Shown here one piece after another: positions 1 through 32,000 of a DNA stretch of 32,000 nt. Both the position numbers and the translations under genes were made by a program. Each line of letters opens with the position of its first letter. Position 1 is the stretch's first letter. The DNA is taken from positions 1-32,000 of the forward strand of contig JANRLW010000115.1 of NCBI GenBank assembly GCA_033762295.1. Direction: 5' to 3'. The notes under the pieces are model-generated. The model saw only the letters and a program-made list of their open reading frames with translations. It was not told the DNA's origin and did not search any database. The DNA comes from Capsulimonadales bacterium. GTDB lineage: Bacteria > Armatimonadota > Armatimonadia > Armatimonadales > Armatimonadaceae.

Positions 1-489
1 TTCGAGAACGCTCTGCGACTGATCCTGCGCTCGGCGCAGTACCCGCTGACCTACACGCGCGAAAGCGGCGTCTATGTGGTCAAGATCCGCGAGATCGCGA
101 CGACGACCAACGCGGCTCCTCCCCCGGCCCCGCCGGAGGACGACCGCAACGACCGGGTGTACCAGCCTCTGGAGACGATCCAGCTGGTGTACGTGGACCC
201 GGCGGACCTGTCGGCGGCGATCGGCCCGATCACCTTCATCCAGTATAACGTCCGTGGTCAGGGCATGGGTGGTGGCATGATGGGCGGTATGGGCGGTGGA
301 ATGATGGGTGGTATGGGTGGCATGATGGGCGGCATGGGTGGCGGAATGATGGGTGGTATGGGCGGCATGATGGGCGGCATGGGCGGTATGGGCGGCGGAA
401 TGATGGGTGGTATGGGCGGTGGAATGATGGGCGGAGGCTTCGGAGGCGGTATGATGGGCGGAGGCTTCGGAGGCGGACGCGGATTTTAA
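1..489 (+). CDS. Partial (5' end outside window) secretin-N/STN-like domain protein ending in a ~75-aa Gly/Met-rich low-complexity tail
   Basis: Frame 1 is open from base 1 (FENALRLILRSAQYPLTYTRESGVYVVKIRE...) and runs into track ORF 76..489. 'ALRLIL..L.Y..E.GVY.V' resembles the short secretin/TonB N-terminal (STN) motif. 'ETIQLVYVDPADLSAAI' resembles a secretin-N beta-alpha unit. TAA at 487-489 is followed by a hairpin. The family call is from motif memory only. Confidence 0.55.
   Translation, partial: FENALRLILRSAQYPLTYTRESGVYVVKIREIATTTNAAPPPAPPEDDRNDRVYQPLETIQLVYVDPADLSAAIGPITFIQYNVRGQGMGGGMMGGMGGGMMGGMGGMMGGMGGGMMGGMGGMMGGMGGMGGGMMGGMGGGMMGGGFGGGMMGGGFGGGRGF
256..486 (+). repeat. Degenerate in-frame tandem repeat encoding (M/G)n: GQGMGGGMMGGMGGGMMGGMGGMMGG...GGGFGGGMMGGGFGGGRGF
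   Basis: Direct reading shows reiterated atgggYggY/atgatgggYggY units with synonymous variation, ending in two GGGFGGG units just before the stop codon. Confidence 0.9.
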
Positions 490-504
490 GCCCTGCAACC
501 CTTT

Positions 505-537
505 CCCCCTCCCGTCTAAACGGGAGGGGGGATTTCG
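505..537 (+). terminator. Candidate intrinsic terminator between convergent genes
   Basis: Perfect 10-bp GC-rich stem ccccctcccg (505-514) / cgggaggggg (521-530) with loop tctaaa, followed by gatttcg. It lies 16 nt after the TAA of the plus-strand gene and 49 nt beyond the stop of the convergent minus-strand gene. Confidence 0.55.
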
Positions 538-578
538 TAACGTTGGTTCCACCGTCGGAGAGATCGAGGTGAGAGGGT

Positions 579-1379
579 TTACCTGGTCAGAACCTTCCAG
601 TTCTTGTAAAAGAGATAGTTGATACCGCGCAGAAAGACCCGCAAACCGTCAACGACCACCGAAAGCAGTGCGGTTAACGGCGACGGCCGGAGAATATCGA
701 CGAAGAGACAGTAGCGCGCTTTGTCGGACTCGTTGAATGACTGGTGCAGAAGCGTATCATCAAAGATGAAAAGCTTTTCATCGCACCAGTAATGCTTGAC
801 CTTTCCCACTTCGATATAGGCCGAATTGTCCTCCATCGTGTTGATGTTGTACAGCACGCGCAACGTCGCCCGAAGCGGTCCGAAATGGCGCGACGTGGAC
901 TCCCGTTGATTGAAGACGGAAACCCCGATCGTTCGTATGTAGCGATATTTCTCCTGGAAGGCGGGGGCATGGACGAATGTTTCCACATTTGCGCCATACC
1001 ACTTGAAAAAGATCATTGTCCGCGGCTGAGTTCGGGTCCTTTCCTCCAGTTGACCGACCAGATCGATCTCATGACTCTCGTCGATCAGTTTGCGGATCTC
1101 CTGTTGATACGACTTCGGCAGGTCCTCCAGGCGATAAATCCCCCGGTTCGTGTACGGCAGCGCCAGGATATCCATCAGAATATTGAACGGTGACAGAATC
1201 CAGGTCAAAAGCCCGTTGCCGAAAAAATACTGCAGAACGACGGAGGTATCGAGTTTGCGATTCCGTACCACGTCATAGGTTCCGCACAACAGGAAAAACG
1301 CGGTCCACCAGGGGAAGAAATAGGCGAGCGGTACGAGAATCACCAGCGCCTTGAGGATCGTCCGAGTCGTTTTTTTCAC
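579..1379 (-). CDS. Membrane-anchored aspartyl/asparaginyl beta-hydroxylase family protein (AspH/LpxO-like Fe(II)/2-oxoglutarate oxygenase)
   Basis: 266-aa ORF with a GTG start at 1379 and AAAGAG 8-13 nt upstream. The N-terminus is hydrophobic (ILKALVILVPLAYFFPWWTAFFLLCG). The C-terminal block SRHFGPLRATLRVLYNI...IEVG...HYWCDEKLFIFDDTLLHQSFNESDKARYCLFVDILRP lines up with the LpxO/AspH core pattern (H..P....LR.....V.....W.......FD.T..H...N....R..LF.D..RP). Confidence 0.75.
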   Translation of the reverse strand: MKKTTRTILKALVILVPLAYFFPWWTAFFLLCGTYDVVRNRKLDTSVVLQYFFGNGLLTWILSPFNILMDILALPYTNRGIYRLEDLPKSYQQEIRKLIDESHEIDLVGQLEERTRTQPRTMIFFKWYGANVETFVHAPAFQEKYRYIRTIGVSVFNQRESTSRHFGPLRATLRVLYNINTMEDNSAYIEVGKVKHYWCDEKLFIFDDTLLHQSFNESDKARYCLFVDILRPSPLTALLSVVVDGLRVFLRGINYLFYKNWKVLTR

Positions 1380-1451
1380 GATGGCACTCTTTTTGAAAGA
1401 TTGGTCCGGTTTGCGGGTTGCGACCCGGTTGCCGTACCCGGCTTAGTATAT

Positions 1452-1492
1452 CCCAGAAAAGAGAACGGCTTCCGGGGAGTTCCCGGAAGCCG
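1452..1492 (-). terminator. Rho-independent terminator of the beta-helix gene
   Basis: Perfect 11-bp stem cggcttccggg (1466-1476) / cccggaagccg (1482-1492) with a 5-nt loop, 22 nt downstream of the stop at 1514. On the minus strand it is followed by TTCTCTTTTCTGGG. Confidence 0.65.
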
Positions 1493-1513
1493 CGAGTTCC
1501 GTATCTCGAACTA

Positions 1514-2671
1514 TCAGGGTTCCTGACCGGTTGCACTTCTCCAGGCATTGAGGCTGTCATACTCCGTCGCACCCCAGATCGCATGGAAAAACGGTGTCAG
1601 ATAGCAGTTGTCCCGGAAGAGCAGGTTTGGCTGCAGGGCGAGGTCGGGCACTTTGATCATTGTCCGATTGCCCTGAGGAATGAACAGGTTTCTCCGAATG
1701 GTGACATTGACATTCGTCATTCCGTCCTTTACCTGCAGGACGCCAAACGGTCCCTCCGCCGTCGGAAGCGGGTTGTTGCCGAAGATGAAGGTGTTCCCCT
1801 CGACCAGAAGACCGTCCATACCTCCGCCAAAGGTAAACCCGCCGCCATTGCTTATTCCGTCGTTCACGCTGAGATTGTAACGGACTTTGTTGTTTCGCAT
1901 CGGACGGGCCGAGTAAAATTCGTAGACGAGGAAGCCACTGCCAAAGTTATCGTGGCTGTAATTATACTCCATGACGCAGTTGACGCAGCCGCCATCGAGA
2001 TCGAATCCACCGCCGTCGATGGTCATCGACCGGTTTCGATAACTCTCATTGAACCGGATCACGACGTTTTTGGATTCCCAGGCCCAGATACCGACCGGCC
2101 CGCCCCCCTTGTGATCGTTCTTCGCCCCGTTCTCGAAGGCGACACTACATTCGATCATTCCGTTCTCCACATCCGAGAGAACGATTCCGTTGCCGCTGTT
2201 ATTGCCTTTGTTGGCGAAACCGGTGTTTCGATAGGCGCAGCATCCGCCGACGTAGACGTTCTCATGGCTGTAGCCGGGGATGAGCGACTCCGGAAAATCC
2301 GGACCGTAGTAGGAGTTAAAACTTCCGTAGGTGTAAATCCCGCCGTCGCCATTGTCGTGGGCGACGACATTGGTAATCCGAACGTTTTTGAAACCGGTCT
2401 TGATCGCGACATAGTTCTCGTAATCGTAGACATACGCGCCGATCGAGACGCCGTTGACACCGAAACCGCTCACTTCGACGTTGTGGATTTGAACCGTATC
2501 CAGCTTGTTGCCGACGATCGGAATATCGGAAAAGAAGGAGATTCCGTCCTTTAGATTGCCATTATCGCGTCCGACCCCTACCGCATTTAGGTTCTCGATG
2601 CGGATTCCGGCGGTGTCGTAGGCGAAGCGCCTGGGCGAAAACCGGGAAAACGATCGCCGCAAGTATGGCAA
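1514..2671 (-). CDS. Right-handed parallel beta-helix repeat protein (pectate-lyase-fold body); probably the body of a pilin-like (prepilin-leader) protein, see 2562..2741
   Basis: The 385-aa track ORF starts at a TTG that is probably not the true start. It has reiterated beta-helix rungs (NVRITNVVAHDNGDGGIY, NGIVLSDVENGMIECSVAFENG, NVVIRFNESYRN, VNCVMEYNYSHDN, NNKVRYNLSVNDG, LLVEGNTFIFG). This frame is closed by a stop at 2681-2683. Confidence 0.75.
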   Translation of the reverse strand: MPYLRRSFSRFSPRRFAYDTAGIRIENLNAVGVGRDNGNLKDGISFFSDIPIVGNKLDTVQIHNVEVSGFGVNGVSIGAYVYDYENYVAIKTGFKNVRITNVVAHDNGDGGIYTYGSFNSYYGPDFPESLIPGYSHENVYVGGCCAYRNTGFANKGNNSGNGIVLSDVENGMIECSVAFENGAKNDHKGGGPVGIWAWESKNVVIRFNESYRNRSMTIDGGGFDLDGGCVNCVMEYNYSHDNFGSGFLVYEFYSARPMRNNKVRYNLSVNDGISNGGGFTFGGGMDGLLVEGNTFIFGNNPLPTAEGPFGVLQVKDGMTNVNVTIRRNLFIPQGNRTMIKVPDLALQPNLLFRDNCYLTPFFHAIWGATEYDSLNAWRSATGQEP

Positions 2672-2741
2672 TAATAGCGATTACTATTAAAAGTTCTATC
2701 AGCGTAAAGCCGAACCGCACGGATACACCGCTCCTACGCAT
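2562..2741 (-). CDS. 59-aa ORF encoding a prepilin-type N-terminal cleavage/methylation leader, out of frame with the downstream beta-helix ORF (likely its displaced N-terminus)
   Basis: My own translation from the ATG at 2741 gives MRRSGVSVRFGFTLIELLIVIAIIAILAAIVFPVFAQALRLRHRRNPHREPKCGRGRTR*. 'GFTLIELLIVIAIIAILAAI' is the classic type IV pilin-like G/FTLIE leader plus hydrophobic helix. GAAAGGG lies 10-16 nt upstream. The ORF is absent from the track only because it is under 60 aa. Confidence 0.6.
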   Translation of the reverse strand: MRRSGVSVRFGFTLIELLIVIAIIAILAAIVFPVFAQALRLRHRRNPHREPKCGRGRTR

Positions 2742-2938
2742 AGTTGGAACGCCCTTTCAACAGGAGATACCGGGATCCCCAGCGGAACCCGGTCGTTATA
2801 ACAGATACGCCCAATCCGAGTTTCGGCGAGATATGTTTGGCTGCTTAGGAAGACAAACCGAAGGAAGAAGAAATTTATTGTTCTTGACGACTTACCATAA
2901 GGTTTACGGGAAGGGCGTGAGCCTCGTGCGTAGGTGCG

Positions 2939-4738
2939 TTAGCCGCCGTGCGGAACGTCCACCGGACGCTCACGGTGCGTCATCACCCAGTCGCCGTTCT
3001 CCGCCAGAGACTCCTGCCCCAGTTCCGTCAGCAGTTGTCGCGCCTCCTCGTACTCGCCGGCGGCAAGACGCCGATGCAAACGATGTTCCGCCAGCACGAA
3101 AAGATGGCCCATCCGTTCATACTGCCTGGCATGCTCGGACAGAGCCCGTTTGTCGACGTAGGTATGCAGCGCCCCGGCCAGGGCGGCGAGCAGGAAAACG
3201 GCGATAATCAGCAGTTTGTGGGCCAGGGGATACCCGTGCATCCAATCCTGAACCGGCGACGGAATCAGTTCCGCCAGCGCCGTGAGCAGAGCGACCACCG
3301 GGCTGGTGGCGATCAGCACCTGAATCGCCTCCTCCAGACGTTCCAGACGGCTCTCCTCCCGATGCGTCGCCCGCTCGAAATACCGCGCCTGATCCGCCAC
3401 CCAGTGTTTCTGAACGTACCCGAGATGCTCCGCCGTTCCGAGCGGCGCGGTTCCCTCAGCGCCGGCATTCTCCGAAAGGTTCCGGATCGCGATCCGTATC
3501 CAGTCCAGTTCCCCCCGCTGCTTCCGCAGGTAGTTGTCGGCGACCGAGGTCCCGATTCCGGCAAGCCTCCAAAAAAACTCCACGCGCAACCCTTCGGCCA
3601 GGGCACGATAGTCCTGATACCGATCCTGCCACGCGCCCCGACTGACCGTCGAATACCAGAGAACCCAGGCGACACCGATCATACCCGGAAAGATCAAGCC
3701 CAGGCGAGCGTTATCCGGTGCTAGTTTCGCCGACAGTTCGAACGCGACGCCCGCCAGAAAGACGATGCCTATCAGGAGTTTCAGCATGCCAAAGGTGCGT
3801 TGCTGATACTCCTGCGCCAGCGTATCGGTCAGGGCGTAAGCCTGGCGAAGCGTCCGCAAGGCCGGGTCCAGAGTGGCGGCCGTTTCGTCGGCGATCAGAT
3901 ACCCGGCATTCCTCCGGAGTTTCGCCGACAGATCGGGGTCCGCCTCCGCCCGCAAGACATTCCGGTTGAACTCCTCCATATTGGCGAAGATGCGATCGAA
4001 CGTCGCCTGGGACTCCGGAATGGCCTCGCCCTCTTCCTCGTCCGTTACCTTCTTTCCGGGATAGTACCGGTTCAGGGTAAACGGCTCCCCTTTCAGTTCA
4101 GGATGGTGACGCCGTGGGGTGACGATATGGTAGACCGGCCCGGTCTCCGGCGGATCGAGCGTGCTGCCGGAAGCGGATTCGGTTTCGAGCAGGGTCGCCA
4201 GCAAACGTTCCGGTATCCCCTCATGCCGGTATTCCAGAATCGTGCCGGTGCCGCCCCCCTCGCCACGGGAAACGCCGTTCCACAGCGCGATCAGGATCTG
4301 GCAGTGACGGACCACGTACGCTCCGACCAGGGCATACTGCTCCGCGCGACACGCCGCGTCACAGACGTTCCCGGCGTCATTTCCGGGCAGATACGGCAGT
4401 TCGAGGGAACGATCGGCCCGCGCCAGTAGCGACCGGAACTCCTCCAGGGACTCGGAAGTCGAAAAATCCTTCTCGTATTCGGCCTGAACCATCGGCAAAG
4501 GCACAATCAACCGGACCCCACGCGCCAGAGCGATCCGGGCGACCAGGCGATCGGCTCCCTCGGCCAGCGGCGAAAGAATATGCAACGGGGTATGGGGATA
4601 TGCGGCTTCCAGTTCGGCGAAAAGGGCGGCGACCTGCGCTTCCAGTTTCGCGGTATCCTCGGGGCGCAGGTCGCGATGTCCGGTGATCCCGACCACCAGC
4701 GGTAAGGGACCATACTTTTTGTCGCCACGGTTTTGCAT
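2939..4738 (-). CDS. SLOG (LOG/DprA-like Rossmannoid) domain fused to two SLATT-like 2TM modules (4 predicted TM helices)
   Basis: I place the start at the ATG at 4738 (MQNRGDKKYG..., AAGGA about 10 nt upstream). The track start at 4960 would overlap the upstream gene with Arg/Pro-rich junk. N-terminal motifs are LVVGITGHRD, SPLAEGADRLVARIAL (GxD as in DprA/YpsA) and GEGGGTGTILEY (compare the LOG PGGxGTxxE motif). Hydrophobic pairs are FGMLKLLIGIVFLAGVAFELS / LGLIFPGMIGVAWVLWYSTV followed by WQDRYQDYRALAEGL, and IQVLIATSPVVALLTALAELI / KLLIIAVFLLAALAGALHTYV preceded by HWVADQARYFERA (DUF4231/SLATT-like). Confidence 0.7.
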   Translation of the reverse strand: MQNRGDKKYGPLPLVVGITGHRDLRPEDTAKLEAQVAALFAELEAAYPHTPLHILSPLAEGADRLVARIALARGVRLIVPLPMVQAEYEKDFSTSESLEEFRSLLARADRSLELPYLPGNDAGNVCDAACRAEQYALVGAYVVRHCQILIALWNGVSRGEGGGTGTILEYRHEGIPERLLATLLETESASGSTLDPPETGPVYHIVTPRRHHPELKGEPFTLNRYYPGKKVTDEEEGEAIPESQATFDRIFANMEEFNRNVLRAEADPDLSAKLRRNAGYLIADETAATLDPALRTLRQAYALTDTLAQEYQQRTFGMLKLLIGIVFLAGVAFELSAKLAPDNARLGLIFPGMIGVAWVLWYSTVSRGAWQDRYQDYRALAEGLRVEFFWRLAGIGTSVADNYLRKQRGELDWIRIAIRNLSENAGAEGTAPLGTAEHLGYVQKHWVADQARYFERATHREESRLERLEEAIQVLIATSPVVALLTALAELIPSPVQDWMHGYPLAHKLLIIAVFLLAALAGALHTYVDKRALSEHARQYERMGHLFVLAEHRLHRRLAAGEYEEARQLLTELGQESLAENGDWVMTHRERPVDVPHGG

Positions 4739-4769
4739 TTGTCTCGTCCTTTTCCTGTTGTTTCCCGAC

Positions 4770-6509
4770 TTAACGTCGGTAGACCTGGAACCCGGCCAGA
4801 GCAAGCGACTCGGGCAGTTCCCGAATGGTCTGCCGGTTGAACTCCCGGCCCTCCTCCGGCAGTTCCGGCCAGGGCACCAGGTTGGGATTGGTCTTCCGGT
4901 CCGGGTCGCGCGGTCCGAAAGTCCATCCCGCGGCCCGGCGCTCCGCCATCCAGCGCTCATGTTCCATCTGCGCCATCCGCTCGATCTCCTCGGGTGTGAA
5001 GGCGAAGGAGGACGCTTCCCAGTCGGTCAGGGGCGCGATATCGCAACCGATGGACCGCAGTTTGATGCCGATATCGTCCGCCTGGCGGCGATTGGACTCT
5101 TTCCACTCCTCCGAAAGGAACTCCCACGGCACGAGGGTCGGGTTCTGTTGTCCGGTCACGCCCGCCTTGTGCTGGTCGCGCAGGTAACGGGCATGAATGG
5201 CGTGTGCCAGCGCTTCATTAGCCCCGCCGAGAACGAATTCCGGCTGGCAGATCCGCTGCAAGAGGCCGATCGGATGCAGTTTCTCGAACCCGTGTCCGCT
5301 CGCCTGCGTCGATTCCAAAAGCGCTCCGAGGCCGGAATCCTGCGTCATCCGAAGCAGAATCGGTACGGGATGCTGGCGGAACCGGTGCAGGAGCGCCAAT
5401 CCGGCCGAAAGGCTCGCGCCGTCGTTCTCCAGACAGATATAGACGGCGGTGACGGTCACCCGTTTTGCTTCATCGTAGAGAAACGCGCCTCGATGAAACT
5501 CGGCGGAAGGCACGTCCATCACCAGGATTTCCGGATCGCACAGCGAGGCGAACCCCGAATCGTCGGGCCGAAGTTCCTCCAGGAGATCGCCCGTCCGGTC
5601 GATGACCGTGATCCGGAACCGTTCCGTTCCGCGACGGTGCTCGCGCCAGAGCCGAACGGAATGCAAAACGATATTTCGCGCCAATCGGCCTCCGCCGACC
5701 ACCAGGAGATGCGGCGTCCCTTCGACCCGTTCAAACGGCGGGTGCGCGGCCAACATCGCGCGCGCCCCGAGGTCGAAGACGTTGAAAAACTGGAGTCGGA
5801 ACGCGCCGACCGAAGAAATCTCCCAGCGCCGGAGCAAATACCACAGATCGGGATCGACGATATGCGCGGAGCAGGTCAGGGGGTTTCCCTTCCTGTTTTC
5901 GACCAGTTCGCGGGCGCGGGTCGCCACTTCCGCGTTTTTTCCGTCCTCGCCGCAGACGGCAATCAGGTAGCGGGCGCTGCCGACGTTGGCCTTGCGCAGC
6001 ATCTCCGGTTCGGCCGCATCTCCGACCAGCACGATCGCCCCGAGTTCCCGGCAGGCTTCCGACAGAACGTTGGTCTCGTTCTCCTCGATCGCCACGACCG
6101 TCAGGCCACGTTCCCGGAACGCTCGCGTCAGCAGATAGCCCTTCTCCCCCAGTCCGCAGACGACCACATGGTTGCGCAGACGGCGGAGACGCAGTCGCTG
6201 GAGCGAGTCGCTGCGGACAAAGTAGGCGGCAATCGCGGCGGTCGAGACGCCGAGGGTGCCGATCCCGACGAACATCAGGAAGACGGCGACGATCCGCCCG
6301 CCGATCGTCTTCGGGAAAATGTCTCCGTAGCCGATCGTGGTCATCGTTACCAGCGCCCACCAGAGGCTGTCCCCGTACGTCTGCACGGTTTCGTTTCGAC
6401 CGTGTTCGAAGTGGTAGAAGCCGGCGGCGGACAGCAGAGCGATGACAATCACCAGGCTGATGATGGTCAGAAGATAGGTACGCAGGGAGCCTCGACCGGA
6501 TTCATTCAT
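4770..6509 (-). CDS. Two-TM K+ channel (TIGYGD filter) with tandem Rossmann/TrkA-N (RCK-like) modules and two C-terminal RyR (ryanodine-receptor) repeats
   Basis: 579-aa ORF. TM1 is LLTIISLVIVIALLSAAGFY, the pore is SLWWALVTMTTIGYGDIFP and TM2 is IVAVFLMFVGIGTLGVSTAAIAAYF. There is a GxGxxG (VVVCGLGEKGYLL) and a second LLVVGGGRLARNIV. The RyR-type repeats are ALAHAIHARYLRDQ...NPTLVPWEFLSEEWKESNRRQADDI and MAQMEHERWMAERRAAGWTFGPRDPDRKTNPNLVPWPELPEEGREFNRQTI. The stop lies 31 nt before the next start. Confidence 0.85.
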   Translation of the reverse strand: MNESGRGSLRTYLLTIISLVIVIALLSAAGFYHFEHGRNETVQTYGDSLWWALVTMTTIGYGDIFPKTIGGRIVAVFLMFVGIGTLGVSTAAIAAYFVRSDSLQRLRLRRLRNHVVVCGLGEKGYLLTRAFRERGLTVVAIEENETNVLSEACRELGAIVLVGDAAEPEMLRKANVGSARYLIAVCGEDGKNAEVATRARELVENRKGNPLTCSAHIVDPDLWYLLRRWEISSVGAFRLQFFNVFDLGARAMLAAHPPFERVEGTPHLLVVGGGRLARNIVLHSVRLWREHRRGTERFRITVIDRTGDLLEELRPDDSGFASLCDPEILVMDVPSAEFHRGAFLYDEAKRVTVTAVYICLENDGASLSAGLALLHRFRQHPVPILLRMTQDSGLGALLESTQASGHGFEKLHPIGLLQRICQPEFVLGGANEALAHAIHARYLRDQHKAGVTGQQNPTLVPWEFLSEEWKESNRRQADDIGIKLRSIGCDIAPLTDWEASSFAFTPEEIERMAQMEHERWMAERRAAGWTFGPRDPDRKTNPNLVPWPELPEEGREFNRQTIRELPESLALAGFQVYRR

Positions 6510-6545
6510 TGAAAGGCATCATGGCGAATTTTCTCGATCGGTTCT

Positions 6546-6848
6546 TCACGGGCCGGGGGAAATGCCGTTCTTTTCCAGGCGATAGCCGAGAGCGGTGATC
6601 ATCCGTAACGTCTCCATCGCGGTGTTCCGATCGTACTCCTTTTCGATCTCGGACAGTTCTTCGTACGGGATCAGGCAGGGATGCTCCTTCCGCGTATCGT
6701 CCCGTTTCGGACCGTATCGCCAGCCCTCGGACAGCCGCTGCCTGGCCCACACCTCGTGCGTGTTCCGGGCGAGCAGTTCGGTCAGTTCGACCACTTCCGG
6801 CGTCAGAGTGACCCGGGACGTATCCAGGGGTTCGGGTGTATATTCCAT
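6546..6848 (-). CDS. Stand-alone single RyR-domain protein (100 aa)
   Basis: LARNTHEVWARQRLSEGWRYGPKRDDTRKEHPCLIPYEELSEIEKEYDRNTAMETL matches the RyR-repeat pattern (HE.W....GW.YG..RD...K.HP.L.PY.EL.E.EK..DR) and the second repeat of the adjacent channel. It ends 36 nt upstream of the channel start. Confidence 0.8.
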   Translation of the reverse strand: MEYTPEPLDTSRVTLTPEVVELTELLARNTHEVWARQRLSEGWRYGPKRDDTRKEHPCLIPYEELSEIEKEYDRNTAMETLRMITALGYRLEKNGISPGP

Positions 6849-6921
6849 CTATCGACTCGCTTTGCCTTTTTCCTCATATCGGCATTCCGGAAGCGGACCC
6901 GAAGGTATGAGACGGTATCCG

Positions 6922-8613
6922 TCATCCTTTAAATCGCAGGTCGATATGGGTTCCGTCACAGAACGGCTTGTTTTGCGACCCGCCGCAACGACAGAGGGTG
7001 ACCCGATTACGGATTTCCGCCGGTTTGCCATCGGCGCGCTCGACCGTCAATCCGCCCATTGCCCAGAGCGGACCGTTGCCGATCACCGAGATCTCCTGCG
7101 GCAGGTGCGGTTCGATTGTCTCGCCGGACGGCAGCAGTTCGTAGGTCAGGGCGCCGCTCGGGCAGCGTTCGATCATCGCGATCACCTGCGATCGCACGGC
7201 GATGTCGTCGGTCTTTTCGGCCATCTCCCAGACATCGGTCACTTTATTTTCGCAGAAGGTGGCGAACGCGCAGAGGGTCCGGTCATGCTTCACAGTCAAC
7301 TGCGTGCCCGGATACGGCACGGCGCGATCGGCACGCGGCGCAGGATCGGCGGTCTCGGTTCCGTCGAAGCGCTCTGCGACATGGCTGCCATCGCAGTACG
7401 GTTTGGCATCCGACTTGCCGCAACGGCAGAGGGCGCAGAACTCGCCGGTATCCACCGGACCCTCGCGCCGCCAGGTAAGCGGTTCGCCCTGTTCAGAAAC
7501 GATCGCGCTCTTGCGCCGGATCGGGATTCCGCCCTCCACAATGTAGGGGCCGTTCGGACGAACGGCGATCCGGGGCGATTTTCGCCGTCCGTAGCCGGGC
7601 GGGACATACTCGAATGTCAGGCCGACCGTCGTTTCTCCGTCCCCCGAGGGCATCCGCACCAGTTCCAGAGCGCGGTATCGTACCTCGTACATCAGGCCGA
7701 CGGCCACCGCCATTCGTCCCGGTTCGCCGTTGAAGCTGCGGTGCATCTCCCGGAGCATCACGGAGTAAGCGCCGTTGAAATCCTCCAGGGCGATCCGTTG
7801 CGGACTGTCGACCGCGAAATCGGCGGTTCGGCCGTTCGCGCGTACCGGGAAAACGGCCTCCCAATCGACCGGGAACGGTTCGCCGGTCGGCCCGGATTCC
7901 GGCGTGTCCCCCTCCTGATAGCTGCGCTCGACCAGCAGTTCGTGGAATCGGAAATAGTGCGACAACTCCTGCCGTTCCGGATCGAACATCGTGCGGTCGC
8001 CGTCCCAGATCGAATGATGGTCCATCCCCTCGCCCTGCTCGACGATCTCTTTCAGGGCGGCGAGAGCCGAGTTCAGGTCGAAGACCGGCAGCACCTTGCC
8101 GCTGCCGTAGTAATGGAAGTTTTTGTCGGTCAGCTGTCGGGCAGGGTTCCCCGTAAAGACGCTCTCCTCGCCCAGTTCGTCACAGAGACGGATCAACCCC
8201 TGTTCGAGCGCCTCGTAAAACTGGCCGATGGTTTCGTAATTATCGTCCTCCGGCGGGGCGTCGGCGGGCGCGGGCATCTCAATGCGCAGAACCGTCTCGA
8301 CGAACTCCTTCGAAAACCGTCCGACCGGGACCTGAAACGCCCGATTACTGTGGGTCATGTAGCAGGGATAGGTCGGAATAAATGCCGGATGATCGAGGCT
8401 GGGCGTGCCGCCGATGGCATTGAGAACGTTGGCTGCCAGCGTCATGTGCAGCATCTCCTCGATGGCGACGCTGAGCAGCACCTTCGCCGCCTCGCGATTC
8501 CGGTCGGGATGCAGAGAATACAGCGCGGTCAGGTACGGCGGGAGGGTCGAATGCTCCAGTTCGATCGCCCACTGGAGATGGGTCCGCAGGTCCTCGATGT
8601 TCCGAATAGCCAT
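6922..8613 (-). CDS. Ferritin-like (di-iron ExxH) domain protein fused to an Fe-S region with two CDGSH motifs
   Basis: N-terminal WAIELEHSTLPPYLTALYSL and AIEEMLHMTLAANVLNAIGG give two ExxH motifs. C-terminal CRCGKSDAKPYCDGSH and CRCGGSQNKPFCDGTH are canonical CDGSH. Between them lies a Cys-rich segment (TLCAFATFCENK...ERCPSGA). I prefer the start at the ATG at 8613 (MAIRNIEDL, GGTGGA upstream); the in-frame alternative at 8724 cannot be excluded. Confidence 0.75.
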   Translation of the reverse strand: MAIRNIEDLRTHLQWAIELEHSTLPPYLTALYSLHPDRNREAAKVLLSVAIEEMLHMTLAANVLNAIGGTPSLDHPAFIPTYPCYMTHSNRAFQVPVGRFSKEFVETVLRIEMPAPADAPPEDDNYETIGQFYEALEQGLIRLCDELGEESVFTGNPARQLTDKNFHYYGSGKVLPVFDLNSALAALKEIVEQGEGMDHHSIWDGDRTMFDPERQELSHYFRFHELLVERSYQEGDTPESGPTGEPFPVDWEAVFPVRANGRTADFAVDSPQRIALEDFNGAYSVMLREMHRSFNGEPGRMAVAVGLMYEVRYRALELVRMPSGDGETTVGLTFEYVPPGYGRRKSPRIAVRPNGPYIVEGGIPIRRKSAIVSEQGEPLTWRREGPVDTGEFCALCRCGKSDAKPYCDGSHVAERFDGTETADPAPRADRAVPYPGTQLTVKHDRTLCAFATFCENKVTDVWEMAEKTDDIAVRSQVIAMIERCPSGALTYELLPSGETIEPHLPQEISVIGNGPLWAMGGLTVERADGKPAEIRNRVTLCRCGGSQNKPFCDGTHIDLRFKG

Positions 8614-8775
8614 CTGGTTTTTCCACCGGCGGCAGGCCGGGTATCCGTCGGTAAGAATTCGTGACGTCCCTATTTTATCGTGATCCGGGGGCGGGTAATC
8701 GGGCGTTTGCGGCGGGTCTTTCAAAAGTCAGGGAGCGGTCGGGCAACCGTTCTCCTCCGTACGACGATCTTCCCG

Positions 8776-8802
8776 CCTCCGCCGCCACAAAAGCGGCGGA
8801 GG
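8776..8802 (-). other. GC-rich stem-loop after the AGE-like gene (possible terminator or RNA-stability element; no U-tract)
   Basis: Perfect 10-bp stem cctccgccgc (8776-8785) / gcggcggagg (8793-8802) with a 7-nt loop, about 20 nt downstream of the stop at 8822. Confidence 0.4.
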
Positions 8803-8821
8803 CAGGATACGGACGATCCGT

Positions 8822-10708
8822 TTACACGGGGACGATACGGACTTTGACCTTCATCTCCGGCTTGATCTGCTGCAGTTTGACGCCACCGGCGCGGCGGCGT
8901 TCGAGCAGGTCGGTCGGGTGCAGGGACGCGACATCCGGCAGGGTGACGGTCAGCGCGTCGGCGTCGAAGTTCGTATATTCCTCGCCGTTGATCCACACCG
9001 CGTCCAGCTTGACGCTGCCCGGCGGCAGGATGTCCGGAGAGACGCGCAGGATATTGTCCTTGAACGCGCCCGGCTGCGGCTTGAAGTAGAAGTCCATCGG
9101 CTGCTTCATCACCAGCAGGTTGCTGTAAACGGCGGCAAGGTAGCAGAGTTCCGTCGAGTGGTACGCGCCCATCGAGTGGCTACCCTTGTCGCGTTCGTTG
9201 CCGAGCAGGTACGGCAGACCGTTCGCCAGGACGTTGAAGTAGACCGCGCCGGAATCGGTATCGAGGAACCAGGCGTTGTAGAACGCCGCCGACTCCTCGG
9301 CCAGCTTCTTGTAGGTCGGGTTCTCCAGGCATCCGGCCAGGATGAAGTAGGCGAGAATCCCCTGCTCCTGCTGCCACCAGGCCTTGCGGTCGTGGAACGC
9401 CAGCCGGTGGAACGTCTCTCCCTCGCCCAGTTGTCGCTCCAGCACGTCGTACCAGCCGCCCCGCTGCTTGTCCATCGCGACGGCCGGCATGGTATCGGCC
9501 AGTTTGGTGGCCAGGGCGACATACTTCTCCTTCGGCAGCGCCGAGTTCATCCGCATCAGGTTCCAGGCGATCTTCAGGTCATGACCGCCGACCGCGCGAT
9601 CCTGCTGCCAGCCCCAGGTCTTGTCCGGGCTCCAGTCCTCGTAGAACTTCTCCTGTACGAACGGGCTACCGTCCTTCGCGGGGAACTTCTCCTCGATGAG
9701 GTCGAAGACATACTCCAGGAAGTCCAGATACTTCTGCTCGCCGGTCGCCAGGTAGAGGTTGATCAGGTAGGCCGGAGCATGGTCACCGACCGAGTTCCAG
9801 TTCTTGCGAGCGCAGTTGTGGGCAAGCGATTCCGCCTTCGGGTCGAACGTATCGGTCGTGATGTGCGAGTAGTAGCCGGCCTGCGCGGACTCATCCTTGA
9901 AATACCGGTTGAACAGATTGATCGTCTTCTCGGTATCGGCCAGGATGCTGGGATCGCCGGTGATACGGTAGGTCTGGATCGGGCCGGCGAGAGCGTAGAT
10001 CTGCTCGTACGCCGGAATCGCGCCCCAGTCGTCGCCGAAGAGCGAGCCCAGCACTTCATGGACGCCATCCGGTTGCATATCGAGGGCGTGCAGCCAGTAG
10101 ACGACGCCTTCGTTCTCCTTGTCGCGCTTGCAGATATTGCGCTGCAGGTACTTGGTGCCCTTCTCGGCCGCTTCCAGGAAGCGGTCTTCGCCGGTCATCA
10201 GGTAGGCGGTCGCGAACCCGTAGACGGTGCGGGAGATGGTGTCGGTCTCCTGCAGGGTGGTTCCGAGCTTGCTGCCGTCCAGGTAAAGCTGGGTGCGATA
10301 CTTGGTGTAGTCGATCGGGCCGCCCTCGAACTGCGAGTTGATATAGAAGTCGGCCAGTTCGCGCACCTGGTTGATCCACCAGTCCTGCTTCTCGAATACG
10401 AAATCCCCGGCCTTCTTGCCCGCGAAGACAAGATGCTTCACTTCGAACTTGTAATCGCCGCCTTCCGGGTAGTAAATGCCGTAGGCGAAGACGTAGTTCC
10501 CCACGGACAGCGCCTCGCTCAACTGCCCCATGGCGTCCTGGTAGTTCTCGCCCAGATTGCGGACATATTCGCCGAAGGTGGAGGAGGTCAGTTTGGCCTC
10601 AAATTCCTTATCGCCGGGCGTCTTCAGTCGGAAGGTACCCTGGCTCAGGTCCGCCGCCGTCACATAACCGGCGATGGTATCGGAAAACGTAAAGTCGATC
10701 TGATTCAT
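8822..10708 (-). CDS. AGE-superfamily ((alpha/alpha)6-barrel, N-acylglucosamine/cellobiose 2-epimerase-like) protein with extra N- and C-terminal domains
   Basis: 628-aa ORF with AAGGGA upstream of the ATG at 10708. The core has segments reminiscent of AGE-family repeats (TVYGFATAYLMTGEDRFLEAAEKG, AYEQIYALAGP, GGHDLKIAWNLMR, RGGWYDV, AWWQQEQGILAYFILAG). The superfamily call is moderate and the specific activity is unknown. Confidence 0.55.
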   Translation of the reverse strand: MNQIDFTFSDTIAGYVTAADLSQGTFRLKTPGDKEFEAKLTSSTFGEYVRNLGENYQDAMGQLSEALSVGNYVFAYGIYYPEGGDYKFEVKHLVFAGKKAGDFVFEKQDWWINQVRELADFYINSQFEGGPIDYTKYRTQLYLDGSKLGTTLQETDTISRTVYGFATAYLMTGEDRFLEAAEKGTKYLQRNICKRDKENEGVVYWLHALDMQPDGVHEVLGSLFGDDWGAIPAYEQIYALAGPIQTYRITGDPSILADTEKTINLFNRYFKDESAQAGYYSHITTDTFDPKAESLAHNCARKNWNSVGDHAPAYLINLYLATGEQKYLDFLEYVFDLIEEKFPAKDGSPFVQEKFYEDWSPDKTWGWQQDRAVGGHDLKIAWNLMRMNSALPKEKYVALATKLADTMPAVAMDKQRGGWYDVLERQLGEGETFHRLAFHDRKAWWQQEQGILAYFILAGCLENPTYKKLAEESAAFYNAWFLDTDSGAVYFNVLANGLPYLLGNERDKGSHSMGAYHSTELCYLAAVYSNLLVMKQPMDFYFKPQPGAFKDNILRVSPDILPPGSVKLDAVWINGEEYTNFDADALTVTLPDVASLHPTDLLERRRAGGVKLQQIKPEMKVKVRIVPV

Positions 10709-10748
10709 GTCGTTCCCTTTTCAGTGCGGCAAGGAGATGGTGGGAGGT

Positions 10749-12926
10749 CTACGCCTCCCGGGATAACAGCACAACGATGCTGCGCGCGTTGACGAAATAC
10801 GAATGCCCGGTGATTTCCACCTCCTCGCCCCACTCCTCAATGTCGTGCGGCGATGGCAGGGAGGTATCGACGGTGCGGAACCATTTTCGACCGGAAATGA
10901 CCGGCAGTTCGAAGGTCAAACCCTCATGGTGCATGTTCATCATGACATGCAGGTCCGGATCGTTTTCAAACCCGGCCATCGTATAGGCCAGCACCCGTCC
11001 GTTGGGATCGCCCCATCCCGGCGCGTTCAACTGACACCCGTGCCAGGAGATATCCGGCACCCCTCGCTCGTTCATCTTTCCGGTGAAGAAGCGGGGGCGG
11101 TGCAGTTCGTTATAGTTGCGCCGCCGGTGCGTCACGGCCGAGCAGAAGCGAAGCAGATCGGCGTTCTTTTCGGTCAGGGTCCAGTCGAACCATGTAATCT
11201 CGTTGTCCTGACAGTACGGGTTGTTGTTGCCCTTCTGGGTCCGCATCACTTCGTCCCCGGCGGTGAGCATCGGTACGCCCTGAGACAGCATCAGAATCAG
11301 GAGGAAGTTCTTCATCTGTCGGCGGCGCAGGTCGTTGACCCAGGCATCCTCGGTCGGCCCCTCGACGCCGCAGTTCCAGCTGAGGTTGTCGTCGATCCCG
11401 TCGCGGTTGTTCTCACCGTTGGCGAAGTTATGCTTGTAGTTGTAGCTGACCAGGTCGGCCATGCAGAAACCGTCGTGGCAGGTGATGAAGTTGATGCTGT
11501 TGATCGGCAGTTCGCCCGCCGCCTCGAACAGGTCCGCGCTGCCCGCAATCCGGTTCGCCACCTCGCCGATCAAACCGGGATCGCCCTTGATAAATCGTCG
11601 GATGGCGTCTCGATACTTACCGTTCCACTCGGCCCAGCGGTATCCGGGGAAGAACCCGACCTGATACAGCCCGGCGGCGTCCCACGCCTCGGCGATGATC
11701 TTGGTCTCCGCGAGGGCATCGGACAGTTCGATCTGCCAGACGACCGGGGGTGTCATCATCGGAAGGCCATCCTCGCCGCGTACGAGGATACAGGCCTCGT
11801 CGAACCGGAAGCCGTCGACGTGCATCTCCTTGACCCAGTACTCGAGGCACTCGATGATCATCTTCTCGGTGATCGGGTGGTTGGCGTTGACCGTGTTACC
11901 GCACCCGGAGTAGTCCATGTAGTACTGTCGATCCTGCGGTGAAAGGATGTAGTAGACATGGTTGGCGAGTCCGCGGAAGTTGATGGTCGGCCCCTGATGG
12001 TTGCCCTCGGTCGTATGGTTGAACACGACATCGAGAATGACTTCGATTCCCGCCCGGTGCAGGGCCTTGACCATGTCCCGGAACTCGTTGATATGCGAGC
12101 CGGCTTCGGGAGTGGTGCAGTAGCCTTTGTGCGGCGCGAAGAAGCTGACGGTGCTGTACCCCCAGTAGTTGGGCATCGGCGAGCCGTCGATCGGGCTGAG
12201 GCGGATGATCTCTTTTTCGTCGAAATCGTGAACGGGCAACAGTTCGACCGCGGTGACGCCGAGGGATTTCAGGTAGGGAATCTTCTCGATGACTCCGGCG
12301 AACGTCCCCGGATTCGCGACGCCGGAGGTCGAGGACCGGGTAAAGCCGCGCACATGCATCTCGTAGATGATGGTCTCGCTCATCGGGCGATTGAGCGGCT
12401 TATCGCCTTCCCAGTCGTAATCATCGATATCGATGACGACCCCGCGCATCGAGGTGGCGATATTGTCACCGGGACCGCAGGCGGCCGACCGATCCCAGAG
12501 CGTGTTGGTGATTCCTCGCGCGTACGGATCGATCAGCACTTTGTTGCGGTTATACCGGAACCCGTTATGCGGATCGTGCGGTCCGTCGACACGGAAGGCG
12601 TAATGCGCGCCCGGCTTCAATCCCTTGACATAGACATGCCAGAAGTGGAAGCTTTTATTGCGGGTTTCATCCAGTTCGATGACCATCTTCGGATGGAGAT
12701 CGTCATGCTCATCGAAGATCAACAGCTCCACCGCCGTCGCCTTTTCGCCGAAGATGGAGAAGTTGACGCCGTTGGCATCGGGTGTCGCGCCGAGCGGGTG
12801 CGGCCGTCCGGGCATAATTTCGTATTCGGATTCCACTTCCTGCAGGACGACGGTCGTCACCGGTTGCGTCTCATCAGGTTCGATCAGCGCTTCGTTCTCG
12901 TTTCTGGAAACGGCTTTACGGGCCAT
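10749..12926 (-). CDS. glgX: Glycogen debranching enzyme (GH13, GlgX type)
   Basis: N-terminal PLGATPDANGVNFSIFGEKATAVELLIFDE and HFWHVYVKGLKPGAHYAFRVDGP. GH13 conserved regions are GIEVILDVVFNHT, VDGFRFDEA, IIAEAWDA and FITCHDGF. Confidence 0.85.
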   Translation of the reverse strand: MARKAVSRNENEALIEPDETQPVTTVVLQEVESEYEIMPGRPHPLGATPDANGVNFSIFGEKATAVELLIFDEHDDLHPKMVIELDETRNKSFHFWHVYVKGLKPGAHYAFRVDGPHDPHNGFRYNRNKVLIDPYARGITNTLWDRSAACGPGDNIATSMRGVVIDIDDYDWEGDKPLNRPMSETIIYEMHVRGFTRSSTSGVANPGTFAGVIEKIPYLKSLGVTAVELLPVHDFDEKEIIRLSPIDGSPMPNYWGYSTVSFFAPHKGYCTTPEAGSHINEFRDMVKALHRAGIEVILDVVFNHTTEGNHQGPTINFRGLANHVYYILSPQDRQYYMDYSGCGNTVNANHPITEKMIIECLEYWVKEMHVDGFRFDEACILVRGEDGLPMMTPPVVWQIELSDALAETKIIAEAWDAAGLYQVGFFPGYRWAEWNGKYRDAIRRFIKGDPGLIGEVANRIAGSADLFEAAGELPINSINFITCHDGFCMADLVSYNYKHNFANGENNRDGIDDNLSWNCGVEGPTEDAWVNDLRRRQMKNFLLILMLSQGVPMLTAGDEVMRTQKGNNNPYCQDNEITWFDWTLTEKNADLLRFCSAVTHRRRNYNELHRPRFFTGKMNERGVPDISWHGCQLNAPGWGDPNGRVLAYTMAGFENDPDLHVMMNMHHEGLTFELPVISGRKWFRTVDTSLPSPHDIEEWGEEVEITGHSYFVNARSIVVLLSREA

Positions 12927-12992
12927 GTTCGGTCACTCTTTCCGGAGATTAGGAATGGGCGCATCGTTCGGATACGCGTCCGTTGACTCTTG

Positions 12993-13421
12993 CTACCCCT
13001 CCAGGGCGGGCGGATTCTCCTGATCGGTATAGCCCTGGCTGATCTCGACGATATTCCCGTCCGGGTCGGCGACCCAGACGGTACGCCAGCCGGGGATGAA
13101 GGCGTCGAAATCGAACGGGCCGAAGGTGACTTTCGCCTCCTCGCCCATCGCCGCCAGTGTCGCGTCCACATGATCGACCTGGAAGGCGAGATGTCGAATG
13201 GCCGGATAGGCCGGTCCGTCGTTCCCGGCGGGCGGCGCGGGCGCGTCGCCTTTGGCCTGAAACAACTCCAGATAGACATCGCCGGAGCGGACGAAAACGA
13301 TCTGTTCCTCCCCAAGCGGGATGACCCGGGCGCGTACGAAACCGAAATGCTTCGCATACCACTTTTCCGTCGCGATGGGGTCGGCGCAGGAAAGGGCAAT
13401 ATGGGAAAAACGCATTGCCAT
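12993..13421 (-). CDS. VOC family (glyoxalase/bleomycin-resistance/dioxygenase fold) protein
   Basis: 142 aa. FSHIALSCADPIATEKWYAKHFGF ... IRHLAFQVDHVDATLAAM ... WVADPDGNIVEI is the typical paired beta-alpha-beta-beta-beta pattern. Confidence 0.75.
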   Translation of the reverse strand: MAMRFSHIALSCADPIATEKWYAKHFGFVRARVIPLGEEQIVFVRSGDVYLELFQAKGDAPAPPAGNDGPAYPAIRHLAFQVDHVDATLAAMGEEAKVTFGPFDFDAFIPGWRTVWVADPDGNIVEISQGYTDQENPPALEG

Positions 13422-13464
13422 TTGCTTCAGTCTCCTGATTCGGTCGGATTTGTCTCGAAAAACG

Positions 13465-14064
13465 TCAGGCAGTCGCCGCCGCCTCTTTCTCCCGCATGCG
13501 TTCGATGATGGCGCGGGCCAGCAGGTGGCAATGCCCCCCGGTGCGCGCCGTGATCAGGTCCTCATCCACCACCACATCGGCGTCGACATAGACCGCGCCC
13601 ATATTGCGGGCGTCGCCATACAGATTGTTGTGGACGACGACATTCCGTCCGCGCACCAGTTCGGGCATCGGGGCGACCAGCCACATTCCGTGACAGATAA
13701 TACCCTTGATTACTTCCCGGTTGGCGAACGCGCGGGCGAGCAACTGGGTCGCGGGCGGCACCTTCCGGACATCCTCCGTATAGCGGAGACGGTCGGCGAC
13801 CATTCCGGCCGGGACGATGATCGCCGAGTACTCGGCCAGCATCTCGTCGGTGAACGCTTCGAAGCTTTCCTCCGGGAACGTTCCCAGGACGTGGTACTCA
13901 TGTCCCCGGAAGTCGATATGCTGTTGTCCCCAGAGGCGGGTCAGGAAGTGAACGTCGATTCCTTCCTCGGCAAAACGATGCTGATAATACCAGATTTCCG
14001 GTTCGTAGAAATCCGACTCGATCAAAATGCCGATCTTCTTGCCGGCAAGGCTGACGTCGCTCAT
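13465..14064 (-). CDS. DJ-1/PfpI family (class I glutamine-amidotransferase-like) protein
   Basis: KKIGILIESDFYEPEIWY, AIIVPAG, and the nucleophile elbow GIICHGMWLVA. AAGAAGGA precedes the ATG at 14064. Confidence 0.75.
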   Translation of the reverse strand: MSDVSLAGKKIGILIESDFYEPEIWYYQHRFAEEGIDVHFLTRLWGQQHIDFRGHEYHVLGTFPEESFEAFTDEMLAEYSAIIVPAGMVADRLRYTEDVRKVPPATQLLARAFANREVIKGIICHGMWLVAPMPELVRGRNVVVHNNLYGDARNMGAVYVDADVVVDEDLITARTGGHCHLLARAIIERMREKEAAATA

Positions 14065-14101
14065 GATTTGGTTCCTTCTTAGCGGCTCACTTCCCGCGAC
14101 T

Positions 14102-14995
14102 CTATTCGGCGGTTTTCTTTCGCGATTTTTCCGGTCCGACGTAGATGAAGTCGGTCATTTCGAAGACATTCACATTGCGGGCGGTATCATTCCGGATGAT
14201 CCAGCGGCGCGGATACCAGCCCGGCTTCGGGTAGACCGCCGGCTGCGGAATGAGGTCCGTTTCAAACTGATCGGGTTCCACCAGACCGGTCGGGCTGTCA
14301 AACGCCTTGCGGACGTTGGTACCGACGACCATCCCGTTCATATGCGCGTTGTAGTATAGAAAGTTCTGCCCGATGGTGATCCGTGCGGGTTGCCCGACCG
14401 GCTTGTTCGGAATATCATAGCTGACGCCGACCCCCGGAACGACCGTGTCGGGTACCCCACGGGTGACCGTCGGCGGCACCTCCTCGGCTACGGGATACTG
14501 CAGTTCGTTGACGAATCCGGGACTGGGCTGCTGCGGCGGATTCAGCAAAAAAACGGCATGAAAGTGTTCCGGTTCTTGCTCGGGACGATACTGGTCGATC
14601 GGATGGCCGGTGAAGTAAAAGAGGGCCATCTGCTTGAATGCGGTAACGGACGCCTCCGGCGGCAACGGAATAAAGTAGACATTCGGTCCTTCATCCGTAA
14701 TCGCTGTCGGCGGCTGGTTATCCCGCCCGGTTCGGTAGAGTTCGAACCCGACCGACTGGGGAACGCCACGATCCAGCGTCACGAAACTGCGTCCGAGCCG
14801 CGATGGCCCGCTCGGGCCATTGAAGATCGGCGGTTCGGGACCGAAGAAGGTTCCGGTCAGCCCGGACTGTGCGCTACCGAGGTCGCCGCTTCCGCTGCCG
14901 CACCCGGCGACCACGCCCGCCAGACCGACGCCGACAAAGGTGCAGGCGATCAACGTTCGGAAGACCCGGTTTTTGAATGTTTTTTGCTTGGTCAT
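14102..14995 (-). CDS. Uncharacterised lipoprotein, family A copy 1 (paralog of 16201..17073)
   Basis: Signal peptide plus lipobox (FVGVGLAGVVAGC). It shares blocks with the paralog: GRSFVTLDRGVP / GRTFVTLNNGIP, YFIPLPPEA / FYLPLPPEA, GVGVSYD / GVGVAYE, GQNFLYY / GQNYFYF, PAVYPKPGWYP / PVVYPKPGYYP, VFEMTDF / VFKLTDF. Confidence 0.7.
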   Translation of the reverse strand: MTKQKTFKNRVFRTLIACTFVGVGLAGVVAGCGSGSGDLGSAQSGLTGTFFGPEPPIFNGPSGPSRLGRSFVTLDRGVPQSVGFELYRTGRDNQPPTAITDEGPNVYFIPLPPEASVTAFKQMALFYFTGHPIDQYRPEQEPEHFHAVFLLNPPQQPSPGFVNELQYPVAEEVPPTVTRGVPDTVVPGVGVSYDIPNKPVGQPARITIGQNFLYYNAHMNGMVVGTNVRKAFDSPTGLVEPDQFETDLIPQPAVYPKPGWYPRRWIIRNDTARNVNVFEMTDFIYVGPEKSRKKTAE

Positions 14996-15064
14996 CTTTT
15001 CCTTACTTCTCTCCGGAGACGGCGTTGCGAGCGTCCGCCGCTCGCAACGCCATCCGAACTCGCA

Positions 15065-16126
15065 TTACACAAAGGCGACATAGCCACCGAACGGTAACCC
15101 CGAGACCACGGCTCCCCTGGGTTGGCCGGTGTTCCCGTCAAACCGCAGGATCGATCCGCCGCCCAGGGCGCTGACGATGTCGCCTGCCAGCACGCTTCCG
15201 TAGCGATCCGGCGTGGTAAAACTGCCGACATACAGGTCGCCATCCGGGCCGTAGGTTATGCCGACCGGGAACGGACAGGTGGCGAAGGTGCCGACCTCGC
15301 TTCCGCTGTCCAGGTCATAGCGCACGACTCGCCCGGTGAAGTGTTCGACGACCAGCAGGTCGCCGCTCGGATGAAAAGCCATCGTGAACGGGATTTTGAG
15401 ATCCCGGGCCGTATATTTCACCAACCGTCCCGTCTCCCCGTTGAGGCGCGAGATGAAGTCGGTTTCGTTCGTCAGCGGTGAATACTGGAGCGTTGAGGAG
15501 ACATAAAAGTCCCGATCCCGCGGGTTGACGATGATTCCGAACGGCGCATAAGCGGGGGCGAAGGTTCCGATGCGGTCCCCGGTACGGGCATCGTACCGCT
15601 CGATCGAATCCGTGCCCTTGCCCACATTGCCGTTCAGCGAGGGCGCATTGACGACATAAAGAAAGCCATCCGGGCCAATCACGCCGCTGTGCGGGGTGAT
15701 CAACCCCCGCGGTGGCGTCGGCAGGGAGCGCAGAAATGCCCCGGAGCCTTTGTCGTACATGAAGGCGGCATCGCCGCCCGGACTGAAGACGAAGACATTG
15801 TTATTGCTTCCGGCAACGATCCCTGCGGTCGAAATCCCCACACCTCGCGACACGGCGAAGGTGCCCTGATTCCGAAACGTTCCCGGATCGTACGATTCCA
15901 CAGTTCCGAAAAGAAAAGTGGAAACCAGCATTCGACTGGGCGGCGCGGGCACCCGGTACAGTGACCCACTGCGGCTCCCGCACCCGGTCAGCAGCGACCC
16001 GCCGAGACTCAGGGCGGCCGCCCCACCCAGTGTGTCTCTCAAAAAGGCGCGACGGGTGGTTCGGCGGGCATCTTCCGATGCCTGCCCCGTCATCGCATCT
16101 CCAACTTCGCGGAGAATCGAACTCAT
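15065..16126 (-). CDS. Tat-signal lipoprotein, NHL/SMP-30-like beta-propeller, family B copy 1 (paralog of 17096..18220)
   Basis: Twin-arginine motif plus lipobox (TRRAFLRDTLGGAAALSLGGSLLTGC). Repeated blade-like units (GPDGFLYVVNAPSLNG, DFYVSS, PSGDLLVVEH, GPDGDLYVGS). A strong RBS (AAAGGGGAGAAAAACAAA) precedes the ATG at 16126. Confidence 0.7.
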   Translation of the reverse strand: MSSILREVGDAMTGQASEDARRTTRRAFLRDTLGGAAALSLGGSLLTGCGSRSGSLYRVPAPPSRMLVSTFLFGTVESYDPGTFRNQGTFAVSRGVGISTAGIVAGSNNNVFVFSPGGDAAFMYDKGSGAFLRSLPTPPRGLITPHSGVIGPDGFLYVVNAPSLNGNVGKGTDSIERYDARTGDRIGTFAPAYAPFGIIVNPRDRDFYVSSTLQYSPLTNETDFISRLNGETGRLVKYTARDLKIPFTMAFHPSGDLLVVEHFTGRVVRYDLDSGSEVGTFATCPFPVGITYGPDGDLYVGSFTTPDRYGSVLAGDIVSALGGGSILRFDGNTGQPRGAVVSGLPFGGYVAFV

Positions 16127-16200
16127 TTTGTTTTTCTCCCCTTTGTATGCGCCCGTTGGCGTAAACCCATCCTGCGCACCATCATTATGCTTTTCCGTTC

Positions 16201-17073
16201 CTAAAGGAAGCGTCCCGCCGGAACGAAATCCGTCAGTTTGAAAACGTGGTAGCTTTTATCCGAATCCCAGGTGACCGTGCTTCGAGTCGGATAGTACCCC
16301 GGTTTCGGGTAGACGACCGGTTGCGACATCGGCAGAACGATCGTCCGTTCCTCCTTCAAGAACCCGTAGGTGGCCAGCATCCCGACACCGTTCAGATGCC
16401 CCTTGAAGTAAAAATAGTTCTGACCGAAACTATTCCATCGTGGCTGGACGTGCGCCGAGGAAGGGTCCTCGTAGGCGACCCCGACGCCCCCTTCCGCCAG
16501 TTCGATATTGCCGGGGATTCCGCTTCCGATCAGGTACCCGGCCGGAATCTCCTCGGAGTTCGTTACCGGAGCCGTCTCATCGCGCAGTCCTTCGGAGGCG
16601 GCTCCGGGGGGAGCGATACAGAACGCCGCCAGGATGTGAGGAATGTCGGCGATCCCGACCGGGCGACGGCCATTCGCCCAGTTCAGCAACACCATATACT
16701 TGAACGGGGTCGTGTTGGCCTCGGGGGGCAGCGGCAGATAGAACGTATCCTCGGTATCGAACTTCGGATACGGAAGGGTTTTCAGCGCACGATCCGGCAG
16801 TTCCCAGCCAAGTTCGGTCGGAATGCCGTTGTTCAGCGTGACGAACGTTCGTCCGAGATCGACGGCGATGTCGCCGACCGGCTGCAGATTGACCGCACTG
16901 ACAAAACGCCCGGTACGTCGAACCGACAGAGTAGGATCGTCCTTTCCGCCGCCGCATCCGGTCGCAAAAACGCCCGAGGCTCCGAGCGCCGCACTGCCAA
17001 CGCCATAACGGACGATCAGATCCAGCATTTCCCGCCGACTGTAGAAGCGGTTTTCGGTTGCTATTCGTTCCAT
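16201..17073 (-). CDS. Uncharacterised lipoprotein, family A copy 2
   Basis: I place the start at the ATG at 17073 (MERIATENRFYSRREMLDL...GVFATGC, an RR-containing signal plus lipobox), with GAAAGAGAG upstream and 22 nt after the upstream stop. The track start at 17232 would overlap the upstream gene. Paralogy blocks are listed under 14102..14995. Confidence 0.7.
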   Translation of the reverse strand: MERIATENRFYSRREMLDLIVRYGVGSAALGASGVFATGCGGGKDDPTLSVRRTGRFVSAVNLQPVGDIAVDLGRTFVTLNNGIPTELGWELPDRALKTLPYPKFDTEDTFYLPLPPEANTTPFKYMVLLNWANGRRPVGIADIPHILAAFCIAPPGAASEGLRDETAPVTNSEEIPAGYLIGSGIPGNIELAEGGVGVAYEDPSSAHVQPRWNSFGQNYFYFKGHLNGVGMLATYGFLKEERTIVLPMSQPVVYPKPGYYPTRSTVTWDSDKSYHVFKLTDFVPAGRFL

Positions 17074-17095
17074 AACTCTCTTTCTCGTTCCGTCC

Positions 17096-18220
17096 TCAGG
17101 CGAACGCCAGGTAGCCGGAGAAAACGAGTTTCTCTGCCAGCGCGCCGAAAGGTTTGCCGTTGGCGCCGTTGTAGCGCAGAATACGACCTTTGTTTTTCGC
17201 CGTGTCGAGATCGTTGTTGAAAAGCGCCTCAATGCCTTTCTGGTCCGTAAAACTGGTCATATAGGCGTTTCGATCCGGGCCGAACTGAATATCGATGCAG
17301 AAGTCGGCATTGGCAAAGGCATCGACGATCTTCCCGGTACGCAGATCGAACAGGGCGACACGGCTGTAAAAGTGCTCGATCACCATCAGGTAGCCGTCCG
17401 GGTGGAAGTTGACGTTGAACGGCACCTTGACATCCCGGGCGACATAACCCGTGAACCGTCCGGCGGAGTCGAACCGGGCGACATAGTCGGACCCGAGCGC
17501 GAACGGGAAGTAAGCAAGCGAGGCCGTTACATAAAGGTTACCGTCCGGCCCCCAGGAGATGCCGAACGGCGCGCGAAGTTCCGGCGTGTCATTCCCGTCG
17601 ATAAATCGGCGGATATGTTCGCCATCGGGGGTGTAGATCTCGACGGTGTCCGGGCCGATCCCGAGCTGGTTGTTGAGGGAAGGCGCATTCACGACGTACA
17701 GGTTGCCGTCGGGACCGACCGAGCCGCAGTGAGGCGTCTGGGTAATCGGCAGTTTCACCTCACGGGTAATCGCGCCGGTCACTCCGTCGCAGATGAAGAA
17801 ACGGTTGCTGCCGGGGCTGAAGGCGTACACCTGTCCCTGCGGACCGACGCGTACCCCGGCAATGGTCGTACCCCGGTCGACCTGGCGGAAAAACGTGCCG
17901 AGGGACGCCCCCGTCCGGGCGTCCAGCGCCTCGATCGTCCCCTCGATAAAGGTGGAGACGAGCACCCGGGTTCCCGCCGGCATCGCCCGTCCCTTGTCCA
18001 CCGACTTCGAGGAGCCGCATCCGGCCAGCAACGTTGCGCCCGACGCGCCGAGCGCCAGCGTGCTCGCCGCGGCCCCCTCCAGAAACTCCCGCCGGGTCCA
18101 CGCTCCCTCCGGACGGGCGACGCTCGCCGGTTGAGGCAGTCGCCCGGTCTGACGCCGGATCATCCAGGACCGCAGTATCGACAGATACCGCATCTTCTCC
18201 GCTTCGCTTATGCCCTTCAT
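17096..18220 (-). CDS. Tat-signal lipoprotein, NHL/SMP-30-like beta-propeller, family B copy 2
   Basis: TRREFLEGAAASTLALGASGATLLAGC. It is colinear with copy 1 (VLVSTFIEGTIE / MLVSTFLFGTVE, GPDGNLYVVNAPSLNN / GPDGFLYVVNAPSLNG, FHPDGYLMVIEHF / FHPSGDLLVVEHF, C-terminal GYLAFA / GYVAFV). The exact start is uncertain (three in-frame Met in the first 20 codons). Confidence 0.7.
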   Translation of the reverse strand: MKGISEAEKMRYLSILRSWMIRRQTGRLPQPASVARPEGAWTRREFLEGAAASTLALGASGATLLAGCGSSKSVDKGRAMPAGTRVLVSTFIEGTIEALDARTGASLGTFFRQVDRGTTIAGVRVGPQGQVYAFSPGSNRFFICDGVTGAITREVKLPITQTPHCGSVGPDGNLYVVNAPSLNNQLGIGPDTVEIYTPDGEHIRRFIDGNDTPELRAPFGISWGPDGNLYVTASLAYFPFALGSDYVARFDSAGRFTGYVARDVKVPFNVNFHPDGYLMVIEHFYSRVALFDLRTGKIVDAFANADFCIDIQFGPDRNAYMTSFTDQKGIEALFNNDLDTAKNKGRILRYNGANGKPFGALAEKLVFSGYLAFA

Positions 18221-18238
18221 GACTTTGACCTTGCGCTC

Positions 18239-19525
18239 CTAGAACCGGGTATTCAGACCCAGCACATAATCGTAGAGGGAAACCGAAAGATTCCGCGCCT
18301 CCAGGATGACCGACTTGCCGTAGACTTCGAACCGCTTGTCCCGGCCGAGGGTCTTGCTCACATAGGCGACCAGTCCGGCCGGAGCCGCGAAGTTCTTCTC
18401 GGCGATCGGATACGACAAGTAGACAACATACTTCAGGTCGCGCGTCAGCATCACGTAGTCCGTCGCAATCGACAACGATCGGAAGTCGCGCGGAATCCCG
18501 TAGTCCAGCGTAAAGAATCGTCCCTGATCCACGATCCCGTCGAGACCGACGCGCCAGACCGGCATCGGCTTCATCGGGTTCGTCGGTTTCAAACGGTACC
18601 AGAGGACGGTTCGAAAGTTGTTCCGCTCGTTGTTATCCCGGTACTTGAAATGGCGATAGGTGAAGTTCAGATCATATTTCTGTGCCAGCGGATATTCGAT
18701 GGCGGTGTAGTAGTCATTGAACGTGATTCGCCGCTGAAGCTGAAAGAACGTCTCGGGCGCGAGGAACTGGTTGATCTGATTCTGGTAGAACGAGTCATGC
18801 CGACCGGTACCGAACGTAAACTTTTCGCGGCCGGGCTTGGGAATGTACGAGTAGCGGAAGTCGTAGAGCAGACGATCCGGAACGCTGTCATACGTCTGCC
18901 AGGAGACCCACGCCGACCCTTCATGCTCCATGTTCTTGCCCCAGAACGGCTGAAACTCGACGTTATAGGTCTGTTTGTTCAGGGCGAAGTTGTCCTCTGC
19001 GGTCGGGATCGTCGGGACTTTGGACAGAGGATTGCGCCGGTTGTTCGGATTGTTGTTGTTCTTGTAGTACCCGTTGCCGACGGTAACCGTCACCTTGCCC
19101 AGCGGGGTACGAATCACGGGACCGCCGCCATAGGCGAAGAGCTGAACGTCCTTGGAGTCGTAGTAGGAGTGGGCCAGCGAGGTGAACCCGATCTTCTGCT
19201 GGTTAAGGGCATCGCGCAGACCGCGTTGAGCCACCTCGTTATTCGGGTCCTGCATCAGGATCAACCGGTAGAGCGGCTCCGCGCGCCAGGGCCGTTCCAA
19301 CGTCAGCAGGAAGTCGGCAAAGCCAAGCAGCACGGGCAGTGGCGGCGGCCCTCCCGCCTGCGGACCGGGCGCACCGGGGCCGGGCGCGCCGGCGGGCGCA
19401 TTGGCGGGAGTGCTGGGAGGTACGGTTCCGCTATCCTGCGCCCGGCCAACGGACGGTAACAGCGCGACGCTCGCCAGCGCGGCGCAGGCCCGCCAGGTCC
19501 CTATCATCTTTTCGTTTTGTCGCAT
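18239..19525 (-). CDS. Putative outer-membrane beta-barrel protein with signal peptide, Pro-rich linker and a short TPR-like N-terminal segment
   Basis: Signal peptide (MIGTWRACAALASVALLPSVGRAQD), a PAGAPGPGAPGPQAGGPPP linker, Y/F/N/R-rich sequence suggestive of amphipathic beta-strands, and a C-terminal aromatic residue (...YVLGLNTRF), which is typical of OM barrels. It sits 18 nt upstream of the next gene. Confidence 0.6.
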   Translation of the reverse strand: MRQNEKMIGTWRACAALASVALLPSVGRAQDSGTVPPSTPANAPAGAPGPGAPGPQAGGPPPLPVLLGFADFLLTLERPWRAEPLYRLILMQDPNNEVAQRGLRDALNQQKIGFTSLAHSYYDSKDVQLFAYGGGPVIRTPLGKVTVTVGNGYYKNNNNPNNRRNPLSKVPTIPTAEDNFALNKQTYNVEFQPFWGKNMEHEGSAWVSWQTYDSVPDRLLYDFRYSYIPKPGREKFTFGTGRHDSFYQNQINQFLAPETFFQLQRRITFNDYYTAIEYPLAQKYDLNFTYRHFKYRDNNERNNFRTVLWYRLKPTNPMKPMPVWRVGLDGIVDQGRFFTLDYGIPRDFRSLSIATDYVMLTRDLKYVVYLSYPIAEKNFAAPAGLVAYVSKTLGRDKRFEVYGKSVILEARNLSVSLYDYVLGLNTRF

Positions 19526-19560
19526 GTCCTCTGTTTTCCTGGCGGCCTTGCGGCCCCGGT

Positions 19561-19583
19561 CTCCGGGCGGGATCCGCCCGGAG
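19561..19583 (-). other. GC-rich stem-loop between the enzyme cluster and the envelope operon
   Basis: Perfect 10-bp stem ctccgggcgg / ccgcccggag with a 3-nt loop (gat), 44 nt downstream of the stop at 19627. There is no U-tract. Confidence 0.4.
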
Positions 19584-19626
19584 TACGCTCGATGGAATCG
19601 GTCGGTCGTGTCCGGTCGGAGGGTCC

Positions 19627-20019
19627 TCAGGCCAGCGAACCGTCGGGATACTGCACCATCCCGGCGAAATGGATCGCGATCTTGCCGTCCCGCAGGACCC
19701 AGCTGTCGGCGAAACGCATCTGGGACTCGGTTCCGCCCGCTGTCATCGTAATCTGCTCGGTGATCATCAGGGTCTCCGGGTCCTCGGTCTCGCCCCAGAA
19801 GACGATCTCGGTTTCCAGTCCCTCGATCCCCAGGATGCCCTGCATATGCTCTTTCAGGCCCTCGCGGCCCTTGTAGATGACCGGCTTTTTCAGGAAGCTG
19901 CTGATCAGGAGGGCGTCGTCCGTGTACTGATCGAGCAGGGCGTCGATATTCTTATCGAGGATGAACTGAATGTGCTCGCGATACATGCGACCCAGTTTGG
20001 TGTCCGGAACGTTCTGCAT
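19627..20019 (-). CDS. NTF2-superfamily (SnoaL-like) small protein
   Basis: I place the start at the ATG at 20019 (MQNVPDTKLGRMYREHIQFILDKNIDALLDQYTDDALL...), 2 nt after the GMC stop and with GGGAGA upstream. The 194-aa upstream extension in the track is Arg/Gly/Pro-rich and overlaps the GMC gene. The size (130 aa) and the alpha-then-beta pattern fit NTF2-like proteins. Confidence 0.6.
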   Translation of the reverse strand: MQNVPDTKLGRMYREHIQFILDKNIDALLDQYTDDALLISSFLKKPVIYKGREGLKEHMQGILGIEGLETEIVFWGETEDPETLMITEQITMTAGGTESQMRFADSWVLRDGKIAIHFAGMVQYPDGSLA

Positions 20020-20021
20020 GG

Positions 20022-21545
20022 TTATTCTCCCAGAATGAGTGACGCGGCCTTCGCGCCGACCAGGGCGCTGGGCACGTTGGTATTGCCGCCGGAGACGGTC
20101 GGCATCACGGAGGCATCCGCGACGCGCAGTCCTTCGACGCCGTAGACCTTCAGGCTCGGATCGACGACCGCCAGATCGTCCTTTCCGATTTTGCAGGTTC
20201 CGGCCGGATGCCAGATGGTGGTCGCCGCCGCGCGGACGAACCCTTCCAGGTCCGTGTCGGGGCCGGGCACCATCTCGCCTTTGCCGAAGGTCGAGAACGA
20301 TTTCGTTCCCGCCAGTTCGCGCGCCAGTTTCACCGCCTCGACCAGCACCTGCACGTCCTCCGGAGCGGACAGGTAGTTGGGATCGACCACCGGGTTGGCG
20401 TCGGGATCGGCGGAAGCCAGTGTCACGGTCCCCCGGCTCGCCGGACGAACCAGGATCGGAAGGAAGATACAGACCGGAGCCGGGAACTGCAGGACCGGCG
20501 CGAGCGGCAGCGGAACCGTCGGGCTGAAAATCATCTGCAGATCGGGCGTCCTGTCGTTCTCCGGGCGCGGCAGAGTCCGGCGGAACAGGATATTTCCACA
20601 CAGCGTCAGCGTGTGGTCCATCGGCTGCTGCGTGAACCAGACGACCGGCAACTGCAGATGGTCCTGCAGATTTTGACCGACGCCGGGCAGGTCGACCAGG
20701 ACGTCGATGCCGTGCTTTTGCAGTTCGGCGGCGGGGCCGATCCCGGAGCGCATCAACAGCGCGGGCGAGAAGAACGCGCCGGCGCTGACGATGACCTCTT
20801 TCGCCGCGCGGGCGACCTTCGTTTCGCCGTTCTGCCGGTATTCGACACCGACCGCGCGTTTGCCCTCGAATACGATCTTCGTCACCGGAGAGTCGGTTTG
20901 GATGGTCAGCTGGGCGCGATCCCGGATCGGGTCGAGGAAGACGGTCACGGAACTGCCGCGCCGCCGATCCTTATTAATGGAAAACTGCAGCGGCCCGACC
21001 TTTCCGGCGGCGATCTCGCCGTTGTAGTCGGCGTGCGGTCCTTCGTAGCCGAGTTCGACCGCAGCGTTCAGGAACGGTTCGCAGGTCGCGTTCGGGTCGA
21101 ACCCGGTGATGACATTGAATTCCCCGGAGCCGCCGCGCTGATCGTTGCCCCCCTGATCGAACGTCTCGATCGACTTCAGAAGCGGCAGGATGCGGTCGTA
21201 GCCCCAGCCGTCCGCGCCGAGCGATTCCCAGAGATCGTAATCCGCCCGGCTGCCGCGGACGTACATCATGGCGTGGATGGACGTGCTTCCGCCGAGGACA
21301 CGCCCCTGATTGATGGTCAGGCTGCGTCCGCCGAGACCCTTCTGTTCGGTCGTTTGTATCTTCCAGTCGAGCGGGCCGTTCCATTCGCGGGTGAACCCGG
21401 TGACTTCATGGATGTTTTCGTTATCGTCCTTCGGGCCGGCTTCGATCACCAGCACCCGGGTGTTCGGGTCCTTGCTCAACCGGTTGGCGACGACCGCGCC
21501 GGAACTCCCGGAACCGACGACGATGTAATCGTATTCTGCGCTCAC
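20022..21545 (-). CDS. GMC family FAD-dependent oxidoreductase (choline-dehydrogenase-like)
   Basis: N-terminal YDYIVVGSGSSGAVVANRLSKDPNTRVLVIEAGP. GMC signature regions are GRVLGGSTSIHAMMYVRG and C-terminal HPAGTCKIG...VVDPSLKVYGVEGLRVADASVMP. The GTG start overlaps the upstream stop (GTGA). Confidence 0.85.
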   Translation of the reverse strand: MSAEYDYIVVGSGSSGAVVANRLSKDPNTRVLVIEAGPKDDNENIHEVTGFTREWNGPLDWKIQTTEQKGLGGRSLTINQGRVLGGSTSIHAMMYVRGSRADYDLWESLGADGWGYDRILPLLKSIETFDQGGNDQRGGSGEFNVITGFDPNATCEPFLNAAVELGYEGPHADYNGEIAAGKVGPLQFSINKDRRRGSSVTVFLDPIRDRAQLTIQTDSPVTKIVFEGKRAVGVEYRQNGETKVARAAKEVIVSAGAFFSPALLMRSGIGPAAELQKHGIDVLVDLPGVGQNLQDHLQLPVVWFTQQPMDHTLTLCGNILFRRTLPRPENDRTPDLQMIFSPTVPLPLAPVLQFPAPVCIFLPILVRPASRGTVTLASADPDANPVVDPNYLSAPEDVQVLVEAVKLARELAGTKSFSTFGKGEMVPGPDTDLEGFVRAAATTIWHPAGTCKIGKDDLAVVDPSLKVYGVEGLRVADASVMPTVSGGNTNVPSALVGAKAASLILGE

Positions 21546-22366
21546 GCGGCACCTCCCGTGCGTTTCACGAAGGTGTCGATCGCCGTGGCCATCTCGTCCG
21601 CGACCTCGAACGCCGGGAAGTGGCTCTTCGCTTCCGGCAGGAAAGCGATCTCATACCAGGGGTTCGCCTGACCGAACTGCTCCTGCGCGGCTTTATAACC
21701 GGGGTCCTTCGGTTGAGCGTAGACATGGAGCGTGGGCGCGAGCGGGTTCAGTTTCGAGAGGGCTTCGAGCGCGCTGCCGTTATCCCGGAGACAGCTGCCG
21801 ATGACCCGCCCGGAGCGGTTCCAGATATCCGCGCCGTAGCCGCCCATCTCCTCTTTCACGAAACGGTTTACCGCTTCGTTGTCGCTGTCCTCCAGCCAGA
21901 TGTTGAAAAGGATATCGCGCGCCCCTTCCCAGGCGTTCGGATCGGCCAACCCGTCGACCAGCCCCATGTACTCGGGCGGCGGCGGCACGACGATCCAGTC
22001 GGTGTGGACGATGGCCGGAACCTTTTCCGGCCCGTAGTGCCGTCGAAGCAGAATGCCGATCCAGCCGGAGTGCGACATGGTGACCGGGATGAACCGATCG
22101 ACGTTCTCAGCCCGGAGCACGGCGACGACGTCCTCATAAAGCCCTTCCGCGCCATGATCCGGCACGTCGCGCTGCGAGTCGCCGTGTCCGCGGAAGGTCA
22201 GGGAGAGAACGCGGTAACCTTTCGCCGCCAGCGTCTCCGGCAGGTCGGCCCAGCCGTTGCGGCTCATGCACCAGGCGGTGGTCAGCACCAGGGTCGGCGC
22301 GGTCGAGTCCGCCGGTCCTAGGGCGACGTAATCAATGCCAATGCCATCGGAGGTCGTGGTTTTCAT
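21542..22366 (-). CDS. Alpha/beta-hydrolase fold protein
   Basis: 274 aa. GYRVLSLTFRGHGDS and the nucleophile-elbow-like FIPVTMSHSGWIG. It lies 4 nt after the upstream stop. Confidence 0.65.
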   Translation of the reverse strand: MKTTTSDGIGIDYVALGPADSTAPTLVLTTAWCMSRNGWADLPETLAAKGYRVLSLTFRGHGDSQRDVPDHGAEGLYEDVVAVLRAENVDRFIPVTMSHSGWIGILLRRHYGPEKVPAIVHTDWIVVPPPPEYMGLVDGLADPNAWEGARDILFNIWLEDSDNEAVNRFVKEEMGGYGADIWNRSGRVIGSCLRDNGSALEALSKLNPLAPTLHVYAQPKDPGYKAAQEQFGQANPWYEIAFLPEAKSHFPAFEVADEMATAIDTFVKRTGGAA

Positions 22367-22370
22367 GGGA

Positions 22371-23954
22371 TTACTTCTCGTTGAGGATCATCTGGGCGAC
22401 AATATTTCCGGACGCGCCCGCCAGTCCGAGACCGGGGTGCGTCGCCGCGCCGATCTGATACAACCCGGCGATCGGCGTCCGGTGTCCGTTCTGGCCCGGC
22501 AAGGGGCGCAGGGTATAGCTCTGCGAGATCGCGTGCGATCCGCTGAACGGGTCTCCCTGGTTCCAGTTGAGGTTCCGGTTCTGAATATCGAGCGGTGAGA
22601 GCGTGAACTGCCCGATAATGCTCTGCTTCAGGTTCGGAATACGCGAGGCGACCGTGTCGATCACCCGATCCGTGTAGTACTTTTTGAGATCATCGGTCCA
22701 GGTTCCGTCGCCGACGTTGACCTCGCCACGGGCGTCCGCTTTGACATGGAACGGGCAGTCCAGTTGCTGGAGGCAGAGGATCGCCTTGCCCTCGGGCGCA
22801 CGACTCGGATCGAGCAGGGTCGGGACGCCGACGCCGACGACCGGATCGGACGGCAACAGATGCGAACTCGTTTCCAGGTAGTTCTTCGCCACACCGTCCA
22901 GACCGGCGCAGACGTGGGTGTAGGTCGCCTGGTTCAGTCGTTCGTCGTGCCACTTCGGCGGTTCGGACAGCGCAAGGTGGACGAAGAAGACGGCGTGTCC
23001 GTAGCGGTAGCCCTTCGCCTCCTGCACCAGGTGGTCGGCGATGCCGGGGACATCGGCCAGCAACTTGAGATAGAGCTGGTCGGGATTCACGGTGGCGATG
23101 ACCGCCTTCGTCGCGCGGATCTCCTCGCCGTCCTCGGTAACGACGCCGACCGCCTTGCCGTCCTCCACCAGAATCTTTTTCGCGGTGGTATTGGGGAGGA
23201 TGACGCCGCCCTGGTCCCGGATCAGACGGGCAAGCGCGACCGCCTGCATCTCCGCGCCGCCGACGCCGACCGGGAGACCGGCCATCTGCAGACCGAGGCC
23301 GAAGATTTTGGTCCAGAATCCGGAGTTGACATCCTCCGGTCCGTGCCCGCTGTGCAGCACCCAGGGCGCGAGAAACGCCTTCCAGACATCGCCTTTAAGG
23401 TTGGCGTCCAGCATCTCACGCGCGGAGAGCAGGAACTCCTTGGCGAACGAGGTCGGCAGGCCGTTCGGGCCGACCATCAGTTCGTCCATGACCTGTTTCG
23501 CGCGCGGCGACGTCAGATCGGAGGCAAGCAGTTCGAAGACCTGCGGGGCGACCGAGCCGATGCCGCCGAGGATCGCGCCCCAGCCGGCGGAATCGCCGGG
23601 ACAGAGCCGTTCGACTTCGGCCATATTGGCCGCGCCGTCGGTGGTGATGACGGTCGCGCGTCCGTCGGGCAGGGAGACCCCCGCCGGGGTGGTGCTGTTC
23701 GCCATCGTCAGCCCGCGCTCCGTCAGTTCCTTGTTGAACCGCGCATACGCCTGCGACAGGGCGAACAGGATCAGGAACCCGGCGTAGACATCGTGCTTGA
23801 AGCCGGGGAGCGTCAGTTCGTCGGTGCGCAGTCCGCCGCCGGGCCGATCGTTACGGTCCAGAATCGCGACACGGTAACCGGCGTTGGTCAGGTACGCGGC
23901 GCACACGAGCGCATTCGGCCCGCACCCGATAATCGTGATGTCATAGGTCTGCAT
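22371..23954 (-). CDS. NAD(P)/FAD-dependent oxidoreductase, phytoene-desaturase (CrtI)/amine-oxidase-like family
   Basis: YDITIIGCGPNALVCAAYLTNAGYRVAILDRNDRPGGG dinucleotide-binding motif. The C-terminal GLYQIGAATHPGLGLAGASG is typical of this family. Confidence 0.8.
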   Translation of the reverse strand: MQTYDITIIGCGPNALVCAAYLTNAGYRVAILDRNDRPGGGLRTDELTLPGFKHDVYAGFLILFALSQAYARFNKELTERGLTMANSTTPAGVSLPDGRATVITTDGAANMAEVERLCPGDSAGWGAILGGIGSVAPQVFELLASDLTSPRAKQVMDELMVGPNGLPTSFAKEFLLSAREMLDANLKGDVWKAFLAPWVLHSGHGPEDVNSGFWTKIFGLGLQMAGLPVGVGGAEMQAVALARLIRDQGGVILPNTTAKKILVEDGKAVGVVTEDGEEIRATKAVIATVNPDQLYLKLLADVPGIADHLVQEAKGYRYGHAVFFVHLALSEPPKWHDERLNQATYTHVCAGLDGVAKNYLETSSHLLPSDPVVGVGVPTLLDPSRAPEGKAILCLQQLDCPFHVKADARGEVNVGDGTWTDDLKKYYTDRVIDTVASRIPNLKQSIIGQFTLSPLDIQNRNLNWNQGDPFSGSHAISQSYTLRPLPGQNGHRTPIAGLYQIGAATHPGLGLAGASGNIVAQMILNEK

Positions 23955-23980
23955 GATCGTCTTAATTTCCCTTGATGGTT

Positions 23981-24007
23981 CCCCCCTCTCCCGTTCGGAG
24001 AGGGGGG
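23981..24007 (-). other. GC-rich stem-loop (C/T-rich arm family) between genes
   Basis: Perfect 11-bp stem cccccctctcc (23981-23991) / ggagagggggg (23997-24007) with loop cgttc. There is no U-tract on the minus strand. Confidence 0.45.
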
Positions 24008-24028
24008 TTGGGGTGAGATCGTGGCTCT

Positions 24029-24898
24029 CTACCCGAACGCGCCCAGCTGCTTCATCAGGCCGAGGTCGTTTTCGTTGACCCAGATCTCGGCGATCTTACC
24101 GCCCTGGAACACGAAGATATCGATGCCCTGATCCTTGATCTTATTGCCGGTCGGCGGCATTCCGAGGAACGGACCGTTGTGCGTTCCCTCGATGAACCAG
24201 CGAGCGGCGGCCTTGTCGCCCTCGGCGATCTGTCGCTCGATCGTGAACTTGATATCCGGGAAGCCGGTGCGCAGACCGGTGACGAAGCCGCGCATGCCGT
24301 CCTTGCCGCGGATCGGTTCCGGCAGGGTCGGGATATGGAACGAGAAGCGCTCGGCGATGATCTCGTCGATCACCTCGAACTTCCCCTCGCTCATCAGTTC
24401 GCCGAAATAGCGGCCCACGAGAGCGAGCTTTTCGTCGTTGGAGAGTTGTACCGGGGCGGGCGCTTCGGGCATCGGGATCGCGCCGATCTGAATCAGCAGG
24501 CCGAGCGTGTCCTCGTTGATGCGGGCTTCGACGAACTTGCCGTCCTTGAATCGGAGCCAGCTCATGCCGTCGATAACGAACGGGTTGCCCTTGGCCGGAA
24601 TATCGCCCTTCAGGGTCTTGAGCGGGGTGCCGGTGTGCGTGCCGCGCGCGGTCCAGTGTCCGACGACCGTATCGCCGTCGCCGAGCAGGTGCTCGACGGT
24701 GAACTTCAGGTCGGGGAACGCGCCGCGCAGCATGGTCACGAGGTCCTTGAACTCCTGACCGCGGTACGGTTCGACGTGGGTCGGGTTGGTGAACTCGAAC
24801 TCGTCGGCGAAGTACTGATCGACGAAGGTGAGATCGCCGGCGCTCATCAGTTCGGCGTAGTAGCGGCGGGCCAGTGTCTTGTTTTCTTCAACGGACAT
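24029..24898 (-). CDS. Tandem double SnoaL-like 'ester cyclase' (NTF2-fold) protein
   Basis: I place the start at the ATG at 24898 (MSVEENKTLARRYYAELMSAGDL...). There are two colinear halves: NKTLARRYYAELMSAGDLTFVDQYFADEFEFTNP...FPDLKFTVEHLLGDGDTVVGHWTARGTHTG, and KLALVGRYFGELMSEGKFEVIDEIIAERFSFHIP...FPDIKFTIERQIAEGDKAAARWFIEGTHNG. Confidence 0.75.
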   Translation of the reverse strand: MSVEENKTLARRYYAELMSAGDLTFVDQYFADEFEFTNPTHVEPYRGQEFKDLVTMLRGAFPDLKFTVEHLLGDGDTVVGHWTARGTHTGTPLKTLKGDIPAKGNPFVIDGMSWLRFKDGKFVEARINEDTLGLLIQIGAIPMPEAPAPVQLSNDEKLALVGRYFGELMSEGKFEVIDEIIAERFSFHIPTLPEPIRGKDGMRGFVTGLRTGFPDIKFTIERQIAEGDKAAARWFIEGTHNGPFLGMPPTGNKIKDQGIDIFVFQGGKIAEIWVNENDLGLMKQLGAFG

Positions 24899-24947
24899 CT
24901 TTTCGAATCTCTTTCCAGGGGCTCCGCCCCTCAAACCCCGACAGGGG

Positions 24948-24968
24948 CCGGGGGCACTCGGCCCCCGG
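24948..24968 (-). other. GC-rich stem-loop in intergenic spacer
   Basis: 8-bp stem ccgggggc / gcccccgg with loop actcg, just downstream of the stop at 24976. Further small G/C hairpins follow (ccccgacagggg). Confidence 0.35.
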
Positions 24969-24975
24969 AAAATAC

Positions 24976-25416
24976 TCAGCTTTCGGCGGGGGGATTCGGC
25001 GCGAGGGCTTCGGCGATATTGGTAAAGCCGGCCCAGGTCTTCTTGATCTTGCCCTGCTCGTTGAGCAGCGCGTAGTGGATGCCGGTGACCTTGGAGTCGC
25101 GGCCGGTCGGGGCGAACCCGGCGAACGGCGCGGCGTGGGTCCCGCCGAACTCCATGCGGGTGCAGACGATACGGCCGTCGGAGACGATGTCCTGAACGGT
25201 GTAGTGGGCATCCGGGAAGGCGGTGCGGAAGGCGGCGACGCGGGCCTTGAAGGCTTCGCGACCGGTCTTGACCGGACCGGAGCCGGACGCCAGCGCGGGG
25301 GCGTCGAACTCGTAGTCCTCGGCGTACATTTCGTCGATCAACTCGACATGGTTATCGGTCAGTACCTCGCCGAACAGGCGGCGGATCACGTTCTTGGCTT
25401 CTTCGGGAGTGGGCAT
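24976..25416 (-). CDS. SnoaL-like ester-cyclase family (NTF2-fold) protein
   Basis: 146 aa. AKNVIRRLFGEVLTDNHVELIDEMYAEDYEF...FPDAHYTVQDIVSDGRIVCTRMEFGGTHA is the same pattern as the neighbouring paralogs. Confidence 0.7.
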   Translation of the reverse strand: MPTPEEAKNVIRRLFGEVLTDNHVELIDEMYAEDYEFDAPALASGSGPVKTGREAFKARVAAFRTAFPDAHYTVQDIVSDGRIVCTRMEFGGTHAAPFAGFAPTGRDSKVTGIHYALLNEQGKIKKTWAGFTNIAEALAPNPPAES

Positions 25417-25448
25417 CGGTCTCTCCTAAAATCTCGAATGAATGAAAA

Positions 25449-25476
25449 GCGACGGTCTACGAGCGACGGTCTACGG
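25449..25476. repeat. 14-bp perfect-but-one tandem duplication spanning a stop codon
   Basis: gcgacggtctacga (25449-25462) is immediately followed by gcgacggtctacgg (25463-25476). The second copy contains the stop (cta, 25471-25473) of the 25471..25920 gene. Confidence 0.85.
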
Positions 25477-25920
25477 GTGGACGCCGTGGGCCTGGGCGGC
25501 GATCAGCGCGGCGCGCAACGGGGTGCCGTACTCGCAGATCCGGACATTCTTGAAGCGACCCTCGTCGTCGAACTGGACGAACCAGAGTTCCGCGCCGTGG
25601 ACCTTTTCGTTGGTCGGGGGAACGCCCGCGAACTCCTTGGCATGGGTGCCGCTATACGGCAGGTCGAAGGAGCCGCTGTTGCCCTCGACGATCAGGCTGG
25701 CGATATCGACCTGGACATCGGGAAACGCGTCGGTCCAGCCGAAGACGGCCTCACGGAAGATGGCGAAGCCGCTCGCCTGACCGGCGGCGGTCGGGACGCC
25801 GGGCGCTTCGAGCACGACATCGGGAGCGCAGATCTCCGACATGATGGAGTCGATTTTCTTCTCATTCAGACCGACCGCGACAAACTTCTTGATAGTCGCG
25901 ATGTTCTGCTCAACAGACAT
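25471..25920 (-). CDS. SnoaL-like ester-cyclase family (NTF2-fold) protein
   Basis: 149 aa. NIATIKKFVAVGLNEKKIDSIMSEICAPDVVLEAP...FPDVQVDIASLIVEGNSGSFDLPYSGTHA. AGGAGA precedes the ATG. Confidence 0.7.
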   Translation of the reverse strand: MSVEQNIATIKKFVAVGLNEKKIDSIMSEICAPDVVLEAPGVPTAAGQASGFAIFREAVFGWTDAFPDVQVDIASLIVEGNSGSFDLPYSGTHAKEFAGVPPTNEKVHGAELWFVQFDDEGRFKNVRICEYGTPLRAALIAAQAHGVHP

Positions 25921-25934
25921 GGTTCTAGTCTCCT

Positions 25935-25975
25935 GGAGGAAATAAATCCCGGACGGGCCGTTCGTAACGTCCGGG
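25935..25975 (-). terminator. Candidate operon-internal terminator or attenuator
   Basis: 8-bp stem cccggacg (25948-25955) / cgtccggg (25968-25975) with a 12-nt loop. On the minus strand it is followed by ATTTATTTCCTCC and sits directly upstream of the next gene's RBS. Confidence 0.35.
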
Positions 25976-26001
25976 CGAGAGGTCGTCGATCGCCGGACGG
26001 C

Positions 26002-26430
26002 TCAAACCAGCCGTTCGTGGACCGGCTTCAGATGGAACGCCTTCCAGAAGAAGGCATCGTAGTTGTGCTGGTCGCCCATAAGCACCGTCACCTCGGCGAT
26101 CTTGCCGTCGCGGATCACGTAGTAGTTGCAGTTGGTGACGTTGAGTTTCGCGCCGTCCGGCCCGTCGCCTTCGGCCATGTACACTTCCGCGACCGCGCCG
26201 TTGGTCAGTTCGCCCATGCCGAGCGGGGTGACATGCAGGCCCGCGCCGCGCAGCTTGCCGAAGAAACCGAGCACCTCATCGATGCCTTTCTTCTGTCCGG
26301 CGAGGGGGTGGTGACCGGGGAGGTTCCAGACGATCTCGGGATGGAAGATTTCGGACCGGAGCCGTTCCATATTGCCGGTCTTGAAACACTCGTACATGTG
26401 GTGCACGATTTCCACGTTCTCGGAAGCCAT
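26002..26430 (-). CDS. NTF2-like (SnoaL_2/ketosteroid-isomerase-like) protein
   Basis: I prefer the start at the ATG at 26430 (MASENVEIVHHMYECFKTGNMERL...) because GAAAGGA lies 9-15 nt upstream. An in-frame ATG at 26454 is possible. The pattern NVEIV..MY..F..GN.E.L......P.IVW..PG is typical of SnoaL_2-type proteins. Confidence 0.65.
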   Translation of the reverse strand: MASENVEIVHHMYECFKTGNMERLRSEIFHPEIVWNLPGHHPLAGQKKGIDEVLGFFGKLRGAGLHVTPLGMGELTNGAVAEVYMAEGDGPDGAKLNVTNCNYYVIRDGKIAEVTVLMGDQHNYDAFFWKAFHLKPVHERLV

Positions 26431-26455
26431 CTTTGCAATCCTTTCACGTTTCATG

Positions 26456-26512
26456 CGGGCGATCGCATCTCCGGCAGGAGATACGATCGCCCGTTACTTT
26501 ATTTGTAGGTTT
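26456..26512 (+). terminator. Long imperfect palindrome with a T-rich tail on the PLUS strand (terminator-like in the antisense orientation; alternatively an operator or RNA element)
   Basis: Bases 26456-26472 pair with 26477-26493 (cgggcgatcgcatctcc ggca ggagatacgatcgcccg), giving 16 of 17 pairs around a 4-nt loop. On the plus strand ttactttatttgtaggttt follows. On the minus strand there is no U-tail. Confidence 0.35.
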
Positions 26513-26567
26513 CGAGGGAAATGGTTCGCCGACCTCCCGGCCGACGAAAGATCATCGGTTTTCGGTC

Positions 26568-27056
26568 TTACAGTCGGGCGAAGCCGGGAGCGTACTGGAA
26601 GGGCACGACCACCGCGTTGTAGCTGACGATCTCCAGACCGAACTCGTTGCGATCGGTGCGGCGCAGGGTCCAGTGCTGGGTGGCATCCATGGCGGTACGT
26701 TTCGACTTGGCGGCCGGCGGGGTGAACCAGCTTGCCTGCCAGGCGACGACGACATCGACTTCCGCCCCGTCGCCCTCGATACGGGCGTCGACGCTGGCGA
26801 CGTTGTGGTTCTCATCGAAGAAGATATTGATAACGCCCGGCAACTGGTTACCGGCGGCCGTCGTGCCGCCGCGATACCAGGCGAGGAAATCGTTGAGACC
26901 TTCCAGAGTGCTCTCCGGAAAGATCATCTTCAGGTCCTCCGTCGCCAGAAAACGAACGATTTCGGCTTCGGGGGCGTGAAAGTCGAGCGCCTGATACCAG
27001 GCGGCGGCGAAAGCCTTGATATTCTCTTCGGACAACGGTTCCGTCTGCGTGCTCAT
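26568..27056 (-). CDS. NTF2-superfamily protein (divergent)
   Basis: 162 aa. ENIKAFAAAWYQALDFHAPEAEIVRFLATEDLKMIFPE..., then a beta-rich C-terminal half. GGAGGAAAGGA precedes the ATG at 27056. The fold assignment is from pattern only. Confidence 0.5.
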   Translation of the reverse strand: MSTQTEPLSEENIKAFAAAWYQALDFHAPEAEIVRFLATEDLKMIFPESTLEGLNDFLAWYRGGTTAAGNQLPGVINIFFDENHNVASVDARIEGDGAEVDVVVAWQASWFTPPAAKSKRTAMDATQHWTLRRTDRNEFGLEIVSYNAVVVPFQYAPGFARL

Positions 27057-27077
27057 GTCGTTTTCATGTCCTTTCCT

Positions 27078-27099
27078 CCGGGCGCCTGCGGGCGCCCGG
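27078..27099 (-). other. GC-rich stem-loop between the ThDP enzyme gene and the next gene
   Basis: 9-bp stem ccgggcgcc / ggcgcccgg with loop tgcg, extendable by a G-U and a C-G pair. On the minus strand it lies immediately 5' of the RBS GGAGGAAAGGA. Confidence 0.4.
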
Positions 27100-27132
27100 G
27101 GATTATGTTTTCCGCTACCTGCGGGTCGGGCG

Positions 27133-28848
27133 CTATTGACCGCAGGTGTTGCCGATACGCTCCGGATGGATGTTCCCCTCCAGTACCAGATCGATCAGGA
27201 ACGGTCCGGGGGTGGCGAGCATCTGTTCGATGGCGTGTTTGATCTGATACGGTTGTTCGACGCGCAGACCGGGTACTCCCAGGCCACGGGCGATATCGAC
27301 GAATCCGATCGGCGGATCGGAAAGATCGAAGGACAGCGGGTAGTCGTGCTTTTCGATCCCCTGTTCCTTCCAGAACTGGTCGATATTGAGCTGAAGCAGA
27401 CGGTACGAGCCGTTGTTGCAGATGACAAATTTCGCGCCGATATTATGCCGGGCGGCGGTCCAGAGCGCCTGAATGGTGTACATGCTGCCGCCGTCGCCGG
27501 TAAACCCGATGACGGTTTTCTCCGGGTTCGCGAGTTTGACGCCGATCGCGCCGGGGATGCCGACCCCGAGGCTGCCGCCGCGCGTCAGGAAGTATGCGTT
27601 CTCCCGCTGCGGCGTCAGGTAGCGAACGACGGCCGGCGAACTGGTCAGCGCCTCATCGAAGACGACGGCGTCCGGCGGCAGGTGCAGGGCCAGTTCCTTC
27701 GCGAACCGGGCCATGTGCATCGGCACGGCATCCCCTTCGGCGTCATCCTTCGCCTTATCGGCGGCGTCCTTCTCGGCCTTCGCTCTGGCCAGGGCGACGA
27801 CCCGCGCCTCGGCGGCGGCTTTCCGCTCCGGGGTCAGGACGGATTCCAGCACGTCGGCCAGCGCGGCCAGGCTCCGTTTGGGATCGGCGACGACGCCCAG
27901 ATCGACCGGATGGTTCTTGGCGATCTCGTAAGCGTTCAGATCGAAATGGATGGTCTTCGCGTTCTCCCCCCAGATGTCGCCGAGATGCGGGAAGACTTCG
28001 GGCACGATATAGGTGCCGACCACCAGATTGACATCGCCCTTTCGCAGCAGGGGCAGACTGGCGGAACCGAACATATGACCGGTCATTCCCTTGTAGCAGG
28101 GGTGACCGTAGGGCAGGTTCAGTTCTCCGGCATCCGCCTCCCAGACCTCCGCCCCGAGCAGGGTGGCGACCCGTCCGAGTTCCTCGGTCGCGCCGGAGTA
28201 GGCGACGCCATCGCCGATATAAATCATCGGCGTCTCGGCGTTCGCCAGCCACTCCGCCGCCTGCCGGAGGATTTCCGGGTCGGGCGCGGTCCGGGTGGAC
28301 GGGATCGACGCCGGTCGCACCGGCTCGACCGCCGGGGCGTCGAGGATATCGGCGGGCAGGCAGACATAGACCGGCCCCATCGGGGGGGTCGCGGCGATCT
28401 TGACGGCGCGGCGCAGCACCCGGAGCAGCGAGGACGGTTCCATGACCATCGTGCTCCACTTGGTGACCGGTTCCATGATGGCGACCAGGTCGGCGGCCAT
28501 CTGCGCATCCATCGCCATATACTTGATACCGGCGTCGCCGCCGATCACGACCAGCGGAGAGTGTCCGCGCTTCGCCTGATAAAGCGCGCCGACACCGTTC
28601 CCGATCCCCGGACTGCTGTGCAACTGGACCAGGGTCGGCTTTTTGGTCGCCCGGGCGTAACCATCGGCCGTCAGAACGGCGACGGACTCCTGCAGGGTCA
28701 GAATGTAGCGAAGATCGGGGTAATCCTTGAGCGCATCGAGAAATCCCTGCTCGACCGTCCCCGGGTTGCCGAACATGACGTTCATCCCGTCCGCCAGGAA
28801 CTGTTCCAGGATGGCGTGACGGCCTGTTTTGGGAGCCTGATCTGTCAT
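27133..28848 (-). CDS. Thiamine-diphosphate-dependent enzyme (benzoylformate-decarboxylase / acetolactate-synthase-like family)
   Basis: 571 aa. The N-terminal Pyr domain GMNVMFGNPGTVEQGFLDAL...YILTLQESVAVLTADGYARATKKPTLVQLHSSPGIGNGVGALYQAKRGHSPLVVIGG closely parallels the BFD/ALS pattern. The C-terminal ThDP-binding motif is GFTGDGGSMYTIQALWTAARHNIGAKFVICNNGSY (GDG...NN). Confidence 0.85.
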   Translation of the reverse strand: MTDQAPKTGRHAILEQFLADGMNVMFGNPGTVEQGFLDALKDYPDLRYILTLQESVAVLTADGYARATKKPTLVQLHSSPGIGNGVGALYQAKRGHSPLVVIGGDAGIKYMAMDAQMAADLVAIMEPVTKWSTMVMEPSSLLRVLRRAVKIAATPPMGPVYVCLPADILDAPAVEPVRPASIPSTRTAPDPEILRQAAEWLANAETPMIYIGDGVAYSGATEELGRVATLLGAEVWEADAGELNLPYGHPCYKGMTGHMFGSASLPLLRKGDVNLVVGTYIVPEVFPHLGDIWGENAKTIHFDLNAYEIAKNHPVDLGVVADPKRSLAALADVLESVLTPERKAAAEARVVALARAKAEKDAADKAKDDAEGDAVPMHMARFAKELALHLPPDAVVFDEALTSSPAVVRYLTPQRENAYFLTRGGSLGVGIPGAIGVKLANPEKTVIGFTGDGGSMYTIQALWTAARHNIGAKFVICNNGSYRLLQLNIDQFWKEQGIEKHDYPLSFDLSDPPIGFVDIARGLGVPGLRVEQPYQIKHAIEQMLATPGPFLIDLVLEGNIHPERIGNTCGQ

Positions 28849-28872
28849 GGGGTAGTTTTTCTCACGAGCGGA

Positions 28873-28902
28873 CCTCTCCCGCGAACGGTTCCGCGGGAGA
28901 GG
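28873..28902 (-). other. GC-rich stem-loop (C/T-rich arm family) between genes
   Basis: Perfect 11-bp stem cctctcccgcg (28873-28883) / cgcgggagagg (28892-28902) with an 8-nt loop. It lies between the stop at 28915 and the start at 28848, and has no U-tract. Confidence 0.45.
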
Positions 28903-28914
28903 CGGGGCGGACGA

Positions 28915-29736
28915 TTACCAGCCGAAGCGGGTGGTGCCTTTTTCGAGGACTTCGACCATCTTCTCTCCGGTCAGATAGGAGTCGTGGGTCGAGCGGCCCG
29001 TGATGAACGGGTAGTCGACGATCACCGACAGCTCCTTGCCGAAGTTGCCGATATACGCGCCGTCCGGAGCGGTGGCGTCGCGCAGGATGAACTCCAGCGG
29101 ATACGGCGGCGGACCCATGTTGAAGTCGGTCCCCATGAAGCCGGTGCCGTCCTTGTAGTCGTACTCCTTGCAGTGTCCGGTGACATGCTTGCCGGAGATG
29201 ATGCTTTTACCGTTCTGCCAGTCGCGGGCGAAGGCGAGACAGGTCACGCCGTAGCACTCCGCGCCGATCGGCTTGTTGTTGCGGTAGAAGTGCATGATGA
29301 TGTCGTGGACGCGCTGATTGTTGGCCATATCCACGATCGGCCCGCTTCCGCCGACGAGCAGCAGCGCATCGAACGAAGCGAGGAAGTTATCGGCCTCATC
29401 CTTGGCGTTGTTATACTTCTCCAGTTCTCGCACCAGGAACTCCGCGCTGTAATACGGGCGTTCCGGCATGATTTCGGAGAGGTTGAGCGGGTTGTCGAGG
29501 CGAGGAGACTTGTCGAGTTCGCGCACCTTGGCCGCCACTTCCGCGGTGGTCACCGGGCGTCCGAGCGGCGGGTCGACGTAGGATTCGTCCATGCTGGGCG
29601 GCAGTGCCGGGGCGCGCTTGCCTTTCGGCGTCGCGAAGGTCACTTCGTATCCCGCTTTATCGAACATTTCGAGGGGCCCGAGGAGTTCCTCTCCCCAGTA
29701 ACCGTATTCCGAGAGGATAACCAGGATTTTTTTCAT
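28915..29736 (-). CDS. Class I glutamine-amidotransferase-like / DJ-1-PfpI superfamily protein (Hsp31-like size)
   Basis: 273 aa. KKILVILSEYGYWGEELLGPLEMFDKAGYEVTFATPKG, ALLLVGGSGP, and the nucleophile-elbow-like KPIGAECYGVTCLA. It is the first gene after a 349-bp AT-rich spacer. Confidence 0.7.
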   Translation of the reverse strand: MKKILVILSEYGYWGEELLGPLEMFDKAGYEVTFATPKGKRAPALPPSMDESYVDPPLGRPVTTAEVAAKVRELDKSPRLDNPLNLSEIMPERPYYSAEFLVRELEKYNNAKDEADNFLASFDALLLVGGSGPIVDMANNQRVHDIIMHFYRNNKPIGAECYGVTCLAFARDWQNGKSIISGKHVTGHCKEYDYKDGTGFMGTDFNMGPPPYPLEFILRDATAPDGAYIGNFGKELSVIVDYPFITGRSTHDSYLTGEKMVEVLEKGTTRFGW

Positions 29737-30085
29737 AGGTCCTATCCGGCGTGAATTGGGATTGGAGTCGACGCCCGACGCGCCGCCACGATAACTTCAC
29801 CGTGGGGAGTTTCGCCGCAGGTATGTCGGGTTCCTCCCGCCCCCGATTAATTTACCGCCAAAATCTGCGAAAAACGGTTTTTTTCGAGATTGTTTCCTTT
29901 TTCACACCACGTTTCTTCGGTTCTTATGTCTATTTTCCGCAGGTTGAGTGTTCATTTTCCGTAATTTTACGTAAAAATTCAATGAACCCATGCATCAAGT
30001 TGACAAATATTAATCTATCGAAATCTTCAGGTTCCCCGGAATCCGCGATAAAGGCGCTTTTTGGACGACGGCACCGATCCGTTCG
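29737..30085 (-). promoter_or_regulatory. 349-bp AT-rich non-coding spacer; presumed promoter/leader of the 29736->19627 gene array
   Basis: This is the only long non-coding gap in the window, and its GC is much lower than the flanks (for example ttccgtaattttacgtaaaaattcaatgaa and ttgacaaatattaatctatcgaaatc). It lies directly upstream of the first gene of a co-directional, tightly spaced cluster. Confidence 0.5.
29954..29982 (-). promoter_or_regulatory. Candidate sigma70-like promoter (TTGAAT-17-GAAAAT on the minus strand) with the 12-bp perfect palindrome TTTTACGTAAAA (29965-29976) in its spacer
   Basis: Read directly from the sequence. The minus strand has ttgaat (plus 29977-29982), a 17-nt spacer containing the palindrome, then gaaaat (plus 29954-29959). 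The match to consensus is weak (4/6 and 4/6), and promoter consensus in this unidentified lineage is unknown. Confidence 0.25.
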
Positions 30086-32000
30086 TCATTTCGCCGCCCG
30101 AATGACCTCCGATCCGTCCAGGGCGAACGCAATCGCCTCCTCGGCGGTCATTCTTTCACCCTCGATCAGAGCGGTCGCAAAGCCCGTACGCCCGAGAACC
30201 GCGCGCAGTTCGTCCTCATGGCGGTCGTGACGCGTCCGCAGGTGCGGAGCCACCGGTGCGCCGAGGGTGTCCCGGCGCGCGGTCGCCGCGGCGTAAAGAC
30301 GGGCGGCCCGGTCGTGCTTCTGAGACAGCAACGCCAGGGCGGCAAAGGCCTCCAGCGTCTCGGTCACCATCAGGTTCTGGCCGAGATCGCGGAACAGCAA
30401 AAGCGCGCGAGCCAGGAACTGCCCGGCCCGGGACTCATCGCCCTCATCGATCGCAACCCAGCCCAGACCGTACAAATTGAGCGCCTCGCCGATCCGGTTG
30501 CCAATCTCGCAATGGATGTCCATCGACTCGGTCAGCAGCGAACGGGCGTCCGCCCAATCCTCCCGGTGCCGTGAGAGCAGTCCCAGATAGTGCAGGTTGA
30601 GCGCCTCTCCCATCCGGTTTCCGGTCTCCCGGTTGATCGATAGCGATCGGACCTTGTATTCGCGCGCGCTGTCATAGTCCCCCTGATCCATCATCAGCAT
30701 CCCCAGGCCGTTCAGATTGGCGGCGGTACGATCCCGGCTGCCGATCTCCTCGCTGATCGCGAGAGCCTCCTCGAAAAAGGTACGGGCCTTCTCGTAATTT
30801 CCCTGGTTCCGCTCGATCAGGCCGAGACCGAACAGGTTCGCCGCCTCGCCGGACCGGTCACCGGTCCGGCGATTGATCGCCAGCGCCTGCGCCATGAAGT
30901 TGCGGGCCGCGGGGAAATCGCTCTGGTTCCAGGCGATCAGGCCCAGATTTCCCAGGTTGGATGCCTCCCCGGCCTGCGCCCCGATCTCCCGGTTGATCGC
31001 CAGCGCCTGCTCCTGATAGGACCGGGCCGCCGCGTAATCCCCCTGACCGCGGGTGACCAGTCCGAGACCGTCCAGGTTGTTCGCCTCGCCGAAACGGTTC
31101 CCGATCTGCCGATTGATCGCCAGCGCCTGCTCCATGAAGTCGCGGGCGGCGCCGTAGTCGCCCTGATTCCAGGACAGCATCCCTTCGCCGTTCAGAGCCT
31201 TGGCGCGGGCGGCGGTCGGCGCCTGCGCGCGCGGATGCGCCAGCGCCGTCGCCAGATGCTCTCGCCCCTCGCTCAGGTGACCGTGAATCAGCCAGAACCA
31301 CCACAACGCCCCGGTCAGGCGCAGGGCGACCTCGGCTCCTTCCCCGGTCTCCTGACAATGGGCCAGTGCGGCGCGCAGGTTGTCATGCTCCTGCTCCAGT
31401 CGGTGAAGCCAGTTCCCCTGCTCCGCGCTTCGAAGGTTCGGTTCGGCCTCCTCGGCCAGAGCGACGAACCAGTCGCGGTGCCGGTCCCGAACCTCCTTCT
31501 CCTCCCCGCTTTCGAACAGTTTCTCACGACCGTACTGCCGCACGGTCTCCAGCATCCGGTACCGGGTCTCGCCACGGGTCGTCTCGGCCACGACCAGGGA
31601 TTTATCGACCAGACTTGTCAGAAGGTCCAGCACCTCCCAGTCCTCGACCTCGCCGCCCGCGCCGACCGCTTCGGCGGCCTCCAGGGGCCACCCGCCCGCA
31701 AACAGCGTCAGACGGTGCAACAGGAGGCGCTCCGGATCGGTCAGCAGACCGTAGCTCCAGTCAAACAGCGCGCGAAGCGTCTGCTGTCGGGGAAGCGCGG
31801 TGCGACTGCCCCCGGTGAGCAGTCGGAACAACTGGTCCAGACGCCGGTCAATCTCCTCGACCGTCAGGGATTTGACCCGCGCGGCGGCCAGTTCGATGGC
31901 CAGGGGTATCCCGTCGAGCCGGGCGCAGACAGACGCGACCGCGCGCGCGTTCGCCTCGGTCAGGGCAAAGTTCGGCTGAACGGTCGTGGCCCGCTCGACG
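30086..32000 (-). CDS. STAND (NB-ARC/AP-ATPase-like) NTPase C-terminal part: GxP/winged-helix region, helical linker and a TPR array. The 5' end (NTPase core and any effector/DNA-binding domain) is outside the window
   Basis: The reading frame stays open upstream of the track start (31831) to the window edge (...FALTEANARAVASVCARLDGIPLAIELAAARVKSLTVEEIDRRLDQLFRLLTGGSRTALPRQQTLRALFDWSYGLLTDPERLLLHRLTLFAGGW). 'LDGIPLAIELAAAR' matches the GLPL/GxP motif of NB-ARC-type STAND proteins. TPR units follow. Confidence 0.8.
   Translation of the reverse strand, partial: VERATTVQPNFALTEANARAVASVCARLDGIPLAIELAAARVKSLTVEEIDRRLDQLFRLLTGGSRTALPRQQTLRALFDWSYGLLTDPERLLLHRLTLFAGGWPLEAAEAVGAGGEVEDWEVLDLLTSLVDKSLVVAETTRGETRYRMLETVRQYGREKLFESGEEKEVRDRHRDWFVALAEEAEPNLRSAEQGNWLHRLEQEHDNLRAALAHCQETGEGAEVALRLTGALWWFWLIHGHLSEGREHLATALAHPRAQAPTAARAKALNGEGMLSWNQGDYGAARDFMEQALAINRQIGNRFGEANNLDGLGLVTRGQGDYAAARSYQEQALAINREIGAQAGEASNLGNLGLIAWNQSDFPAARNFMAQALAINRRTGDRSGEAANLFGLGLIERNQGNYEKARTFFEEALAISEEIGSRDRTAANLNGLGMLMMDQGDYDSAREYKVRSLSINRETGNRMGEALNLHYLGLLSRHREDWADARSLLTESMDIHCEIGNRIGEALNLYGLGWVAIDEGDESRAGQFLARALLLFRDLGQNLMVTETLEAFAALALLSQKHDRAARLYAAATARRDTLGAPVAPHLRTRHDRHEDELRAVLGRTGFATALIEGERMTAEEAIAFALDGSEVIRAAK
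30365..31204 (-). repeat. Seven consecutive 40-aa (120-nt) TPR units inside the STAND gene
   Basis: The units read AKALNGEGMLSWNQGDYGAARDFMEQALAINRQIGNRFGE / ANNLDGLGLVTRGQGDYAAARSYQEQALAINREIGAQAGE / ASNLGNLGLIAWNQSDFPAARNFMAQALAINRRTGDRSGE / AANLFGLGLIERNQGNYEKARTFFEEALAISEEIGSRDRT / AANLNGLGMLMMDQGDYDSAREYKVRSLSINRETGNRMGE / ALNLHYLGLLSRHREDWADARSLLTESMDIHCEIGNRIGE / ALNLYGLGWVAIDEGDESRAGQFLARALLLFRDLGQNLMV. Confidence 0.85.

Follow-up and report, generated by a model that had tools for sequence, protein, structure and literature searches.

What is the function of a gene cassette that brings together a stand-alone RyR protein, a K+ channel with an RyR tail and a SLOG-SLATT membrane protein? 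Three such genes lie side by side in a 32-kb stretch of DNA from a Capsulimonadales bacterium of the Armatimonadota (hereafter the window, i.e. all of the DNA that was analysed). A first-pass annotation proposed that they form a ligand-gated membrane-conductance or conflict system. Drawing on domain architectures, residue conservation, conserved gene linkage and the TIR linkage of related loci, we propose that the cassette probably supplies the sensors and effectors of a nucleotide signalling system that is Thoeris-like and depends on TIR.

Cassette layout and domain architecture

The ORF coordinates agree with the initial description of three co-directional genes separated by 36 and 31 nt (Table 1), and RBS-like purine-rich stretches precede the starts of gene 1 (RyR-only) and gene 3 (SLOG-SLATT). 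A longer ORF for gene 3, extending up to position 4960 and overlapping the channel gene, is possible; the start at 4738 is supported by the homolog consensus, which begins ~13 residues upstream of GPLPL. The motifs reported in the initial description were located at channel residue 57 (TTIGYGD) and at residues 17 (GITGHRD), 61 (GADRLVARIAL) and 161 (GGGTGTILE) of gene 3.

Table 1. Genes and domains of the cassette, and the truncated gene at the right end of the window
Feature	Position	Strand	Length or residues	Remarks
RyR-only gene (gene 1)	6848→6546 (6546..6848)	minus	100 aa	one R12-type RyR repeat
K+ channel gene (gene 2)	6509→4770	minus	579 aa	
Pore module	6195..6509	minus	1–105	TM1, pore helix, TTIGYGD selectivity filter, TM2
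Two tandem RCK domains	5250..6182	minus	~110–255 and 262–420	Rossmann-type
Tandem RyR repeats	4773..5243	minus	~423–579	R12-like pair, C-terminal
SLOG-SLATT gene (gene 3)	4738→2939	minus	599 aa	from ATG 4738
SLOG domain	4049..4705	minus	~12–230	cytoplasmic; GITGHRD, EGADR, GGGTGT motifs
First 2TM unit	3539..3871	minus	~290–400	SLATT_3/DUF4231-like
Second 2TM unit	2969..3433	minus	~436–590	SLATT_1-like; invariant C-terminal ENGDW..HRERP
Truncated STAND NTPase-HTH-TPR gene	30086..32000	minus	C-terminal 637 aa	N-terminus beyond window end

Pfam recovers the domains expected for genes 1 and 2, i.e. RyR in the former, and Ion_trans_2, TrkA_N and RyR in the latter. In the RyR-only protein the RyR match (1.6e-36) covers the full 91-position model; the B. 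thetaiotaomicron 'putative ryanodine receptor' 3NRT (E 6.6e-37) and animal RyR Repeat1-2 are also strong matches. A dimer is its expected form. The ligand/catalytic residues H75, W78, H100 and D117 of the phage RyDEP gp78 align to H31, W34, H56 and D73 (4/4 conserved), and the same four are kept in six SLOG-SLATT-adjacent RyR-only genes of other phyla. Judged from its sequence, the RyR-only protein is a candidate cADPR-type signal binder or glycosidase; its catalysis cannot be predicted because phage homologs with the conserved dyad were sponges, not enzymes.

The channel pore matches Ion_trans_2 (5.5e-19), MthK (2.6e-25) and also KcsA, with hydrophobic helices at residues 13–31 and 73–91, while residues 115–230 match TrkA_N (1.7e-18). 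The two Rossmann modules that had been read in the channel appear as two alpha/beta modules in its AF2 model (pLDDT 86.2), for which the best Foldseek matches are to the likewise tandem-RCK GsuK (4gx1/4gx5, E 2e-13), followed by Slo2.2, MthK, Slo1 and TrkA. The channel is, in short, GsuK/MthK-like. GsuK is regulated by metabolites and Ca2+, and since its RCK domains bind NAD+/ADP, ordinary metabolites could gate the channel, which counts against the TIR-dependent reading.

The channel tail contains two Pfam RyR stretches (5.8e-17) and matches the RyR3/RyR2 R12 repeat 2 in profile comparison (8.5e-29). Where RyDEP has its four ligand/catalytic residues, repeat 1 shows H/Y/N/N and repeat 2 shows H/W/N/N, a pattern shared with RyR2 repeat 2, and H439, Y442, N473, H517, W520, N541 and N558 are invariant among 30 family members. 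The H and W(Y) of RyDEP are kept, whereas H100 and D117 are each replaced by N. With both of these ligand residues replaced, binding of a cADPR-type ligand is not assured; the tail is a putative ligand sensor. The role of the RyR domains is best read as that of a cADPR-type ligand module.

For gene 3, the SLOG/SLATT assignment is borne out by homolog profiles and the AF2 fold (pLDDT 90.6, pTM 0.90; SLOG domain mostly >90), but the protein by itself gives only sub-threshold matches, i.e. DUF4231 (E=0.006, residues 303–387) and YAcAr (0.04) in Pfam and SLATT_3 (0.001, residues 300–385) in NCBIfam. Among 39 homologs, profile matches were found to SLATT_3 (19), DUF4231 (15), SLATT_1 (11), YAcAr (10) and DNA_processg_A (2). 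Foldseek matches of the SLOG domain include YpsA (2nx2, E 8e-5), DprA, ShosA (8zva), Moco carrier protein and TM1055, and G20, H21, R22, G61, D63, G162, G163 and T164 are invariant among the 39 homologs. This candidate nucleotide-ligand sensor is YpsA/YAcAr-like; ThsA also has a SLOG domain but is absent from the top 50 structural matches. The parallel drawn earlier with TRPM channels holds at the superfamily level and no closer, with TRPM structural matches at prob <0.3.

Homologs' SLATT_3/DUF4231 matches fall on TM1–2 and reach 28.9 bits, some of them above the Pfam cut-offs; the AF2 model has long helices at residues 292–339 and 349–368 in this first unit. SLATT_1 matches fall on TM3–4 (~residues 445–600). 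The second unit has hydrophobic helices at 474–492 and 510–528, and its E580, N581, W584, H588, R589, R591 and P596 are invariant. The sole common feature of the two units in hhalign is YxDxRALxE, located after the second helix of each. The SLOG-SLATT family comprises 3,678 clusters at 50% identity (E<=1e-30).

Gene neighbourhoods in relatives

We compared neighbourhoods, with flanks up to 10 kb, of 80 SLOG-SLATT species loci and 80 RyR-only loci, together with 14 independent loci of RyR-tailed channels. TIR-domain genes flank SLOG-SLATT in 35 of 80 species loci and lie near RyR-only in 25 of 80, and they are densest close to the anchor gene, at 12.5 per 100 kb inside a distance of 1.5 kb versus 0.8–2.4 per 100 kb at 5–10 kb. 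They occur in 12 of the 14 channel loci. Because TIR genes adjoin the relatives' copies, the cassette looks like the half of a Thoeris-like immune/signalling system that senses the signal and acts on the membrane, and, judged from these loci, the ligand source is almost certainly a TIR enzyme. TIR, STAND NTPase, WD40 and caspase genes are among the family's neighbours, which fits the proposed ligand-gated conductance or conflict logic, as does the biochemistry of RyR domains and cADPR isomers.

Conservation of the three-gene neighbourhood holds for the pair but not for the full trio: SLOG-SLATT directly follows the channel in 12/14 loci (plus one truncated copy), with some neighbours overlapping by 4 nt, whereas RyR-only is present in 6/14, and both RyR and channel genes are lacking in ~85% of the SLOG-SLATT loci sampled. 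Recurrent orders are TIR-WD40, RyR-only, channel, SLOG-SLATT (L001, L167 and L173) and TIR_2+DUF8082, HAMP, channel, SLOG-SLATT (L168, L169 and L171); L172 has the latter order with SLOG-SLATT cut down to its SLOG domain. In L166, a gene for a TIR_2+AAA_22+HTH_77+TPR protein comes directly after the channel and SLOG-SLATT.

These patterns bear on whether RyR-only could be a converter that turns gcADPR into linear ADPR, the true SLOG ligand, in a two-step relay. ADPR is the ligand of TRPM2, RyDEP makes linear ADPR from 2'/3'cADPR, the catalytic H/D dyad is found in RyR-only and not in the channel repeats, and RyR-only is more conserved across phyla than its cassette partners (58–72% versus 37–52% identity). 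Yet RyR-only is missing from 8/14 channel loci and most SLOG-SLATT loci, which makes it dispensable for the core; ADPR, an abundant NADase by-product, would be poor as a specific signal, and the phage homologs tested are mostly sponges. We regard such a relay as very improbable.

Genomic setting and source of the signal

The initial remark that no TIR gene is adjacent extends to the whole window, where a TIR HMM finds no TIR domain across all 32 kb at a threshold as loose as E<=10. A defence-island location is contradicted: the cassette's neighbours in the window are housekeeping/metabolic genes that show synteny with a chromosome from the Abditibacteriota and include neither mobile-element nor defence genes, and PADLOC returned no match. 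The syntenic locus, L169, shares GlgX-like (63% identity) and epimerase-like (75%) neighbours with the window, followed by RyR-only, TIR, HAMP, channel and SLOG-SLATT; in the window, RyR-only is followed by the channel with no TIR or HAMP gene in between.

Such surroundings suggest vertical descent and not a mobile defence island, and would suit a housekeeping or physiological role outside immunity. In that case the channel and the SLOG-SLATT protein would tune K+ flux and membrane permeability to endogenous NAD+/ADPR-type metabolites (redox, starvation, development), RyR-only would buffer the ligand, and the TIR-linked versions in relatives would represent one specialised form of a broader ion-homeostasis device. 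The lack of an adjacent TIR gene, the regulation of GsuK (the channel's closest structural relative), the negative PADLOC result, the housekeeping surroundings of L170 and L173 and the failure of a SLOG-4TM architecture in a heterologous defence test point the same way. We consider this role rather unlikely in view of the TIR genes in most channel loci, their sharply local enrichment and the conflict-system hallmarks (STAND NTPases, WD40/TPR sensors and caspases) of many channel loci; moreover, the non-animal RyR-domain proteins characterised so far all act on immune signals.

The comparison with L169 also raises the question of whether the cassette is an inert or decaying remnant whose TIR (and HAMP) partner was lost by deletion or rearrangement. 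Decay does occur, as in L172, and rearrangement is implied by the SnoaL and amine oxidase genes, which in L166 sit on either side of the TIR-STAND gene but in the window lie 17–22 kb from the cassette. Against this, none of the three ORFs is disrupted and each retains all family-invariant residues, their gaps are operon-like, the GC content is in line with that of the surroundings, and a diffusing signal lets TIR enzymes work in trans. The same contig may also still hold a candidate TIR-STAND-TPR gene: the product of the truncated gene at the window's right end is 51% identical to residues 366–835 of the L166 TIR protein, and its best database match (P0241, 68% identity, 983 aa) has TIR domains, while other homologs at 45–50% have cyclase, SARP or kinase N-termini. 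This gene is possibly a TIR-STAND-TPR signal generator, and we find it quite improbable that the cassette is a remnant. Our best reading for this genome is a cassette uncoupled from its TIR gene.

Proposed mechanism

Under the TIR-dependent signalling that we favour, the cassette is best read as a dual membrane effector whose K+ channel and SLATT pore respond to ADPR-derived gating signals, RyR-only being a built-in buffer or hydrolase. We envisage that (i) a TIR enzyme encoded elsewhere in the genome, perhaps by the truncated gene at the right edge of the window, would use NAD+ to make a signal derived from ADPR, of the cADPR/2'cADPR/3'cADPR class; (ii) the signal would bind the channel, a GsuK-type tetramer, at its R12-like tandem RyR tail and alter gating via the RCK ring, so that K+ flow would collapse or shift the membrane potential; (iii) going by family predictions, the same or a related ligand may bind the SLOG domain of the 4TM (2 × SLATT) protein, which would oligomerise or open and permeabilise the membrane; and (iv) RyR-only, first in the operon and with the complete RyDEP residue set, may bind or hydrolyse the signal, as a threshold setter or off-switch against accidental firing.

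Comparison with known systems

Several parts of this scheme have counterparts in Thoeris. The SLOG domain of ThsA is a 3'cADPR sensor, type VII has a SLATT effector that responds to cADPR, and type X has a verified ion-channel effector (10.64898/2025.12.03.692087). In the only published test of its kind, two operons of TIR plus 'SLOG and 4TM' gave no phage defence in E. coli; membership of these operons in the present SLOG-SLATT family is not established.

RyR domains have been studied on the phage side, in two 2026 preprints. Phage RyDEP cleaves 2'/3'cADPR to linear ADPR, while other phage RyR proteins, including most homologs tested, are nanomolar sponges (PMC13232231), and RyR Tad binds 3'cADPR at 43 nM as well as 2'cADPR and cADPR (10.64898/2026.06.04.730250). 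No host RyR effectors were found in the literature searched. In phage RyDEP and RyR Tad, RyR domains act on TIR-made cADPR isomers.

Gene organization and domain architecture

The three minus-strand open reading frames lie exactly where the first-pass annotation had placed them, separated by gaps of 36 and 31 nt, and its domain observation was confirmed across the three genes by Pfam, homolog profiles and AF2/Foldseek analyses. The ATG of gene 3 at position 4738 is supported by its homologs, whose consensus starts just upstream of GPLPLV; an alternative start at 4960 would overlap the channel gene. The gene 3 product is identical to the NCBI protein SFU56_20420. A promoter and terminator consensus scan of positions 2400-9000 found nothing exceeding shuffle expectation, so the operon boundaries are inferred from spacing; the 267-nt gap after gene 3 holds a hairpin of -19.9 kcal/mol without a U-tract. 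The GC content of the cassette (0.60-0.63) is in line with its surroundings, and a recent horizontal insertion is ruled out by this flank-like GC content and by synteny with Abditibacteriota. On the same strand, 73 nt separate the RyR-only gene from the end of an upstream gene whose product joins a ferritin-like domain to a divergent 4Fe-4S mono-cluster domain and a pair of CDGSH iron-sulfur domains; this gene takes the position of a Bestrophin-like gene in Abditibacteriota and may be co-transcribed with the cassette.

Table. Coordinates of the cassette, of other features of the window and of features in homologous loci of other genomes (L handles; coordinates within each locus)
Locus	Feature	Size	Coordinates	Strand
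Window	RyR-only protein (gene 1)	100 aa	6848->6546	minus
Window	K+ channel (gene 2)	579 aa	6509->4770	minus
Window	SLOG-SLATT protein (gene 3)	599 aa	4738->2939	minus
Window	Ferritin-like/4Fe-4S/CDGSH protein	600 aa	6922-8724	minus
Window	Duplicated two-gene unit		14102-19525	minus
Window	SnoaL_2, GMC oxidoreductase, alpha/beta hydrolase, amine oxidase, double-SnoaL cluster		19627-24934	minus
Window	STAND NTPase-HTH_77-TPR protein, N-terminus beyond the window		30086-32000	minus
Window	Gly/Met-rich low-complexity ORF	137 aa	76-489	plus
L168	SLOG-SLATT with TM1-TM2 insert		9918-11972	
L169	SLOG-SLATT with TM1-TM2 insert		9850-11955	
L171	SLOG-SLATT with TM1-TM2 insert		9903-11951	
L162	Protein directly upstream of channel	237 aa	2224-2937	
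L164	Protein directly upstream of channel	237 aa	2220-2933	
L172	RyR-only/TIR/TIR/HAMP/channel set adjoining contractile-injection-system genes, with truncated SLOG-SLATT		379-4260 and 9808-10838	
L085	RyR-TPR-S-cyclase protein	~760 aa	6890-9226	
L131	RyR-TPR-S-cyclase protein	~760 aa	9980-12265	
L139	RyR-TPR-S-cyclase protein	~760 aa	9992-12250	

The channel consists of a 2TM pore, a TrkA_N/RCK domain and two RyR stretches (Pfam: Ion_trans_2, TrkA_N and RyR). The TTIGYGD filter noticed at first pass is present at residue 57, and the two Rossmann modules claimed for this protein are borne out by an AF2 model (pLDDT 86.2, pTM 0.74) that contains two alpha/beta modules and has the tandem-RCK channel GsuK as its nearest structure (E 2e-13), followed by Slo2.2, MthK, Slo1 and TrkA. 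Sequence profiles match MthK (2.6e-25) and repeat 2 of the RyR R12 domain (8.5e-29). The protein has the T-x-G-Y-G-D filter and cytoplasmic RCK domain of RCK-gated K+ channels of the MthK/GsuK type.

The RyR-only protein is a single full-length RyR repeat (Pfam, 1.6e-36). It scores 124.9 bits against the RyR profile PF02026 and the channel 62.2 bits, at a gathering cut-off of 27.4. Its matches include the Bacteroides thetaiotaomicron 'putative ryanodine receptor' 3NRT (E 6.6e-37), and its alignment to Repeat 1 of animal RyR2 is strong; PDB matches of the RyR regions of both proteins are the R12 domains of RyR1-3 and 3NRT.

Gene 3 by itself gives only SLATT, DUF4231 and YAcAr matches below the profile cut-offs. 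Among 39 homologs, matches were found to SLATT_3 (19/39), DUF4231 (15/39), SLATT_1 (11/39) and the SLOG family YAcAr (10/39); SLATT_3 and DUF4231 map to TM1-2 and SLATT_1 to TM3-4, and several homologs exceed the Pfam cut-offs. The 2TM hairpin that defines SLATT is therefore recognized at the family level, with the window protein itself below cut-offs. Aligning one 2TM unit with the other by hhalign recovered a 9-column motif only (16% probability), and the two-unit reading derives from the Pfam matches in homologs, not from internal-duplication evidence. The AF2 model (pLDDT 90.6, pTM 0.90) has an N-terminal domain that matches YpsA (E 8e-5), DprA, ShosA, the Moco carrier protein and TM1055, with the Rossmann-like fold and Gly-rich nucleotide-binding loops of the SLOG superfamily; its GHR, GxD and GGT motifs are invariant in the family. 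A sequence-profile search of the SLOG-SLATT alignment against the PDB gave chance coiled-coil matches only. The first-pass annotation had drawn a parallel with TRPM channels, but no significant structural match was found, and they are ruled out as close structural relatives (Foldseek probability below 0.3).

The SLOG-SLATT family is very large, with 11,232 clusters at 50% identity (E<=1e-3; 3,678 at E<=1e-30) and relatives in at least 526 GTDB species of many phyla. Three loci (L168, L169 and L171) encode members with an 85-100 aa insert between TM1 and TM2, seen to be His- and Ser-rich in the L168 and L169 sequences; this loop would lie outside the cytoplasm if the SLOG domain is cytoplasmic.

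Ligand-type residues in the RyR domains

The phage DyoEdafos gp78 protein (RyDEP, PF02026) acts as a glycosidase, cleaving 2'/3'cADPR, with H75, W78, H100 and D117 as its ligand residues (Lopez Rivera et al., PMC13232231). Other phage RyDEP homologs are nanomolar sponges, even with conserved residues (PMC13232231), and the phage sponge RyR Tad binds 3'cADPR at 43 nM, as well as 2'cADPR and cADPR (10.64898/2026.06.04.730250). Both preprints point to an unexplained similarity with animal ryanodine receptor R12, and neither describes host RyR proteins (PMC13232231; 10.64898/2026.06.04.730250).

We aligned the RyDEP sequence (taken from MN234187.1) with the window proteins. The RyR-only protein keeps four of the four residues, i.e. 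the dyad H75/D117 as H31/D73 and the ligand residues W78 and H100 as W34 and H56, and the same set is kept in all six RyR-only genes that adjoin SLOG-SLATT in other phyla. The two channel repeats read H/Y/N/N and H/W/N/N, with Asn at the D117 and H100 positions; the second is the pattern of RyR2 repeat 2, and these residues are invariant in 30 family members. Such a pattern is what would be expected for a catalytic or high-affinity free RyR-only protein and a non-catalytic channel sensor. That the RyR-only protein might instead be a signal converter feeding ADPR to the SLOG domain, as the kept glycosidase residues would permit, is in our view very improbable.

Conservation and linkage to TIR genes

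We examined 80 species loci of SLOG-SLATT by tblastn and HMM searches. The commonest neighbour is a TIR protein (TIR-WD40, TIR-kinase, TIR-TIR-AAA_35 or TIR-TM): TIR genes occur in flanks of up to 10 kb in 35 of the 80 loci, and at distances of up to 1.5 kb from the SLOG-SLATT gene 12.5 TIR domains occur per 100 kb, versus 0.8 at 5-10 kb. In a reciprocal test on 80 metagenome loci with close RyR-only homologs (54-72% identity), 25 contained TIR genes (9 of the 22 that extend 2 kb or more to each side), eight contained SLOG-SLATT and three RCK-RyR proteins; local TIR enrichment is the same around RyR-only as around SLOG-SLATT.

Fourteen independent loci with the RyR-tailed channel were collected. 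SLOG-SLATT lies immediately 3' of the channel in 12 of them, with a 4-nt overlap in some (L164, L167), and a truncated copy is found in one other locus, L172. Of the 14 loci, 12 carry a TIR gene and six a RyR-only gene. From this gene content, the channel and SLOG-SLATT form a conserved core, with TIR as the usual third partner and RyR-only as a frequent accessory. The three-gene unit proposed at first pass thus held for the channel/SLOG-SLATT pair, but viewed from SLOG-SLATT a RyR or channel gene is adjacent in only about 10 of the 80 loci (Armatimonadota, Acidobacteriota, Firmicutes and one deltaproteobacterium).

Two gene orders recur: TIR-WD40 > RyR-only > channel > SLOG-SLATT (L001, L167 and L173), and TIR_2+DUF8082 > Tll0287/HAMP > channel > SLOG-SLATT (L168, L169 and L171, and L172 with the truncated SLOG-SLATT), with RyR-only further upstream in two of the latter four. 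The Tll0287-like+HAMP protein is always 5' of the channel in L168, L169 and L171. In L172, the set adjoins contractile-injection-system genes (sheath, gp19-like tube and Pvc16_N), and the SLOG-SLATT gene is cut down to its SLOG domain, and a remnant persists in a different frame. The two TIR-less channel loci (L162/L163 and L164/L165) contain STAND NTPases, one cut by a contig end, and a caspase. In L162 and L164, two flanking STAND NTPases, with a caspase-PEGA gene in L164, stand in place of a recognizable TIR gene, and a protein without Pfam match occupies the RyR-only position.

Three other loci encode an N-terminal RyR domain joined to TPR-S and an adenylate/guanylate cyclase, adjoining a TIR gene in L131 and L139. 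By its predicted domains, this fusion would be another type of output protein with a RyR sensor.

Proposed mechanism and alternatives

Our results suggest that the cassette is probably the sensing/effector half of a Thoeris-like, TIR-dependent signalling system. In this proposal, (i) a TIR enzyme, whose gene is not adjacent in the window genome, would make an ADPR-derived signal; (ii) the signal would gate the K+ channel via its R12-like tail and RCK ring; (iii) it would also activate the SLOG-SLATT protein, permeabilizing the membrane; and (iv) the RyR-only protein would bind or cleave the signal, thereby setting a threshold or ending the response. Several observations count against it: the window has neither a TIR gene nor a defence island, PADLOC is negative, a published defence test of SLOG-4TM operons was negative and the channel repeats lack two RyDEP ligand residues.

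The absence of an adjacent TIR gene, already recorded at first pass, extends to the whole 32-kb window, in which neither an HMM built from homolog neighbours (even at E<=10) nor Pfam scans of ORFs found a TIR domain. Synteny with the window is seen in L169, a locus on the complete chromosome AP024152.1 of an Abditibacteriota member: both contain a GlgX-like isoamylase (63% identity) and a GlcNAc-2-epimerase-like gene (75%), which in L169 are followed by Bestrophin-like, RyR-only, TIR_2+DUF8082, HAMP, channel and SLOG-SLATT genes. In the window, the ferritin-like/CDGSH gene precedes RyR-only and no gene separates RyR-only from the channel.

At the right edge of the window, the STAND-TPR gene shares 51% identity with a TIR-AAA_22-HTH_77-TPR protein encoded immediately after the cassette in L166. 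TIR domains are present in the closest database match of the window gene (68% identity), and other relatives have cyclase, SARP or kinase N-termini; a database search found no exact full-length protein. Judging from these relatives, the gene might carry a TIR domain beyond the window. SnoaL and amine oxidase genes lie directly 3' of the TIR-STAND gene in L166 and have their window counterparts at 19.6-24.9 kb, a placement that suggests a rearrangement separating generator and effectors. That the cassette is instead an orphaned, TIR-less remnant seems to us quite unlikely; it would still mark a new, widespread set of candidate Thoeris-type effectors.

A defence-island location was among the checks proposed at first pass. 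The neighbours in the window are housekeeping genes, and the PADLOC run proposed for the three proteins gave no matches. This housekeeping, syntenic context and the GsuK resemblance of the channel favour a physiological metabolite-sensing K+/membrane module, a reading that we hold to be unlikely; relatives of the cassette adjoin STAND, caspase and WD40 genes. Elsewhere in the window, a duplicated two-gene unit without Pfam matches encodes lipoprotein-like paralogs of 297 and 343 aa, each with a Tat-signal beta-propeller-like paralog (353 or 374 aa), beside a 428-aa putative outer-membrane protein. A low-complexity ORF with GGMMGGMGG repeats, also without Pfam match, may be no real gene.

Returning to TIR-dependent signalling, a more specific version is possible, though we hold it with more doubt than confidence: cADPR-class nucleotides made by TIR enzymes may gate bacterial K+ channels via an R12-type RyR domain, and these channels may be paired with a SLOG-gated SLATT pore and a RyDEP-like host protein by which the signal is buffered or destroyed.

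Implications

TIR-SLOG, TIR-SLATT and TIR-ion-channel systems are already known as a kind. In the papers that we read, we found no description of host-encoded RyR-domain proteins in TIR-linked SLOG-SLATT loci, RyR-tailed RCK K+ channels, the channel/SLOG-SLATT pairing or RyR-TPR-S-cyclase fusions beside TIR genes. What the locus and its relatives add is a RyR domain that forms part of bacterial K+ channels and, in other loci, of TPR-cyclase proteins, a free-standing RyR protein inside TIR-linked operons, and the adjacency of this domain to a very large uncharacterized SLOG-SLATT family. If the proposal is true, this would be the first defence/signalling operon with its own RyR-domain off-switch, and a prokaryotic counterpart of cADPR-to-ryanodine-receptor and ADPR-to-TRPM2 channel regulation in animals, perhaps even the source from which that regulation evolved. 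Gating of animal RyRs through R12 by cADPR-type ligands is a long-open question, and the cassette is a small, tractable system for asking whether an R12 domain gates a cation channel on such ligands. It could also show how built-in signal buffers set thresholds in signalling immune systems.

Comparison with known systems

Thoeris systems, of which 29 putative types have been defined, pair a TIR protein (ThsB) with an effector: a SIR2-SLOG protein (ThsA) in type I, a SLOG protein (ThsD) in type III, a SLATT protein (ThsH) responding to canonical cADPR in type VII and an ion channel (ThsK) in type X (Yirmiya et al., bioRxiv 10.64898/2025.12.03.692087). The cassette has similar sensor/effector domain types (SLOG, SLATT and ion channel) and membrane-acting effector logic, and its relatives lie directly beside TIR genes. 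The signal-sensing part of a Thoeris effector may have a counterpart in the SLOG and RyR domains of the cassette; ligand-type residues are kept. Unlike Thoeris, the window has no adjacent TIR gene; one operon combines two membrane effectors and a RyR regulator instead of a single effector; the SLOG domain is YpsA/YAcAr-like; the TIR partners of relatives are for the most part large proteins (TIR-WD40, TIR-STAND-TPR or TIR-kinase) and not small ThsB; and PADLOC models do not match.

The same study lists an untyped putative effector, 'SLOG and 4TM' or '4TM SLOG' (Tables S1 and S2); neither of the two operons assayed in E. coli, from Streptomyces sp. GKU 895 and Ca. Nitrospira nitrosa COMA1, was protective (10.64898/2025.12.03.692087). 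Compared by description, this effector and the gene 3 family share the same architecture next to TIR genes. The TIR domains of the tested operons match those of cassette relatives weakly (E about 1e-3), and published '4TM SLOG', type III, VII and X TIR sequences match TIRs of the examined loci weakly. The term 'RyR' is absent from the text and tables of Yirmiya et al. (10.64898/2025.12.03.692087) and from Kaur et al. 2020.

The window channel shares a 2TM pore, canonical filter and cytoplasmic RCK domains with GsuK and MthK; in GsuK, which binds NAD+/ADP, each subunit carries two RCKs in tandem. The window protein differs from both in carrying a further, C-terminal domain of tandem RyR repeats (R12-like), whose ligand-type residues are invariant in the family, and in its genomic coupling to SLOG-SLATT and TIR genes.

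In animals, cADPR and ADPR are proposed ligands of RyR- and TRPM2-type channels. As in the animal ryanodine receptor, RyR repeats are joined here to a cation channel, with the same H/W/N/N pattern in repeat 2 of the channel and of RyR2; as in TRPM2, gene 3 joins a SLOG-type domain to a membrane permeability device. The scaffolds are unrelated (a 2TM K+ channel and SLATT versus 6TM RyR and TRPM), and any evolutionary link is conjectural.

Finally, RyDEP and RyR Tad (Mycobacterium phage DyoEdafos gp78 and Pectobacterium phage CB1 gp68) belong with the RyR-only protein to PF02026. The H/W/H/D ligand residues are all kept in the window protein, and all three proteins are small and of a type expected to dimerize. 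RyDEP is a far more distant match of the RyR-only protein than are B. thetaiotaomicron 3NRT and animal R12. Unlike the phage proteins, the RyR-only protein is encoded by the host, by the leading gene of an operon whose other products are candidate signal-responsive effectors, and its relatives adjoin the TIR gene itself; in contrast to their anti-defence role, it would be a self-regulator.

Follow-up and report, generated by a model that had tools for sequence, protein, structure and literature searches.

We propose that the protein encoded at positions 2939..4738 on the (−) strand of the window (the whole analysed stretch of DNA, 32,000 nucleotides) is probably a ligand-gated membrane-disrupting effector for NAD-derived signals, present here in a variant with RyR-domain and K+ channel partners. 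Such a protein would be an inner-membrane effector, in which a cytoplasmic SLOG domain of the YpsA/YAcAr type would serve as ligand sensor and tandem SLATT-type hairpins of two transmembrane helices each (2TM) as output. The architecture itself is common and not new, and it is the RyR/K+ channel setting, TIR-less in the window, that makes the variant. The features of the gene and of its two partner genes are as follows.

2939..4738, (−) strand: whole gene (599 aa plus stop), with SLOG domain, helical linker, SLATT_3/DUF4231-like 2TM module, SLATT_1-like 2TM module and conserved C-terminal tail
4049..4705, (−) strand: SLOG domain, residues about 12-230, a YpsA/YAcAr/DprA-like Rossmannoid with motifs GxTGHRD, AEGAD and GGT (Foldseek, BFVD, Pfam YAcAr, motif conservation)
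3866..4018, (−) strand: helical linker, residues about 241-291 (helices 242-266, 268-281 and 284-287), with invariant N258 (AF2 secondary structure, alignment)
3539..3865, (−) strand: membrane module 1, residues about 292-400, with a long helix into TM1, TM2 and the near-invariant helix DYRALAEGxRVxxFW (Pfam, NCBIfam, hydropathy)
3728..3793, (−) strand: TM1, residues 316-337 (hydropathy, AF2)
3650..3712, (−) strand: TM2, residues 343-363 (hydropathy, AF2)
3053..3433, (−) strand: membrane module 2, residues about 436-562, with the long helix HWVxDQxxYF into TM3, TM4 and the helix KRALSEHxxQYxRM (SLATT_1 matches)
3260..3328, (−) strand: TM3, residues 471-493 (hydropathy, AF2)
3158..3226, (−) strand: TM4, residues 505-527 (hydropathy, AF2)
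2942..3052, (−) strand: C-terminal helix and tail, residues 563-599, with motif ELGxEALxENGDWxxxHRERPxxVP (alignment)
4770..6509, (−) strand: partner gene, 2TM K+ channel with TrkA_N, a middle domain and a C-terminal RyR domain (Pfam), ending 31 nt upstream of the target gene
about 6216..6452, (−) strand: pore part of the K+ channel (Pfam Ion_trans_2, 5.5e-19), with filter motif TMTTIGYGD
about 5820..6167, (−) strand: TrkA_N of the channel (Pfam, 1.7e-18)
about 4782..4985, (−) strand: C-terminal RyR domain of the channel (Pfam RyR, 5.8e-17)
6546..6848, (−) strand: partner gene, stand-alone RyR (R12-type) domain protein of 100 aa (Pfam RyR, 1.6e-36), 36 nt upstream of the channel gene

The open reading frame translates into 599 amino acids, and the product matches an NCBI hypothetical protein (P0001) of a Capsulimonadales MAG from end to end at 100% identity. 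The gene at 2939..4738 is confirmed as real. An AGGA-rich stretch lies 8-17 nt 5′ of the ATG at 4738, and this ATG follows the end of the channel gene after a gap of 31 nt. An upstream-extended form of 673 aa (ATG at 4960) was rejected, since it runs into the channel gene, since alignments across the family begin at residues 8-12 of the shorter form, and since the NCBI annotation also has 599 aa. The AF2 model of the 599-aa protein is of high confidence (pLDDT 93.1, pTM 0.92). Note that every Pfam and NCBIfam score of the query lies under the curated cut-off, that PADLOC returned no match for the target gene and both partner genes, and that a promoter and terminator scan of 2400..9200 gave nothing informative.

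The conserved family architecture is far beyond chance, because an exhaustive search found, with E<=1e-30, at least 1463 representatives of clusters at 50% identity. Of these 1463, the best 150 are mostly about 560-640 aa long and matched over their full length. Relatives were found in the genomes of at least 584 species, and the family, for which Pfam has no dedicated model and whose members are annotated as ‘hypothetical’, spans many phyla with a uniform architecture. The rarity implied by the earlier note has thus to be given up: the size of the family speaks against it, and a ‘SLOG and 4TM’ class had already been listed among the candidate Thoeris effectors. The conservation counts given below refer to a family alignment of 112 sequences, and the neighbourhood counts to 87 sampled family loci. 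The N-terminal ‘extensions’ seen in two of the loci (L040 and L048) look like ORF-calling artefacts.

The N-terminal domain lies within the SLOG clade, as had been read from the letters alone. Its best Foldseek match in the PDB is YpsA (2nx2; E 4.2e-5, probability 1.0, TMt 0.63), followed by DprA, ShosA, the LOG-like TM1055, MCP and TRPM4/2/8; the BFVD matches are DprA-like and YspA/cpYpsA SLOG proteins; and the Pfam YAcAr model scores the query at E 0.042 and 14.1 bits (gathering cut-off 28.2) and comes close to this cut-off in the best relative (P0101, 27.7 bits). Within the domain, a Gly-rich loop follows strand 1, and there are also a motif of the GxD type and a phosphate loop resembling GGxGT; the motifs quoted beforehand are all present in the protein, most of them being conserved across the 112 sequences. 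Indeed, G20 and H21 of the GITGHRD motif are invariant, with R22 and D23 in 111/112 sequences; A59 and G61 of the AEGAD motif are invariant, with D63 in 111/112; and the GGT motif shows G162 in 106/112, G163 in 110/112 and T164 in 112/112. Taken together, conservation is complete or no lower than 90% at G17, T19, G20, H21, A59, E60, G61, A62, D63, G162, G163 and T164. The first-loop motif of YpsA, which we take to be TGYKP, is similar to the TGHRD of the target.

The LOG family proper consists of cytokinin-activating phosphoribohydrolases, which carry the signature PGGxGTxxE with a catalytic Glu. Membership of the target in this family was rejected, as the signature is absent: residue 161 is V, E or I and never the Pro of PGG, and residue 169, at the position of the catalytic Glu, is Glu in 4/112 relatives and mostly R, K or Q. 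Of what had been called a ‘LOG-type’ motif, only GGT is conserved. LOG-like structures also rank under YpsA and DprA in the Foldseek results, and the domain is YpsA/YAcAr/DprA-like, not LOG-like. It is very improbable, in this light, that the SLOG domain is a LOG-like N-glycosidase which makes or destroys the signal by base release and does not merely bind it. The SLOG fold is common to LOG enzymes, and the invariant or nearly invariant residues H21, D23, D63, Y88 and D91 could in principle be catalytic; however, the signature with its Pro and Glu is lacking as described, the closest structures (YpsA and DprA) are non-enzymatic or ligand-binding SLOG proteins, and the precedent of the ThsA SLOG domain, which binds 3′cADPR (10.64898/2025.12.03.692087), is one of ligand binding.

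YpsA and the YAcAr/DprA-type proteins are soluble and act in cell-division regulation or DNA processing, whereas the SLOG domain of the target is fused to membrane modules. Four transmembrane helices in two hairpins, as first predicted, were recovered, since hydrophobic segments at about 316-337, 343-363, 471-493 and 505-527 are kept in the family-averaged Kyte-Doolittle profile and all four fall within long helices of the AF2 model. The first half is SLATT-like and the second probably so, again in agreement with the first reading. In module 1, the query itself matches Pfam DUF4231 (E 0.006, 17.4 bits; cut-off 24.7), Pfam SLATT_3 (E 0.17) and NCBIfam SLATT_3 (E 0.001, 19.1 bits; cut-off 45), and the same region passes the gathering cut-offs in full-length homologues of ~40% identity (P0098, P0110, P0061, P0062 and P0096); these profile matches place module 1 in the SLATT clan (DUF4231/SLATT_3) as a helix-TM-TM-helix unit. 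Module 2 matches SLATT_1 in 18 of 34 isolated segments (best E 3.9e-5; query E 0.049), any other family being matched by at most 5 of the 34. Across relatives these SLATT_1 matches reach 24-26 bits (cut-off 26.3), and in two of them (P0110 and P0051) positions 6-122 of the 122 in the profile are aligned at 25.8-26.0 bits.

The two 2TM halves, as judged by profile, match different SLATT subfamilies, DUF4231/SLATT_3 and then SLATT_1. When the halves were compared directly in hhalign, the E value was 0.022 with 112 sequences and 0.09 with 322; controls with reversed profiles gave 0.03-0.15, so that no homology between the halves was found above the controls. The earlier note had described an internal duplication and had said that the absence of detectable homology between the halves would speak against it, and, taken literally, such homology is absent; because the hhalign signal does not exceed that of the reversed controls, we no longer treat duplication as a demonstrated fact. 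A tandem of SLATT modules would then follow transitively, through Pfam and with different subfamilies, and a fusion between two distinct SLATT genes would explain it no less plausibly than a duplication. The W/Y/R-rich helices described for the two halves do exist, but their supposedly equivalent positions do not, since WQDRYQDYRALAEGL lies after TM2 and HWVADQARYFERA lies before TM3, where it forms the N-terminal helix of the second membrane module.

Burroughs et al. reportedly predicted in 2015 that SLATT 2TM hairpins are nucleotide-responsive pore-formers. The target shares with the SLATT effectors of CBASS and other conflict systems (Pfam SLATT_1-6, DUF4231) the 2TM hairpin flanked by helices. 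In contrast to known SLATT effectors, it has two subfamilies in tandem, hence four TM, and an additional invariant C-terminal tail, in which G574, L578, W584, H588 and R589 are invariant in the family alignment. A tandem of two different SLATT subfamilies would constrain the models of SLATT pore stoichiometry. The family profile HMM found nothing relevant among PDB sequences, and weak structural matches of the membrane half to ClyA and SmhB (E about 0.2-0.4) were treated as noise.

Genomic neighbourhoods link the family to TIR proteins. TIR-like ORFs lie within about 8 kb of the family gene in 41/87 loci and are adjacent to it (within 300 nt) in 20/87, with 11 of these 20 on the same strand; TIR_2 is the commonest Pfam family among the immediate neighbours on either side, and the TIR neighbours are scattered over the entire family tree. 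As an example, a single uninterrupted ORF of 1604 aa in Gimesia (L053) joins TIR_2, NB-ARC, TPR, SLOG and two SLATT modules, and this fusion is a Rosetta-stone type link between TIR and SLOG-SLATT. A 2025 preprint of the Sorek laboratory names ‘4TM SLOG’ as a putative Thoeris effector class, reports that neither of the two ‘SLOG and 4TM’ operons it tested, which may belong to the present family, protected E. coli, and describes cADPR-responsive SLATT effectors of type VII Thoeris (10.64898/2025.12.03.692087). The family is alike in its described SLOG domain, four TM and TIR-adjacent gene; phmmer searches with the two published ‘4TM SLOG’ TIR sequences against the ORFs that lie up to about 6 kb from the family gene in the sampled loci gave no match at E<=1e-3, and membership of the family in that class is therefore putative. 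The window copy differs in that it has RyR/K+ channel partners instead of a TIR neighbour, and neither the text of the preprint nor its accessible supplements mention such partners.

The logic proposed for the target is that of two known systems: type I Thoeris ThsA (SIR2-SLOG) uses a SLOG sensor for a TIR-made cADPR isomer, and type VII Thoeris ThsH a SLATT membrane output, and the target unites both kinds of module in one chain. Unlike ThsA, its output would be the SLATT pair and not SIR2, and its SLOG domain is YpsA/YAcAr-like, ThsA not being among the top 50 Foldseek matches; unlike the target, ThsH has no SLOG domain and was modelled with the ligand between SLATT protomers. In the mechanism that we infer, an NAD-derived nucleotide (a cADPR isomer or another ADPR derivative), made in most relatives probably by the neighbouring TIR-domain protein, would bind the SLOG pocket; the long helices continuous from the cytoplasm into TM1 and TM3 would relay binding; and the SLATT hairpins would rearrange or oligomerise, leading to a leaky membrane and to growth arrest or abortive infection. 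If this reading is right, the many members of the family would make up a major class of effectors for TIR signals, still to be validated.

The partners are the more interesting part of this reading, since host genomes repeatedly put RyR domains beside the SLOG-SLATT protein and TIR genes. Both neighbouring genes in the window are assigned by their sequence to the RyR (R12) family PF02026. RyR/R12-domain proteins bind 2′/3′cADPR at nanomolar affinity or hydrolyse them, which was shown in 2026 and only for phage evasion factors (PMC13232231). The 100-aa protein matches the PDB entry 3nrt (6.6e-37) and a RyR2 repeat (1.7e-21), and it keeps His31, Trp34, His56 and Asp73 at the spacing of the ligand and catalytic residues of RyDEP, whose roles are taken from PMC13232231; the RyR domain of the channel has Asn in place of the second His and of the Asp. 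In contrast to RyDEP, a viral evasion factor, the RyR proteins of the window are encoded by the host and associated with a K+ channel and a SLATT protein. Partners with a RyR domain (RyR-only, or TrkA_N-RyR in which a K+ pore may be present or absent) adjoin family members in 10/87 loci on at least 6 separate branches, and all five of the RyR-partner loci outside the clade of the window (5/5) also carry TIR genes. The orthologous pair of channel and target genes recurs in four further loci (L002, L003, L005 and L006), and a RyR-only gene takes the same position in L028, the carrier of the RyR domain thus varying by locus between a TrkA_N-regulated K+ channel and a stand-alone 100-aa protein.

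The window cassette would accordingly join the target with two further predicted modules for binding ADPR-type signals on the same strand, and would couple one signal class to two membrane outputs, K+ flux and the SLATT pore. The free RyR-domain protein may be a buffer, a sponge or a signal-terminating glycosidase. No TIR-like ORF was found within the 32-kb window, so the signal would have to be supplied in trans or by a producer encoded past the edge of the window, unless the producer was lost. Only tentatively, and with more doubt than belief, do we suggest that the three parts (free RyR, RyR-bearing K+ channel and SLOG-gated tandem-SLATT protein) form a self-contained membrane effector module responsive to cADPR-type signals, in which RyR domains would be the signal sensor of the channel as well as the signal buffer or terminator, with the TIR producer in trans. 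If true, this would give bacterial RyR domains their first cellular role, and the cassette would be a prokaryotic antecedent of the ADPR/cADPR-responsive animal channels TRPM2 (SLOG) and RyR (R12), in which SLOG (the SLOG-type MHR1/2 of TRPM2) and RyR modules are likewise tied to ion channels. The arrangement also lends itself to a direct test of whether cADPR-type signals gate channels through RyR domains, a question that the animal ryanodine receptors pose as well.

The surroundings of the cassette are also consistent with a physiological, non-immune module for ion homeostasis, in which the SLOG-4TM protein and the RyR/TrkA_N K+ channel would sense endogenous NAD/ADPR-type metabolites or nucleotides and tune membrane potential or the flow of K+, for instance during redox or energy stress, with neither a dedicated TIR nor killing. 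Indeed, the window has no TIR or defence genes: the 2.9 kb downstream of the target that the window covers encode a beta-helix protein and an Asp/Arg hydroxylase, and the remainder looks metabolic, unlike a defence island. Classically, TrkA_N/RCK domains regulate K+ transport through the binding of NAD(H) or of other nucleotides. Many family members are stand-alone chromosomal genes, notably in a large Ignavibacteria/Kapaibacterium clade that lacks a TIR neighbour (e.g., L001), and the gene directly upstream in the same-strand cluster of the window encodes a ferritin-like/CDGSH redox-type protein. However, this redox-type neighbour is conserved in no related locus, TIR, STAND NTPase and caspase neighbours dominate family-wide, and the TIR-STAND-SLOG-SLATT fusion in Gimesia points to conflict systems, so that we regard homeostasis as unlikely and retain the membrane-disrupting effector. 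The DUF4062 N-terminal domains of the neighbouring STAND NTPases showed no relation to TIR in hmmsearch and hhalign comparisons.

The close linkage to the channel gene, with the 31-nt gap in the window and a 4-bp overlap of the two genes in L002, would also fit another role, in which the SLOG-4TM protein would not be a pore. Instead it would sit in the membrane as a regulatory subunit, recognise the signal and gate or inhibit its neighbour (the K+ channel or TrkA_N-RyR protein), with the hairpins as anchors and interaction surfaces. Ion-channel-type partners do occur repeatedly (in L017, for example, a 6TM Ion_trans gene lies directly downstream), and a Foldseek search of the PDB with the membrane half gave no significant match, known pore-formers included. 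We hold this role to be quite improbable when compared to the membrane-disrupting effector, since the partners in three of the loci (L028, L054 and L057) are without a K+ selectivity filter, and since the family members in the 77/87 loci without channel or RyR partner keep the full four-TM architecture together with the invariant membrane-proximal motifs.

The gene under study (window 2939..4738, minus strand) is an ORF of 599 codons whose product matches P0001 from end to end with full identity; NCBI annotates P0001, which comes from a Capsulimonadales (Armatimonadota) MAG, as a 'hypothetical protein'. An AGGA-rich stretch lies 5′ of the ATG at 4738, and the stop of the upstream gene is found 31 nt before this ATG. 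Starting instead at the ATG at 4960 would give a longer ORF; that reading was rejected, since it overlaps the upstream gene and has no homologue support. The observation made in the earlier note was borne out, the ORF being real and its architecture conserved. A word-indexed search gave more than 2174 matches, the best 120 of which are mostly about 580–620 aa long with 39–63% identity, and an exhaustive phmmer search of 1.84 billion cluster representatives returned 7642 matches at E<=1e-3, of which 4825 reach E<=1e-10 and 1463 reach E<=1e-30, with full-length alignment in most of the best 150. Relatives are encoded in at least 584 genomes (one genome scanned per species) and spread over Acidobacteriota, Ignavibacteria/Kapaibacterium, Eremiobacterota, Proteobacteria, Planctomycetota, Verrucomicrobiota, Desulfobacterota and others, cultured carriers including Solidesulfovibrio alcoholivorans and Scleromatobacter humisilvae. 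The protein reached the cut-off of no Pfam, NCBIfam or PADLOC model, and it belongs to a large class that has been noticed before but is uncharacterised.

In an AF2 model built from our 112-sequence family alignment A1 (mean pLDDT 93.1, pTM 0.92), residues 14–225 form an alternating strand/helix Rossmannoid. The top Foldseek match in the PDB was B. subtilis YpsA (2nx2; E 4.2e-5, TM-score 0.63 on the target), followed by DprA, ShosA, LOG-like TM1055, the Moco carrier protein and TRPM channels, while BFVD matches comprised DprA-like and 'YspA cpYpsA-related SLOG' viral proteins. In addition, relatives come close to the cut-off of Pfam YAcAr, and one of them (P0101) shows a weak DNA_processg_A match. 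The YpsA, DprA, LOG-like and TRPM matches support the earlier placing of this domain in the SLOG clade, and the three motifs read in it are present and conserved in the family. The likening of one motif to the LOG type fails: G162, G163 and T164 alone are conserved, no Pro precedes the GGT, and the LOG catalytic-Glu position is Glu in 4 of 112 family sequences. We therefore assign the domain to the YpsA/YAcAr/DprA kind of SLOG. The missing Pro and the rarity of the Glu also speak against LOG-like catalysis by the SLOG domain, which we regard as very improbable; for the predicted domain, ligand binding is much more likely.

Family-averaged hydropathy showed four conserved hydrophobic segments (about 316–337, 343–363, 471–493 and 505–527), in agreement with the four TM helices proposed before. 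In the model, very long helices (292–339 and 436–491) lead from the cytoplasmic side into the first TM of each hairpin, and conserved helices come after each hairpin. If the SLOG domain is taken as cytoplasmic, the number of TM helices being even, all conserved soluble parts would be cytoplasmic. The first hairpin unit (module 1) matches DUF4231 and SLATT_3, below cut-off in the target and above the gathering cut-off in several relatives. For the second (module 2), isolated segments of 34 family members were scanned and 18 of them matched SLATT_1 (best E 3.9e-5); no other family was matched by more than five of the 34. In the homologues P0110 and P0051, the whole SLATT_1 profile aligned at 25.8–26.0 bits (cut-off 26.3), in chains that also bear a DUF4231 or SLATT_3 match. 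The BFVD list also held a giant-virus SLATT protein, with probability 1.0 yet E 0.28. From these profile matches we conclude that the protein probably carries two tandem SLATT-clan modules of different subfamilies, with either ancient duplication or fusion as their origin. Within the earlier interpretation, the SLOG clade and the four TM helices stand; the LOG comparison and a demonstrable homology of the halves do not, as hhalign of one half against the other gave E 0.022 (A1) and E 0.09 (322-sequence alignment), not above reversed-profile controls (0.03–0.15). Nor are the paired W/Y/R-rich helices equivalent, one lying after TM2 and the other before TM3. Note that the C-terminal tail (residues 572–599; window 2942..3025, minus strand) carries a motif, ELGxEALxENGDWxxxHRERPxxVP, with invariant W584, H588 and R589 and no known counterpart; autoinhibition, oligomerisation and ligand contact are candidate roles.

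Gene neighbourhoods were compared in 87 loci: the window itself, six loci reached by looking up the exact protein, and 80 taken from genome contigs. Their flanking ORFs were called and clustered, and the immediate upstream and downstream neighbours scanned against Pfam. TIR_2 was the commonest neighbour on both sides (9/80 upstream, 13/79 downstream), followed by TPRs, RyR, TrkA_N/ion channel, guanylate cyclase and nSTAND1. With a TIR HMM built locally, TIR-like ORFs were detected in 41 of the 87 loci; in 20 loci such an ORF lies within 300 nt of the family gene, on the same strand in 11 of those. The usual adjoining genes encode TIR-TPR, TIR-only (about 420 aa), TIR-NACHT/NB-ARC-TPR and DUF4062-NACHT-TPR proteins, and TIR neighbours are scattered across the whole family in a neighbour-joining tree. 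An uninterrupted 1604-aa ORF from a Gimesia sp. MAG (L053:4935-9746, plus strand) begins with TIR_2, continues with NB-ARC and many TPRs, and then holds the whole of a SLOG-SLATTx2 protein. Judged from sequence, this pattern is that of a putative effector for TIR-generated signals.

The gene directly upstream of the Gimesia fusion encodes 1041 aa, with an nSTAND5-like P-loop and a RyR domain. Four consecutive TIR-domain genes occur downstream of a family member in a Gammaproteobacteria MAG (L054:9100-15032, plus strand), resembling the reported multi-TIR layout of type III Thoeris. Cyclase neighbours occupy 4 of 80 upstream positions; at locus L004, a TPR-S/MAP3K_TRAF_bd/guanylate-cyclase protein (5951-7915, plus strand) and a protein kinase-TIR fusion (9853-12459, minus strand) flank the family member.

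In the 32-kb window, the TIR HMM found no TIR-like ORF. The target is the last gene of a same-strand run:

6922..8724, minus strand: ferritin-like/Fer4_19/CDGSH protein (600 aa; Fer4_19 mono-cluster domain, two CDGSH iron-sulfur fingers), directly upstream of the RyR gene
6546..6848, minus strand: RyR-domain protein, 100 aa
4770..6509, minus strand: K+ channel-TrkA_N-RyR protein
2939..4738, minus strand: target gene, end of the run

Related loci lack a conserved counterpart of the ferritin-like gene. The channel-target pair is kept in the closest relatives (63% identity), the two genes overlapping by 4 bp in L002 and L003 and lying 7 nt apart in L005 and L006. NB-ARC-TPR and DUF4062-nSTAND1-TPR genes flank the pair in L002 and L005, with a caspase-PEGA-TPR gene also in L002; these surroundings are conflict-system-like, and such a neighbourhood is absent from the window. 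The pair also lies there (L002:1-13134 and L005) among a 237-aa protein without Pfam match and a 304-aa protein. RyR partners adjoin distant family members as well, in five loci that all contain TIR genes:

L028: TrkA_N-RyR and a RyR-only gene
L054 and L057: TrkA_N-RyR (in L054, preceding the family member)
L053: P-loop-RyR
L066: RyR x2

The canonical filter TMTTIGYGD is confined to the window and its close relatives, other TrkA_N-RyR partners having two N-terminal hydrophobic segments and no GYG. As rivals to the overall reading given below, a non-immune, nucleotide-regulated ion-homeostasis module appears unlikely, and a regulatory-subunit role for the SLOG-4TM protein quite doubtful. A 288-aa 6TM Ion_trans-type channel without RyR domain was seen 31 nt downstream of a family member in an Ignavibacteriota MAG (L017:9810-10673, plus strand).

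The stand-alone RyR protein of the window, which matches the B. thetaiotaomicron protein 3nrt at 6.6e-37, has H31, W34, H56 and D73 at spacings identical to H75, W78, H100 and D117, the ligand and catalytic residues of RyDEP (PMC13232231). All four are kept in the stand-alone RyR proteins of the window and L028. The channel-borne domain (window 4782..4985, minus strand) keeps His-x2-Trp, and Asn replaces RyDEP's second His and Asp; this change at two of four positions suggests binding rather than catalysis.

A '4TM SLOG' or 'SLOG and 4TM' class is listed as a putative Thoeris effector in a TIR-system catalogue, a preprint of December 2025 (10.64898/2025.12.03.692087), and is likened here to our family by its described architecture, not by sequence. 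Two 'SLOG and 4TM' operons, taken from Streptomyces sp. GKU 895 and Ca. Nitrospira nitrosa, are reported there to have conferred no protection on E. coli (10.64898/2025.12.03.692087). The same preprint shows SLATT proteins (ThsH) to be cADPR-responsive effectors and recalls that the ThsA SLOG domain binds 3'cADPR. According to a preprint of May 2026, phage RyR (R12, PF02026) domain proteins either have nanomolar affinity for 2'/3'cADPR or hydrolyse these molecules (PMC13232231). Host RyR-channel or SLOG-4TM partnerships are mentioned in neither preprint, and our literature search returned none; as far as we found, neither the recurrent partnership with RyR/K+ channel genes nor the tandem of two different SLATT subfamilies has been described.

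The architecture of the family, its conservation and its gene associations are directly established. Altogether, we favour, with some reserve, a predicted membrane effector for NAD-derived signals, of which the window holds a RyR/K+ channel variant. A NAD-derived signal would bind the SLOG pocket, the change would be passed on by the continuous cytoplasm-to-membrane helices, and the SLATT hairpins would permeabilise the membrane. RyR domains may serve the window variant as a second sensor on the K+ channel and as a soluble buffer or terminator.

Elsewhere, the window is metabolic or unannotated for the most part. Six sizeable ORFs of 253–428 aa, five on the minus strand, lie in 13321..19525 with no convincing Pfam match at E<=0.01, and one of them (17096..18220) has weak WD40-like traces only. 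At the other end, a 137-aa ORF (76..489, plus strand) has a C-terminal half made nearly entirely of GGMMGGMGG-type Gly/Met repeats.
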